A stretch of DNA of 56,035 nt from Anaerolineae bacterium (lineage in GTDB: Bacteria > Chloroflexota > Anaerolineae > B4-G1 > SLSP01). The stretch spans positions 1 through 56,035 of the forward strand of contig DAOTUH010000390.1 in the NCBI GenBank assembly GCA_034437255.1. Reading direction: 5' to 3'. The translations under genes and the position numbers were made by a program. The notes under the pieces were generated by a model, which had not been told where the DNA came from, searched no databases, and saw only the letters and a list, made by a program, of their open reading frames with translations. This document shows, in pieces, positions 1-56,035 of the stretch. The first letter of the stretch is position 1; every line of letters starts with the position of its first letter.

Positions 1-15
1 CCCCTCCAGCCAAAT

Positions 16-43
16 TTGACACATACCCTCTCCGTGTTACAGT
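16..43 (+). promoter_or_regulatory. putative sigma70-type promoter of zur-znuA (-35 TTGACA 16-21, 16-nt spacer, -10 TACAGT 38-43)
   Basis: Perfect -35 hexamer and a 4/6 -10 hexamer at proper spacing, immediately upstream of an AT-rich palindrome and of the zur start at 85. Confidence 0.4.
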
Positions 44-45
44 TG

Positions 46-68
46 TTATTGAAAAATTATTTCAATAA
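46..68. promoter_or_regulatory. Fur/Zur-box-like operator: perfect 9-bp inverted repeat TTATTGAAA-aatta-TTTCAATAA
   Basis: The arms 46-54 and 60-68 are exact reverse complements. The AT-rich TGAAA...TTTCA core resembles Zur boxes of the TGAAAATNATTTTCA type. It lies just downstream of the -10 and upstream of a Fur-family gene plus znuA. Confidence 0.5.
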
Positions 69-84
69 ATTGGATGGAGTGACG

Positions 85-507
85 ATGCGAGGATGGGAAG
101 AACGGCTGTCAGAAGCGGGGTATCGGATCACTGAACCTCGACAGGCGGTGATGACGGTGCTGCAGCAGACGGAGCGTCCGTTGAACCCCCAGGAGATCTT
201 TGATCGCGGGACGGACCTCCACGCCAAGTTGGGCCTGGTCACCGTCTACCGCACGCTGGAGCTCTTCGAGCAGTTTGACCTGGTGCGCCGCGTCCATCGC
301 GGCGAAGGGTGCCACGGCTATCTGCCCATTTCTCCGGGACACCGGCACGTGTTGGTCTGCCAGGTGTGCGGACGTGCGGTGGAGTTTGTTGGCAGCGATG
401 ATCTGGACACGCTGATCGCCCGCGTTGAGGCCCGGACGGATTTCCAGGTCGTGGATCATCTGTTACAGCTTTTCGGTCGCTGTCCAGAATGTCAGGAAGA
501 AAACTAG
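85..507 (+). CDS. zur: Fur-family metalloregulator, probably the zinc uptake regulator Zur
   Basis: Fur-family hallmarks are visible: winged helix 'RITEPRQAVMTVLQQ..PLNPQEIF', 'VTVYRTLELFEQFDLV', and metal sites 'CHGY', 'HRHVLVCQVCG' and the C-terminal 'CPEC'. The ORF track starts at 16, but the ATG at 85 has GGAG 5 nt upstream, and 16-68 is occupied by the promoter and operator. The Zur assignment rests on adjacency to znuA. Confidence 0.8.
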   Translation: MRGWEERLSEAGYRITEPRQAVMTVLQQTERPLNPQEIFDRGTDLHAKLGLVTVYRTLELFEQFDLVRRVHRGEGCHGYLPISPGHRHVLVCQVCGRAVEFVGSDDLDTLIARVEARTDFQVVDHLLQLFGRCPECQEEN

Positions 508-528
508 AGCGTGTAGGAGGCAAGGAAG

Positions 529-1431
529 ATGCAGCACAAGAGCTATTTGATAAGTCTCACATTGCTGCTAGCTATGGTGCTGGGGAGCTGTGGGTCGGCA
601 GACAATGCCGACGTTCGAGAAGGACCGCTCTCGGTCACCGTCAGCATCGTGCCGCAGGCGTACTTCGTAGAGCGCATCGGCGGGGAGCACGTCACCGTCA
701 ACGTGATGGTGGAGCCCGGCGCCAGTCCGGCGACCTACGAGCCGAAGCCCGAGCAGCTGGCGGCGCTGAGCGAGTCGGTGGCTTATTTCAGCATCGCCGA
801 CGCCAATCCAGACATGCGCATCGTCGACACGGCGGCGGACGTTGAGCGCTTGCCGATATCGGACCATGCTCATCACGACGAAGAGGCGCACGAGGAAGAG
901 CACGCGGATGAGGAGCATGAAGACGAGGAGCACGCCGAGGGCGCCCTCGATCCGCATATCTGGCTGTCGCCGGAACTGGTCAAGGTGCAGGCTCAGTCCA
1001 TCCACGACGCGCTCGTCGAGCTCGATCCGGAGCACGAGGCGGACTACGCCGTGAATCTGGAGGCCTTCCTCGCCGATCTCGACGCGCTGCAGACCGACAT
1101 CCATAAGACGCTTGCCGGGGTGGAGAATCGCGCGTTCATGGTCTTCCATCCGTCCTGGGGCTACTTCGCCGATGAGTTCAATCTGACGCAGATTCCCATT
1201 GAGGTCGGCGGGCAGGAGCCCAGCGCGCAGGAGCTGGCGGCGCTCATCGACGAGGCCCAGGAAGAGAACATCAAGGTGATCTTTGCTCAGCCGGAGTTCA
1301 GCACCAGCGCTGCGGAGACCATCGCCCAGAAAATTGGCGGCGAGGTGCTGCTCGTCAGTCCCCTGGCGCGGGATTGGCTGGCGAATCTACGGGACATCGC
1401 CGCGACCTTTGCCGACGTACTGGCGGAGTAG
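529..1431 (+). CDS. znuA: zinc ABC transporter substrate-binding lipoprotein (ZnuA/TroA family) with acidic His-rich loop
   Basis: Lipoprotein signal 'LLLAMVLGSCG'. Cluster-9 SBP motifs 'EPGASPATYEPKPEQ', 'DPHIWLSP' and 'FHPSWGYFA'. His/Asp/Glu loop 'DHAHHDEEAHEEEHADEEHEDEEH' (nt 859-942) typical of ZnuA. GGAGG lies 8 nt upstream of the ATG. Confidence 0.85.
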   Translation: MQHKSYLISLTLLLAMVLGSCGSADNADVREGPLSVTVSIVPQAYFVERIGGEHVTVNVMVEPGASPATYEPKPEQLAALSESVAYFSIADANPDMRIVDTAADVERLPISDHAHHDEEAHEEEHADEEHEDEEHAEGALDPHIWLSPELVKVQAQSIHDALVELDPEHEADYAVNLEAFLADLDALQTDIHKTLAGVENRAFMVFHPSWGYFADEFNLTQIPIEVGGQEPSAQELAALIDEAQEENIKVIFAQPEFSTSAAETIAQKIGGEVLLVSPLARDWLANLRDIAATFADVLAE

Positions 1432-1437
1432 GAGCAG

Positions 1438-1587
1438 TAACCATTTAGATTTGGGAGCACATAGGTGTAACGCACTTACGAATCGAAATAGACCGCTCTA
1501 CGGAGTTATCCAGGTATGGTTTAGCATATCCTGGCTTGTCAACTTCGGCGAAAGTGCGTTGCACCTCGGGAGACGAAACATATACTA
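1438..1587. repeat. family-A palindromic repeat element, copy 1 (core 1464-1565 closed by 14-nt inverted termini GGTGTAACGCACTT / AAGTGCGTTGCACC)
   Basis: About 150 nt align by eye at roughly 75-80% identity with 11351-11499, including both inverted termini and an internal 'CGGTTTAG / TTCGGCGAAAGTGCG' block. It sits exactly where znuC and the 5' part of znuB are missing. Confidence 0.7.
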
Positions 1588-1602
1588 ACTTGACAATGTT
1601 AA

Positions 1603-2001
1603 CTTCAAATCCCGGCGAATGAATTCGCGGCTTTCGCGCTGATCAAGAACGTGCCGGTCGATGCGGTCTATCTCGTGCTCATCTCCATGATCGCGCTGAC
1701 GGTCGTCATGCTGATGCGCGTGGTGGGGCTGATCATGGTTATCGCCATGCTGACCATTCCGGCCGCCATCAGCGGTCAGTTCACTCGTGACCTGAAGAAG
1801 ATGATGATATTTGCCAGTGGACTGGGCATGATCTTCACCACCGTTGGCCTCTGGCTTTCCTACGTCTGGAACCTCACCTCGGGCGCCTCCATCATCCTCG
1901 TTGCCGGCCTCGCCTATCTACTGAGCTTGTCTGTACGGACATTCTGGCAGCGCTCCTCCCTCAATCACGACGCCGCCACGTCCGAAGCAGCCCAGCCTTG
2001 A
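1603..2001 (+). pseudogene. znuB: 3' remnant of the zinc ABC permease gene (ZnuB/ABC-3 family), about the C-terminal third only
   Basis: The frame is open from 1603. 'FAAFALIKNVPVDAVYLVLISMIALTVVMLMRVVGLIMVIAMLTIPAAISGQF..' matches only the last TM helices of ZnuB-type permeases. There is no ATG or RBS (the ORF track uses GTG 1651), and homology begins right after the repeat element. There is no ATPase gene (znuC) in the window. Confidence 0.65.
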
Positions 2002-2069
2002 CCCGCCATGTCTAACCGGCGTTTGTCATCACACATTTTTCATTTGTAATTTGTCATTGAGGAGTCTAT

Positions 2070-2546
2070 ATGCCCATTTACGAATACTACTGCCCGCATT
2101 GCCACGGACGCTATCGACATTTCGCCCGCCAACTGAATGCGCCGCCGCCCTCGTGCCCCCGGTGCGGCGCAGAGGATGTAGAGAAGCTGGTCTCGACGGT
2201 CAACACCACACGCTCCGAGTCCGAGCGCCGGGCGGCCTTTGATAAGCGGGCGCAGGCTGCGCGGGACGCCGACGTGCAGAGAGCTGCCCAGGTCTTGCAG
2301 GAAGGCGGCGCGTTGACCGACGAGGTCGCGCCCTTTGGCATGGATCGAGACGCTTTCCGCGCGATCGTGGAGCGGCGCGCGGCGGGCGCCACCGATGCGG
2401 AGCTCGAGGACGTGATCGACGCCATGTCGCTGCCGGAGCCGCCCGAGGGCGCGGCCCATGACCACGGTGAGCACGATCATCACCATCATCACGAGCACCA
2501 TCACGGTCATCGGCGCGATGCCGAGGACCTGGGGTGGGCGAAATGA
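2070..2546 (+). CDS. FmdB-family zinc-ribbon protein with C-terminal poly-His tail
   Basis: The N-terminus 'MPIYEYYCPHCHGRY...SCPRCGAEDVEKLVS' is the CxxC...CxxC FmdB signature. The tail is 'HDHGEHDHHHHHEHHHGH' (nt about 2454-2513). A strong RBS GAGGAG lies upstream. Confidence 0.8.
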   Translation: MPIYEYYCPHCHGRYRHFARQLNAPPPSCPRCGAEDVEKLVSTVNTTRSESERRAAFDKRAQAARDADVQRAAQVLQEGGALTDEVAPFGMDRDAFRAIVERRAAGATDAELEDVIDAMSLPEPPEGAAHDHGEHDHHHHHEHHHGHRRDAEDLGWAK

Positions 2547-2618
2547 GGAAGTTGGGTTTGTTTCCAGATAGTTCCCCGGTACAATGACTCGTACACGATA
2601 AGGAGAGATACATCGAAG

Positions 2619-4028
2619 ATGTCTGAACAAAACGTCGCGGCTGTACTGTTGGCAGCCGGCGGATCGAGCCGCTTTGGCGAGCCCAAGCAGCTTCTGTCCT
2701 GGGAAGGACGCCCACTGATCGCGCACACCGCCGATATTGCCTGGGCCGCCGGCCTGGCCCCAGTGGTTACCGTCGTTGGGGCGGAGGCCGAGCGTGTTGT
2801 CCCGTTGCTGGAAAGCCGGCCCGTCCAGGTGCTGCGCAACTATCGCTGGCAAGCGGGCATGAGCACGAGCATTCACGTCGGCTTGGCGGCCCTGCCGGGG
2901 GACGTGGAAGCCGCGATCTTTTTGCCCATTGATCAGCCGCGCGTCACGCCGCGCTTTCTGCAGGCCTTGGTGGCGCGGTGGCGAGCGTCCGGCGCGGACA
3001 TTGTGGTGCCCATCGCAGATAAGCGGCGCGGCGGTCCCGTGCTCTTCGGGCGACCTCTCTTTGCGGAGCTGGCCCAGCTCACCGGTGACGTCGGCGGGCG
3101 TGCGCTCTTCGAGACCTACCGTGAGCGCCTGGCGACGCTGCCCGTTGAGGATCCCGAAATATTGACAGACGTGGACACGCCCGAGGCATACACGCGCCTT
3201 CGCGCCGAGACCAGGCAACAGGAGCCCTGGGAGAGGTTGCATGCCATCCGCGCGCTCATCGTCGATATGGACGGCGTGCTCTGGCGCGGGGAGACGCCGC
3301 TGCCGGGGCTGCACGCCTTCTTCGACCTAATTCGAGAGCGCGACTTGCGCTACACGCTGATCACCAACAACTCGAGCCGCACACCGGAGGACTACGTCGC
3401 AAAACTGGCGCGGTTCGGCCTGGAGACCCCGGCTGAGCACATCTTGAACTCCGCGCTCGCTGCCGCCGACTATCTGGCGGAGCGGGCCGATCCGGGCGCC
3501 ACCGTCTTTCCCGTGGGTGGGCCCGGCGTGCGACAGGCGCTGCGTTCGCGTGGCTTCCGTCTGGTGGCGGACGGCAGCGCGGTGGAGTACGTCGTGGTTG
3601 GCTGGGACACCGACATGACGTGGGAGACCGTGGCCCAGGCGGCGTTGTTGATCCGGGACGGCGCGGGCTTTGTCGGCACGAACCCCGACCGCTCTTATCC
3701 CAGCGAGCGCGGCCTGGTGCCCGGCGCGGGCGCGCAGTTGGCCCTTTTGGAGACGGCCACCGACGTCAAACCGACCATCGCGGGCAAGCCCGAGCCCATC
3801 CTCTACCATCAGGCGTTGGCACGTATGGACGTGACGCCCGATGAGACGCTGGTCATCGGGGATCGTCTGGATACTGACCTTCTGGGGGGCGTGCGCCAGG
3901 GCATGGCGACGGCACTGCTACTCTCCGGTGTCCACCAACGGGCCGACCTCGCCGGTTCGCCCGTGCATCCCGATCTGGTATTTGAGAACTTAGCCGCTCT
4001 CGTGGATGCATGGCCTAACTGTGATTAA
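2619..4028 (+). CDS. fusion protein: MobA/MocA-like nucleotidyltransferase (N) + HAD-IIA (NagD-like) phosphatase (C)
   Basis: N-terminal part: 'AAVLLAAGGSSRFGEPKQLL..GRPLI', the MobA-like NTP-transferase P-loop. C-terminal part: 'LIVDMDGVLWRGETPLPG', 'ITNNSSRTPEDYVAKL' and 'IGDRLDTDLLGG', the HAD motifs I-III of subfamily IIA. RBS AAGGAGAG. Confidence 0.8.
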   Translation: MSEQNVAAVLLAAGGSSRFGEPKQLLSWEGRPLIAHTADIAWAAGLAPVVTVVGAEAERVVPLLESRPVQVLRNYRWQAGMSTSIHVGLAALPGDVEAAIFLPIDQPRVTPRFLQALVARWRASGADIVVPIADKRRGGPVLFGRPLFAELAQLTGDVGGRALFETYRERLATLPVEDPEILTDVDTPEAYTRLRAETRQQEPWERLHAIRALIVDMDGVLWRGETPLPGLHAFFDLIRERDLRYTLITNNSSRTPEDYVAKLARFGLETPAEHILNSALAAADYLAERADPGATVFPVGGPGVRQALRSRGFRLVADGSAVEYVVVGWDTDMTWETVAQAALLIRDGAGFVGTNPDRSYPSERGLVPGAGAQLALLETATDVKPTIAGKPEPILYHQALARMDVTPDETLVIGDRLDTDLLGGVRQGMATALLLSGVHQRADLAGSPVHPDLVFENLAALVDAWPNCD

Positions 4029-4038
4029 TCTTGACTGC

Positions 4039-4223
4039 ACTGAAATAACCATCAACCTCACGCAAAGGCGCCAAGAACGCAAAGGAAATTCATAGGAGGG
4101 TAAATTTTATTGATCTGAGTTGGTTTTACTGTTTATAAAAATAACAGGTAGCTTAAAAATCTTGGCGACTGTCCGACCTTTGGTCGGCGGCGGCTTTGCG
4201 TGAGGCACAACCTTTTTCAGTGG
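4039..4223. mobile_element. family-B MITE-like element, copy 1 (185 bp, about 30-bp imperfect terminal inverted repeats, AT-rich core)
   Basis: The left end CACTGAAATAACCATCAACCTCACGCAAAG matches the reverse complement of the right end CACTGAAAAAGGTTGTGCCTCACGCAAAG. It aligns along its length with 25098-25274. It has no coding capacity and lies in an intergenic gap. Confidence 0.6.
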
Positions 4224-4340
4224 AGTCAATTTGATAGTCAAAAACGATTATCTGTTTAGGCTTCTGAGGGGCAACGCACTTTGTCCGTAGTTAGCGCCTC
4301 GGAAACAAGCAGAACACACTCCGATGCCTCATCACTCAGG

Positions 4341-4368
4341 TTGACAATTCACTCATTCCCATTACGAT
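4341..4368 (+). promoter_or_regulatory. putative promoter of the PHP-domain gene (-35 TTGACA 4341-4346, 16-nt spacer, -10 TACGAT 4363-4368); transcript would be nearly leaderless
   Basis: Consensus -35 and a plausible -10. The ATG at 4378 is only 9 nt after the -10, and no Shine-Dalgarno is visible. Confidence 0.35.
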
Positions 4369-4377
4369 GGATAAGAT

Positions 4378-5439
4378 ATGGAAGCTTATCGAGAGTACGT
4401 TGGCAACCTCCATGCCCATACTGTCTATTCAGATGGTACGGCCCGGCACAAACATCTGGCCGAAGCCGCAGAAACTGCCGGGCTCGATTTTGTAATCACC
4501 ACCGATCACAATGTCTGGGTCCAGGGTGTCGAAGGCTATTATGGACCTGTGCTACTTTTGGTCGGAGAAGAGGTCCATAACAATCAGCGACACCCCCCGG
4601 CCAATCACCTGTTGGTGTATGGAGCCGAGCAAGAGATGGCACCTTATGCCTTTGGCAGCCCTCAAACCCTGATCGACAAGGTAACTGCGTGCGACGGCCT
4701 TTGCTTCATCGCCCACCCTGTGGAGAAGCGCGGCCTTCTTGGGGATGGCCTGGACGCCATCCCCTGGACTTCGTGGCCCATCCATGACGTGCACGGGCTG
4801 GAGATATGGAATTACATGTCGGAGTTCAAAGGCCTGCTCTGGTTTCTCCCCGTCGCGCTTATCTATGCACTGCGACCCGATTGGGGCATCCGAGGCCCTC
4901 ATAAAGCCACGCTACGCCTCTGGGATGAGTTATTGAGTAAAGGCATGCGTCTGGCAGCCCTGGGCGGCGCCGATGCGCACGCCCAGGAATATCGACGGGG
5001 GCCTTTCAAGCGCACCCTGTTTCCGTACCGGTATCTATTTCGCTGCGTGAACACTCACGTCCTCACAGCCAGTCCCTTAACCGGTAAACTCGACAAGGAT
5101 CGGCAGTTGATCTACGAAGCGATACGAGCCGGACACACCTGGGTTGGCTACGATCTCCCCCACCCCACCCGAGGCTTCCGATTCAACATTCGCAGCGGCG
5201 CGGCGCGCGTCACTGTTGGAGAGGAGCTCAAGCGGTTGGGAGCTCTGACGCTTACGGTCGAACTGCCGGCGAAAGGTGAAATTCACCTGCGCCGAGATCG
5301 TAAGGTTATCGCAAAAGAATCGGGCACTCAGCTGACCTATACATCAGCCGAGCCGGGCATCTACCGGGTTGAGGTTTACCGTCGCTTTCGAGGTCTTAAA
5401 GTAGGTTGGATTTTCTCCAGTCCTATCTACGTGTCCTGA
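4378..5439 (+). CDS. PHP-domain (CehA/McbA-like) metal-dependent phosphoesterase
   Basis: 'GNLHAHTVYSDGT', 'AGLDFVITTDHN', 'FIAHP' and 'LGGADAHA' are the His/Asp-rich PHP motifs. Confidence 0.75.
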   Translation: MEAYREYVGNLHAHTVYSDGTARHKHLAEAAETAGLDFVITTDHNVWVQGVEGYYGPVLLLVGEEVHNNQRHPPANHLLVYGAEQEMAPYAFGSPQTLIDKVTACDGLCFIAHPVEKRGLLGDGLDAIPWTSWPIHDVHGLEIWNYMSEFKGLLWFLPVALIYALRPDWGIRGPHKATLRLWDELLSKGMRLAALGGADAHAQEYRRGPFKRTLFPYRYLFRCVNTHVLTASPLTGKLDKDRQLIYEAIRAGHTWVGYDLPHPTRGFRFNIRSGAARVTVGEELKRLGALTLTVELPAKGEIHLRRDRKVIAKESGTQLTYTSAEPGIYRVEVYRRFRGLKVGWIFSSPIYVS

Positions 5440-5454
5440 TAAGGAACCCAACAA

Positions 5455-5488
5455 CAAAAAAGACCGACGCTCGCGTCGGTCTTTTTTT
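5455..5488. terminator. bidirectional intrinsic terminator between convergent PHP and ferredoxin genes
   Basis: AAAAAA-GACCGACG-ctcg-CGTCGGTC-TTTTTTT: a perfect 8-bp GC-rich stem flanked by an A-run and a T-run, so it reads as a terminator on both strands. Confidence 0.8.
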
Positions 5489-5507
5489 AGCGTTACCGTC
5501 AAACATA

Positions 5508-5774
5508 TCAAACAAGATCCTGCCCCGGGCCCTCCATGTAGAACGCAGCATTTTCTTCAATGTTGTCCAGGTATTCGTCAGGGACCTCATCCTCCGGGAA
5601 GATTGCCTCGTTGGGGCACTCAGCGTAACAAGCACCGCAATCAATGCAGGTGTCGGGGTCGATGTAGTAATTGGGCCATTCGGGATCATCCTCGACGAAA
5701 TGGATGGAGTCCGTGGGGCAAATCGGAGCACAGTCACCTGCACGTTCACAAAGATCGGTAATCACATAAGCCAT
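5508..5774 (-). CDS. ferredoxin (iron-sulfur cluster protein)
   Basis: 'MAYVITDLCERAGDCAPICPTDSI' and 'CIDCGACYAECPNEAI' are Cys cluster motifs typical of small bacterial ferredoxins. AGGAGG RBS upstream. Confidence 0.85.
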   Translation of the reverse strand: MAYVITDLCERAGDCAPICPTDSIHFVEDDPEWPNYYIDPDTCIDCGACYAECPNEAIFPEDEVPDEYLDNIEENAAFYMEGPGQDLV

Positions 5775-5824
5775 GCTGAACCTCCTGAAAATTAAAGGTG
5801 GATACTAAATTCTTTACCGAGATC

Positions 5825-5853
5825 ATTTTACATCTGTGGACGATCACTGTCAA
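5825..5853 (-). promoter_or_regulatory. promoter of the ferredoxin gene (minus strand: -35 TTGACA 5853-5848, 17-nt spacer, -10 TAAAAT 5830-5825)
   Basis: Consensus -35, ideal spacer and a 5/6 -10, about 50 nt upstream of the ferredoxin ATG. It lies only 35 nt downstream of the P1 stop. Confidence 0.55.
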
Positions 5854-5888
5854 GAGCTATTTTCAGATGGGCCTCCGCCTGGTGTCAC

Positions 5889-8800
5889 TCAGAGCTGATC
5901 TAGCGCCGATGCAACATCCCGCAGCAACATCTCCTGATCAAAAATTCCCTTTTCTAGCAGCGCGGCCACCTGCATGTTAAGACGTTCTCGCTCTTCCAAA
6001 GTCAACTCTTTTGCCGTGACCACCACAACGGGAAGCTGGCGAGTCGCCTCATTGGAACGTAGGGTTTCCAATACCGCGAAACCGTCCATCTCCGGCATCA
6101 TCAAATCAAGCACGAGCAGATCCGGCGGCTTGTCACCAATCTTGGCGATAGCCTCCATGCCGCCAGAGGCTGCAATCACATCGTAACCCACCCCCTCAAG
6201 AATACGACGTAAGAGCTTCCGATCCTTCTCACTGTCATCCACAATCATCACATTCTGAGTCTCTTTTGTTTTCTTTGACAGGCGATCCAAGGAATCCAAT
6301 AGATCCTTCTCCAAAATAGGCTTGACCAGATAATCGGCCACCCCCAGGCTAAGACCTTTATCCCGATCGCTGACGATGGAGCACACAACAATGGGTATAT
6401 TCCGCGTCTCAGGATCGGACTTGAGCGCCTGAATCACGTCCCAGCCATCAACATCCGGCATCAGGATGTCCAACGTGATGGCGTAGGGCTGAATCCGCTT
6501 TGCCTCCTCCACCACTCGATCGGCGCGGGTCAATCCTACCACGTGATAGCTCTGCTTCTCCAAATAACGTCGGAAGAGGGTAATCACGCCTTCATCGTCG
6601 TCCACAGTAAGGACGGTGTGCTCCGCATGCACCCGTTGTTCTGGCAACGCCTCCTCAGAAGGCTCTGGCGGCGGTCCGTCAATGGGCAATGCGACGTAGA
6701 ACGTGGTTCCAAGATTCACCTCACTCTCAAACCAGATGTGACCACCATGAGCTTCTACGAATTTTTTGCTCACCGGCAGACCCAAGCCGGTGCCTCCAAA
6801 TCGCCGCGTCGAAGAGGAGTCAACCTGCTGGAACTCCCGGAAAACGTGATCCTGTTTCTCCGGTGGGATGCCAATCCCGGTATCCTCCACGGCAATCACG
6901 ACTTCGTCCCCCTGTTGGCTGGCGGAAACACTAATATGCCCCTCCTCGGTGAACTTAGCGGCATTTCCAACGAGATTGAGAACGACTTGACGGATGCGCC
7001 GTTCATCAGCCAGGATCGTGGGCAGGTCTTCCGGCACCTCCTGCTGCAATTCGATAGGTTTCTCCTTGACGAGCGCGATGGCCGTAGACATCACACCTCT
7101 GACAATCTCTTCGACATCGGTAGGCTCGAAGACGAACTCCATCTTGCCTGCCTCAATCTTGGAAAGATCCAAAACGTCATTGATGAGGTTGAGCAAGTGC
7201 TTGCCACTCTCGAAAATCGCCTGTAGATCCGTCCGCTGCATCTCGGTCAGCGGACCATCAATGCCTTTTAACATCACGCGGGAAAAGCCAATGATCGAGT
7301 TCAGCGGTGTCCGCAACTCGTGGGACATGTTAGCCAGGAATTCGCTTTTCAGACGGTCGACCTCGCGCAAACGTTCGGCGGTCTCTTGAGCCTCCTGATA
7401 GAGATTGGCGTTCTCCAAAGCGACGCCGATGTTCACGGCGGCACTTCGTAGCACGGCCTTCTCACGTTCGTCAATCATAGGGTGATCTCTCTGCCGGCCA
7501 AGTGAGATCAACCCCAGCACGTCTCCACGCACCATCAAGGGCGCGGAGAACGCCGACACGAGATCGAGTTCCTCAAGAATACGGGTGAACAGAGCATCGC
7601 CTTTATACGAGTGCCCCTCAAAATTCCACAGGATGGAACGCTCCCAGCGGATCGCCGCACCGACCCCCGGCATGCCGACGAGCTCACATCCCATGTTCCG
7701 GTCGAGATCAAGGAGCTTCCCGTCGTGGCGATATACAGCAGTGGGATACGCTTTGAACCCATCCCAGCGCCAGAACATAATCGGCATGTTGAAGTGTTCG
7801 GTGAGCAATTCGCCTACATTTTGCATCAAGTCTTCCGGTTCCAAGCTGGCTGCAGCTTCGCTCATAATCCGGTTCAAGAACAGACGGCGATCAGCCTCTT
7901 CACGGGTTGTTTCAAGCAGGAACTGGTTCTCCAGCGCCACCGACGCAGCGCGGATGATTGTATCGTAAAAGCGAAGATCTTCCGAAGAGAATTCATAGGG
8001 GGCGCGGGTATAGAGTAGCATCATGCCATAGGGTTCATCTCGCACGGCGATTTGCAACGCTACCATCCCCCGGACGCCCAATTGCCGATAGACTGCCAGA
8101 TTTGTCTGATCAAAAAGAGGATCTTGTTCGACGTCGCTGGTGAAGAAGACGCCCTTTTCCACAAACACCTCGTAGAAATTCTCCCAATAGTCTAAGGGAT
8201 AACGCTGCCCCGACTTTGCACTTGCTCCATTGCGAGCCCAACTGACGACAACATCCAAGACCTCGGGATTCTCCGGCGGATCAAGCCGTGCTACCACCAC
8301 ACGATCCAGTTCGGGTCGCCGGCTGAACCCCGCCACGGCTTCACTCAGGATTTCTTCAACAGAAACTGCCCGGCCGATATTGCGCGTGATCTCATAGAGC
8401 GCCCGCGTCTCCGTCAACGCCTCGGTCGTCTGCTGAAAGAGCAATCGGTTTTCCAGAACCAGCGCAATTTGCTCCCGCACCTCCTCAATCAAAGCCAGAT
8501 CGTCCTCTGACCAGAGCTGGCGATCTATGGTATCCTCAACCTCCAGCACACCGACCGGCTCATCTCGCAAGGCAATGGGTGCGGTCAGCGTAACCCTCTC
8601 GCCGTCCTCCCGAATAATCGGTCCATCGTGAGAGAAAGCCGGCATATCCATAGGAACAGCCTGACCGTGCAGAGGCTCAAGCCGGGAGAGATCGTAGGTA
8701 TAGCCAAGAATCTCCTCTTGGGCTCCGTAGCTGGCCCACGTTTCTCCGGTTAGGCGGCGTTGCAGCGCCTGCAAATCTCGATAGCGTTCTTCCGCTTCCG

Positions 8801-11291
8801 CGTAGAGTCTCGCATTGGCAATGGCGTTTGCCAGCTGCCCGGCCACGGTCTCTAAGATAGTCACGTCCTCTTCGTCAAACGCATACCGCTCTGTGGACTG
8901 AATGGTCATGGCGCCCAGGGGTTCTCCGCGCGAGATCAGCGGCAGTGCCATCTCTGAGCGGGTCTCCGGCAAGTAAGGATTGGCGTAGCGTTGGTCTTCC
9001 TCGGAGACTTCCATAGCGATTCGCGGCTCTTGCCGGGCCACACATTGCCCGATCATCGAGTCGCCGCCCACGGTCAAACGGTGTCCGGCTTCCAGCTGCC
9101 GACGACCCGCTTCCCCCGTGCCGGCCTCCAGAATGGCCCATTGAGCCGCGTCGTCTAGCATGAAGATACCCGCGTAGTACAGATCAAAGCTTTCTTTAAC
9201 GAGATCAACCGTCTGTGGAAGCAGCTCTTCAACATCCAACATCGCGGAGACGCTCTGGGTGACCTCTGCCGCGGTACGGAGCTGCAAGGCCCGCGCTTCC
9301 AACGCTTTCAGATGCAGATCGTTGACCAGTGCCGTTGCCACCTGTACAGCCATCGCCTGTAGCAGCTCCACATCCTCTTCACCAAAATCCAGGTCGCCCG
9401 GAGGGTTGATGGCCGTCATTGTGCCCAAGAGCTGATCCTGGTACTCGACCGGCACGACGAGAACGGCCCCGCACTCCGCCGCTTTGCGCCGGGCCTGAAC
9501 TTCGGGACTCTCCCGGGGATCAAGGACGCCTTGGGGCGAGATAGCAGGTTCGCGTCTGCGCAATACCCAGCCGCTTAGGCCATTCCAGAGTTCATCGAAT
9601 GTAATCTCTAAAGAGATCAAGTCGGCTCCCACACCGCCCCGAACGGAGTGGGTGACGTTCTCACGCAGCAGATCAAGTAAAATGATTGAAACACGGTCAG
9701 CCGGAAGGGCCATGGCAACGCTATCGGCCACCTCATCCAAGACCTCTGTCAAGTCCTCGGAGGAAATCACCGCGCTGGCAACACGGTACAACAGGTTTGT
9801 GCGGCGCAGAGATTGCGCTCTTTTTTCAAGCAGCTGCGCGTTCTGGATAGCGACCGCCGCTTGATTGACAATGGGCATCAGGAGCATGACGTCCTGCTCA
9901 TTAAAATTGCGGTCTTCAGGCTTATTGATCGCGGTAATCACGCCAAAGGCCTCATCCCGAATCAGAAGCGGCATAGTAAGGATGGATCCCGCCCCCACCT
10001 CGCGGCGACGTCGTTGCACCTCTGGGCTCTCACGGGGATCGGGCTTGCCCTTTGGGGAGAGGGCCGGTTCGCGCTCGCGAATACACCAGCCGGCTAAGCC
10101 CTCCCAAAATTCATCAAACTCAACCTGAACGACCTCGACGCCGGGCTCCAGTCCGGCAATCACAATCTCTTCGACTTTTCTGGCCTCTACGTCCATAAGT
10201 ATGATGGACACGCGATCTGTGTCCAAGACACGCCCAATGCCCTCGACAATCTCCTGCAGCAGATCGGGGAGATTCCTAAAGGAGAGCACAGCCCGTCCGG
10301 CCTCGTAGACAGCGACGGTCTGCTCCAAAGCCCGCTGCGTCTCCTCGTAAAACGTGGCGTTCTGGATAGCGTTGGCCAACTGATCGGCCATCATCTGCAT
10401 GAAGAGGGTATCTTCTTGCGCAAAGGCCCCTCGCTCCTCCGATTGGATGGTCATGGCGCCGATAACTTCATCACGACTGATAAGCGGTAACGCCATCTCG
10501 GAGTGGGTATCGGGCAGCACGGGATTATCAAAATGGAAGGCCTCTTCGCCGACGTCCAGGGCAATACGGGCTTCTCGCTGGGCAATACTCTGGCCGATCA
10601 TTGAGTCACCGCCGACGCGCAAGCGATGGCCGGCCTCAAGCATCTGTTGACCGGCTTCGCCAGTACCGGCACGCAGTTCGGCCCATATTTCGTCCTTGTC
10701 CAGCAGAAAGATCCCCACGTAATAGAGATCAAACCGCTCGCGAATCAGCTCAACAGCCCTGTCCAGCAGCTGTGGTCGCTGCAAGATGGAAGATGCTGCC
10801 TTAGCGACTTCGGATGCAGTGTACATCTGGTTAGTGTAATGACTGATGGCTTTCTGGAGAGCCTGACGAAGTTCCTCCTGCTCACGAAGCACGATCTGCT
10901 CACGCTCCCGGATAAAGCCCTTAAGGAGTACCACGGTATAATCATCGGTCTTCTCAAAGAGTCCATCCGATACGCCCTCACCGTCCAGGTGCTGTCTGCA
11001 GAAGCGACGTAACGTCGTATTCAAGCGAAGGATCGACGATTCGCTAAAGCCTTGGGCGGCGTAATAAACACCTTGGCGACGAATATCTTCATGATTGTTC
11101 TCGTCGAGTAAAAAGGCGAAGTAAGCGTCCGTAACTTCATCGGCGACAGTCGACAACTGCATTGGCAATACAGAAGAACGATTGGTGAACAGGGTCGACC
11201 GCAACGCCTCAAGTAAGCGATCATTCAGTGTTGAACGATACGCCAACCCGCGCTGTTCAATGTGTTCTCTGAGATTGTCTAAAGTCTCCAT
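5889..11291 (-). CDS. P1: 1800-aa cytoplasmic multi-GAF hybrid sensor histidine kinase (helical N-domain, at least 7 GAF-like domains including two GAF-A copies, HisKA, HATPase_c, two receiver domains)
   Basis: H-box 'FLANMSHELRTPLNSIIGFS'. N/G boxes 'NLVGNAAKFT', 'VEDTGIGI' and 'GGTGLGL'. Two REC domains ('VLTVDDDEG..LDILMPDVDG..KP' and 'VMIVDDSEKD..LDLMMPEMDG'). GAF-A copies 'FDLYYVGIFLLD...LPDTHSEMALPL' and 'FDLYYAGIFMLD...LPETRSEMALPL'. No hydrophobic TM segment is seen. Confidence 0.9.
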   Translation of the reverse strand: METLDNLREHIEQRGLAYRSTLNDRLLEALRSTLFTNRSSVLPMQLSTVADEVTDAYFAFLLDENNHEDIRRQGVYYAAQGFSESSILRLNTTLRRFCRQHLDGEGVSDGLFEKTDDYTVVLLKGFIREREQIVLREQEELRQALQKAISHYTNQMYTASEVAKAASSILQRPQLLDRAVELIRERFDLYYVGIFLLDKDEIWAELRAGTGEAGQQMLEAGHRLRVGGDSMIGQSIAQREARIALDVGEEAFHFDNPVLPDTHSEMALPLISRDEVIGAMTIQSEERGAFAQEDTLFMQMMADQLANAIQNATFYEETQRALEQTVAVYEAGRAVLSFRNLPDLLQEIVEGIGRVLDTDRVSIILMDVEARKVEEIVIAGLEPGVEVVQVEFDEFWEGLAGWCIREREPALSPKGKPDPRESPEVQRRRREVGAGSILTMPLLIRDEAFGVITAINKPEDRNFNEQDVMLLMPIVNQAAVAIQNAQLLEKRAQSLRRTNLLYRVASAVISSEDLTEVLDEVADSVAMALPADRVSIILLDLLRENVTHSVRGGVGADLISLEITFDELWNGLSGWVLRRREPAISPQGVLDPRESPEVQARRKAAECGAVLVVPVEYQDQLLGTMTAINPPGDLDFGEEDVELLQAMAVQVATALVNDLHLKALEARALQLRTAAEVTQSVSAMLDVEELLPQTVDLVKESFDLYYAGIFMLDDAAQWAILEAGTGEAGRRQLEAGHRLTVGGDSMIGQCVARQEPRIAMEVSEEDQRYANPYLPETRSEMALPLISRGEPLGAMTIQSTERYAFDEEDVTILETVAGQLANAIANARLYAEAEERYRDLQALQRRLTGETWASYGAQEEILGYTYDLSRLEPLHGQAVPMDMPAFSHDGPIIREDGERVTLTAPIALRDEPVGVLEVEDTIDRQLWSEDDLALIEEVREQIALVLENRLLFQQTTEALTETRALYEITRNIGRAVSVEEILSEAVAGFSRRPELDRVVVARLDPPENPEVLDVVVSWARNGASAKSGQRYPLDYWENFYEVFVEKGVFFTSDVEQDPLFDQTNLAVYRQLGVRGMVALQIAVRDEPYGMMLLYTRAPYEFSSEDLRFYDTIIRAASVALENQFLLETTREEADRRLFLNRIMSEAAASLEPEDLMQNVGELLTEHFNMPIMFWRWDGFKAYPTAVYRHDGKLLDLDRNMGCELVGMPGVGAAIRWERSILWNFEGHSYKGDALFTRILEELDLVSAFSAPLMVRGDVLGLISLGRQRDHPMIDEREKAVLRSAAVNIGVALENANLYQEAQETAERLREVDRLKSEFLANMSHELRTPLNSIIGFSRVMLKGIDGPLTEMQRTDLQAIFESGKHLLNLINDVLDLSKIEAGKMEFVFEPTDVEEIVRGVMSTAIALVKEKPIELQQEVPEDLPTILADERRIRQVVLNLVGNAAKFTEEGHISVSASQQGDEVVIAVEDTGIGIPPEKQDHVFREFQQVDSSSTRRFGGTGLGLPVSKKFVEAHGGHIWFESEVNLGTTFYVALPIDGPPPEPSEEALPEQRVHAEHTVLTVDDDEGVITLFRRYLEKQSYHVVGLTRADRVVEEAKRIQPYAITLDILMPDVDGWDVIQALKSDPETRNIPIVVCSIVSDRDKGLSLGVADYLVKPILEKDLLDSLDRLSKKTKETQNVMIVDDSEKDRKLLRRILEGVGYDVIAASGGMEAIAKIGDKPPDLLVLDLMMPEMDGFAVLETLRSNEATRQLPVVVVTAKELTLEERERLNMQVAALLEKGIFDQEMLLRDVASALDQL

Positions 11292-11350
11292 ACCATCTCT
11301 CCTGCATCCAAACTGTATTTATTATCTCAATAAATTATAAAACTATATAG

Positions 11351-11499
11351 GCAACCGTTTAGGTTTGTGAGCGTCCAGGTGCAACGCACTTACGGATCGA
11401 AACAAACCGCGCTACAAAGTTCTCCGAGCACGGTTTAGGAGTTCCCGGCTCGTGAATTTCGGCGAAAGTGCGTCGCACCTCAGAAGACTAAATAGATAC
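11351..11499. repeat. family-A palindromic repeat element, copy 2 (core 11378-11479), flanked by direct repeat CTATATAG (11343-11350 and 11500-11507)
   Basis: Inverted termini GGTGCAACGCACTT / AAGTGCGTCGCACC. It aligns with 1438-1587. The identical 8-bp sequence on both flanks looks like a target-site duplication. Confidence 0.7.
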
Positions 11500-11772
11500 C
11501 TATATAGAAATCCAATTCTTGGACCCTTTTTATATTTTATTTTGTGCCTTTATCAGTAGAGCAGGAGGTGTCGTGGTCATCACGGAGATAACCACAACAT
11601 CCCCCCCGGGTGCATATAACAATTGGGGAGAAGGCCAGACCTCGAAGGTCTAGTCGGGATTCTGCAGGCGAAAATGCCTCGAGATAAGCAGTTTCTGGCA
11701 GGTACGATGCCGACGCCCTCCATCCCCTATATCCATCCCCTATAAGTGATGCTCGCTTCTCATCTCGTACAA

Positions 11773-12561
11773 TTACTTCACCAAGTGGGTACCGTAGAAC
11801 TCCAGTCCCACCCCCTCACGATCTTCTTCTGTGATCTGATCCTCAACATCCAGCCAAGTAGCCAGTGGACAGAAGCCCGGGTCCGCAGCCTGCCAGGGTT
11901 GCACGAGCCGTTTGCTCTCTTCCAAGGTCAGGAAGTGATAGGGGCTGTCCATCTGGTCAAACATATCCACAAATTGCTGCATATTGGGCGTCATCTTGTC
12001 CGGGTCCTTCGTCTCGAAGGTCACAAACATTTTGCTTCCTTCTGGCGCCCAGGCGTACAGTGTCGCCATCAACTCGTGCAATTCTTCTTTAGGGAGGAAA
12101 CAGGTCACAGCGTTAAACCCGATGGCAATCTTACGATCCAGGTCAAAGAGCTCCTGAACGGCCGAAGAGTTGACGAGGGTCTCGACATCCCGGATGTCCA
12201 TTTCCAGATATCGCACGCTCTCGTTCTCGCCGATAAGCTCACGGGCGAAATTTACCGTGATCGGGTCGCTGTCTGTATAGACGACTTTAGCATCCGGCGC
12301 AATTTGATGAACGTGATCGACTGTTGGCAGACCGGAAGCGAAATCCAGGAACTGATCGAAGCCTTCGTCCGCCAGACGACGAATGGAAAGCTGCATAAAC
12401 ATGCGCAGCATGCGAACCCACTTCCGAGTCGAAGGCACCAGAGTCAGCATAAACTCGGCTGCCTGGCGATCGGCCTCGAAATTATGGCTGCCTCCCAGAA
12501 CGTAATCGTACACACGACCGGCGTTCGGAATGTTGGTATTCATCGCGGTTTTCTCAGACAT
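11773..12561 (-). CDS. SAM-dependent methyltransferase (DUF574 / Methyltransf_19-like)
   Basis: 'AGRVYDYVLGGSHNFEADR', 'FLDFASGLPT' and 'VVYTDSDPI' resemble the actinobacterial-type SAM methyltransferase family. RBS AAGGAG 7 nt upstream. Confidence 0.65.
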   Translation of the reverse strand: MSEKTAMNTNIPNAGRVYDYVLGGSHNFEADRQAAEFMLTLVPSTRKWVRMLRMFMQLSIRRLADEGFDQFLDFASGLPTVDHVHQIAPDAKVVYTDSDPITVNFARELIGENESVRYLEMDIRDVETLVNSSAVQELFDLDRKIAIGFNAVTCFLPKEELHELMATLYAWAPEGSKMFVTFETKDPDKMTPNMQQFVDMFDQMDSPYHFLTLEESKRLVQPWQAADPGFCPLATWLDVEDQITEEDREGVGLEFYGTHLVK

Positions 12562-12619
12562 ATTCTAACTCCTTTCCTTTTCGGTTGATAAGTGAATACG
12601 TGAACAGATCAAACTGAAA

Positions 12620-12634
12620 GGGGGACACGTCCCC
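12620..12634 (-). terminator. candidate terminator hairpin downstream of P2 (minus strand GGGGA-cgtg-TCCCC followed by CTTTCAGTTTG)
   Basis: A short GC stem with a U-rich-ish tail, 90 nt after the P2 stop. It is nested in a larger inverted repeat (12611-12620 / 12669-12677). This is a weak call. Confidence 0.3.
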
Positions 12635-12723
12635 AATGCCCACGGCAGCTGTTGCCCACGGCAGCTGTCTTCAGTTTTACACAAAATGAATAATGTGCAA
12701 GACGCCGCATCAGAGGCCGCCGC

Positions 12724-15678
12724 TCAGGCCTTCTCATCGCGTCCATCCCCTGACGAAGATGCATCTTCCTCATCAGGTGGCGTCAACGGGCCGGTGCCAG
12801 GCGGAATGGTCAGCGGGCCGGTATCCGGCTTGCGCTGCCGCTGCCATCCCGATCCACCCAGGTGTACCTTGGTGCGACGAGCTCGCAACGCTCGGCCCAC
12901 CTCCCGCGCGGCCGTACGCAGCACGTCCTCAACGTCTACAGCCGATTGGAGCTCCCCCGAGATCTCGCGGATCAATTGCTCGCGGCGCGCTCGCGCGGCC
13001 GTCGCCCGTAACTGCGAGCGGTTCTGGACCGCCACGGCTGCCTGAGCCGCCAAGCTCATAAGACGACGTAGTTCTGCTTCTGAAACAGCGATGGGCGCGC
13101 TATAGACGCCGTTGATGAATCCAATCCACTGTCCGCCCACGACCAGAGGCACAATAATCACCCCCCGGCCCCCAAACCGCTCTGCATAGAATACACGCAG
13201 AGACTCGCCCATACGTTGATCACTGCGAACATCTTCGACAACCGTAGGAGCGTCCGCATGGATAAGCGCCGGAGCAGAGGGATAGTCTTGCAAACTATAG
13301 CGGCTATCGACGTGCACGCCCTCTGCGGCCCAACGTGCAACGACGGTGTTTTGCTTCGGCGCCTTATCTCCTTCCCATGGCTCGCTGAACAAATCTAGCG
13401 TAGTCGCCAGGTCCGCTTCCCCGAGCACGGTATGCTCACGCATCGCCGAGAGAATCTCGCCGTAGGATTGGGCCAGGTTAAGATCGGCGCTGGCGCTAAA
13501 GAGCAGTTGCAATTCCTCAGAGCGTCGTTGGGTCTCAGCCAGCAGGTTGATATTCTCAACCACCACAGCGACCTGATTGGCCAGAGCGCTGGTAAGGTCT
13601 CTGGTATCCGGATCTAAGAACTGATCTTCTTGATGACGAATGAGGGCGATGAAGCCAATCTGGGCCACAGCCGTGCGAATTGCCACGTAGAGCACACGGC
13701 GCAGGGCATAATCGCCCGCGAGGGGCAACTCACGGAAGAATGGGATGGGCCTACCCAGCTCTGGACTCGAGATTCCTCTGAAGAAAACCTGCAAATCCGG
13801 CGGCAGCACCACCGGTTGCCGCTCTTCCAACGCCTCGCTGCCATCGGGCAGGATAATTGCCTGGGGTAAGACTTCACCTGCCTCAAAATCTTGATAGGTA
13901 AAAATGCCCACCACCATATCCAGGCCTTGCGCCAGAATCAGGGCGATTTTACAGAGTGCTCCCTCGGCGCTTGTGGTCGTGGACGCCGTCTGTAACACCA
14001 GGTTCAACAGCTCCTGCTGGCGAGCCGTACGCTGTGTCTCCTCAAACAGCCGCGCATTCTCAAGCGCAACAGCAACCTGATCGCTGACGTTTTGTATTAA
14101 CTCCATCTCCTCATCGGTCCAAATGCGGTCGGGATCGGAGAGGGCCAGAACCGCCAACGTCTCATCACGGTACCGCATGGGCTCCATCAAATAAGGATCT
14201 CCCCCATCAACAACCAACTTGTGCGCCAACGTGCCCGCTACCAAATCTTCCGGCACCGACATAGGTAGAACCGGATGCACATCCACACGGTCGTACTCAT
14301 AAGCCTGGGGACGGATACGGTTGATAACCCTGGCCCAGCCACGTCGACGTTGCTCGCGCTGCAGGGTCTCCAGCTCAGTCAAGGCAGACTGAGTTTGCTC
14401 CAGCAACCGCGCATTCTGTAGCGCAATCGACACCTGATCCGCCAGCAGTTGCAAAACCTCCACATCCTCGTCGCTGAAAGCGCTGGGTTCCGTACTCTGA
14501 ACGTCGAGAACGCCCACGACGTTCTGATCCTGATCGACCAGAGGCAATGCGATCTCCGAGTGCGTGTCCGGTAGTTCCGGCGTATTGAACCAGACTGCAT
14601 CCCCGCCAACATCAAGCGCGATGCGCGGTTCTCCGCTCATGGCCACGTCGCCCACGATGCCTTGCCGACCAATGCGCAAACGGTGACCACGCGCCAACAT
14701 GCGCCGTCCCCCCTTAGAGGACGCAGCCCGTAACACCGCCCATTCTCGCCTGTCATCGAGCAAGAAGATGCCGGCATGATAATAACCGAACTGCTCCGAG
14801 ATGGCCTGCACGGTCCTCTCCAGCAGCGACAGAACCTCGCGCACCTGAGCCGCTTCACGGCTCACCAAGGCTACCCCCTCAAGCTGCCGCCCTCGCCATT
14901 CGAGCGCGGTCGTTCGCTCCTTGACCTGACGTTCCAGACTGACAATCAAATCGTGTAGACGGTCCCCCATCTTGTTAAAGGAGCGGGCCAAGAAACCGAT
15001 CTCATCCTTGGTCTCGATGTTGATCTTGTACTGCAGATCCCCGGCCCCGATAATAGCCACACCCTCTGCAAGCACCCGCAGCGGTCGAACCACCATGCGC
15101 TGCACAAAGAATAGCAGCAAAATGACCAGCACAATCACCAACGCCGCAATGGACAACGATGGCACAATCGCCAGAAGAGGTGGATCCACGACCGTCGCCG
15201 GTTCTCCCACCACCACGTAGAGCGCCTGTTCGCTTTGGGGCAAGCGTACCTCTTCGAAGACCAGATAGACCTTGTCATAGGGAACCACGGAGCGTACCAC
15301 GGGGGAGGAGACTGTGCTGAGATCGGCCAACCCGGCCGCGTAGGTATTGTTCTTGCCGGGCACAGAATGGTAAACAACCAGGCCATTCTCCATGACGACG
15401 GCCGCAAAAGCCAGCTCAGGTTGATCTTGGACGCTATCACGGAGGTACCCACCCAGGGCGGGTAGATCATAGATGGTAGTTATGAAAGGTGTCAGCGCCT
15501 CCACGGTTTGAACGAGCTGGCGGGTAATCATCTCGCCCTTGCTCAACCGTACGTCGCGGTACTGAGCCTGATATCGCCCCCCCACATAGGCCGATACCGG
15601 CAACAAGATCAGCAGGGGCAGGAGTCCCACAATAAGTACCAGCCGCCAGCGCAAACTCAGCGATCTCTCAAACATCAT
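12724..15678 (-). CDS. P2, GAF-stub sensor paralog: TM - about 150-aa periplasmic domain - TM - HAMP - GAF-A - three further GAF-like domains - GAF stub; no output domain seen
   Basis: HAMP 'GDLQYKINIETKDEIGFLARSFNKM'. GAF-A 'FGYYHAGIFLLD..GHRLRIG..LPDTHSEIALPL..DVQS'. Tail 'ARREQLIREISGELQSAVDVEDVLRTAAREVGRAL'. The ATG at 15678 has AGGAG 5 nt upstream (the ORF track uses GTG 15696). Confidence 0.85.
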   Translation of the reverse strand: MMFERSLSLRWRLVLIVGLLPLLILLPVSAYVGGRYQAQYRDVRLSKGEMITRQLVQTVEALTPFITTIYDLPALGGYLRDSVQDQPELAFAAVVMENGLVVYHSVPGKNNTYAAGLADLSTVSSPVVRSVVPYDKVYLVFEEVRLPQSEQALYVVVGEPATVVDPPLLAIVPSLSIAALVIVLVILLLFFVQRMVVRPLRVLAEGVAIIGAGDLQYKINIETKDEIGFLARSFNKMGDRLHDLIVSLERQVKERTTALEWRGRQLEGVALVSREAAQVREVLSLLERTVQAISEQFGYYHAGIFLLDDRREWAVLRAASSKGGRRMLARGHRLRIGRQGIVGDVAMSGEPRIALDVGGDAVWFNTPELPDTHSEIALPLVDQDQNVVGVLDVQSTEPSAFSDEDVEVLQLLADQVSIALQNARLLEQTQSALTELETLQREQRRRGWARVINRIRPQAYEYDRVDVHPVLPMSVPEDLVAGTLAHKLVVDGGDPYLMEPMRYRDETLAVLALSDPDRIWTDEEMELIQNVSDQVAVALENARLFEETQRTARQQELLNLVLQTASTTTSAEGALCKIALILAQGLDMVVGIFTYQDFEAGEVLPQAIILPDGSEALEERQPVVLPPDLQVFFRGISSPELGRPIPFFRELPLAGDYALRRVLYVAIRTAVAQIGFIALIRHQEDQFLDPDTRDLTSALANQVAVVVENINLLAETQRRSEELQLLFSASADLNLAQSYGEILSAMREHTVLGEADLATTLDLFSEPWEGDKAPKQNTVVARWAAEGVHVDSRYSLQDYPSAPALIHADAPTVVEDVRSDQRMGESLRVFYAERFGGRGVIIVPLVVGGQWIGFINGVYSAPIAVSEAELRRLMSLAAQAAVAVQNRSQLRATAARARREQLIREISGELQSAVDVEDVLRTAAREVGRALRARRTKVHLGGSGWQRQRKPDTGPLTIPPGTGPLTPPDEEDASSSGDGRDEKA

Positions 15679-15789
15679 TGACTCTCCTGACCTCACTATG
15701 AGAACTCAGATTTTCAGGAAGCACTAAAGGAGATGAGGGAAGACATAGCGCCAGAAATCCGAGTTTTGATCTATCTCGTCGTGAGTCCA

Positions 15790-16893
15790 CTATTCACCTC
15801 CCAGAGCAATTGGGAAATTTCGCTCAATGCGGGCCCCTATGAGCAGCTCCAACGGCACGTCAAGATCCCAGTACCGGGCTGCGACCAGGTTAACCACCAG
15901 CACATTATACCCAGGGACCCGGTGAGACAGCGATGCCGGCTCGGTGCCACGAAAGATTTCGACGGCCAGTTCTGCAGCTTCCTGACCTTGTGCGTAACCG
16001 GACACGGCGAGCCCCCCGACAGCCCCGCCTTCGTTTGTGTTGAGCTGCAAACCGAAAACCGGGATCGACGAATTCCCCAGCGTCCACCGCAACACCGTGC
16101 GTTCCGGTATGTGATCCCCATAATCATTCACCAAATTCTTGAAGTATCCTAGCAATAACACGTCAAAGGTGCTCGCTTTTTCCAAAACGAAGGTTTGCCA
16201 GGCCTCCCAGTCATTCGTCTGATGAAGCACTGTCTCTTCGACAAGAGCGTTCTCAGCATCCAGCAACGCTGCCCGCACCTCCTCACCTTCCGAGGTGCTG
16301 GCAATCGATTCATCGCTGAGAAACAAAACCTTTTCAGGAACCTGTCCTTTCATTGCGCTGGCGAGATGCACCGTTTGGAGTGGATATGTCCTCTCCAACA
16401 CCCCGGTTACGTTGGGGCGACTGAGTCCGTGCTCCCAGGCACTGCTATTCAGGCCACAGAAAATAAAAGGCAGGGTGGGGTCAGGATAGCCCCTGATCAC
16501 CCACCGCGCGGCCTCATCATCGGCAACGATCACCACGTCTGGATTGAACTCCTTGATTTCTTGAATTGCAGCCGTTGCCCGATCTTCGATTTCAACAGAA
16601 TCTCGTAACGTCTCGGCGCGCAGAGCAAATTCGGATAACACCAAATTCTGCGAAGCCTGCGCATAATCCAACTGGGCCAGTCTCTCCAGCACACCGGTCC
16701 GAATGCGGTTAGACCAGGGGTCTTCCTCTGAATAGGTACGAACAAAGAAGAGCCGGAGGGGCTGCTCCCCGACGAACTCGGCCGTTGGGATGGACGTCGA
16801 TGTGCGTGGCTCCTCCACTCGCTGGCCACACGACGCACCAGCCAAAGCGATCAAGAGCAGTATGACCCCACACCGGTAGCAGCGAGATATCAA
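15790..16893 (-). CDS. orphan solute-binding lipoprotein, PF04392 (ABC_sub_bind)-like
   Basis: Signal/lipobox 'LLLIALAGASCG'. It aligns by eye with the periplasmic domain of P4 ('LPFIFCGLNS' vs 'IPIVFCGINF'; 'IPVFGLQ..GGAVGGLAVSGYAQGQEAAELAVEIFRGTEP' vs 'VPVYGLW..HGIVGGKLTNARSQGEAAAEKAVEILEGTP'). The TTG start has GGAGG 6 nt upstream and overlaps the P3 stop (TTGA). Confidence 0.75.
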   Translation of the reverse strand: MISRCYRCGVILLLIALAGASCGQRVEEPRTSTSIPTAEFVGEQPLRLFFVRTYSEEDPWSNRIRTGVLERLAQLDYAQASQNLVLSEFALRAETLRDSVEIEDRATAAIQEIKEFNPDVVIVADDEAARWVIRGYPDPTLPFIFCGLNSSAWEHGLSRPNVTGVLERTYPLQTVHLASAMKGQVPEKVLFLSDESIASTSEGEEVRAALLDAENALVEETVLHQTNDWEAWQTFVLEKASTFDVLLLGYFKNLVNDYGDHIPERTVLRWTLGNSSIPVFGLQLNTNEGGAVGGLAVSGYAQGQEAAELAVEIFRGTEPASLSHRVPGYNVLVVNLVAARYWDLDVPLELLIGARIERNFPIALGGE

Positions 16894-18665
16894 GTTTTGC
16901 CTCCATCGCGGTCAGATTCTCGAACATCCTCGACTTCGGCCGGCACCAACTGCAAGCGAGCACGCTCCACCTGCAAGGCACGTCCTAACTCCTCGACGGC
17001 ACTGCGCAGGATCGCATCGACTTGTACAGATGCTCGAACCCGCCCCACGATTTCACTGCGAGCGCGCTCTTGAGTAGCCCGGAGTCGCGTCTCCTCAAGC
17101 AGTCGGGCGTTTTCCAGCGCCAGACCCAGTTGCTCGGTAACGTCCTCTGCCAACCGCCGGGCCTCCTTCGACCAGGGATGTGGCGACTCAAAGATGAGCA
17201 CGCCCAACGTCCTTCGCTGGATCCGAACCGGCACTCGCAGCAGATACATGCCATCCCTTTGAATCACTTGAACTTCCTCCAGGTGAGAAGGATCCTCCGA
17301 CAACGCAAACCCCTCCGGCACCCGATCTTCCAAGTGAACCCGATTGTAGGCGTAGGCAATCTCACGCTGACGTCGCATCAATGCCTGACGCCAACCGGTG
17401 ACAACCTCTTCCTCCTGATATTGCTGCAAGCGTTCCAAGGTCCTCCGGGTTTCGCCGAGCAAGCGGGTGTTCTCAATAAACACCGCCAAGCCATCAGTAA
17501 GGATTGAAAGGACTTGAACATCTTCTTCTGTGAATGCCTCCTCCAGCTTGCTCTGAATATCCAAGAGGCCGATCAAATCTCCTCGCGAAACCAACGGCAA
17601 GATCATCTCTGAAGAGGTCTCTGGCAGATTAGGGTTCGCGTACCAAGTCCTGGTCAGTTCAACCTGACCGATAACCTGAGGGCGTAAGGTAGCCGATGCC
17701 TGCCCCACCAGGCTATCACCTCCTACCCCCAGCTTATGCCTCTCCGCGATCATCTTTTTGCCGGCCTCGGAAGAAGCAGCGCGCAACACCATCCAGCCCC
17801 CCGTATCATCCAGGAGGAAAATGCCAACGTGGTAAAAACCAAACCGTTGCGCAATAAACGTGACCGCTCTGGTCAACAATTCATCTAGATCGAAAATGCC
17901 CGCTAACACGCGATTCAACTCGGCGATAGCCTGAAACTGATTCACACGTTCGCGCAGCTGTTGCGTTCGCACAGCCACGCGCTGCTCCAGGTCGCTGCGG
18001 GCGCGCTCAAGATTTTGCGTTGCATCTTGTAGGGACCCCAGCGCCTGACGCAAACTACGCATGTTCAGAAAGGTCACGCCACCACCAGCCGACAACAACA
18101 TAATTAACGTAAATACAACAAAGTTGACTTTGCTTGCTTCCCCCGCTGTAAACGGCGGAGTGTAAAGGGAGAACCCCATTAGCAGATGCAAGATGATGAA
18201 AAATGCTAGCACACCGCCACTTAAACGTAAGCTATAATCAGGCTTCTGCAAAATTCCGGAGACCGCAACGGGCCAGAAGAAGAGCACCCACGCGGACGAA
18301 TAGATACCGTCAAAAAGCGCAGAAGCCAAAGCTATGCCCAGATAGGTGCCCCACACAAAGATCTGAACGGTCGACTGGATTTTGCCCCGTTTCACGCGAT
18401 AGAAGCAGTAAGCGGAAAACGGAATGAAAGCCAGGGTAAGCATCGTTCCAAAGATATAATCTGGATGCGGCATGAGACCGACGAGGCCCACACTCAAGAA
18501 GACCGTGAGTAGCGCAATCACGATGTCCATCGTAATGAAGAGCAAGGTGTTGAAAACTCGGCCTAGCCGCTGTATCTCCTCATCAGGATGCTCAACGCTG
18601 ATCAGTCGCTCCCAAAGTTCACGAATCCTCGACGTCGGGCGCTGATGACTTTCGAATTGCGTCAT
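16890..18665 (-). CDS. P3, GAF-stub sensor paralog: class-I polytopic membrane module (about 6 TM) - coiled coil - GAF-A - half-GAF - GAF stub
   Basis: 'FGFYHVGIFLLDD..HKLGVGGDSLVG..LPETSSEMILPL..DIQS'. Tail 'LENARLLEETRLRATQERARSEIVGRVRASVQVDAILRSAVEELGRAL'. The ATG overlaps the P4 stop (ATGA), and GAGGAGG is 5 nt upstream. Confidence 0.85.
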   Translation of the reverse strand: MTQFESHQRPTSRIRELWERLISVEHPDEEIQRLGRVFNTLLFITMDIVIALLTVFLSVGLVGLMPHPDYIFGTMLTLAFIPFSAYCFYRVKRGKIQSTVQIFVWGTYLGIALASALFDGIYSSAWVLFFWPVAVSGILQKPDYSLRLSGGVLAFFIILHLLMGFSLYTPPFTAGEASKVNFVVFTLIMLLSAGGGVTFLNMRSLRQALGSLQDATQNLERARSDLEQRVAVRTQQLRERVNQFQAIAELNRVLAGIFDLDELLTRAVTFIAQRFGFYHVGIFLLDDTGGWMVLRAASSEAGKKMIAERHKLGVGGDSLVGQASATLRPQVIGQVELTRTWYANPNLPETSSEMILPLVSRGDLIGLLDIQSKLEEAFTEEDVQVLSILTDGLAVFIENTRLLGETRRTLERLQQYQEEEVVTGWRQALMRRQREIAYAYNRVHLEDRVPEGFALSEDPSHLEEVQVIQRDGMYLLRVPVRIQRRTLGVLIFESPHPWSKEARRLAEDVTEQLGLALENARLLEETRLRATQERARSEIVGRVRASVQVDAILRSAVEELGRALQVERARLQLVPAEVEDVRESDRDGGKT

Positions 18666-20956
18666 TTCGCCTCCTCTTGATCACCAACCAGGGCCAAGCG
18701 GGCTACAGCGCGTTCGGCGCCCAACGCCTGCCCCAAATCACGCAGCGCTTGTTCCAACACCGCCTCAATTTCTAACTGAGCCCGGAGACGATCGGTAATT
18801 TCACCGACTTGCTGCTCGTGTTGGGCAAGCGCGCGGGTTTCCTCGAAAAGACGCGCGTTCTCCAAGGCCAAGCTGGCTTGATCCACGACAGATTGCACCA
18901 GCTCGCGCTCCTCATCGCTCCAGCGCGAGCCGCCGTCCTGTCGTTCCAGCTCTAATGAAGCTAACACCTGTCCTCGCAAGGAGATATCCGCTCTCAGACA
19001 GCGAGCGTCCTTCTTGGAGGACAACGTTGTACTCTCATCTACCGGAATCGGCCGGACATCCACGCCCGTGTACTGGAAGGCGACCGGTCGTGTGGTCATC
19101 CGCTCTTCCCAAACCCTACGAGACTGTTCACCGTAAACGCGCTCCAACTCTTCCAGCGCCTGCTGACTTTCTTGATATAGACGCACGTTGTCGATAGCCA
19201 ACGCCAACTGGTCTGCCATGGTCTCCAATATGGTGATATCCTCTTCATCAAAGGCCGCCGGCTGAGTTGATTGAACGTCGAGGACGCCCACCAATTCTCC
19301 TCGGACGCGGAGAGGTAAGGTCATCTCCGAACGTGTCTCAGGGAGGTCTGGGTTATTAAGCCATATAGCGTCCTCGCCCACATCAAGAGCGATACGCGAC
19401 CGGCCCGTCTGCAAGACTGAGCCCACGATGCCTACCTCTCGAGTTAGGCGGTGACCGCGCTCCAGCATCCGCCGCCCTCCCTCGGACGAGGCCGCCCGCA
19501 AGACTGCGTACGCTCCGCTTTCATCGACCAAAAAAATGCCCGCGTGGTAATAGCCAAACTGCCGCGAGATGCGCTCCACCGTCGCGGTGAGCAGGATGTT
19601 GAGATCGCGGAAGCCGGCGGCATCGCGGACGACCTCGGCCGCCATCTCCAGTTGCCAGCCGCGTTTTTCCAAATCGGCGGTTCGCTGCGCAACGCGCTCC
19701 TCCAGCGTGGCCCGGGTTGCTTCCAGCGCCCGGTTCGTCTCTCGCAGATCGGTCTCCACCTCGCGCCGTTGCCGGAGATTGACCAGCTGGACAACCACGA
19801 TGGCCAACAGTCCCGTGATGACGCCGGCCACCGGCCAGATGATGCGTCTGTACTGCTCATAGAACGTCGGGGGCCTATTCGTGATTTCGCTATCTTCCGG
19901 TAAGCGATTGACGGAAATGCCAAATCGCTCCAACTGTTGGTAGTCAAATATGTAGCGATTAGGACTGTCTTTGAGAACGGCCACCTCACTCACCGGCGTT
20001 CCCTCCAAAATCTCCACCGCCTTCTCCGCTGCAGCTTCACCCTGGGAACGAGCGTTGGTCAACTTCCCGCCGACAATACCGTGTCCCATGTAGAAATCCC
20101 ATAAGCCGTAGACGGGCACGCGGGTGTTCTCATAAATGAGTTCGATGCTCTCCTCATAGGTGTAGAAGTTTCCAGCTCGATCACGATTCAGCAACACGAG
20201 CAGGATCAAGGTATGTTCCGACACATTCCCCAGCTCCCGCAACATCCCATCTAAGACCGGATTGGTGTAGTATCGAAATTCAACCCTATCCGCATATTGA
20301 GGCGTGATCTCACGTAGCAAACGCTGGTAGACCTGGCCCGTGGTCGTGGCATCGTTCACCACCACGATCTGACGGGTGTCAGGATGAACACGCAGCATCA
20401 GATCCAGCGTATCGGTTATGTCCACGTCCTCCACCACACCGGTGAAGGTATCCTCAACGCCTGCCAACATCTCATCCTCAAAAAAGTTGATACCACAGAA
20501 AACGATGGGAATTCCTGGGAAAAGTGTCTCGTGGTATTTCAGCACAAAGTCAAAGGCGTTATTGTCACTGATTAACACAAGATCTAATGGGGCATCCCGG
20601 TATTTTCGCCAATAGAGACTGTACAGACCCTGATAGTACTCCTCGTCCGGGGCGAAGCGTTTCGTATCCATGTACTCAACATAGACTTCTGGATCCAGAT
20701 CGCTTTCAGCAAACACCTCCTGCATACCTTGCATGACCCCATCAGTCCAGCTGAGACCGCGATGATAAGAATGCAACACCAATACGTGAGGCACTGGCTC
20801 TTGGGCGACTGCATTCGGTGGCAGCACGACAGTGGCAAGCGAGGCCAGTATGATCAAAACTGCCAACCATCCCGTGCGCCAGTCTTTGGCACCCAGGCCA
20901 CACGCCTTCACGGTCTTGGCGATCATCGCTACTAGACGTTCAAGCAGAACCCACAT
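18662..20956 (-). CDS. P4, GAF-stub sensor paralog: signal/TM - fused PF04392-like solute-binding domain - TM - coiled coil - GAF-A - half-GAF - GAF stub
   Basis: The periplasmic part 'HVLVLHSYHRGLSWTDGV..IPIVFCGINF..' (nt about 19860-20795) is homologous to the free SBP at 15790-16893. GAF-A 'FGYYHAGIFLVD..LPETRSEMTLPL'. Tail 'LENARLFEETRALAQHEQQVGEITDRLRAQLEIEAVLEQALRDLGQAL'. Confidence 0.85.
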   Translation of the reverse strand: MWVLLERLVAMIAKTVKACGLGAKDWRTGWLAVLIILASLATVVLPPNAVAQEPVPHVLVLHSYHRGLSWTDGVMQGMQEVFAESDLDPEVYVEYMDTKRFAPDEEYYQGLYSLYWRKYRDAPLDLVLISDNNAFDFVLKYHETLFPGIPIVFCGINFFEDEMLAGVEDTFTGVVEDVDITDTLDLMLRVHPDTRQIVVVNDATTTGQVYQRLLREITPQYADRVEFRYYTNPVLDGMLRELGNVSEHTLILLVLLNRDRAGNFYTYEESIELIYENTRVPVYGLWDFYMGHGIVGGKLTNARSQGEAAAEKAVEILEGTPVSEVAVLKDSPNRYIFDYQQLERFGISVNRLPEDSEITNRPPTFYEQYRRIIWPVAGVITGLLAIVVVQLVNLRQRREVETDLRETNRALEATRATLEERVAQRTADLEKRGWQLEMAAEVVRDAAGFRDLNILLTATVERISRQFGYYHAGIFLVDESGAYAVLRAASSEGGRRMLERGHRLTREVGIVGSVLQTGRSRIALDVGEDAIWLNNPDLPETRSEMTLPLRVRGELVGVLDVQSTQPAAFDEEDITILETMADQLALAIDNVRLYQESQQALEELERVYGEQSRRVWEERMTTRPVAFQYTGVDVRPIPVDESTTLSSKKDARCLRADISLRGQVLASLELERQDGGSRWSDEERELVQSVVDQASLALENARLFEETRALAQHEQQVGEITDRLRAQLEIEAVLEQALRDLGQALGAERAVARLALVGDQEEAK

Positions 20957-20958
20957 TG

Positions 20959-22644
20959 CTATACCTCTTTTCCTACGCCATCATCCTCACTACCACGTTG
21001 GGGCGGCACCATACGCACCGTCGCTTGCGCGTCAAGAGCCCGACCCAACTGCTGGATCGTGCGCCTCAGTACGCCTTCGACATCAACGGCTGTGCGCAAT
21101 TCCGCCGCGATATCGCCGACCAGACGCTCATGAGCCGCCCGCTGGCGGGATGCTTCCAGCAGGCGAGCATTTTCCAGGGAGAGCACCAGGCGCTCCGCCA
21201 CACCCTCGACGAGTTCTTCCGTCTCAGCCGGCACGCCTTCCTCGGCAAAGCGCAGATTCAGCATCCCGATGACCTGTTCGCGCAACCGTAACGGAACCGT
21301 GATCTTTTCTTCTCCTGGGTCCTTGGTCTCCTGAGCTTCGCTTGGCAAGATTACACCCGAACGGTCGGAGCGATATCCTCGGACGCCACCATGACCTTCG
21401 ACGGCTGCACGCCACGCGGACCGCGTGTATTGACCCGAGGCGGCCCGCAGTTCCTGCACCGTGGCCCGCATCTCTGCAAGCAAGCGGGCGTTCTCAATGG
21501 CGACCGTCATTTGATCAGCCACGATTTGTAAAACCGCCACGTCCTTCTTGGGGAATGCGTGCAGCTTTTCACTCTGCACGTCCAGAGCACCGATGATGTC
21601 GCCACCGGCTCGCAAGGGCAAGATGGCTTCAGAACGGGTATCTTCCAGAAAAGGACTGGCGATGTAGAGAGATTCCCTATGGACGTCTTGCACGACCCTG
21701 GCCTCCCCAGTCGCTGTCACGCGGCCCACCAGTCCCTCTTGCCCCACGCGCAACCGCCAGCCTTCCGCCCTCACGTCTTCAGCCGCATGTCCGGCAGAGG
21801 TACGTAGCACCGCGTATTCACTGGACTCATCGACGAGAAAAAGGGACACATGGTAGAAATCAAATCGCTCCGCAATCAGTTCCACAATGTGCGTGAGCAG
21901 CGGATCGAGCTCAGATACCGAAGTCACGTCCCGTCCCACCTCGGCGGCTGTCTGCAGCTGCCGAGTCCGTTGTTCCAATTCACGCGTGCGCGCTTCCAGG
22001 TTCTCTCGACTTTCATGCAGTTCTTGGACTCTTTCGTGCAGGGCTTCTTCATTGCGTCGTGCGCGTTCCAAAGCGCTCGCAAAATTCCGCCAGCCCAAAA
22101 CCACCATCACCGTCATCCAGCCAAAGACAGCACTCAACAAGAAAGCATTGTCAAGCGCCACATTCGGGCGAATGGGTCGCAACACAACGTTGTAGGTAGA
22201 CTCAGCAACGTAAACGCCTAGAATCGCGAGGATGCTGAACAATCCAAAGAATACAGCCCCTCGCTCCCCCAAAAGAAAGCCAGCAATGAAAATAGCCAGA
22301 AGATAAGCCGGTGTGACACTCGAACGTATACCGCCAAAGACCAACGTTGTCCCAAATACAAATAGCCACAAGAGCAAACAGAAAAGCGTGCTCGCTATTT
22401 GCACGACGCCCTGCCTTAATAGATGCAGCAATCCCAGAAGCACCAGGACAAAGCCGCCCATAAGCATAAGCGTCAGCCACATATCGCGCGGTGTCTCATT
22501 GACAACTACGAACACAGGACCGGCTACGGCAAGGATAAACAGCGCAGACCACAGTACTGTATTCAACAGGGCTGCAACGCGTGTTTTTTCTTCTTCGCCT
22601 GGAAAAACAGGCGCAGCAAGTTGCTTCTTCAGCCAATTCGACAT
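20959..22644 (-). CDS. P5, GAF-stub sensor paralog: class-I polytopic membrane module - coiled coil - GAF-A (diverged) - half-GAF - GAF stub
   Basis: N-terminal motif 'LAAPVFPGEEEKTRVAALLNTVL', shared with P10 and P12. 'FDFYHVSLFLVDE..LEDTRSEAILPL..DVQS'. Tail 'LENARLLEASRQRAAHERLVGDIAAELRTAVDVEGVLRRTIQQLGRAL'. Confidence 0.85.
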   Translation of the reverse strand: MSNWLKKQLAAPVFPGEEEKTRVAALLNTVLWSALFILAVAGPVFVVVNETPRDMWLTLMLMGGFVLVLLGLLHLLRQGVVQIASTLFCLLLWLFVFGTTLVFGGIRSSVTPAYLLAIFIAGFLLGERGAVFFGLFSILAILGVYVAESTYNVVLRPIRPNVALDNAFLLSAVFGWMTVMVVLGWRNFASALERARRNEEALHERVQELHESRENLEARTRELEQRTRQLQTAAEVGRDVTSVSELDPLLTHIVELIAERFDFYHVSLFLVDESSEYAVLRTSAGHAAEDVRAEGWRLRVGQEGLVGRVTATGEARVVQDVHRESLYIASPFLEDTRSEAILPLRAGGDIIGALDVQSEKLHAFPKKDVAVLQIVADQMTVAIENARLLAEMRATVQELRAASGQYTRSAWRAAVEGHGGVRGYRSDRSGVILPSEAQETKDPGEEKITVPLRLREQVIGMLNLRFAEEGVPAETEELVEGVAERLVLSLENARLLEASRQRAAHERLVGDIAAELRTAVDVEGVLRRTIQQLGRALDAQATVRMVPPQRGSEDDGVGKEV

Positions 22645-22660
22645 TGTCTGCCTCTTCCTT

Positions 22661-22696
22661 ACTATGATCTAACCTATGACCTGACCTATGACCTGT
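22661..22696. repeat. 3 x 12-bp tandem repeat (ACTATGATCTAA / CCTATGACCTGA / CCTATGACCTGT) spanning the P6 stop and the P6-P5 spacer
   Basis: Read directly from the sequence. On the minus strand the unit is (A/T)CAGGTCATAGG, just 5' of the P5 RBS AAGGAAGAGG. Confidence 0.7.
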
Positions 22697-24926
22697 CCTC
22701 GGTCAAACCATCCGGTCCGGGCTCAATCTCGGTATCACCGTTCCCGTCTGTCTTTTGGGACGCGCCGACGTGCACCGATGCCTCGACAACGCCGGGGATC
22801 TTCCCCAATTCCTGCACGGCAGCCTGCAAGACGGCGTCCAGATCCAACGACTGCGTGAACCGCGCCGTCATCTCACCGAGCAGTTGCTCGCGGGCCGCAC
22901 GTCGTTGCGTGTCCGCGTAAAGCCGGGCGCTTTCCAATGCCTGACCCAATTGATCGGTCAACGTCTCCAGTAGATTTAATTCCTCCGGCGTCCATTCGGC
23001 TGTACCGTCGGCTTTGCGCCCGTCAAACACGCCAATCACTTGATCACGCACCTTGATCGGGATAGTGACAGAGGCACCTGTTTCGGAGCCCTCGCCGCTC
23101 AACAACGCTTCCTCTGTCTGCATAGCCTTTTCCATCTGTATCTCCCACAAGTCACCGGCAGGGAGGGTCCCCCGTTCGTCACTCAAGATACCTATATCCC
23201 CTTGAGCCCGGAGGAGTTCCTCCCACGCCTCCCGGCTCAACTCGCCGTAGGCGCGGTGTTCGGCTTCCAACGCCTCCTCAGACTCGGCGAAAAGGCGCGC
23301 GTTGTCGAGCGCCACGGCCACCTGATCGGCCATCGTCTGCAGCACCGTGATCACGTCCTCGTCGAAGGCGGCCGGCTGCATGCTCTGCACCGTGATTGCA
23401 CCCAGGACTTGACCACGCGACCGCAGCGGCAGCGCTCCCTCGGAGCGCGTCTCTGGAAGGAGAGGATTGTCGAAATGCACCGCTTCGTCCCCCACGTCCA
23501 ACGCGATGCGAGCCTCGCCCCGCGCCACACACTGCCCAATCATGGACTGGCCTCCTACCTTCAGCTTGTGCCGCGCGTGTAGCATCTGACGACCCGCCTC
23601 CCCCGTGCCAGCCCGGAGCACCGCCAGCTCTCCAGTCTCGTCCACCAGGAACAACCCCACGTAGTAGAGGTCAAAACGATCCCGAATGAGTTCCACTACC
23701 TGCTGAACCAGCTCATTCGGCTCCAATATCGAAGTCGCTGCTTGACTGACCTCGGCACTAAGCTCCAGGGAACGGGTCCGTCTCTGCGTGATTTCAATGC
23801 TTTCTTGCAGCGCTTTCGTCTGGCTCTGGATCGTCTCGGTCATCTTGTTGAACGAGCGACTTAACTCACCCACCTCATCCTCGGTTGTCACCTGGGCTCT
23901 CTGCTCCAGATCACCCGTAGTAACGGATTTGACTGCTTCCATCAACGAAGTGATCGGCTGGGTGATATTGTGGGAGATGGACAAACCAAGTCCCAGCCCC
24001 CCAAAAATGGCAAATCCCATAACAATCAGGACAATGCCACGCGCCCGATTGATCAAGACCCGGGTATTTTCCTTAACCATCTGAAAATCCGCGGCCACAC
24101 TGGCGGACATTGCATCCCCGGCTACCTCGATCTCTGGACCGGTAACGCTCATCTGAGTCACGAGCTCTTCTTGTTGAGTAAAGTTCTCCTGAATCAATTC
24201 CAGCCCCTGGATATAGGCCCTCACCGCTGCTTCTGCCTCATCAGCCAGCTCCTGTTGGGCAGGGTCTTCAAGGACTCCGGCTAACAAATCGAAAGCGTTT
24301 AGGGCCTCTTGATAGCGTCTCTCCGACAACCAGGCCTCATCGCCGGTGTCCAGGTACCGGAAGGTGTTGAGACGAATCTTGAGATAGTTTTCCTGTGCAT
24401 TCCCAGCGTAGTATGAACCCCCTATTCCCCCATCGTCGAATATACTATCCCGAAGCTTCTGCAACCGCAGATCGGCCAGCGAACCCTGCACATCCAAGGT
24501 ACCTTGCGAGATGGTGTTCCGTTCCTCCAGCAGATTAACCACTTGATAGAAAGTGTCGCTGTACTCCTTGACGCCGGCCTGGATATCGGCTAACAACCGG
24601 GCTCGCTCCCTAGCGGTGATCTGCTCATTGGCTTGCGCCAGCAGAGCGTTGAACTCGGCCATTTCCTCCTTGAAACGGGTCAAGTCTGCCGGGGTTTGCT
24701 GGCGGATGTAGCGCTGCGCAAATAAACGTACGGTCCAAATCTGCGAAACGATCTCATCGGCCAGACTCTGCTCCACGGCCAACTCGTCGGCCAGGTTACT
24801 GACGGTAGCCCGAATCCTACCGGCGCCTAACAGGGCCACCACCCCAATCACCATCATCAAGCCCAAGACGAGGATGTACCCCGCCACGATCTTAACCCGT
24901 ACGCTCAGGCCACGTAAGAACCTCAT
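22686..24926 (-). CDS. P6, GAF-stub sensor paralog: TM - about 280-aa all-helical periplasmic sensor (4HB/CHASE3-like) - TM - HAMP - GAF-A - half-GAF - GAF stub
   Basis: HAMP 'GDLEQRAQVTTEDEVGELSRSFNKM'. 'FDLYYVGLFLVDE..AGTGEAG..GGQSMIGQCV..LPETRSEGALPL'. Tail 'LESARLYADTQRRAAREQLLGEMTARFTQSLDLDAVLQAAVQELG'. Confidence 0.85.
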   Translation of the reverse strand: MRFLRGLSVRVKIVAGYILVLGLMMVIGVVALLGAGRIRATVSNLADELAVEQSLADEIVSQIWTVRLFAQRYIRQQTPADLTRFKEEMAEFNALLAQANEQITARERARLLADIQAGVKEYSDTFYQVVNLLEERNTISQGTLDVQGSLADLRLQKLRDSIFDDGGIGGSYYAGNAQENYLKIRLNTFRYLDTGDEAWLSERRYQEALNAFDLLAGVLEDPAQQELADEAEAAVRAYIQGLELIQENFTQQEELVTQMSVTGPEIEVAGDAMSASVAADFQMVKENTRVLINRARGIVLIVMGFAIFGGLGLGLSISHNITQPITSLMEAVKSVTTGDLEQRAQVTTEDEVGELSRSFNKMTETIQSQTKALQESIEITQRRTRSLELSAEVSQAATSILEPNELVQQVVELIRDRFDLYYVGLFLVDETGELAVLRAGTGEAGRQMLHARHKLKVGGQSMIGQCVARGEARIALDVGDEAVHFDNPLLPETRSEGALPLRSRGQVLGAITVQSMQPAAFDEDVITVLQTMADQVAVALDNARLFAESEEALEAEHRAYGELSREAWEELLRAQGDIGILSDERGTLPAGDLWEIQMEKAMQTEEALLSGEGSETGASVTIPIKVRDQVIGVFDGRKADGTAEWTPEELNLLETLTDQLGQALESARLYADTQRRAAREQLLGEMTARFTQSLDLDAVLQAAVQELGKIPGVVEASVHVGASQKTDGNGDTEIEPGPDGLTEDRS

Positions 24927-25097
24927 CTCATTTCTGCTCCTTCTTGCCCGCGACTAAGGACTCGTAAAAATATAACTTCCCGCGCGATTGCTGGGTAACA
25001 TGTAACGAGTCATTTCGCACTTGAGATAGACGAGTCTGAATCGTTTTTCTGATTTTATGCTTCTAAATAAATCACGCAGTCGGGAAATTATTGGCTC

Positions 25098-25274
25098 TAC
25101 TATAATAAGCATCAACCTCACGCAAAGGCGCCAAAAACGCTAAGGAAATTAAAATGATGGTAAATTTTATTGATCTAAGTTGGCTCTGATATTCAGAAAA
25201 GTAATAAATAACTTAAAAATATTGGTGTCTGTCCGGCCTTTGCGTCTTGGCGTGAGGCCCAACCTTTTTCAGTA
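25098..25274. mobile_element. family-B MITE-like element, copy 2
   Basis: It aligns with 4039-4223, with the same 'CAACCTCACGCAAAGGCGCCAA' left end and 'GCGTGAGGC(C/A)CAACCTTTTTCAGT' right end. It lies in the 415-bp gap upstream of P6. Confidence 0.6.
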
Positions 25275-25341
25275 AAGCCATTATTTATTAACAGACCCTA
25301 AGGTTGCACGCCACGGCATGCAACCTATTCGCTCAAGCAGT

Positions 25342-26517
25342 CTACTCCGCAGCCTCCACCAGAGCCTCAGGCGCGCTCTCGTGATAGACAATCTGCCAGG
25401 ACTTAAGTACGTTCTCTTGGGTCACAGGCAGCGCACTCAAAACTACATAAGCCGGCGCAGATTTGCCAAGCAGGGCATAAGCCGCCAGTTTCGCTTCTGT
25501 AACGCCTTGATCGTAGGGCCGCTGGGCTCCGACCCCAACAATCATCTCTCCCTTGGCCATAGCGATGGCTACATTCAAACCCAGGTCGATGGTCGTGATA
25601 GCCAAATCCTCACGACCGGCGGCCCGAGCCGTCGCCATCACTCCCTCAGCAGGAACATCCCACGGTGCCCATATCCCATCCAAGGTCGGATGCTCAGCCA
25701 ACATCGCAGCAGCAGCTTCCTCCCCATCCACCACGTAGTCCGGACCACTCATGCCCTGTTCTTCCACAATCTTAATCTCCGGATAATTGGCTTGAAGGGT
25801 CTCCTTAAAAGCCAAATACCGTTGATGTGTGACGAAGAAATCGGCCTGATGGAAGACGATCCCAATTTCCCCCGTGCCCTCCAGATGTTCGGCCAGCAGG
25901 TGCGCAGACGCAATGCCATTACCATAACTGTCTGCTGAAACGATGCTGACATAGTCCTCACCATGCTCCAGTTCCATCCCCGAAGGCAACATATCCATGA
26001 AGACTACGTTGACGCCTTGGTCCGCGGCTTCCTTAAATACTTCGGCTGGCGCCAGCGGAAACGCCACGATGATGTCCGGTTCCTCCGCCAGGACCGTTCG
26101 GATGTTGGCCACCTGCTTCTCTGCTTCAAAATTCGCTTCGGTTATGCTGACGACCTCGATCCCCATCACCTCGAACTGGGTCTGCAACCCAGCCATCTGA
26201 GCTTCGGACCAGTCATTCTCACCATAGTGCATCACGATCGCTGCCTTAGCACCCATATCGCGAATTTGCTGCAGCTCCGCATCCGTAAGCACAATCTGAC
26301 TGGAAGCAGTCGGTGCTTCGCCGTTAGGCCCGGTTGAGAAGACCTTACCACGTAGTCCCGCTAAACCCGCCGCGGGATCTCCCCTTTCGGCGGACTGATC
26401 TGGCTCCCCGGTGGGGGTGGATTGCTGAGTTACCTCTGGCGTACTGCAGCCGGTCACCACCAACCCAATAAGTAAAACAAAAGACACAGCCAGCCAAAGC
26501 ATGTGATGCGATTTCAT
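25342..26517 (-). CDS. orphan sugar-type periplasmic binding lipoprotein (RbsB/Peripla_BP_4-like)
   Basis: Lipoprotein signal 'MKSHHMLWLAVSFVLLIGLVVTGCS'. Type-I PBP pattern ('KAAIVMHYGENDW', 'PDIIVAFPLAP', 'VNVVFMD', 'GEIGIVFH'). The ATG at 26517 has GGAGG upstream (the ORF track extends to 26616). Confidence 0.7.
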   Translation of the reverse strand: MKSHHMLWLAVSFVLLIGLVVTGCSTPEVTQQSTPTGEPDQSAERGDPAAGLAGLRGKVFSTGPNGEAPTASSQIVLTDAELQQIRDMGAKAAIVMHYGENDWSEAQMAGLQTQFEVMGIEVVSITEANFEAEKQVANIRTVLAEEPDIIVAFPLAPAEVFKEAADQGVNVVFMDMLPSGMELEHGEDYVSIVSADSYGNGIASAHLLAEHLEGTGEIGIVFHQADFFVTHQRYLAFKETLQANYPEIKIVEEQGMSGPDYVVDGEEAAAAMLAEHPTLDGIWAPWDVPAEGVMATARAAGREDLAITTIDLGLNVAIAMAKGEMIVGVGAQRPYDQGVTEAKLAAYALLGKSAPAYVVLSALPVTQENVLKSWQIVYHESAPEALVEAAE

Positions 26518-26726
26518 TTCTATCCTCCTCACAAAGTGTACCCTCATTGGGCAAACGAAGCAGTTCCAGGGTGGCTCAGACGCCATAGGCGGATCACAGT
26601 CATGTTTACCACCCACATCAACCCCAACGTCGTTTGCCTTGATCGCGTCTAAGCACGTTCTGGGGTAGCAAGGATGGTTTCAGTAGCCAATTTGTTTCGA
26701 AATCCCGCATTCCAAATGGAAACGGA

Positions 26727-29162
26727 TCAACCACCTTCATTTGCATGGTCCTCTTTGGCTCGCAAACTAACGACTACCCTGCCTAACTCTAACGACTGGC
26801 GTATCTCACTGGCTGCCGCTCTTAGTATCGTTTCCACATTCAATGTCTCACGCATGTGGGCTGCGATCTCGCCGCTGAGCCGTTCACGCGCCGCGCGGCG
26901 TTGGGTATCTTCGTAGAGTCGGGCGCTCTCCAACGCGACGTTCAACTGCTCCGTCACCGTCTCCATCAATGCAATCTCTTCCTCAGACCAAGCTTCATCT
27001 CCGTCTGATTTGCACAGCTTGACCGCCCCCACAACGTTCCCACGAATCTTAACCGGAAGCGCCAACGTCGTCCCGTCCTGCTGCACCCTTTGCCCTTCCC
27101 GGCTCGCTCGCTCCATCACCTCCGGCGAACGTCCCTCGACGGGTCGCGTGCCCTGCACGTTGCTGGCGAACCCCAGATGTGCCCGCCTGCGCACTGCTTC
27201 CAGCCAGGCTTGTCGACTGAGATCCCCATACGCACGTCGCTCCGCTTCCAGGCTCTCCTGCGCCTGCTGGAAGAGCCGGGCGTTGCTGATCGCCATCCCC
27301 ACCTGATCGGCCAGGATTTGCATGACGGCCGCGTCCTCGTTCGTAAACGCGCCCGGCTCCTTGCTTTGCACGTCCAGGGCACCAATGATCTCGCCCCGTG
27401 CGCGCAGTGGCAACGTCATCGCCGAACGAGTCTCCGGTAGATCTGGATTGTCGAAGAAGACGGCGTCCTCGCCCACATCCAGCGCGATGCGGGGCTCGCC
27501 TCGCGCCGTAACGTAGCCCACGGTACCTTTTTCGCCGACCTTCAGCCGGTGCCCCCGCTCCAGCATCCGCTGCCCGCCCACGCTAGAGGCTGCCTGCAAC
27601 ACGGCCCACTCACCGGTCTTGTCGATCAAAAAGAGGCCAGAATGATAAAAACCAAACCGCACACTGATCAGCCGCACCACGCGAGCGAGCAACTCGTCGA
27701 GATCCAGCTCCGAGGCCGCATCGTGCGAGACCTCCGCCGTGGCCTCCAGATACTGGGCACGTTCCTCCAGATCCCGGGTCCGGGCCTCCACGCGCTCCTC
27801 CAGGGAACCGATCAGACCTCGCAGGCGTGCCGCCATATCGTTGAAAGCGGCGGCTAACTGGCCCAGCTCATCCTCCGAGCGCACCGGGACTTGATAATCC
27901 AAATCGCCGGCTGCAATCCGCTCCACACCGTCTATCAACCCATCCAAGGGCCGCCCGGCCACGTTCTGCACACCAAAGTAGACAATCGCCGCCGTCAGCA
28001 AGGTTCCCAGTATCGCCGTCAGTCCGATGCGTCGCACCAACCGTCGAGTCGCCTCCTCCACCTCTGAGACGGGGCTGAAAACAACGGCTCGTAGATCCGA
28101 AGACGTCGAGGGATCGGACCACGCGATCGGCTCCCGGGCGAAGTAGAAATCTCTCTGATCCAACGTCAGGATCGTTTCTTCTTCCTCCAACGACGCGGCT
28201 ACCGTTGCCCCATCGTCATCCTCCAGGCTGGTGATCAACAGCTGTCCGCCTTGAGCCAACCCCACGTTCAACCCCAGTTGATCCGCCATCAAACTCATCA
28301 TCGCGACATCAAATTCCTGCTCCACCAGCGCCACCCCCACCGCCACGGTCTCGGCCTCCCAGGTCTCGGGGTCGGGCACCGGAACTTTTACCGGATACCA
28401 CGTCTGCAGCACCGGAACACCCTCCCTGACGATCACGTCCGAGCGCGGTGGCGCGTCCCGGTCCCAGGTATTGGAGAAGTACTCATACTCTATGGCCTCC
28501 TCCACGGAGGTGAAGCCCTGTTCAACGTAGAACTGGGCCGGCGGCGCAGAGTAGGCTGCGCTGATATCGAAGTAACCGGGCGCCGGGGCGCTAAACGTCT
28601 CCACGTCAATGCTGTACATCACGCGTGCCCCCAGATCGACCTTCTCGGTGAAACGGCTGAGCACGATGCGCTCCTCGTCCAGGCGCAGCGCCAGCACCGG
28701 CCTCGCGTCAACCACCACCTCAAAGGGCGAGATCAGATAGAAGCTGATCGAGGTCAGCTCGTTGAGCCGTTGCGCCGACCGCAACAGCTGCACGAGATTG
28801 AGCTGGGCCTGGAAAGCGTAAATCTGACTGGAGGGTTCGATAGGCTCACCGGCCTGCATAAATTCCTCTGCAAAAGAAGAAGCCGGATCTGCATAATAAG
28901 GCCCGAAATTGGTCAGGAGCTGGAGCTCCTCAACCATAGGCTCACTCTCTTCCATGCTCCTGGTGGTCTCCGCCGCGTTTTGTTCCATCTCCGTGATGCG
29001 CCGGGCGAAGATTTGCGACATGCGAGCCAGATCTTCTTGCTTCACCGCTTCCAGGTCGTTGGAACTGGAGGTACCCACCACAAAGGAGACGCCCGCGGCG
29101 AACAGCAAGAATATCACGCCTACGACGACCGTTAATTTTTGACCAATGCCCCACTTAGCCAT
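26727..29162 (-). CDS. P7, GAF-stub sensor paralog: TM - about 340-aa periplasmic domain of unclear family - TM - HAMP - GAF-A - half-GAF - GAF stub
   Basis: HAMP 'GDLDYQVPVRSEDELGQLAAAFNDM'. 'FGFYHSGLFLIDK..AASSVGG..LPETRSAMTLPL'. Tail 'LESARLYEDTQRRAARERLSGEIAAHMRETLNVETILRAAASEIRQSL'. Confidence 0.85.
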   Translation of the reverse strand: MAKWGIGQKLTVVVGVIFLLFAAGVSFVVGTSSSNDLEAVKQEDLARMSQIFARRITEMEQNAAETTRSMEESEPMVEELQLLTNFGPYYADPASSFAEEFMQAGEPIEPSSQIYAFQAQLNLVQLLRSAQRLNELTSISFYLISPFEVVVDARPVLALRLDEERIVLSRFTEKVDLGARVMYSIDVETFSAPAPGYFDISAAYSAPPAQFYVEQGFTSVEEAIEYEYFSNTWDRDAPPRSDVIVREGVPVLQTWYPVKVPVPDPETWEAETVAVGVALVEQEFDVAMMSLMADQLGLNVGLAQGGQLLITSLEDDDGATVAASLEEEETILTLDQRDFYFAREPIAWSDPSTSSDLRAVVFSPVSEVEEATRRLVRRIGLTAILGTLLTAAIVYFGVQNVAGRPLDGLIDGVERIAAGDLDYQVPVRSEDELGQLAAAFNDMAARLRGLIGSLEERVEARTRDLEERAQYLEATAEVSHDAASELDLDELLARVVRLISVRFGFYHSGLFLIDKTGEWAVLQAASSVGGQRMLERGHRLKVGEKGTVGYVTARGEPRIALDVGEDAVFFDNPDLPETRSAMTLPLRARGEIIGALDVQSKEPGAFTNEDAAVMQILADQVGMAISNARLFQQAQESLEAERRAYGDLSRQAWLEAVRRRAHLGFASNVQGTRPVEGRSPEVMERASREGQRVQQDGTTLALPVKIRGNVVGAVKLCKSDGDEAWSEEEIALMETVTEQLNVALESARLYEDTQRRAARERLSGEIAAHMRETLNVETILRAAASEIRQSLELGRVVVSLRAKEDHANEGG

Positions 29163-29234
29163 AACCAGCCTCTTTACATCTCCCTGCGCTCAGACCATGC
29201 ATGAAATCTCCAAACGTTCAGGTAGAGCATTTGT

Positions 29235-30959
29235 TCACTCTCCCGCCCACTGCTTGACCAGCTCATCGTAGGCAATCGTCCTCGGCCGTTCAGCAGTCCG
29301 CGTCGGCTTAGGTGCTCCGGGCGCAGACAACCATGTCTCAGGATCAAGCAAAGGATTGAGGTCTGGAGAGTACGTCGCCATCCGCATGTTGCCCATCGCC
29401 TCGTCCATCTGTCGGGCGATGGCGTCCATGGCCTGTTGCGGCGTGATCTCGCCCTCAATCGCCCGCGCGATATTGGGCCACCAAAACCCAGCCAACTTGG
29501 GATAGTTGGGCACATTGGGCCCCGTGTCTGTCCATTTGCTCTCCTCGCTGGAACGATAGAACTCGATCAACCCACCCCACTGCGCCTTGCGCGCTGTGAG
29601 ATAATCCGAGAAGATCGTGGAGCGCCGCACCGGTGTGCCGCCTTCCAGGAACTTCTCCAGCGACACCGTCTTAGAGACACAGAATTGGGCCCACAGCCAC
29701 GCCATGCCCCGCCGCTGCCCCTTGACGTTCCGGGGAATCGTCCAGCTTCCCGCGTCCTGATACCCAACCTTCATGCCCGCGTCCCAGTAACGTCCATGGG
29801 GCGTCGGGGCCACGCGCCAGAGCGGATTACCGTCCTCGTCAACCACCGGGTTGCCCGGCTCGTGAAAGGACTCGTCGGAAAGCCAGGTGATATACTGGAA
29901 GATGCGCTGTGCGATATCACCGCGCGAGCCCTTCGGACCGGCGTCCACCCAGCGCCAATCCTTGGCCTCGGGCGGCGCGTACTTGTCCAACCACTCGATG
30001 TACTTGGACAGCGCGTAGACGGCAGCCGGACCGTTGGCCGCGCCCCCGCGCTCGACGGACGCGCCCACGGGAATTCTGTCTTCCACGCGGATGCCCCACT
30101 CATCGACGGGCAAGCCGTTGGGCAATCCTCGGTCCCCCACCCCGGCGATGGAGAGCCAGGCGTCGGTGAAGCGCCATCCCAGGGACGGCGATTTCTTGCC
30201 GTAGTCCAGGTGCCCGTAGACCATCTGCCCATTGATCTCGCGACCGGTGAAGAATTCCGCGATGTCCTCGTAGGCAGCCCAGTTGAGGGGCACGCCCAGC
30301 TCGTAGCCGTATTCCTCTTCAAAATCGGCCTTGATCTCCGGGTCGGTGAACCAATCGTAGCGGAACCAGTAGAGATTGGCGAACTGCTGGTCGGGCAGCT
30401 GCAGTTGGTTGCCATCGTAATCCTGTCCAAATTCGAGATTCAGGAAGTCGTCCAGATCCAGATCGGGATTTGTGAACCGCTCCCCCTCGCCCGCCATGTA
30501 CTCGCTCAGATTGACCACGCCCTGACTGCGCAGATGGGTGCCCACCAGATCGGCATCGTTGACGTATATGTCGTACAGGATGCGCCCCGTGCTCTGCTGC
30601 TCCACCATGCGCTCGACGACGGTGCCCTCGCCCACGATCTCGTGTTCCACGTGAATGCCCGTGATCTCCTCGAAGGCCTGCGCCAGCACCTCGCTCTCCC
30701 AGTAGTGCGTGTTGATGTCCTCCGCCACGGACGTGATGCTGCGCCCCCGGAACGGCGCGGCGGTCTCGGCGAACCAACGCAGCTCGGCCACACGCTCGCG
30801 CCGTGAGAGTGCCGACACGTCGAACTCATCGGCCCACTTTTGCACAGCCGCTTCTATATCCTCCGGCAACTCACCGGATTGGGCCCTCGCTGGCGCCGTG
30901 GGCACCAACAGCGAGAGGCATACGAAAAGGATCAGGCCTTTCGTCAGTGACGGCATCAT
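29235..30959 (-). CDS. orphan extracellular solute-binding protein (family 1, sugar/oligosaccharide-type, 574 aa)
   Basis: Signal peptide 'LILFVCLSLLVPTAPARA'. A Trp/Tyr-rich SBP_bac_1-like sequence ('ANLYWFRYDWFTDPEIKADFEEEYGYELGVPLNWAAYEDIAEFF'). The ATG overlaps the P8 stop (ATGA). No permease or ATPase gene is nearby. Confidence 0.65.
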   Translation of the reverse strand: MMPSLTKGLILFVCLSLLVPTAPARAQSGELPEDIEAAVQKWADEFDVSALSRRERVAELRWFAETAAPFRGRSITSVAEDINTHYWESEVLAQAFEEITGIHVEHEIVGEGTVVERMVEQQSTGRILYDIYVNDADLVGTHLRSQGVVNLSEYMAGEGERFTNPDLDLDDFLNLEFGQDYDGNQLQLPDQQFANLYWFRYDWFTDPEIKADFEEEYGYELGVPLNWAAYEDIAEFFTGREINGQMVYGHLDYGKKSPSLGWRFTDAWLSIAGVGDRGLPNGLPVDEWGIRVEDRIPVGASVERGGAANGPAAVYALSKYIEWLDKYAPPEAKDWRWVDAGPKGSRGDIAQRIFQYITWLSDESFHEPGNPVVDEDGNPLWRVAPTPHGRYWDAGMKVGYQDAGSWTIPRNVKGQRRGMAWLWAQFCVSKTVSLEKFLEGGTPVRRSTIFSDYLTARKAQWGGLIEFYRSSEESKWTDTGPNVPNYPKLAGFWWPNIARAIEGEITPQQAMDAIARQMDEAMGNMRMATYSPDLNPLLDPETWLSAPGAPKPTRTAERPRTIAYDELVKQWAGE

Positions 30960-33900
30960 ACGTCGCCCTCCTCCAAGGCTGAGAGCATAATCCGCACTTC
31001 GGCCTCCTCCAGATTCAATGCCGCGCGCATCTCACGGGCAGCAACCTGGAGCACCGCTTCCACGTCCAGCGACTCGCGTATTCGGGAGGTGATCTCGCCG
31101 GTCAACCGCTCACGAGCGGCGCGGCGCTGGGTGTCCTCGTACAGCCGGGCACTTTCCAGGGTCCGGCCCAACTCCTCGCTCAACGCGTCGAGCAGCTTCT
31201 TCTCCTCGATTGTCCACTTCTGGTCCGTACCATCCTTGCGGAAACGGAGTGTGCCGATGGCTTGATCCCTCACTTTAATTGGCACGTCCAGCACCGCCCC
31301 ATCGCCCTCGGTCTGCACACGCTCGTTCTTCTCGGCGGCCTTCATGATTTCAGGCTGCGGCGTCTCCTCAATGGGAACCACCTCCTGGTTCACGTACCGG
31401 TATCCCCACTCGGTCCGACCTCGCAGCAACTTCTGCCACGCCTCGCCGCTCAGCTGACCGTAGGCCCGCCGCTCCGCTGCCAGCGCTTCCTGGGCTTCAG
31501 CGAAGAGGCGTGCGTTGTCCAACGCCACTGCCAGTTGATCGGCCATGGTCTGCAAGACAGCAATGGTGGCTTCGTCGAAGGCGCCGGGACGCGTGCTCTG
31601 CACCGTCAACGCTCCGACGACCTGGCCACGGGAACGCAACGGCAGGGCTGCCTCGGAGCGGGTCTCCGGCAGCTCGGGCGTTGCCAGGCGCACCGCGTCT
31701 TCCTTCGCCACTTGGGCAATACGTGCCTCTCCGTGGGCGACGCTCCAGCCAATCATCGACGTGCCGCCGACTTCCAGGCGGTGACCGCGACCCAACATCG
31801 CCCGGCCGGCCTCACCGGTCCCGGCCTCCAATACAGCCCATTTCCCGGCTTCGCCCACCAGGAACAACCCAACGTAATAGAGGTCGAACCGCTTGCGGAT
31901 CAGCTCCACGGATTGTTGAATTAACTCTTCTACATCCAGGATCGAGGTCGCAGCCCGGCCCACGTCAGCAGCGGCTTTCAAGCCGCGCGTGCGCTCGGCC
32001 ACCATCTCTTCCAACTCCGTGGCCTGGCTGGAAAGCAACCGTTCCCGCTCTTCATAGTAGTCAATCCTGCTTCTCAGCTCTTCCGGCGATACCTGGAGAT
32101 CAGCAAGAATCCTGCCGTACATCCCAGAAAGCTCGCTGGCTTCTTCAGGGGTCATGAGCACGTCCCGCTCCATGGTCCGGTGAGCCGCTGCCGCTCCAAT
32201 GGACCCGGCTAGCACGCGCTCCACCTCTCCGTAGAATTCAGCCAGCTCGGCCACGGAGATCTGTGCCTTTTCCTCGATTCCCACGGCATCCAGGCTAAAC
32301 TCAATGATATTTGCCACTTGGACATCGTTGAAGTACTGGCTGAGCAACCCCTCCAACACGTCGCATTTGCTAGCTATATCAATGTGAGCTTCACCATAGG
32401 CAAGGAGCCGCAAGGTAGGACCGGCGACCAGCGCATCAACGAAGGCGTCGGCTAGTTCCCGCTCCTCTTCGCTCTGCTCAAAGTAGAGGGAGCCCAACAC
32501 GTATAGTCCGACGTTAAACGTCATCGTCCAGAAGAGCGTATGCGTCAACGGTGATAATCCCACCAGGCCAAAGAGCTGCTCCGGTCGGAGAAACTGGATC
32601 CCCAGAGGCCCCTGTTCCAATAGCGACATCGATAACCAGCCGCTCTTGACCAGGGACGGTAACAATAAAGTATAAGTCCAGGTCAGGAAACCGGCGCTCA
32701 GACCCAAGATGGATCCGGTCTTGTTCCCTCGGCGCCAGAAGATGCCGCCCAAAATAGCCGGAGCAAATTGAAGCGCGGCGGCGAAGGAAATCAGCCCCAT
32801 ATTGACCAGGGTATAGGATTCGCCAATCAGCCGTTCGATGAGATAGCCCAAGAACAAAACAAAGGCGATGACGACCCAGCGGACCTGCAGCAGATTACGC
32901 CGCAGAAAGTCCAGCCCTTTCAACCATTCCAGGGACGGCAGCACAAGATGGTTGACGATCATCGTAGCCGTCGTCATCCCACTGACCATCACCATGCCCG
33001 TGGCTGCCGAGAAACCACCGATGAACGCCATCAGGGCCAACCAGGGCCGGTTTTGGCTCAGCGGCAGCTCCAGCACGAAGGTATCGGCTTCCTGTATTGG
33101 CTGGCCCTGTAGCAGTCCACCCACCGCGATGGGGATGACGAAGATGTTGATCAAAAGCAGGTACAGCGGCAGGAGCCACATGGCGGTACGGATGTGATTC
33201 TCATCGGAGTTCTCCACCACTGCCACGTGAAACTGGCGTGGCAAAAACACAATCGCAGACATAGCTAGAACCAGATACGTCATCCAGGTAAGATACGCTG
33301 AAATATCCTCTCCCGCTCTGCCCATAAGTCCCTGGAAAGGACTTTCCGATAGGCGTTGGAAGATGTCCCCAAATCCATCGTACATGATGTATGTCACAAA
33401 GACGCCCACGGCCAAAAAGGCCACCAGCTTCACGATGCCTTGCACCGCCAGAGCTACGATCATGCCTGGCTGCCGTTCTGTGGGATCCAGGCGCCGTGCG
33501 CCAAAGGCAATCGTGAAGGCCGTCATGGTAGCGACCACGGCAAGGCCGATGGGGCCTTCGCCCCAGGCGCCACCCGCGCCCCCGGCAGCGACCATCGTGG
33601 TGAACGTGGAGGTCACCGACTTCAACTGGAGCGCAATATACGGCGTGATCCCCACCAGGGCGATGATCGTCGCGATGGCGGCTAGGGCCGGTGATTTCTC
33701 ATAGCGGGCCGAGATAAAGTCCGCGATGCTGGTGATGCGATGGGCGGCCTTGATTCGCACCAGCTTGCGCAGCACGAGCCACCACAGGGCGATCATCATC
33801 GTCGGTCCCAGGTAAATCGTCAAGAAGAGCGCACCGGAGCTGGCAGCGTTGCCCACACTGCCATAGTAGGTCCAGGAGGTGCAATAGACGGCCAGCGCCA

Positions 33901-34030
33901 GTACGTACACCAGCGGGCTCCCGGCCAATCGCCGCGCGTGGAGTGAGCCGCGCTCCACCCACTGCGCGATCAGAAACAGAAAGCCTATGTACAGCACAAG
34001 CGCTGCAATAATCGTAGCCACACTAAGCAT
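30956..34030 (-). CDS. P8, GAF-stub sensor paralog: SLC5/sodium:solute-symporter-like 12-13 TM domain - helical linker - coiled coil - GAF-A - half-GAF - GAF stub
   Basis: The first 510 aa or so are polytopic with an SSF-like pattern ('ITSIADFISARYEKSPALAAIATIIALVGITPYIALQLKSV', 'FLPRQFHV', 'GGFSAATGMV'). Then 'FDLYYVGLFLVGE..AGTGEAG..LPETRSEAALPL'. Tail 'LESARLYEDTQRRAARERLTGEITSRIRESLDVEAVLQVAAREMRAAL'. Confidence 0.85.
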   Translation of the reverse strand: MLSVATIIAALVLYIGFLFLIAQWVERGSLHARRLAGSPLVYVLALAVYCTSWTYYGSVGNAASSGALFLTIYLGPTMMIALWWLVLRKLVRIKAAHRITSIADFISARYEKSPALAAIATIIALVGITPYIALQLKSVTSTFTTMVAAGGAGGAWGEGPIGLAVVATMTAFTIAFGARRLDPTERQPGMIVALAVQGIVKLVAFLAVGVFVTYIMYDGFGDIFQRLSESPFQGLMGRAGEDISAYLTWMTYLVLAMSAIVFLPRQFHVAVVENSDENHIRTAMWLLPLYLLLINIFVIPIAVGGLLQGQPIQEADTFVLELPLSQNRPWLALMAFIGGFSAATGMVMVSGMTTATMIVNHLVLPSLEWLKGLDFLRRNLLQVRWVVIAFVLFLGYLIERLIGESYTLVNMGLISFAAALQFAPAILGGIFWRRGNKTGSILGLSAGFLTWTYTLLLPSLVKSGWLSMSLLEQGPLGIQFLRPEQLFGLVGLSPLTHTLFWTMTFNVGLYVLGSLYFEQSEEERELADAFVDALVAGPTLRLLAYGEAHIDIASKCDVLEGLLSQYFNDVQVANIIEFSLDAVGIEEKAQISVAELAEFYGEVERVLAGSIGAAAAHRTMERDVLMTPEEASELSGMYGRILADLQVSPEELRSRIDYYEERERLLSSQATELEEMVAERTRGLKAAADVGRAATSILDVEELIQQSVELIRKRFDLYYVGLFLVGEAGKWAVLEAGTGEAGRAMLGRGHRLEVGGTSMIGWSVAHGEARIAQVAKEDAVRLATPELPETRSEAALPLRSRGQVVGALTVQSTRPGAFDEATIAVLQTMADQLAVALDNARLFAEAQEALAAERRAYGQLSGEAWQKLLRGRTEWGYRYVNQEVVPIEETPQPEIMKAAEKNERVQTEGDGAVLDVPIKVRDQAIGTLRFRKDGTDQKWTIEEKKLLDALSEELGRTLESARLYEDTQRRAARERLTGEITSRIRESLDVEAVLQVAAREMRAALNLEEAEVRIMLSALEEGDV

Positions 34031-34289
34031 CGCTCACCTCTCCGCCTTTCCCACCATCCTTCCCTTCCTCCATTTCCGATGTATCAGCAGGAACCGACGT
34101 GGAACTTCGGGCCACAAGAAACAACAAGATAATGATCCCCGCCCAGGGAAGGTACAAGGATCGCATCACGGGATCGGGACGCGCTACGGCGAACATGACT
34201 AATAACGGTCGCGTGAACAGGATCAAACAGAGGCCGAAGAGCAAGATGTGAAACTCCGATCGTCCTAACAACGTCCTTAGCCTTTTCAT
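34023..34289 (-). CDS. small (88 aa) two-TM membrane protein, translationally coupled to P8
   Basis: Two hydrophobic spans ('FHILLFGLCLILFTRPLLVMFAV' and 'LYLPWAGIIILLFLVA') and an acidic tail. It starts 7 nt after the P9 stop, and its stop overlaps the P8 start by 8 nt. The position is analogous to small DUF485/YjcH-type partners of SSF transporters, but no sequence similarity is claimed. Confidence 0.5.
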   Translation of the reverse strand: MKRLRTLLGRSEFHILLFGLCLILFTRPLLVMFAVARPDPVMRSLYLPWAGIIILLFLVARSSTSVPADTSEMEEGKDGGKGGEVSDA

Positions 34290-34296
34290 CTTCAGA

Positions 34297-36981
34297 TCAC
34301 TCCTCTGCTTCCATCCGCACTTCTATCTCAGCAATGCCCAATCGCTCTCCCATCTCACGAAGGGCCGTACGGAGTATGACATCCATGTCCAACTTCTCGC
34401 GCATACGAGATGTGATTTCACCTAACATCTGCTCACGAGCGGCGCGGCGCTGGGTGTCCTCGTAGAGACGCGCGCTCTCCAGTGCGCGCCCCAACTCTTC
34501 TGTCAGCGCCTCCAACAGCACTTGCTCTTCGGCGATCCAAGCCTGTCCTGGTTCCGCTTTGCTGAAATTCAGCACGCCAACAACGCGATCACGCACTCGG
34601 AGAGGCACAGCCAACGTCGCCATATCTGACGCATCCTCTACGAAGCCCTGTACACTTTGCTCTCTGTTGACGGCGCGATGCATCTCAGGCGTCCAATTAT
34701 CGTCTTGGGCCGGCACAGTGGTTGTACCCTGATAGTCATAGCCCCAATTGGAACGAGCTTGCAGGATCTTGGCCCATGCTTGACGGCTCAACTCTCCATA
34801 GGCGCGGCGCTCTGCCTCTAGCGAGGCCTGCGCTTCCGTGAACAATCTTGCGTTATCCAATGCCACAGCAATTTGATCTGCCATCGTCTGCAACAACGTG
34901 ATAGTATCACGATCAAAGGCATTGGGCACAGTGCTCTGAATCGTGAGTGCACCGCGCACCTGACCACGAGAACGCAAAGGGAGTGCTCCCTCAGAACGCG
35001 TCTCAGGCAAATGAGGATTATCAAAGCGCACAGCCTCATCGCCGACATCCAGTGCAATTCGCGCCTCTGCATATTTGATGCATTGGCCGATCATGGAGTC
35101 CCCGCCCACCCGTAGTCTATGTTCTTCAGCCAGCATTTTACGTCCTGCTTCACCGGTTCCTGCTCGCAAGACAGCCCAATTCCCCTCGACCAGGAAAAGT
35201 CCTACGTAATAGAGGCCAAAGCGCTCACGAATCAAAACCACCGCTTCACGGATCAAACGATCGCGCTCCAAGATCGAGGCAATGGTGTGGCTTACCTCGC
35301 CCGCAGTCTCTAGATACGCCGATCGTTCTTCTAGCTCACGGGTCCGATCAGCGACACGTTCCTCAAGACTGCCAATGAATTCCCGCAGCTGGCGAGTCAT
35401 GCTGTTAAAAGCACCCGCCAAGGCGCCAATCTCGTCTTCCCGTTCTGTCTCTACAGTGATGAGTTCCTGATCCCCAGATGCGATCTGTTGAGCCGTATCA
35501 GCCAGTCTCGCCAGTGGAACTGTGATCGTGTTGGTAAGAATGATAGAGACAATAACTACCCCTAACACCGCTCCAACCGCAATCCCCGCATCTAGCAGCA
35601 ACAACCGGCTGACGCCGCGAAAGGCCTCGCTGGCATCCTGTTCTGCCACCAATGCGACCCGGAAATCCGGTAGCCAATGATAAACTCCTACCACAGCAAC
35701 GTCCCGGTAATTTTTGTACTGTCCGCTACCCTTCGTTTTCTGTCCAATCGCCATGGTGGTTGCTTCAGAACGAATGTAAGCTATACTCTCTGCCTCGAAC
35801 CTTGACGTCGTAAGCAGGGCGTAGTTAGATCCTACTAGATAAGTCTCACCCGTCTCACCCAGCCCGGCGCGCTCAAGCATAATGCTACTGAGAGCATCCA
35901 TATCCGCCCGGCCTGCCAGAACTGCGACTGGTTCATTCTCTTGGTTGGTCAAGGGACGGGCTGCCAACACCAAGGTCTCCTCAAGTGATGGTGAATAAGA
36001 AGGGGGATGCACATAAGGGCCTTGTAGTCCTTCTTGAAAGAACGTGTCACGGGCGTAAACTTTGCCCTGTTGTGTCGGGTCCGTGGATATAAAGACTTGT
36101 CCGTCGAGATCCATCACAAACATCTCTTCGAAGAGTCCCATCTGTTCGATAGCCCATTGAAGATGTTCCTGGATACTTTCGTACGTCGATTGGCTCGCTG
36201 ACGCTGAACCTATAATCTCTTCAAGTTGATCTGGAAGTTGAGAACTGGTAGCTACAACATCAAGATTCACCACCAGATCATCCAACCAGGCTTGAATCTC
36301 CGCTTGTTTGAGTGTGGCAACGGATTCAAGCTGGTTCTCTACCTGTTGTCGGATCTGATCACGGGCCACTAAGAACGCGCTGCCTCCAATAACCAAGGCC
36401 AATAACAGTACCAAGGGCACGTACGTAATCAGCAAGCGGGAGCGAATGGTACGCAGACGACCGCGAGCAATCACATACTGCCAGACAATAAACAAAGTTA
36501 AGAGGCCTAGGACGGAGAGATAGGCAATAAGCTGCCCTCCGGTATCCGCCAAAACACGACGAGGCAACGGTGCTAACCAGTTAACTAACACGACAAAAAC
36601 TAGATACCCCACCGCGGCACCTAACCCGACAACCCAGCGATGCGGTAGCAACAGAGCCCCTACAAACAGCAACAGCACAGCCACCAATGCAGTTAATATC
36701 GGATCTTGAACCCAGAGCAGTTCGTCGACACCGATTCCCAAAAATGTAGCCAGCAATATCCAATAGGCAGCTCGGTCGAGAGTCTCTTGCCGGAGAGCTT
36801 GCCAGGCCAATATCAAACAGCCAAGAGCCAGCAAAATAAAGCCGGCATCGGCCAAGATATACCAGGCCTGCGTCCTATAATAATCTCTCACATCGGCAGC
36901 AAGCCCGACAATAGCAACCACTAAGCCGATCAGAATGATCCGCCTCATGACCAGAGCGCGCTGCTTGAGCTGTTCAGACAT
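34297..36981 (-). CDS. P9, GAF-stub sensor paralog: about 7 TM - Cache-like periplasmic domain - TM - HAMP - GAF-A - half-GAF - GAF stub
   Basis: Cache-like segment 'FVMDLDGQVFISTDP..YVHPPSYSPSLEETLVLAARPL..ETYLVGSNYALLT..VVGVYHWLPDFRVALVAEQDASEAF'. HAMP 'GDQELITVETEREDEIGALAGAFNSM'. 'FGLYYVGLFLVEG..AGTGEAG..LPETRSEGALPL'. Tail 'LESARLYEDTQRRAAREQMLGEITSRMREKLDMDVILRTALREMGERL'. Confidence 0.85.
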   Translation of the reverse strand: MSEQLKQRALVMRRIILIGLVVAIVGLAADVRDYYRTQAWYILADAGFILLALGCLILAWQALRQETLDRAAYWILLATFLGIGVDELLWVQDPILTALVAVLLLFVGALLLPHRWVVGLGAAVGYLVFVVLVNWLAPLPRRVLADTGGQLIAYLSVLGLLTLFIVWQYVIARGRLRTIRSRLLITYVPLVLLLALVIGGSAFLVARDQIRQQVENQLESVATLKQAEIQAWLDDLVVNLDVVATSSQLPDQLEEIIGSASASQSTYESIQEHLQWAIEQMGLFEEMFVMDLDGQVFISTDPTQQGKVYARDTFFQEGLQGPYVHPPSYSPSLEETLVLAARPLTNQENEPVAVLAGRADMDALSSIMLERAGLGETGETYLVGSNYALLTTSRFEAESIAYIRSEATTMAIGQKTKGSGQYKNYRDVAVVGVYHWLPDFRVALVAEQDASEAFRGVSRLLLLDAGIAVGAVLGVVIVSIILTNTITVPLARLADTAQQIASGDQELITVETEREDEIGALAGAFNSMTRQLREFIGSLEERVADRTRELEERSAYLETAGEVSHTIASILERDRLIREAVVLIRERFGLYYVGLFLVEGNWAVLRAGTGEAGRKMLAEEHRLRVGGDSMIGQCIKYAEARIALDVGDEAVRFDNPHLPETRSEGALPLRSRGQVRGALTIQSTVPNAFDRDTITLLQTMADQIAVALDNARLFTEAQASLEAERRAYGELSRQAWAKILQARSNWGYDYQGTTTVPAQDDNWTPEMHRAVNREQSVQGFVEDASDMATLAVPLRVRDRVVGVLNFSKAEPGQAWIAEEQVLLEALTEELGRALESARLYEDTQRRAAREQMLGEITSRMREKLDMDVILRTALREMGERLGIAEIEVRMEAEE

Positions 36982-37015
36982 ATTTATCTCCGCTTGACAA
37001 TGGCTCTAGTAGAGA

Positions 37016-38005
37016 TTATGGTTGTGAACCTTCCACGAACTCATTCGTATAGACAGCCGTCATATCCACACCCTCTTCGATCAATCCTCTATCAAAAAGA
37101 ATGTCGTGCATTTCTTGCCAAACCTCCTCACGCATCTGACCGATGGCGCCTTCTCCGGTATCGATGAGGGGAATGCTGATTTCGACAGACTCATACTCAA
37201 TCTCGCGTTCCGTCTCAGGCGCAAATGCCATGACCGCGTCTGCGGCTAGTCCGGGGTTTTCGATAGCTTCTTGCCATCCTTTGAGGGTTGCTCGCACAAA
37301 ACGCTGCACCACATCAGGATTTTCCTCGATAAACGTGTCCGTAGTGAAGAGCACGTCCCCATAGAAGGGTACACCGTACTCACCCGGCCAAATGGCCTGA
37401 ACTGAAATACCGTTACGTTCGGCGTAAGGAATGTCGTTGATAGCGTAACCTGGGCAGACCTCAGCGGCCTCCCAGCACTCCAACACATCCCAACTCGGCA
37501 TATCGATCTCGTTGATTTGCTCGCGATCTATATCCAACGCGCCCACAATGGCCTCATAAAGATAGGTTCCTTGCCCTGGGGAAAGCGCTACGGTATGACC
37601 GGGAAAATCATGGGGACTCTGAATACCCGTCTCTTGCGGTGTTATGTACACCAGTGGGACGATCTTATAAATCACGGCGACGGCTTTCACAGGCTCTCCC
37701 TCACCGCGATGGATAATTAACTCTTCCGGCGCACCAAGCGCAAAGTCGTTTTCGCCGTTCAACACATATTCTGTAGTCACCTGCCGATCCATATCAAGGG
37801 GCTCGATGGTGACATCCAGATTCTCTTCGGCATAGTAGCCCTCTTGATCCGCCACGTAGATGCCTGCGAACTGGCCTTGATGGGCCCACTTAAGGCGAAT
37901 GGAAATCTGGTCCGGCTCCGGTGGAGCCGCCGTACATGCTCCTAAGAGAATTATACCTATGACGAGCACCAGCTGAGTCACGATCTGTCTGCGTCTACTT
38001 AACAT
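37016..38005 (-). CDS. orphan NMT1/THI5-like (SsuA/TauA-type) solute-binding lipoprotein
   Basis: Lipobox 'ILLGAC'. 'ISIRLKWAHQGQFAGIYVADQEGYYAEENLDVTIEP' is the typical NMT1/SsuA N-terminal pattern. The ATG at 38005 has AGGAGG 5 nt upstream (the ORF track uses GTG 38029). Confidence 0.7.
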   Translation of the reverse strand: MLSRRRQIVTQLVLVIGIILLGACTAAPPEPDQISIRLKWAHQGQFAGIYVADQEGYYAEENLDVTIEPLDMDRQVTTEYVLNGENDFALGAPEELIIHRGEGEPVKAVAVIYKIVPLVYITPQETGIQSPHDFPGHTVALSPGQGTYLYEAIVGALDIDREQINEIDMPSWDVLECWEAAEVCPGYAINDIPYAERNGISVQAIWPGEYGVPFYGDVLFTTDTFIEENPDVVQRFVRATLKGWQEAIENPGLAADAVMAFAPETEREIEYESVEISIPLIDTGEGAIGQMREEVWQEMHDILFDRGLIEEGVDMTAVYTNEFVEGSQP

Positions 38006-38049
38006 TTCTACCTCCTGTATCTTCTTCACTGTTGTACTACGTCCAAAAT

Positions 38050-39753
38050 CTAACGATCTTCAACGTCACGCATACGTAGCTTGATCTGACCAATCTCCAA
38101 AGCATCTCCGATCTCTTGTAACGCAGTCTGCATAACCGTTTCCATGTCCAACGTCTCTCGCATCCGTGACGCGACCTCGCCGATAAGCTGCTCACGGGCG
38201 GCGCGACGCTGGGTGTCCTCGTAGAGACGGGCACTTTCTAGCGCCTGGCTCAACTGTCCCGTCAACGTCTCCAATAGCTCAATCTCCTCTGCTTTCCATT
38301 CTCCCTCGCCAGCAGGTTTACTACCGTCGATCACACCTACGACCTCGCCTCGCACCTTGATGGGAATCGCCACTCTCTCACCCTCATCATCTAGGGTGAT
38401 CTGCCCCGTATAGAGCGCCTTCCGCATCTCTGGACGCCACAAGTCGCCAGCGGGCACAGTGGTATCCGCGTAACTGAGAAAGCCCAAATCCAACCTTTTC
38501 TCGATCAGCTCTTGCCACGCCTCGCGACTTAACTCACCGTAGGCCCGCCGCTCTGCTTCCAGACTCTCTTGCACTTGCCCGAGGAGGCGCGCATTACTGA
38601 TAGCCATCGCCACCTGGTCCGCCAAGGCTTGCAAAACGTCTACATCCTCCTCACTGAACGCTTCGGGCATCTTGCTCTGCACATCCAAAGCGCCTATGAT
38701 TTCACCACGCGCTCGCAACGGTAACGCCAGCTCCGATCGTGTCTCTGGCAAGTCGGGATTATCGAAATAGACCGCATCTGCGCCGGTGTCCACAGCAATG
38801 CGTGCCACCCCTTGACCGGTGACATAGCCTACAACGCCTTCTTTTCCAACCCGAAGACGATGCCCTCGCGCTAGCATGTGTTGTCCGCCCTCGCTGGACG
38901 CAGCCTGCAACTCCGCCCATTCTCCGGCAGCATCGATCAGGAGGATACCGGTGTGATAGAAGCCGAACCGCTCGCTGATGAGACTCACCACACGCCCAAT
39001 AAGATCTTGAGGATCCAGCACCGAGGTCGCATCGCGGGCCACGCTCGTCGTGGCTTCTAGATAGCGCGAGCGGCGTTCCAGCTCTTGCGTACGGTCCTCA
39101 AGGGTACGACGACTTCTTTCCAAATCGCGGTTTCTCTCGCGTAAGGCCTGGGCGGTATCTCGCGCTCGTGTAAAGCCCTCTGAGATGCTCAGGAGAGCAA
39201 ATCGAACCGCAAGAACAATCAAACTCAGGTTGATAACAAACTGCAACCAGTCTGACCATACAGCACCCCGTACCTCGTAGCTCAAAAATCCTCTATTTTC
39301 CAGGACGAAGAGAATCAACGTGATTAGAACGCTGACAACGGCAAATCCAATGGCGGCTCCCTGACCAAGCAGCAGCCCGGCCAGCAACACGACAAACACA
39401 TAGCCCATGATAGCGGCGCTTCTGATCCCGTTGAAGCTATAAAGGTCGAAGGTAAAAAGCGCCAGCAAGCCCAGGACCAGGAGCAGGCTGGAGAGCTGTA
39501 ACCGCTTCTTATTAAGAAGCCATTTGAGTACTCCCGCCAGAATAAAACCGGCCACCCCAAAAATAAAATTGATCGCCAAAAGGCGAAGGTCAAACACCGT
39601 AAATAAAAAGGGCACGACCACTGAAAACAACAAGACCGTCAACAAGATAGCGTTGAGCAAGCGCGCGACGCGTCTATCCTCATCCCGTTCAAATGCCGGA
39701 GGCGTGAGAAAGTGTCTGATCTTGGCCCACTTCGTCTTCGTTTCCTCTTCCAT
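38050..39753 (-). CDS. P10, GAF-stub sensor paralog: class-I polytopic membrane module - coiled coil - GAF-A - half-GAF - GAF stub
   Basis: 'FLTPPAFERDEDRRVARLLNAILL'. 'FGFYHTGILLIDA..AASSEGG..LPETRSELALPL'. Tail 'LESARLYEDTQRRAAREQLIGEVASRMRETLDMETVMQTALQEIGDAL'. The ATG at 39753 overlaps the P11 TGA by 1 nt (TGATG). Confidence 0.85.
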   Translation of the reverse strand: MEEETKTKWAKIRHFLTPPAFERDEDRRVARLLNAILLTVLLFSVVVPFLFTVFDLRLLAINFIFGVAGFILAGVLKWLLNKKRLQLSSLLLVLGLLALFTFDLYSFNGIRSAAIMGYVFVVLLAGLLLGQGAAIGFAVVSVLITLILFVLENRGFLSYEVRGAVWSDWLQFVINLSLIVLAVRFALLSISEGFTRARDTAQALRERNRDLERSRRTLEDRTQELERRSRYLEATTSVARDATSVLDPQDLIGRVVSLISERFGFYHTGILLIDAAGEWAELQAASSEGGQHMLARGHRLRVGKEGVVGYVTGQGVARIAVDTGADAVYFDNPDLPETRSELALPLRARGEIIGALDVQSKMPEAFSEEDVDVLQALADQVAMAISNARLLGQVQESLEAERRAYGELSREAWQELIEKRLDLGFLSYADTTVPAGDLWRPEMRKALYTGQITLDDEGERVAIPIKVRGEVVGVIDGSKPAGEGEWKAEEIELLETLTGQLSQALESARLYEDTQRRAAREQLIGEVASRMRETLDMETVMQTALQEIGDALEIGQIKLRMRDVEDR

Positions 39754-41486
39754 CACTCGATATCCTTAGCCATATCCTCATCCGGTTTGCCTAAACGAAT
39801 AACCACGTCGTTCAACGCCAATGCCTGCTTGACCTCACTCGCCGCCGCCTTCAACACCCTCTCCAGATCGAGGGACTCACGGAAACGGGCGGCGGCCTCA
39901 CCGATAAGCCGCTCACGGGCGGCGCGGCGCTGCGTATCCTGATAGAGACGGGCGTTCTCTAAAGCCGTGCTTAATTGGTCAGATAGCGTCTCCATCAGCT
40001 CGACTTGTTCCGGTGTCCATTCGCCGTCGTCCTTTGGTTTATGCGCATCAAGCACGCCAATCACTTGCCCTCGGACTTTGAGAGGAACGGCGAGTACACT
40101 GTCTTCCCCATCTGTATCTTCAATCGAACGATTCTCCGCAAGCGCACGTTTCATCCACGCATGCCACACGTCCTCTGAGACCAGGACGTCCTGGGGGTCG
40201 TAGATTGCTCTCAAGCCTGTTTGAGTGCTAAGCAATTCACGCCATGATTCACGGCTGATCTCGCCGTAAGCCCGTCGCATGGCCTCCAGAGAAACTTCGG
40301 ATTCGGCAAGCAACCGAGCGTTCTCAATGGCCACCGCTACCTGATCTGCTAACGTCTGCAGAATCGTTACATCCTCCTGGGTGAAGACCACAGACTGCTT
40401 GCTCTGAACGTCCAGCGCACCAATGACCTCGCCCAGCACTTGAAGTGGCAACGCCATCTCGGAGCGGGTCTCTGGAAGATCAGGGTTATCGAAGTAAGCC
40501 GCATCTTCTCCCACATCCAGGGCAATACGGGGTTCGCCCCGCCCCGTGACGTAACCGACGATGCCCGTCGCTCCCACCTTCAACCGGTGACCACGAGCCA
40601 GCATTTGACGCCCGCCCTCGGACGAGGTCGCTCGCAGTTCCGCATACATGCCTGTGTCGTCGAGGAGAAAGATACCGGTATGATAGAAGCCAAAGCGATC
40701 TGAGATAAGGTTCACCGCCTGCGTCAACAGCTGCTCAATATCTCGAATCTCCGCCGCTTCCCGTGCGACCTCAGCAGCGGCTGCCAGCTGGGCGTTTCGG
40801 GACGCAAGCCCGGCCGTCCGCTCCCGCACCTGCGCCTCGAGTTGAGCCCGCTGCTCTTCCAATTCCTCAGCCAAGCGACGGCTCTGTCCCAAAGCATTGG
40901 CAAGACGCGGAAGCAGATAGTCCAGGGAGATCACCAATAAGCTTCCCAACATGAGCAAGATAATGGTGCCGCTCAACCAAGCAACCCAATCGGTGGTGTT
41001 AGCCTGCTGTGCCACCGAAATTGAGAGGCGACCGGAGGAAAACATCCAGCCGAAGGCGATCATGGTGAGGATGGTCAGTACCAATCCACCAATGCCTGCC
41101 CGCCGTCCAAAGAAGAGCGCGGCAAGCATAGGAAAGGTCAGCAGGAATATCCGACCATCGCCACTCAATCCTGCTTCAATCAAACCCAAAACACCCAAAC
41201 CATAAATCAGAAATAGGAGCATTCCAGCTTGAACAGCGTAAGAGATTCGGCGCCAGAACGTGATGACGAGAATCACTCCGTAACCGCCAACATAGAAGGG
41301 TATCAGCGCTACTTTATCTTCCACGAAAGCATTGTAGGAACTGCTTACAACAGCAAGACCCCCGACGATAACCAAAAACCACAACACACCACGCACCAAC
41401 TCCTGGCGCCAGGTCTGGATGCCCGCCACGGAGGAACTCCCGGCACGGACTTCCAGACTCTCTTTATCGACATTCGATATGCTCAT
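39753..41486 (-). CDS. P11, GAF-stub sensor paralog: class-II polytopic membrane module - coiled coil - GAF-A - half-GAF - GAF stub
   Basis: Class-II motif 'GLSGDGRIFLLTFPMLAALFFGRRAG'. 'FGFYHTGIFLLDD..ATSSEGG..LPETRSEMALPL'. Tail 'LENARLYQDTQRRAARERLIGEAAARFRESLDLERVLKAAASEVKQAL'. Confidence 0.85.
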   Translation of the reverse strand: MSISNVDKESLEVRAGSSSVAGIQTWRQELVRGVLWFLVIVGGLAVVSSSYNAFVEDKVALIPFYVGGYGVILVITFWRRISYAVQAGMLLFLIYGLGVLGLIEAGLSGDGRIFLLTFPMLAALFFGRRAGIGGLVLTILTMIAFGWMFSSGRLSISVAQQANTTDWVAWLSGTIILLMLGSLLVISLDYLLPRLANALGQSRRLAEELEEQRAQLEAQVRERTAGLASRNAQLAAAAEVAREAAEIRDIEQLLTQAVNLISDRFGFYHTGIFLLDDTGMYAELRATSSEGGRQMLARGHRLKVGATGIVGYVTGRGEPRIALDVGEDAAYFDNPDLPETRSEMALPLQVLGEVIGALDVQSKQSVVFTQEDVTILQTLADQVAVAIENARLLAESEVSLEAMRRAYGEISRESWRELLSTQTGLRAIYDPQDVLVSEDVWHAWMKRALAENRSIEDTDGEDSVLAVPLKVRGQVIGVLDAHKPKDDGEWTPEQVELMETLSDQLSTALENARLYQDTQRRAARERLIGEAAARFRESLDLERVLKAAASEVKQALALNDVVIRLGKPDEDMAKDIE

Positions 41487-41507
41487 AGCTCCAAACTCCG
41501 CATCCGT

Positions 41508-43169
41508 TTATTGTTCTCCTGTACCCAATCGCACATCTAGCGCTGTCAATCCCAATGCCTTGCCGATCTCCTCGGCAGCATTATTGAGCACCGTCTCCAC
41601 ATCCAACGTCTCTCGCATCCGTGACGCGACCTCGCCGATAAGCTGCTCACGGGCGGCGCGACGCTGGGTGTCCTCGTAGAGGCGGGCGCTCTCCAGTGCC
41701 AGGCTCAACTGCTCCACAAGGTTGATCATCAGCGATTTCTCGTCCGCGGTCCAATCGAGCGCTTCATCGGGCTTGTGGGCTACCAGCGTCCCGATGGCGT
41801 GCCCGCGAACCCGGATTGGCAAGGAAAGCGCCGGCAAGTCCCCATGATCGCCTTGAGCTTGCGACGTCGCGTCTTCCACAGGTCGCACGTTACCCTGATC
41901 GTAGACAAAGCCCTGGGCAAGGTGCCGGTGCAGGAGCTCGGCCCACGCCTCGTGGCTGAGTTCGCCGTAGGCCCGGCGTTCCGCTTCCAAAGATTGCTGC
42001 GCCTGCTCAAAGAGACGGGCGTTGCTGATCGCCACGGCGATCTGATCCCCCAGGATCTTCAAGATGGCGATGTCTTCCTCGCCAAAAACTCCAGGTTCTC
42101 GACTCTGGACGTCCAAAACTCCGATAACCTCCCCCCGAGCTCCCAGCGGTAGCAGGATCTCCGAGCGCGTCCCGGCGAGTACAGAATGGTCAGCGTTGAC
42201 CGTCTCAGCGACATCAAGAAGCACTCGGCTTTGTCCCCGTACGACAACAGTACTCACCACCGTATCAGCGTCTACCGGCACGCCATATCCATCTTCGACC
42301 AACTCTCGCCCCATGGCGGACGACGCAGCACGTAGTATGAGGTTTCTGCGCGCTCCATCCAGGAGGAAGATACCGGCATGGTGATAGTCAAAACGCTGGC
42401 TCACCAGGGAGACCACGCGGGTAAGTAGCGTTTCCAAATCGAGCGTCGATATAGCATCGCGGGTCACGCCGGCGACCGTTTCCAGGAAGTGCGTGCGGCG
42501 CTCCAGATCGTGCGCCTGCTCTCGGAACGCATCGCGACTGATCTCCAGCTCCCGGTTCCGTTCCTGGAGCACCCGCTCGGCGTCTTGCAAGCGCTTCACG
42601 GTATTGTTGATGGTTCGCAGGACAAAGCCCCCGATCACCGACATGATAGAGATCACACCGAGGAAAATCATCAGCTCGCCAAAGGGGGCGTTAGAGCCCA
42701 GAAGGTCTGGGAGCATCTCAATTCGCGCAAGGATGTAGAGCACAACTGCCGCCAGCACGCTCAAGCCGCCAAAGACAAAGGCACCCATCCCGCCCAACAA
42801 CAAACCAGCTAGGAAGATCACGATCAAGTATCCACCGGAGATGGGATTGTCTAGGCCACCAAATGCATAGAGCGAGGCAGTAAAGATCAGAAACAACGTC
42901 GAGAGAAATATGATACCTGCCAGATCGGCCTGGCCTCGCCGAAGCAAAACCCACACCGCCCCGGAGATCAAAGTGAAGATGCTGACCAATCCCACGCCCA
43001 TGATGCGGGCACTGGGATCGTCCGCAGTGATAACGAGCGGCACCATGATCACGATGCCCAACACAACCCCTGATACAATAAGAATCGCCAGCAACCGGGC
43101 GTTGCGCGTCTTGATCTCATCGTCCTCAAATGTCGGCGGCGTCAGCAAATTCTTGATTTGGGTTAACAT
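41508..43169 (-). CDS. P12, GAF-stub sensor paralog: class-I polytopic membrane module - coiled coil - degenerate GAF-A - half-GAF - GAF stub
   Basis: 'LLTPPTFEDDEIKTRNARLLAILI'. Its GAF-A has lost family-invariant residues ('FDYHHAGIFLLD', 'DGYGVPVD', 'ADHSVLAGTRSEILLPL'). The tail 'LESARLYEDTQRRAAREQLIGEVASRMRETLDVETVL' is nearly identical to P10. Confidence 0.85.
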   Translation of the reverse strand: MLTQIKNLLTPPTFEDDEIKTRNARLLAILIVSGVVLGIVIMVPLVITADDPSARIMGVGLVSIFTLISGAVWVLLRRGQADLAGIIFLSTLFLIFTASLYAFGGLDNPISGGYLIVIFLAGLLLGGMGAFVFGGLSVLAAVVLYILARIEMLPDLLGSNAPFGELMIFLGVISIMSVIGGFVLRTINNTVKRLQDAERVLQERNRELEISRDAFREQAHDLERRTHFLETVAGVTRDAISTLDLETLLTRVVSLVSQRFDYHHAGIFLLDGARRNLILRAASSAMGRELVEDGYGVPVDADTVVSTVVVRGQSRVLLDVAETVNADHSVLAGTRSEILLPLGARGEVIGVLDVQSREPGVFGEEDIAILKILGDQIAVAISNARLFEQAQQSLEAERRAYGELSHEAWAELLHRHLAQGFVYDQGNVRPVEDATSQAQGDHGDLPALSLPIRVRGHAIGTLVAHKPDEALDWTADEKSLMINLVEQLSLALESARLYEDTQRRAAREQLIGEVASRMRETLDVETVLNNAAEEIGKALGLTALDVRLGTGEQ

Positions 43170-43181
43170 AAGCGCACCTCC

Positions 43182-45044
43182 CTACTCCGCACCGTCGCCC
43201 GATTCGAGACGGACTATCACGTTACGCAACCCCAACGATTCACCGATTTCGCGCACGGTAGTCTCCAATACCGCGTCAACGACCGGTATCTCACGCATCC
43301 GCGCCGTGATCTCACCAATCAAACGTTCATGGGCCACACGCTGTTGGGCTTCCTCAAACAGACGCGCACTATCCAACGTAGGGCCTATCTGATTTACCAA
43401 AGTTTGTACCAGTGCTATTTCCTCATCCGTCCACAGACCGGTCTCGGGCGGCTTACGGAAGTGGAGAACGCCGACATGCTGCTCGCGCACTTTCACGGGA
43501 ACCGCCAAGATGCCGGATTCCGCCTCTGGATCTATGGATTGCACCGGTTCTCCCGTCTGTAACGCGGTTCGCATCTCGTCGTACCACGTGGACGTCTCAG
43601 AGAGACCTTCCTTGGCACTATAGCGATAGCCGGTGCGGTGCGCCCGGATGATCTCCTGCCACGCCTCCCGGCTGAACTCACCATAAAGTCGCTGCACCTC
43701 TTGCAGACGCTCGCGCGCTTCTTGATAGAGGCGAGCATTGTCCAGCGCCAGCGCGATCTGATCCGCCAAGCTCTGGAAGACTGTGACGTTCTCCTCGGTG
43801 AAAGCATCGGGCTCCCTGCTCTGCACGTCCAGAATGCCGATGGTTTCGCCACGAACGCGAAGTGGAAGCGCGACCTCCGAACGAGTTTCCGGCAGATCCG
43901 GGTTATCGAAGTACGAGACGTCTCCGCCGGTGTCCAACGCCACGTACGGCTCTCCTATCTGCATAACACGCCCCACGATGCCCTCACCGAGACCCAGACG
44001 ATGCCTTTGTTCCAACATCCGCTGTCCGCCTGGGCTCGATGCTGTTTTCAACACTGCGTGTGTCCGTGGTTCATTGATGAGAAACAGGCCTGCATGGTAA
44101 AACCCAAACCGCTCGCTGATCAACTGTACCACGTATTCTTGCAGCCGCTCCGGATCCAAGATAGTCGTTGCCATGCGTCCCACGTCCGCCGAGATCCGCA
44201 TCTGCTCCGCCAGGGACTCCAGCGCGACTGTACGCTCGGAGATGCGTTGCTCCAGGGTACCGTAGAGCGTCTGCAGCTCAATCGCCATCTGGTTAAAAGC
44301 CTCGGCCAGCTGCCTCGGCTCCCCGCCCATCTCCATCTCTATCCGATGATCCAACTCGCCAACGGCGAAACTTTCTGCCCCTTTCAGTAAACGAGTCGAT
44401 GCATATTCAAAGGTTTGAATCGTTGAGTAGGCTATAACCACCACAATCAGAAAAGCCACACCTGCCCCAATCAGAACCGAGCGAAAGACGTACCGGTTCG
44501 CCTGGACTGTGGCCTCCAGCGCCTCGGTCTGCGCCCGATTCGAAGCGGCGACCAGTTCATCCAAGGACGCTGAGATACGCGTGATCTCATTTCCCAGCGC
44601 GATGACCCGGGTACGTCGAATCTCTTCCCATTCCCCATCGACGGCGGCCTCAATAAGGTACTCGGTGAGGTTCTGCAGATTGTAGACGGCACCTACGAGC
44701 GCCGAATCTACGTCGTCATCGAACACACGCCTCAAATCCTCATAGCGCGCGTTCATAGTTGTCAAGCGTGCGCGCACCCGATCGCGGAAGTCCTCTCGAT
44801 CCTCCAACAAGATAGCCTCATCAATGGCCAGAACGAGGTCCAGACGGGTTCTGGAAAGCGCCTCCGCCGCCAATGTGCGCTGCGTCTGCAATCTGAGCGC
44901 TTCGTTGGCGTCCGAGATTCGCTGGAGTTGATACACAATATAACCTGTCAGTATCACGAGGAGTAAAGAAAAGATACTGAAGCCCACGATCAATCGAGCA
45001 CGGAGTGAAAGGCCTCCCCGCCGGGGTATCGCTCGTCGTTCCAT
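43182..45044 (-). CDS. P13, GAF-stub sensor paralog: TM - helical (4HB-like) periplasmic domain - TM - HAMP - GAF-A - half-GAF - GAF stub
   Basis: HAMP 'GELDHRIEMEMGGEPRQLAEAFNQM'. 'FGFYHAGLFLINE..TASSPGG..LPETRSEVALPL'. Tail 'LDSARLFEEAQQRVAHERLIGEITARMREIPVVDAVLETTVREIGESL'. Confidence 0.85.
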   Translation of the reverse strand: MERRAIPRRGGLSLRARLIVGFSIFSLLLVILTGYIVYQLQRISDANEALRLQTQRTLAAEALSRTRLDLVLAIDEAILLEDREDFRDRVRARLTTMNARYEDLRRVFDDDVDSALVGAVYNLQNLTEYLIEAAVDGEWEEIRRTRVIALGNEITRISASLDELVAASNRAQTEALEATVQANRYVFRSVLIGAGVAFLIVVVIAYSTIQTFEYASTRLLKGAESFAVGELDHRIEMEMGGEPRQLAEAFNQMAIELQTLYGTLEQRISERTVALESLAEQMRISADVGRMATTILDPERLQEYVVQLISERFGFYHAGLFLINEPRTHAVLKTASSPGGQRMLEQRHRLGLGEGIVGRVMQIGEPYVALDTGGDVSYFDNPDLPETRSEVALPLRVRGETIGILDVQSREPDAFTEENVTVFQSLADQIALALDNARLYQEARERLQEVQRLYGEFSREAWQEIIRAHRTGYRYSAKEGLSETSTWYDEMRTALQTGEPVQSIDPEAESGILAVPVKVREQHVGVLHFRKPPETGLWTDEEIALVQTLVNQIGPTLDSARLFEEAQQRVAHERLIGEITARMREIPVVDAVLETTVREIGESLGLRNVIVRLESGDGAE

Positions 45045-45048
45045 ACCA

Positions 45049-46770
45049 TCAGCCTCCGATCACCGGAGATTCTTCATCCACCAGCTGCAAAACAACCTCA
45101 TCCAAGGCCAGGTGCTGACCGAGCTCTCGAACCGTCGCTGCAAGCACGTCGTCAAGATTGAGTGAGGCTCGCATTTGGGTCGTCACTTCACTGACCAGCT
45201 GCTCCTGTGCCGCACGGCGTCGTGTCTCCTGATAAAGCCGGGCATTCTCCAACGCCAACCCAATCTGCTCACCCAGCTGCATCAATAATTCACGCTCATC
45301 CGTGCTCCAAGAGCCACTCTCTGCCGCTTTGCGAGCGTTGATTACTCCCACAATTTGTCCTCGCACCCGGACAGGTACAGCTACGACCGTGCCTTTTTCT
45401 TCAGCCATTGCCGTCTCGCCTGTGCGCATAACTCGGAGCGAGTACTTGTCAATGATGTCCTCAGCTACGTTCAGACCCAACTGATCGCGCGTGAACCCCA
45501 AGCCCTTCTCTCTTTTAAGCAGGTCTTGCCAGCCCGCGCGGCTTACCTCACCATACGCCCGACGTTCCGCCTCCAGGCGCCTCTCTATCTCTCGCACCAA
45601 CTGCACGTTGCTGATAACCAGGGCGATCTGATCAACCAGCGTCTGCAACACCAACACGTCCTCTTCCCCAAACGCATCGATGTGTTTCGATTGTACATCC
45701 AGTACACCGATAACGCGCTCCCGAGTCTGCAGCGGCAAAGCAACCTCAGAACGGGTCTCCGGCAGTTCAGGATTGTCGAAGTGGACAGCATCCTCACCGA
45801 CATCGCGGGCGATGCGCGCCTCGCCATGTCTCGCAACGTAGCCAACTACCCCCGTCTCCCCCACGCGCAGGCGGTGCCCCTGTGCCAACATACGTTGGCC
45901 TCCCTCAGATGAAGCTGCGCGCAATTCTGCGTACTCCTCCGTGGCATCGAGGAAAAAGACCCCGGCGTGATAATAACCAAAGCGTCTGGAGATCAAGTTG
46001 ACGACCCGACGCAGCAACCGATCCAAATCACGAATGGCAGAGGTTTCCCGCGCCACCTGGGCAGCCGTCGCCAACTGAACGGACCGCCGTTCCAGGGCCT
46101 CTGTGCGCTCTTCGACCAGCTTGTGCAGTTGGTTCTGGCGCAAATTCAGGTGTTGGGTCAGCTCCTGGCTTTTACCCAGCGCGTCGGACAGTTTCAAGAG
46201 AAGATAGCTCTGTGCCAGATTAGCCAGGACACCCAAGATCACCACCAGGGTGCCTCCGCTCAACCAGGCCAGTGGATCTATCACATTGGCCTGGACCGAA
46301 GGCGGGACGACCAGACGCCCGGTCGCGTAGGCCCATCCAAAGACACCCAACACCTCCGCCACCACCACCAGCACGCCAATCCCGGCCACTCGGCCCCAGA
46401 ATACACTGGTGAAAAAGGCAAACGCCAGCATAAAGACATGGCCCTCACCACTAAGTCCAAAATAGTAATAGTTGAGACAGCCAAGCCCGAAGAGAATAAC
46501 CAAAAAAGTACCTGTCTGCAAAGCGTATGTGCTCTTCTTCCAGAAGGCGACGACTAAGAAGAAGAGATACGCGCCCACATAGAAAGGAATAACCGCCAGG
46601 TTCTGGTTTACGTAGTCATAGACGCCGCTGACAACGACCGCTATCCCTCCCAGAACAACCAAAAGGTTCAAAATCACGTGAATCAGTTGCCGCCGGAAGG
46701 TTTCGACGTTTTCAACCGAGGAGTCCCGATCTTGCACTTCTTCTACGCTGACTCGTTCATCTTCAGCCAT
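45049..46770 (-). CDS. P14, GAF-stub sensor paralog: class-II polytopic membrane module - coiled coil - GAF-A - half-GAF - GAF stub
   Basis: 'GLSGEGHVFMLAFAFFTSVFWGRVAG'. 'FGYYHAGVFFLDA..AASSEGG..LPETRSEVALPL'. Tail 'LENARLYQETRRRAAQEQLVSEVTTQMRASLNLDDVLAATVRELGQHL'. The ATG at 46770 has GGAG 6 nt upstream (the ORF track uses TTG 46776). Confidence 0.85.
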   Translation of the reverse strand: MAEDERVSVEEVQDRDSSVENVETFRRQLIHVILNLLVVLGGIAVVVSGVYDYVNQNLAVIPFYVGAYLFFLVVAFWKKSTYALQTGTFLVILFGLGCLNYYYFGLSGEGHVFMLAFAFFTSVFWGRVAGIGVLVVVAEVLGVFGWAYATGRLVVPPSVQANVIDPLAWLSGGTLVVILGVLANLAQSYLLLKLSDALGKSQELTQHLNLRQNQLHKLVEERTEALERRSVQLATAAQVARETSAIRDLDRLLRRVVNLISRRFGYYHAGVFFLDATEEYAELRAASSEGGQRMLAQGHRLRVGETGVVGYVARHGEARIARDVGEDAVHFDNPELPETRSEVALPLQTRERVIGVLDVQSKHIDAFGEEDVLVLQTLVDQIALVISNVQLVREIERRLEAERRAYGEVSRAGWQDLLKREKGLGFTRDQLGLNVAEDIIDKYSLRVMRTGETAMAEEKGTVVAVPVRVRGQIVGVINARKAAESGSWSTDERELLMQLGEQIGLALENARLYQETRRRAAQEQLVSEVTTQMRASLNLDDVLAATVRELGQHLALDEVVLQLVDEESPVIGG

Positions 46771-46802
46771 ACCCAACTCCTAAACTAAATGCCCAGGCGT
46801 CG

Positions 46803-49800
46803 TTAGCTTTCCTCATCAAGTCCACCGGAATCCACCAACCGGACGGTAACTTTCTCCAGATCCAACGCCTGATAGATTGCATCGGCGGCTGTGCGTAAGA
46901 CCGTCTCCACATCGAGCCGTTCTCGCACCCGCCCCGTGACGTCCCCCAGCAGGTGCTCGCGCGCGGCTGCGCGCTGGCTCTCCTCAAACAGGCGCAGGTT
47001 CTCCGCCGTCGACGCCATGCGTTCGGTCAACAGTTTCGCCATCTCGATTTCGTCGGCGGTCCAACTGCGCCCGGCGCTCTTCAAGGCCACCGCGCCAATG
47101 GGCTGGCCCCGGACGAGAGCGGGAATCACCAAAATCTCCTCCGCGACCTCGCCATCCTGTCCGTCCCGTGCCAGCACCACAACCGCTCGTTGGCGCACGG
47201 CCTGTTGTATGGACGCCTGCAGCTCATCGTCCACCACGATGTCACCGGAACGTTCCAGTTGATAGATGAGCTCTGGCTGCGTTTGGAGGTACTCCTCCCA
47301 TGCCTGCTGAATGTAGCGCCGTTGCATCGTCTCCATCTCTGCCAGCGCGGATTGCGTTTGCTCCAATAAGCGGGCGTTCTCGATAGCCGTCGCGATCTGA
47401 CCGACCATGGTCTGGAAGGCCGTGACATCCTCTTCGGTGAAAGCCGCGACATCCGTAGAATGGACCGTCAACGCCCCGATGGGTTTGCCCCGGCTGAGCA
47501 ACGGCAGAGCCATCTCCGAGCGCGTTTCCGGTAACAGCGGGTGATCCAACCCTCGCGTGCTTTTGGTGACGTCAGTCACGATGTGCGGTTGCCCATCCGA
47601 GATGCAAACCCCGACCAACGAGTTGTCGTTCACGGGAAGCTGGTAACCTTCATCCAGCATCTTTCGCCCCGACACACCCGTGCCGCCACGCAGGACAGCC
47701 CACCGTCCAGACCGGCGGGACCATTCACCGCGCTCACTGATTAAGAAGAGCCCCACGTAGTAAAGATCGAAGCGCTCGCGCACAAGATCCACCACACGCT
47801 GCAGCAACGTATCGACGTCCAGAATGCCAGTGACAGTATAAGCCACATCGGCGGCGATTTGAAGCTGATTGCTGCGGCGTTCCAACGCGAGCATCGCTTC
47901 CTTGAGGGGGGTGATATTGCGGGAGACGCCAAAGACGCCCACAATCTCGCCCTCTCTATCTCGCATGGGCAGCTTCGACGTCGAGACCCACGCCACTGTA
48001 CCGTTGGGCCACGTCTCTTTCTCCTCCTTCTCCAGAATCGGCTCGCCGGTGCGGATAATCTCTTGTTCGTCTTCGTAAGCTTCGCGGGCGTGCTTTTCCG
48101 TGAAGAAGTCGAAGTCGGTCTTGCCGATGATTTCCTCCCGGCTTTCCACGCCGAACCAGTCCAGCAGTGCCTGACTCACCTCAATAAAGCGGCTCTCGCG
48201 ATCCTTGAAGAAAATGTGGTCCAACGTGTTCTCCAGGAGAACGTGGAGCAAATACTCTTGATAAGCAAGGGCTTCTTCTGCTTCTCGACGCTCGGCGATC
48301 TCCCGCTGCGCCTGTTCGTAGAGCCGGGCATTGGCAATCGCGTTTCCCAGCTGATCGGCCAAGAGCTGCAATGTGGTGATATCCATCTCGCCAAAGGCCC
48401 TGGGTTCCGTGCTCTGAATGGTCAAGGCGCCGATGGCTTCTCCACGGCTGACCAGAGGCAACGCCATCTCCGAACGAGTATCTGGCAGCCAGGGATTATC
48501 AAACCGCGAGGCCTCCTGGCCCACGTCCAGTGCAACGTGAGCCTCCTTTTCCGCCACAGACCGGCCGATCATGGACTCGGCCCCCACACGCAACTTGTGC
48601 TGGCGAGCGACCATCTCGCGGCCCGCCTCTCCTGTGCCGGCTTGGAGCACGGCCCACTCGCCCGAATCATCGACCAGGAACAAGCCGGCATAGTAGAGAT
48701 CGAACTGCTCACGGACCAACTCGACAACGCGCTGAATCAGGGTCTCGGTCTTCAGGAGCGAGCCGGTCGCTTGGGCGACCTCTGCCGCCGTCTGAATACG
48801 CGCGGCACGTCGTTCGGCTCGCTCCACAAGCTGACTTCCATACAGAGCCCTGCTGATATCCCGCTGAAGAATGTCGTAAATCTCTCCACGCTGCGGACGG
48901 GCATCGAAGAGCACAAACCCAAGTTGGTGCTCGCGGAAATACAGTGGCTCAACGTGCAAACTGAATCGCTGAGACGGTAGCAGATCCGAAGGCACCAATT
49001 TCTGGGAAGGGAAACGTATCTCTTCGGATATAAGATGCTGCCCGTTCGCGTAGGCCAGAAGCAAGCGGGCTCCCGTCGTCGGCGCCAAGGGATTCTCATA
49101 CAGCGAAAGATAACAACCGGGGATATCCAGACGTTCCATGGCTTCGGTGAGGCGCCGCATCATCTCATCCACAGCCAGTGAGATGCTAAGCGTCTGGCCA
49201 ATTTGGGCTAGCAGCGTCCGCAAACCCACCTCCCGGAAACGTCGATCCGCCTGTACCCGGGCGGCCCACTCGCCAACTTTGACGCGACCTCGCTGCCAGA
49301 GCTCTTCTGCGCGCATCAGCGACCGCACCGTGTCCAAGGCCACCAGCAGCTCCCGGCGCATCGCAGAGAGCACATCTTGCCAACACGCGATGTTGACGTC
49401 GTTCTCAGCGCTGGCGCGAAGTATTTCCTCCAAACAAGCCAAAAACTCGTCACTGGATGTCGCATTGATGTCCACAATCAGTGCGTCCAGCAGTTTCGTG
49501 AGCCTTCCATCCTCATCCTGCCCCGACAACGCCGGCGTTACATCGCGCATCGCCGCCAGAACCTGGGTGACGACCGCATCAGACACCACGAAGTCAGAGT
49601 CAGACTCGGAAACAGAGACCTTCGACAGATCCGGAGAGGCTACCAGTTCAACACTACGTGCTTCACAGCCACAGGACTCGCGCACCACGAGATGAGGCGG
49701 CACTTTGATAATCTCCGGCAGTGATTCTTCACCCTCGAGCTCTCTGATGAGCAGCTGAGCCGCCCGGCGACCCATCTCGGCCCAGGGCTGATCGACGGAT

Positions 49801-50552
49801 GTCAACGGAGGTGTAGCAAAACGGGCTTCGGGACGATTATCGAACCCTACCACCGCCACGTCACGAGGAATGTATAAACCTCTGGCTGGTAACCCTTCAA
49901 CCACGTCCATGGCTAACTGATCGTTGGCCGCTACCACCCCATCAAAGGAAACCTTTCGTTCCTCTATCAGCAGTCGCAAAGCCTTTAAACCTGTGCCCCG
50001 CGCAAAGTCACCAGGAGCAACGAGTTCAGGATCGACTTCCAATCCATGATCGCGCAGTGCGTGCCGATATCCACGGTAGCGTGCCTCAGCCTCGATGTGA
50101 CCCTCCGGCCCACGAATAAACGCGAGTCTTTCACAACCATGCACGTCCAGGAGGTGTGTCACAGCATCATAGGTACCCTGGTAGTTATCAATGAGCACGT
50201 TAGGCATACCCGGCAAGTGCGATGAGATGTTCACCTTAGGAATTCCAGCGTACGTCTTCAATAACGCCAGAACTTCTTCGTGATTCACGTAGTGAGCCAG
50301 TATTCCTCCCCAGATCACGAGACCATCGAGTCGTTCAGCACTTGCCAGCTTGTAGAGGACATTGCACTGCGCCAGATGCTCTTCTGGGATACGCAGCGGT
50401 TCTGCTCGAAAACTGATCAAATTGACGTCGTGCTCACGGGCAACCGTATCCACGCCCCTCCAAAGCGCGCGACACGTTGGATCCTCAGCTCCGTAGATCA
50501 ACAGGCCAATCGTAGGGCGTGTGAGTGCTGTCGTGTTGGATGGTTCCATCAT
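46803..50552 (-). CDS. P15, soluble GAF-stub sensor paralog: LacI-type periplasmic-binding-protein fold (no HTH) - helical region - GAF-A - PAS - GAF-A - half-GAF - GAF stub
   Basis: The N-terminal part 'IGLLIYGAEDP..LDGLVIWGG..NVLIDNYQGTYDAVTHLLDVHGCERLAFIRGPEGHIEAEARYRGYRHAL..AANDQLAMDVV..VVGFDN' is a LacI/GalR ligand-binding core lacking the DNA-binding headpiece. PAS 'FFKDRESRFIEVSQA..GKTDFDFF..WVSTSKLPMRDREGEIVGVFGVSRNIT'. Two GAF-A copies (LPDTRSE and LPETRSE). No TM segment. The start ATG at 50552 follows AGGAG by 9 nt and sits 1 nt after the P16 stop (the ORF track extends to 50630). Confidence 0.85.
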   Translation of the reverse strand: MMEPSNTTALTRPTIGLLIYGAEDPTCRALWRGVDTVAREHDVNLISFRAEPLRIPEEHLAQCNVLYKLASAERLDGLVIWGGILAHYVNHEEVLALLKTYAGIPKVNISSHLPGMPNVLIDNYQGTYDAVTHLLDVHGCERLAFIRGPEGHIEAEARYRGYRHALRDHGLEVDPELVAPGDFARGTGLKALRLLIEERKVSFDGVVAANDQLAMDVVEGLPARGLYIPRDVAVVGFDNRPEARFATPPLTSVDQPWAEMGRRAAQLLIRELEGEESLPEIIKVPPHLVVRESCGCEARSVELVASPDLSKVSVSESDSDFVVSDAVVTQVLAAMRDVTPALSGQDEDGRLTKLLDALIVDINATSSDEFLACLEEILRASAENDVNIACWQDVLSAMRRELLVALDTVRSLMRAEELWQRGRVKVGEWAARVQADRRFREVGLRTLLAQIGQTLSISLAVDEMMRRLTEAMERLDIPGCYLSLYENPLAPTTGARLLLAYANGQHLISEEIRFPSQKLVPSDLLPSQRFSLHVEPLYFREHQLGFVLFDARPQRGEIYDILQRDISRALYGSQLVERAERRAARIQTAAEVAQATGSLLKTETLIQRVVELVREQFDLYYAGLFLVDDSGEWAVLQAGTGEAGREMVARQHKLRVGAESMIGRSVAEKEAHVALDVGQEASRFDNPWLPDTRSEMALPLVSRGEAIGALTIQSTEPRAFGEMDITTLQLLADQLGNAIANARLYEQAQREIAERREAEEALAYQEYLLHVLLENTLDHIFFKDRESRFIEVSQALLDWFGVESREEIIGKTDFDFFTEKHAREAYEDEQEIIRTGEPILEKEEKETWPNGTVAWVSTSKLPMRDREGEIVGVFGVSRNITPLKEAMLALERRSNQLQIAADVAYTVTGILDVDTLLQRVVDLVRERFDLYYVGLFLISERGEWSRRSGRWAVLRGGTGVSGRKMLDEGYQLPVNDNSLVGVCISDGQPHIVTDVTKSTRGLDHPLLPETRSEMALPLLSRGKPIGALTVHSTDVAAFTEEDVTAFQTMVGQIATAIENARLLEQTQSALAEMETMQRRYIQQAWEEYLQTQPELIYQLERSGDIVVDDELQASIQQAVRQRAVVVLARDGQDGEVAEEILVIPALVRGQPIGAVALKSAGRSWTADEIEMAKLLTERMASTAENLRLFEESQRAAAREHLLGDVTGRVRERLDVETVLRTAADAIYQALDLEKVTVRLVDSGGLDEES

Positions 50553-50553
50553 C

Positions 50554-52446
50554 TTATTGTGCTCCTTCATCCGATCGCTGCGGCGCCGCTCTCGTCTGTG
50601 TGCCGAGCTGCAGGTAGGCACTCCCGCCAAGCGTCTCCACCAAGGATTTCGCCGTAATCTGAAGCAGCGATCTCATATCCGACGCTTGCCGCATCCGATC
50701 TGTAACGTCGTGGGCTGCTTGCTCACGAGCCACGCGCCGCTGCGTCGCCTCTAGCAAACGAATGTTCTCCAGCACCACCGCTGCCGTCGCCACCAACGCA
50801 GTGTAGAGTTGTCGTTCGCTCACGCCAAAGGGGTGCACGGTGTAATACGTGACCACCAGCTGCGCAATGGTTCGCCTGCCCAACCGCACCGGAACGATGG
50901 CCAGGCTGCGCGCCGCGGACTGGTGCATCAACTGCGCCAGCTGCTTGTGATACATCTCTGGAACGTGACTGGCCGGCAGCTCACTCATATTCTCTATAAA
51001 TAAGGGGCTCTCTGACGCCACCAGCAGCTCTCGCAAGTATAGCGTCTCCGGAAGGGTGGGTCGGGCGCCATCTTCTTCAGGAAAAGAGATGTCGTCGCCC
51101 CGCAACTCTGCTGCCACAGTGATATCGTTGGTCTCAGCGTCTAGGGTACAGATAAAACCGCGCCTGGGACTATACTCCCGGACCATCTCCAAGATCACAC
51201 CGTAGACATCGCGCACTTGACGGGCAACCGCCATACGCTGCGCCATCCGGTAGAAAGGACTGGTCGCCTCAAGGATCCCAACCTCCTGAGCAAAGCGCCG
51301 CGCGTTTTCCACCATCACGGCCAGCTGACTGGCAAGATACTCCAAAGAACGCACGTCATCTTCGTCAAAGGCATTTTCTTCCGTACTCTGCACGTCCAAC
51401 ACCCCGATGACTTGTCCGGCGATCCCCAGGGGCAGCGTCGCCTCCGAACGGGTGGCCGGCAGCAAGGGATTATCAAAATGCACGGCGTCTTCACCCACGT
51501 CCAGGGAAATGCGGGGCTTGCCGTGCTCCACCACCCATCCGACCATGCCTTCACCCCGAACCAATTGATGCTCCTCGGCCAGCATCTGCTGCCCGCCTTC
51601 TGACGACGCGGCCTTCAGCACGGCGGTGTCGCCGGTTTCTGAGACCAGAAAGAGGCCCGTGTGGTAGAAGCCAAACTTCTCAGAGATCAAACGCACAGCC
51701 CGATACAACAACTGCTCCAAATCAAAAATCGAACTGATGATCCGCACGACTTCTGCGCCCGCTTCCAAATGCCAGGCGCGTCGCTGCATGGCGTAGTTGG
51801 CCTCTTGAAGCGTCAAAGCGCGACGATCCAGCTCCTCTTGTTGCTCGCGGAGATCTGTTGAGCGCTGAAAGAATTCTTCTAGCTGTCGCGATAGGCGCCT
51901 GAACAAGGCCCCGGCCGAGGCCACCAGAAGCCCACCGCTCAACGTGAAGACCATCACCCCGCTGAGCAGGTTCAACCAGGGTCGTGGGACCTCAGAGAGT
52001 ATACCCGGCCCCGCGACTTGGCCCCTCATGATCGCCCAGGCGATGCCCAACAACGTCAGCATATCAAGGCCCAGAGCGTAAAACCCCGCCCGCTGGCCGA
52101 TCAAAATGGTCATCATGACCGGTAGAGCCAGCAGAAAGACTCGCCCATCAGCACCCCAGCCGGAAAAGACAAGATCGGACAGGCCCAAAATGTAGATCAA
52201 CGCCAACATCAACCATTTTTTCAACGGGTAGTAGGGCTTGTGACCAAAGTGCAAGGCCAGCATACTCCCATAGGCCACGACATAGACCGCAATCAAACCA
52301 AAGTTCTGCTGTGAAAAGGCGGTGTATACACCAAATGCCAAAGCGCCGGCCCCGCCATACACCGCGGCCCGAAATGCCTGATCAATCACGCGTTGTCGCA
52401 GCCGCTCTGTAACCGTCTGATAGGAACGTCCCTGCTTTTCGCTCAC
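50554..52446 (-). CDS. P16, GAF-stub sensor paralog: class-II polytopic membrane module - coiled coil - GAF-A - complete second GAF - GAF stub
   Basis: 'GWGADGRVFLLALPVMMTILIGQRAG'. 'FGFYHTGLFLVSE..AASSEGG..LPATRSEATLPL'. Tail 'LENIRLLEATQRRVAREQAAHDVTDRMRQASDMRSLLQITAKSLVETL'. The GTG start has GGAGG 5 nt upstream. Confidence 0.85.
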   Translation of the reverse strand: MSEKQGRSYQTVTERLRQRVIDQAFRAAVYGGAGALAFGVYTAFSQQNFGLIAVYVVAYGSMLALHFGHKPYYPLKKWLMLALIYILGLSDLVFSGWGADGRVFLLALPVMMTILIGQRAGFYALGLDMLTLLGIAWAIMRGQVAGPGILSEVPRPWLNLLSGVMVFTLSGGLLVASAGALFRRLSRQLEEFFQRSTDLREQQEELDRRALTLQEANYAMQRRAWHLEAGAEVVRIISSIFDLEQLLYRAVRLISEKFGFYHTGLFLVSETGDTAVLKAASSEGGQQMLAEEHQLVRGEGMVGWVVEHGKPRISLDVGEDAVHFDNPLLPATRSEATLPLGIAGQVIGVLDVQSTEENAFDEDDVRSLEYLASQLAVMVENARRFAQEVGILEATSPFYRMAQRMAVARQVRDVYGVILEMVREYSPRRGFICTLDAETNDITVAAELRGDDISFPEEDGARPTLPETLYLRELLVASESPLFIENMSELPASHVPEMYHKQLAQLMHQSAARSLAIVPVRLGRRTIAQLVVTYYTVHPFGVSERQLYTALVATAAVVLENIRLLEATQRRVAREQAAHDVTDRMRQASDMRSLLQITAKSLVETLGGSAYLQLGTQTRAAPQRSDEGAQ

Positions 52447-52469
52447 ACCAACCTCCGACTTATCACGTG

Positions 52470-54785
52470 TTACGCTTGTGCATCGGTCCGGCTGACAGAC
52501 ATCGATGAATTCGTCACAGCATCATAAAGGGGAATCGAGAAAATAAACTGACTTCCCATCCCTACTTCGCTCTCCACCCAGATTTGACCACCGTGCATCT
52601 CGACAAACTCCTTGCTCAACGCCAATCCCAAACCTACGCCCGACGAGTGCCTGGTGCGGTTAATGCCCTTTTCAAAACGCGCAAAGATTCTCTCACGCTC
52701 CTGCTTGGGAATGCCAATGCCTGTGTCTTTCACGCTCACGTAGGCCTGCTCATCATCTGACCAGGTTCGCAACGTAATCTGCCCTTTCTCAGTAAACTTC
52801 GCCGCATTGCTCAACAAGCGGACCAAAACCTGGCGCAAACGATCGGAATCAGCGTAAACCCAGGGCAACTCCGGTTCGATCTTCTTGACCAACACAATAT
52901 CTTTCCCGCGTACCAACGCATCGGCGGTGGGCATTACACTATCGATCACTTCCCCTAGCGCCACAGGTTGCAGTTGCAACGCCATAAGTCCGGCTTGAAT
53001 TTGCGCGATGGTCAAAACATCATTGATCAAAGAGAGCAGACGCTGGCTGTTTTCATAAATGCGTGTGATATCCTCTTCCTGCTGCGTGGAGAGCGCGCCA
53101 TCCAGCCCCTTGAGCATCAAACGAGAAAACCCGATGATGGAATTCAGCGGTTCCCGCAGTGCGTGAGACATATTGGCCAGAAAACGGGACTTGAAGACCT
53201 CGGCTTCTTCCAACTGCTGCGCTGCCCGGCGCTCCCGCTCGTATGCGCGCGCGTTTTCCAGCGCGATAGCAATCTGGTTGGCCAGATGCATCAATGTCTC
53301 TAGGTTGTCCTCGGGCGAACTCTCGTGGCCCGTGGTGACGATAGACATCACACCTAACACCTGTTCCTCCATGCGCAACGGAACGGCAATATGCGAGAGT
53401 GTTCGTCGATACCAAGACTGCTCCGTCACCAACAGCTGCCGCTTGATCTGCGGCTCCGCCTTGCGCAGAGCGCGCTCCGTCATCGTCCCGTCGCCAGGAT
53501 ATAACGTCTCAGGCCAATCCGCATCTGAGGGGTGCACCGCATGCCGGCGCGCCGTTCCTCCACCCGGTTCAACCAGGTAGATCACCACCGAATCATACAT
53601 AAACCGTTCGCTGATGAGCTCCGCTACTCGATTCAATAGCTCGCTCGGATCGCGGATAGATGTCACAGCCTGACTCACTTCCAGGCTGGCCTTCAGCTGC
53701 AAAGCGCGCCACTGGATCTGATAGTTAGCTTTTTGCAGGCGCTTGGTGCGCTCGACGACTTTCGCCTCCAGATCATCATAAAGTGACTTCAAATCCGCCG
53801 CCATCTGATTAAAGACATAGGTCAAGATGCCGATCTCGTCTCGCGACGTGACCGCAACGTGCTGCGCTAAGTCACCATCGGCCATCGCCAGCGCCGACTC
53901 TGTGAGGCGCACCACCGGTCGCGTGATCTGGCGTATCACGACAGCAGCAATGGCCGTCGTACCCAGCGCCACGGCCAGGATAACCGCGATGAGCGTCGCT
54001 ACGATTTGGTCATTGGACGCCAACGCTTCCACTTGCGCCTGTTCGACCAGCACACCGATTCCTGATATTACCGGCACGTAAGTCCCTACCACAGAGATAT
54101 TTTTGTGATTGGTATAGAGCCCACCGTCCCCTTCTTCACTTGTCAGCAAGGAAAGAGCCATCTCATCTCCCAACGAGTGGGTTAAATCTCGCTCCGTGCC
54201 TTGAACCAGATAAATGTGCCCTGTCTCGCCGATCCCCAGGTCGGTTTTCGCCCACTGTCCTATAATCTGCGGTCGATAACAAAGTATCACTTCTCCCTCA
54301 TCCCAAACAAACCGCAACGCAAGAGGTGACGCAGTGTTCAGTGAGGAAATATCCGTCATAACCGGAACGTCTGTTGTACATTCTCCCCGTGACCAAAGGA
54401 CGTGAGAATCTGCTGCTAATGCTGTAGCACCGACAAGATCAAAGGAATGCCGCTGAGAACGCTCCCAGGCGGCCAAAGAAGGGGTGGAGATACCATTATC
54501 GGTGTTGATTAACGTTTCAATAATCGCCCCACTATCCTCTATCCATCCACGACGTAGCGTTTCCGCCTGTAACATCGCAATTGCCCGCAACTTTTGTACC
54601 ACGGCTGCTTGCACGTTCTGTCGATTCTGAAAAGAAGCATACCAGCCAATCAAAGCCAACGGTAAAATCGTCAATATCAGAAAAGCTGTCAGCAGGGTAC
54701 GCCCTAGCCCTCCACGCATGCCCGTGGTGGGCACCACCCGGTTGCGGGGTTGAGCTTCATGCTCGTTCCCTAATGGGGTTCCCAT
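52470..54785 (-). CDS. P17: membrane sensor histidine kinase (TM - Cache-like periplasmic domain - TM - HAMP - GAF of a different type - HisKA - HATPase_c)
   Basis: H-box 'FLANMSHALREPLNSIIGFS'. 'LLSNAAKFT', 'VKDTGIGI' and 'SGVGLGLALS'. HAMP 'GDLAQHVAVTSRDEIGILTYVFNQM'. The start overlaps the upstream receiver gene by 16 nt. Confidence 0.9.
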   Translation of the reverse strand: MGTPLGNEHEAQPRNRVVPTTGMRGGLGRTLLTAFLILTILPLALIGWYASFQNRQNVQAAVVQKLRAIAMLQAETLRRGWIEDSGAIIETLINTDNGISTPSLAAWERSQRHSFDLVGATALAADSHVLWSRGECTTDVPVMTDISSLNTASPLALRFVWDEGEVILCYRPQIIGQWAKTDLGIGETGHIYLVQGTERDLTHSLGDEMALSLLTSEEGDGGLYTNHKNISVVGTYVPVISGIGVLVEQAQVEALASNDQIVATLIAVILAVALGTTAIAAVVIRQITRPVVRLTESALAMADGDLAQHVAVTSRDEIGILTYVFNQMAADLKSLYDDLEAKVVERTKRLQKANYQIQWRALQLKASLEVSQAVTSIRDPSELLNRVAELISERFMYDSVVIYLVEPGGGTARRHAVHPSDADWPETLYPGDGTMTERALRKAEPQIKRQLLVTEQSWYRRTLSHIAVPLRMEEQVLGVMSIVTTGHESSPEDNLETLMHLANQIAIALENARAYERERRAAQQLEEAEVFKSRFLANMSHALREPLNSIIGFSRLMLKGLDGALSTQQEEDITRIYENSQRLLSLINDVLTIAQIQAGLMALQLQPVALGEVIDSVMPTADALVRGKDIVLVKKIEPELPWVYADSDRLRQVLVRLLSNAAKFTEKGQITLRTWSDDEQAYVSVKDTGIGIPKQERERIFARFEKGINRTRHSSGVGLGLALSKEFVEMHGGQIWVESEVGMGSQFIFSIPLYDAVTNSSMSVSRTDAQA

Positions 54786-55189
54786 ACCTCCTCACCCATG
54801 AGCACCCGCCGCACTTGCTCGGGAAAACGATCTGGATCCAACGGTTTCCCGATAAATCCGTCAAACCCGGCTGTGCGTGCGCGCTCCATCGAATCCACAT
54901 CCGAATCAGCCGTGACCGCCACAATGGGCACACCATCAAAGACCGGATGTGATCGTAGCCTCTCCAAAGACTGGTATCCGTCCGCCTCTGGAAGCATAAG
55001 GTCCATGAGGATCAGATCGATATTTCCTAATGTCTCGGCGAACTCAAGTACCTTCCATCCAGAGGCTTTCCATTCACACTTGCTGACACCCAAGAAGGCC
55101 AGCAGACGGGTCATAAGAAGGAAATTGTTGAAATTGTCTTCAACAATCAGGATTTTAGCTTCTTCAGGAGCTACACTTGGCTGTGTCAT
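54770..55189 (-). CDS. single-domain CheY-like response regulator (receiver only)
   Basis: 'KILIVEDNFNN', 'DLILMDLMLPEADG', 'PIVAVTA' and 'GFIGKP'. At 139 aa there is no room for an output domain. Confidence 0.9.
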   Translation of the reverse strand: MTQPSVAPEEAKILIVEDNFNNFLLMTRLLAFLGVSKCEWKASGWKVLEFAETLGNIDLILMDLMLPEADGYQSLERLRSHPVFDGVPIVAVTADSDVDSMERARTAGFDGFIGKPLDPDRFPEQVRRVLMGEEVWEPH

Positions 55190-55217
55190 TCTATTACCTA
55201 CCTCATCATATATGCCA

Positions 55218-55592
55218 TCAACGCTTGGCGGTCAGGAACTTCTCGACCTGAGTCGGTAAAGCATCCACATCAATAGGTTTGGGAATGTAGCCATCGCACC
55301 CAGCTTCCAAAGTTTTCTCACGGTCGCCATGCATGACATTCGCCGTCATGGCGATGATCGGGATATTTTGCAACTCTGGCTTCTCTCGCATAAGTCGCGT
55401 CAGCTCATACCCATCGACTTCAGGGAGATTCATATCCATCAAGACCAAGTCTGGCTGCTCATGCATCGCCAGCTCAATGCCCGTCTTACCGTCCTCCGCC
55501 TCAAGGACCTCATACCCTTCTACCATCAAGATCCTCCTCACTAAGAGGCGGTTATCGGCGTTATCTTCTATGTAGAGGATTTTTGCGTTCAT
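55218..55592 (-). CDS. single-domain CheY-like response regulator (receiver only)
   Basis: 'KILYIEDNADN', 'DLVLMDMNLPEVDG', 'PIIAMTA' and 'GYIPKP'. The ATG at 55592 is preceded by AAGGAAG. The 62-codon extension in the ORF track (to 55778) runs through AT-rich non-coding-looking DNA. Confidence 0.85.
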   Translation of the reverse strand: MNAKILYIEDNADNRLLVRRILMVEGYEVLEAEDGKTGIELAMHEQPDLVLMDMNLPEVDGYELTRLMREKPELQNIPIIAMTANVMHGDREKTLEAGCDGYIPKPIDVDALPTQVEKFLTAKR

Positions 55593-55668
55593 GCTCACTT
55601 CCTTAATAGAATGGTCACACCCGATCGAAACAGCGTAAAATATCGTCGGCTTGTGATTTCTGACCAAT

Positions 55669-55677
55669 ATTATACCA
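55669..55677 (-). promoter_or_regulatory. candidate extended -10 promoter (minus strand TGgTATAAT) heading the receiver-kinase-sensor array
   Basis: The minus strand reads ..ATTGTGGTATAATATTGG... TATAAT is at 55674-55669 with TG at 55677-55676, about 75 nt upstream of the first receiver ATG. It lies in the only long AT-rich gap at the 5' end of the array. No good -35 is present. Confidence 0.35.
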
Positions 55678-56035
55678 CAATTTGGAATTCTACCCAGATC
55701 AATGACCATAACCGTTTGGTTAAGGGCCCATAAAAACTCCCACGGCAAGAAAAAGTGCAGGGCTTGAGTATAAGGCATTACCTAGAATCAGCAAACAGGA
55801 TAAACAGGGAGCATAACACCTCTATTGTAGAAGGATCGCCGTAGCCGTCAAGAGAAGAATTTTACTAAAATAAAACTTGACGTTTTCTAATTCTAACTTT
55901 GACTCACCTGAAATAACTAGCAGAAATCGGAATAGTGACAAATGGCACCTCAGTTTTAGCGTTGGTAGACGGATGTTATACTGACCAATAATTCTTCAAC
56001 AATACAGTAAACTGGAGGTGCTAGATGACTGCTAA

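Follow-up and report, generated by a model that had tools for sequence, protein, structure and literature searches.

What is the beginning of a GAF domain doing at the very end of a protein? The question is raised by 15 paralogous genes in a 56,035-nt stretch of DNA from an Anaerolineae bacterium (contig DAOTUH010000390.1, analysed at full length and hereafter called the window), all of which encode proteins that terminate soon after a segment resembling the start of a GAF domain. An earlier note on this DNA had described the arrangement and offered three readings of it, namely a circularly permuted small GAF-like domain, a GAF stub completed in trans, and a helical dimerisation cap. It had also called for analyses of tail conservation and coevolution and for a profile search with the order of the segments swapped. 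Of the three readings the dimerisation cap proved to be the best supported, whereas permutation was contradicted and completion in trans gained no support.

We describe the module in the paralog P10, a protein of 568 residues encoded by an ORF at 38050-39756 on the minus strand, as are all features given below. The segment 38050-38580 encodes residues 393-568 and the stop codon. Upstream of the tail lie two domains. The first, GAF1 (residues 229-395; 38572..39072), is a complete six-stranded GAF domain that is matched by Pfam GAF and GAF_2 across the full profile, has pLDDT values above 90 by AF2 and retrieves GAF domains with Foldseek (TM 0.8). The second, here called the mid domain (residues 396-516; 38209..38571), was delimited with AF2, Foldseek, DCA, entropy and Pfam, and leads into a junction motif E-D-T-Q-R-R-A-A-R-E (residues 513-522; 38191..38220) recognised by its entropy and residue conservation. 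The tail itself comprises helix 1 (residues 519-536; 38149..38202), helix 2 (residues 537-553; 38098..38148) and a return segment (residues 554-563; 38068..38097). Behind it, translation shows the last five residues (564-568), which are acidic and variable, and then the stop codon (38050..38067).

The earlier note had recognised no more than the back half of a GAF domain ahead of the tail. This holds at the level of primary sequence, as the mid domain matches Pfam PF01590 with 29.8 bits (cut-off 22.4) yet covers only positions 91-133 of 133, and hhalign aligns it with GAF1 positions 112-167 (E 6e-16). It does not hold at the level of the fold. AF2 models of two paralogs have the topology helix, β1, β2, helix, β3, β4, β5, helix, which contains the elements that define a GAF fold (an N-terminal helix, an antiparallel sheet with β1 beside the last strand, and a C-terminal helix), and the top 50 Foldseek matches to the mid domain are all GAF domains. 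Independently of AF2, the DCA pairs 425-436, 427-434 and 428-433 trace the β1-β2 hairpin, and the pair S428-G478 (z 8-10) joins β1 to the last strand of the same domain, so that the slot into which a strand of the tail might fit is already taken. With five instead of six strands and without pocket helices the domain is a minimal variant, and its front half (residues 422-460) varies more than any other part of the module (entropy 2.94 bits vs 1.6-1.9 elsewhere). Predicted structure and coevolution together indicate that the mid domain is a complete, stripped-down GAF with a front half too variable for Pfam. In two paralogs a GAF of near-full size precedes the tail: G15 has a GAF_2 match to positions 3-136 of 136 (E 4.5e-5; 24.1 bits, below Pfam's cut-off of 28.6 bits) and G1 has one to positions 36-136.

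We searched the PDB with a tail profile of 50 columns. The matches (8w26, E 4.6e-11; 6oap, 6e-11; 2lb5, 6bhn, 8k9o, 3oov, 6oza, 6uv8 and 6xhg) always fall on the opening ~45 residues of a GAF domain or on the start of a PHY domain. The beginning of GAF1 in the proteins themselves also matches the tail in register (hhalign, P = 2.4e-4), as do the beginnings of GAF domains in the nearby kinase, among them both of those to which the earlier note had likened the tail. On these profile alignments the tail is homologous, far beyond chance, to α1, α2 and β1 of phytochrome-type GAF domains. Helix 1, which aligns with 8w26 residues 10-29 and 6oap residues 138-157, appears to correspond to α1, the 'RIT-motif' helix found in GAF domains of PAS-less phytochromes, which has 15 residues with an invariant Arg-Ile-Thr and lies ahead of the GAF core. 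In register with those residues of 8w26, the tail keeps I/V-T, but Arg is replaced by Glu in tails of type A (G-E-V/I-T) and shifted in those of type B (R-E-I-T). Helix 2 starts with a helix N-cap-like L-D-x-x-T-V, carries conserved hydrophobic residues at 538, 541, 542, 546, 549 and 553, and is the counterpart of α2 on the basis of profile alignments, hydrophobic pattern and DCA. The return segment, in which hydrophobic residues alternate at 558, 560 and 562, is the counterpart of β1 and is predicted to fold back onto helix 2 (DCA, hydrophobic pattern and AF2). The homology with the N-terminal ends of GAF domains from PAS-less phytochromes and cyanobacteriochromes (SyB-Cph1, 8w26/2lb5; 6oap; NpR6012g4, 6bhn) extends over 44 residues (E about 1e-11); both sides have I-T as in the RIT motif, a conserved Arg ahead of the S/T-L-D turn and a conserved Glu in helix 2. 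Unlike those domains, however, the tail lacks the remaining ~110 residues, and with them β2-β6, the pocket for the ligand and the final helix, has no bilin-binding context and ends a protein rather than opening a domain. Measured against a complete GAF of about 130-170 residues, only the first ~45 are present.

This tail is a constant feature of the family. The motif was found in 15/15 paralogs of the window, and in the 14 others hmmsearch with a tail HMM placed it at the C-terminus in each case (12859-12990, 16947-17078, 18695-18826, 21010-21138, 22770-22898, 26763-26894, 30989-31120, 34312-34443, 39792-39923, 41526-41657, 43206-43334, 45082-45213, 46836-46967 and 50620-50730, within a span of 12859..52446; iE 1e-12 to 4e-23). 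The claim that all 15 proteins end in a GAF-start segment is thus borne out; the stop does lie close behind it, although at a distance of 4-44 residues rather than the 5-25 first reported. The tail is likewise kept and terminal across 151 related Anaerolineae/Thermoflexales loci, with 686 of 701 tails no more than 60 aa from the stop codon and a further 8 followed by low-complexity sequence only. In relatives the length beyond the tail ranges from 2 to 114 aa (median 14). Its entropy (1.76-1.82 bits) is at the level of GAF1 (1.84), and it is conserved over about 700 members from several orders of Chloroflexota. Terminal position and conservation on a par with GAF1 strongly support the earlier argument that so uniform a truncation point reflects function and not decay. 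The residues past the tail are variable and of low complexity. Tails fall into subtypes A, B and C, which occur together within arrays, and members reach densities of up to 10 per 20 kb in the sampled loci, with 15 in this window. The ORFs downstream of tails are those of the following paralog or of a solute-binding protein, and a split gene or readthrough was rejected. The proteins make up a large family, so far without annotation and restricted to Chloroflexota, with about 700 members in the sampled loci, and we found no description of it in the literature on Anaerolineae GAF/MASE11 sensor proteins.

We used coevolution analysis (DCA; strong pairs defined by a z of 3.5 or more, densities given per 1000 possible pairs) to examine how the tail relates to the rest of the module. 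The tail couples with itself (38 strong pairs per 1000) and hardly at all with the mid domain (0.5), the density within the mid domain being 2.7; its coevolution is self-contained. The strongest couplings of the whole module connect helix 2 with the return segment (Q547-G556, z 10.3; I549-K559, z 7.8; L546-M562; M542-L560), and these recur in a subset of type A only and when 212 extra sequences are included. The pairs S530-V541 and M532-V541 bridge the two tail helices (z 3.7-4.5 once subtypes are separated). Some of the dense covariation within the tail could stem from the subtypes or from a shared partner rather than from direct contacts. About 15 tail positions are conserved as strongly hydrophobic, and these could not remain exposed on a lone helix, which argues that the tail is a separate unit. 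In both AF2 monomer models the last helix of the mid domain and the two tail helices form a single straight helix of 65 residues without a hairpin (pLDDT 57-74 and 71-89, respectively). This helix stops at residue 553 and the remainder is non-helical, with pLDDT 89 for the 10-residue block that spans the helix end and 62 for the last block. At no register shift was there a correlation between the couplings of the tail and those of the matching segment in GAF1 (r about 0; a few pairs coincide, e.g. 542-560 with 253-271). We regard this test as uninformative, but taken at face value it would mean that the packing of the tail is not simply GAF-like.

The likely origin of the tail can be read from the multi-GAF hybrid histidine kinase HK1 (1800 aa; gene 5889-11291) encoded in the same window. 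P10 residues 225-546 align by BLASTP with HK1 residues 664-986 at 34% identity (E 2e-49), spanning GAF1, mid domain and tail collinearly; BLASTP, the domain map and Pfam together place the corresponding region at HK1 residues 664-1004 (8280..9302). In the kinase, the equivalent of the tail runs on into a full GAF domain (residues 967-1127). This collinearity, with the tail equivalent opening a full GAF, argues that the tail once opened a third GAF, now lost. The paralogs therefore probably descend from proteins with GAFs in tandem, as in the neighbouring kinase, with the cut falling directly after strand β1 of the last GAF, so that a RIT-type α1, α2 and β1 would have been retained. Like other tandem-GAF modules (the adjacent kinase, GAF-A/B of PDE2A and PDE5, and CyaB2), the paralogs carry GAF1, a linking helix and a second GAF on a long helical spine, and their Foldseek alignments with tandem GAFs extend over 319-370 columns. 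They differ from them in that the second GAF is cut to about 95-120 residues with five strands and the chain ends 45 residues into the next domain, with no catalytic output.

We therefore arrive at the following interpretation, to which we assign a probability of roughly 55%: the C-terminal module is a complete minimal GAF followed by the first 45 residues of a further, deleted GAF, and the latter serves as a dimerisation or docking cap. In the closest solved homologue, SyB-Cph1 (8w26), α1 (RIT), α2 and α6 form a three-helix bundle at the dimer interface, and a ΔRIT protein is mostly monomeric, loss of the first helix disrupting dimers (PMC11264168). The stub retains counterparts of two of the three bundle helices per protomer, the third (α6) being missing. 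It is because the retained segment builds a dimer interface in this homologue that a dimerisation cap is the best supported reading. Placed at the tip of a long helical spine, the stub would fold up on its own into two helices joined by a turn and followed by the return strand. Some of its ~15 conserved hydrophobic residues would be buried inside the stub and others against a partner or a further copy, and such a cap would hold or position the dimeric spine of a receptor-like sensor. By analogy with SyB-Cph1, then, the stub probably acts in dimerisation or docking, and through this interaction the signal may leave the protein. The family has classic receptor inputs and no recognisable output, and its conserved C-terminus is a fixed, selected GAF remnant that matches the dimer-interface region of SyB-Cph1. 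The search for the missing output is thereby narrowed to the stub and the basic junction in front of it.

This junction bears on a less likely alternative, in which it forms with the stub an output surface that binds one partner common to many kinase-less receptors. Residues 513-522 are the most conserved stretch of the family (entropy 1.1 bits) and all polar or basic; across 513-523 there is no hydrophobic residue, and Q, R, R and A are near-invariant. Inputs are diverse (MASE11, 4HB_MCP, HAMP, dCache, ABC_sub_bind and a LacI-type binding domain with PAS) while the C-terminus is uniform and without catalytic output. A kinase core is present in 0 of 714 tail-bearing ORFs, and the paralogs have no Pfam matches to HisKA/DHp or HATPase_c and are hence not sensor histidine kinases. 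The array of the window is flanked by two histidine kinases and a response regulator, the module of GAF plus mini-GAF is common to paralogs and kinase at 34% identity, and the three tail subtypes lie together in arrays. The partner could be a multi-GAF histidine kinase, bound through mimicry of half a GAF dimer interface. In this the receptors would resemble chemoreceptors, whose varied sensors have a single conserved tip in common. The likeness to chemoreceptor arrays is one of function only: both have many paralogs, diverse periplasmic or membrane sensors with HAMP and one conserved non-enzymatic helical C-terminus, but there is no relationship of sequence or fold to the MCP signalling domain and no CheA/CheW-like partner is known. 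Against a shared docking surface, a kinase core lies within about 20 kb in only 16 of 59 long loci, which is no strong link, and self-association of the stub accounts for the same data. We consider it rather unlikely that the stub acts specifically as a trans-acting GAF fragment, which kinase-less receptors would use as a half-interface to dock onto a GAF of one common multi-GAF histidine kinase or to complete that GAF. In that case 15 sensors would feed one kinase, a receptor-kinase coupling analogous to MCP-CheA but built of GAF parts.

Still less probable is a split domain in the stricter sense, with the stub donating α1, α2 and β1 to a GAF in another protein or paralog that lacks them. The cut does fall exactly at the β1/β2 turn with the core-facing hydrophobic residues kept, and the couplings G556-R563, G556-R561 and Q557-R563 (z 4.4-6.6) are not possible as contacts inside one extended strand. 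However, the domain map shows every GAF in the paralogs and in both kinases to be complete, and the mid domain has its own β1. No ORF in the window or in the 151 loci (1.9 Mb of arrays) begins with a GAF missing its first 40 or more positions that could act as acceptor, the seven candidates being frameshifted assemblies or mid domains; the earlier suggestion of completion in trans thus finds no recipient there.

That the stub is an inert leftover, or that it just prolongs the helix and serves no purpose itself, is very unlikely. AF2 does draw it as a simple continuation of the last helix, and the sequence beyond it is variable and of low complexity, but conservation equal to that of GAF1 over about 700 members, the fixed truncation point and the strongest internal coevolution of the module speak against this.

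The region is also a cautionary case, in that domain boundaries drawn from sequence alone pointed to a permutation for which neither structure prediction nor coevolution gives support. The idea that a GAF back half and front stub make up one permuted small GAF can be practically dismissed: although Pfam sees only GAF positions 91-133 ahead of the tail and GAF_2 aligns over positions 2-136 in permuted order, the mid domain is whole, with its own first helix, β1 and β2 (AF2, Foldseek and DCA), tail-mid couplings are scarce, the tail also stands behind the near-full GAF_2 matches of G15 and G1, its equivalent in the kinase belongs to the next GAF, and swapping the segments gains only 2 bits against Pfam, which is too weak.

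The C-terminal region of P10 with its stop codon (38050-38580, - strand; residues 393-568 of this 568-aa paralog, encoded at 38050-39756) belongs to a block common to all 15 same-strand paralogs located between 12724 and 52446, where it follows diverse N-terminal inputs (MASE11; 4HB_MCP with HAMP; dCache (dCache_1) with HAMP; ABC_sub_bind; a LacI-type binding domain (Peripla_BP) with PAS). In P10 the block consists of a first GAF domain (GAF1, residues 229-395), a middle domain (mid, 396-516) and a tail (517-563), after which five residues remain. In a MAFFT alignment covering the final 220 residues, the tail (consensus R-R-A-A-R-E-R-L-x-G-E-V-T-x-R-M-R-E-T-L-D-x-E-T-V-L-x-T-A-x-x-E-x-x-x-A-L-G-L-x-x-x-x-V-R-L) lies at the C-terminus of 15 of 15 paralogs, as the earlier note had claimed. 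The stop close behind the tail was likewise seen correctly, but the range of 5-25 residues given for it was too narrow (4-44 residues beyond the consensus).

A 50-column tail profile matched the PDB sequences 8w26 (E 4.6e-11), 6oap (6e-11), 2lb5 (1e-7) and 6bhn (3e-6), as well as 8k9o, 3oov, 6oza, 6uv8 and 6xhg, and every match falls in the opening ~45 residues of a GAF of phytochrome or cyanobacteriochrome type; in 8w26 the profile also matches where the PHY domain begins. Strand beta1 (D-R-V-x-V/I) is where the alignment stops. In addition, the tail runs in register with positions 1-45 of the paralogs' own GAF1 (hhalign P = 2.4e-4) and matches GAF starts in HK1, a neighboring multi-GAF histidine kinase (iE 2.5e-4 and 1.3e-3), so the resemblance to a GAF start first noticed by eye is stronger than it had appeared. 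The tail alone had no Pfam match.

A protein search returned 199 relatives at E <= 0.001, with source names, where given, of 'GAF domain-containing protein' or similarly generic; 368 relatives were found in species-representative genomes and 443 in metagenomes. All named genomes with relatives are Anaerolineae, Thermoflexales or other Chloroflexota MAGs, and a literature search found no description of this family. Scanning 151 related loci (1.89 Mb) with a tail HMM detected 701 tail copies, up to 10 per 20-kb locus among the 72 genome loci counted, and the tail is thus kept across homologous arrays. Its subtypes in these loci are type A (457 copies; GEVTARMRETLDVETVLQTAVREIRQALGLAEVEVRLG), type B (109 copies; REITDKMRRAVDVEGILQTAVDELARALGTSRAFVRLG) and type C (38 copies). 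Most arrays with at least four copies mix subtypes, which could reflect different pairing or partner specificities. No kinase core occurs in any of the 714 ORFs that bear a tail. In one nanopore-derived MAG contig (L021), several genes of the family are split into pieces starting mid-GAF, which look like frameshift errors rather than truly truncated GAF proteins.

Only GAF positions 91-133 of 133 are recognized by Pfam in mid, so the reading of this region as the back half of a GAF holds at the sequence level, but it fails at the level of the fold. AF2 monomer models, one of P10 residues 229-568 (pLDDT 86) and one of the final 190 residues of another paralog (pLDDT 85), agree on a complete GAF-like topology for mid (helix, beta1, beta2, helix, beta3, beta4, beta5, helix). 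With Foldseek against the PDB, the two-domain model aligned over 319-370 columns to the tandem GAFs of PDE2A, PDE5A and CyaB2 and to the GAF-PHY unit of the PAS-less phytochrome SyB-Cph1 (8w26), and all 50 top matches of the mid-plus-tail model were GAF domains. We also applied mean-field DCA to an alignment of at most 681 sequences taken from the related loci (Neff 580), relying on the type A subset because subtype differences artificially raise some tail-tail couplings when all sequences are used. DCA recovered the mid beta1-beta2 hairpin (G425-A436, L427-V434, S428-T433; residue numbers summing to 861), pairing of beta1 with the last strand (S428-G478, z 8-10; L424-G478) and contacts of the first helix with the last (Y406-L506, G407-L506). 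Mid is therefore a complete GAF, whose front half Pfam misses because it is short and variable (2.94 bits, the least conserved part). Since beta1 pairs both in the hairpin and with the last strand, the sheet slot that a permuted stub would need is already occupied.

Coevolution also indicates that the tail does not pack against mid. Strong pairs (z >= 3.5, type A subset) numbered 30 of 780 possible within the tail (38 per 1000) and 20 of 7381 within mid (2.7 per 1000), against 3 of 5534 between the two (0.5 per 1000). The domain ahead of the tail matches GAF_2 positions 3-136 of 136 in one other paralog (G15) and 36-136 in another (G1), so the tail also follows near-full-size GAFs. P10 225-546 is collinear with HK1 664-986 (34% identity, E 2e-49); the aligned stretch spans GAF1 and mid, front half included, and reaches into the tail. 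In HK1 the tail equivalent leads on into a complete GAF (967-1127). Together these results identify the tail as the beginning of a following, deleted GAF and not as a displaced start of mid. HK1, which shares this GAF plus mini-GAF unit with the paralogs, is likely of the ancestral type, or possibly a partner.

In both AF2 monomers the last helix of mid and the two tail helices form one straight helix that ends at residue 553, with the last ~10 residues non-helical and a pLDDT dip (57 in one model, 71 in the other) at E-T-L-D between the tail helices. The strongest DCA couplings of the whole module, kept in the type A subset and with 212 sequences added, join tail helix 2 to the terminal segment (Q547-G556, z 10.3; I549-K559, 7.8; I549-I558, 6.2; L546-M562, 5.4; M542-L560, 4.7), and the segment therefore folds back on this helix. 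Weaker pairs within the tail, between helix 1 and helix 2 or the strand (S530-V541, z 4.5; E534-D551, 4.1; R531-E548 and L536-I558, 3.8), could not form in a straight helix; a turn at T-L-D would accommodate them. From the motif L-D-x-x-T-V we infer an N-cap-like element with a hydrophobic staple. The couplings G556-R563, G556-R561 and Q557-R563 (z 4.4-6.6) are not contacts within one extended strand and might reflect inter-chain strand pairing or a tight turn. Because ~15 tail positions are 64-100% strongly hydrophobic, against none at 513-523, a lone exposed tail helix is physically implausible; these residues must be buried both within the stub and against another chain.

In SyB-Cph1, the best PDB match, each protomer packs its N-terminal alpha1 'RIT' helix with alpha2 and the C-terminal alpha6 into a three-helix bundle, and sister bundles form the dimer interface; removal of residues 2-29 leaves chromophore binding intact but converts the dimer mostly to monomer (PMC11264168). 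The tail aligns to residues 10-53 of this chain. The family has thus kept two of the three helices of a GAF dimer-interface bundle, whereas the GAF sheet and pocket and the third helix are lost. We favor, at a probability of roughly 0.55, the reading that a third GAF was largely deleted with its start retained, and that this stub would form a helix-turn-helix-strand cap at the C-terminus that dimerizes or positions the helical spine.

A close rival, which we regard as possible, is that the stub and the basic junction before it together serve as the surface on which a shared partner docks. The junction (D-)T-Q-R-R-A-A-R-E (P10 513-522; 38191-38220, - strand) is the most conserved stretch (1.1 bits) and lies in an 11-residue helix segment (513-523) without strongly hydrophobic positions, with an equivalent site in all paralogs. 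In a dimer it would cluster exposed arginines (R-R-x-x-R), which could bind an anionic ligand or a partner. Completion of a split GAF in trans is unlikely, as no acceptor was found in the arrays. That the tail is an inert remnant is more doubtful still: 686 of the 701 copies reach the stop within 60 residues, and column entropy in the tail helices (1.76-1.82 bits) is equal to that of GAF1 (1.84), so the fixed truncation point is under selection, which strongly supports the first proposal that it is functional rather than decayed. A circularly permuted GAF, raised in the earlier note, is highly improbable given the filled sheet slot of mid, the scarcity of tail-mid couplings and the HK1 collinearity.

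Low-complexity sequence of 60-114 residues follows the tail in 8 of the 701 copies. Some relatives (L032 and L125, both in ORFs with the tail at 702-745; L056; L076) carry short tandem peptide repeats there, for example D-Q-R-E-A-R-R-P-L-R x4-8 or E-A-N-G-R-V-L-S x4, which are variable low-complexity C-terminal extensions. Only one high-scoring copy (L114; 68 bits) continues in a long frame, a 1313-aa ORF with the tail at 892-935 and 378 aa after it, which may represent a genuine fusion, the loss of a stop codon or a misassembly.

Solute-binding protein genes interrupt the array, four by one count and three by coordinates (15790-16893, 25342-26616, 37016-38029). A GAF histidine kinase (52470-54785) and a response regulator gene (55218-55778) lie on its upstream side, and HK1 (5889-11291, - strand; an 1800-aa hybrid kinase with seven GAF matches, HisKA, HATPase_c and two receiver domains) on its downstream side. 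Overlaps of 4 nt between consecutive genes (16890-16893, 18662-18665, 30956-30959, 39753-39756) suggest translational coupling within a single long operon. By mechanical listing, ORF 46803-50630 shares 77 nt with ORF 50554-52446; the first of these therefore probably begins further downstream than listed. The paralog at 30956-34030 has a ~600-aa multi-pass membrane N-terminus without a Pfam match, and an interleaved 574-aa ORF (29235-30959) has a signal-like N-terminus and likewise no Pfam match. At the start of the window (16-1431) lie genes for a FUR-family regulator and a ZnuA-type metal-binding protein, which have no connection with the array.
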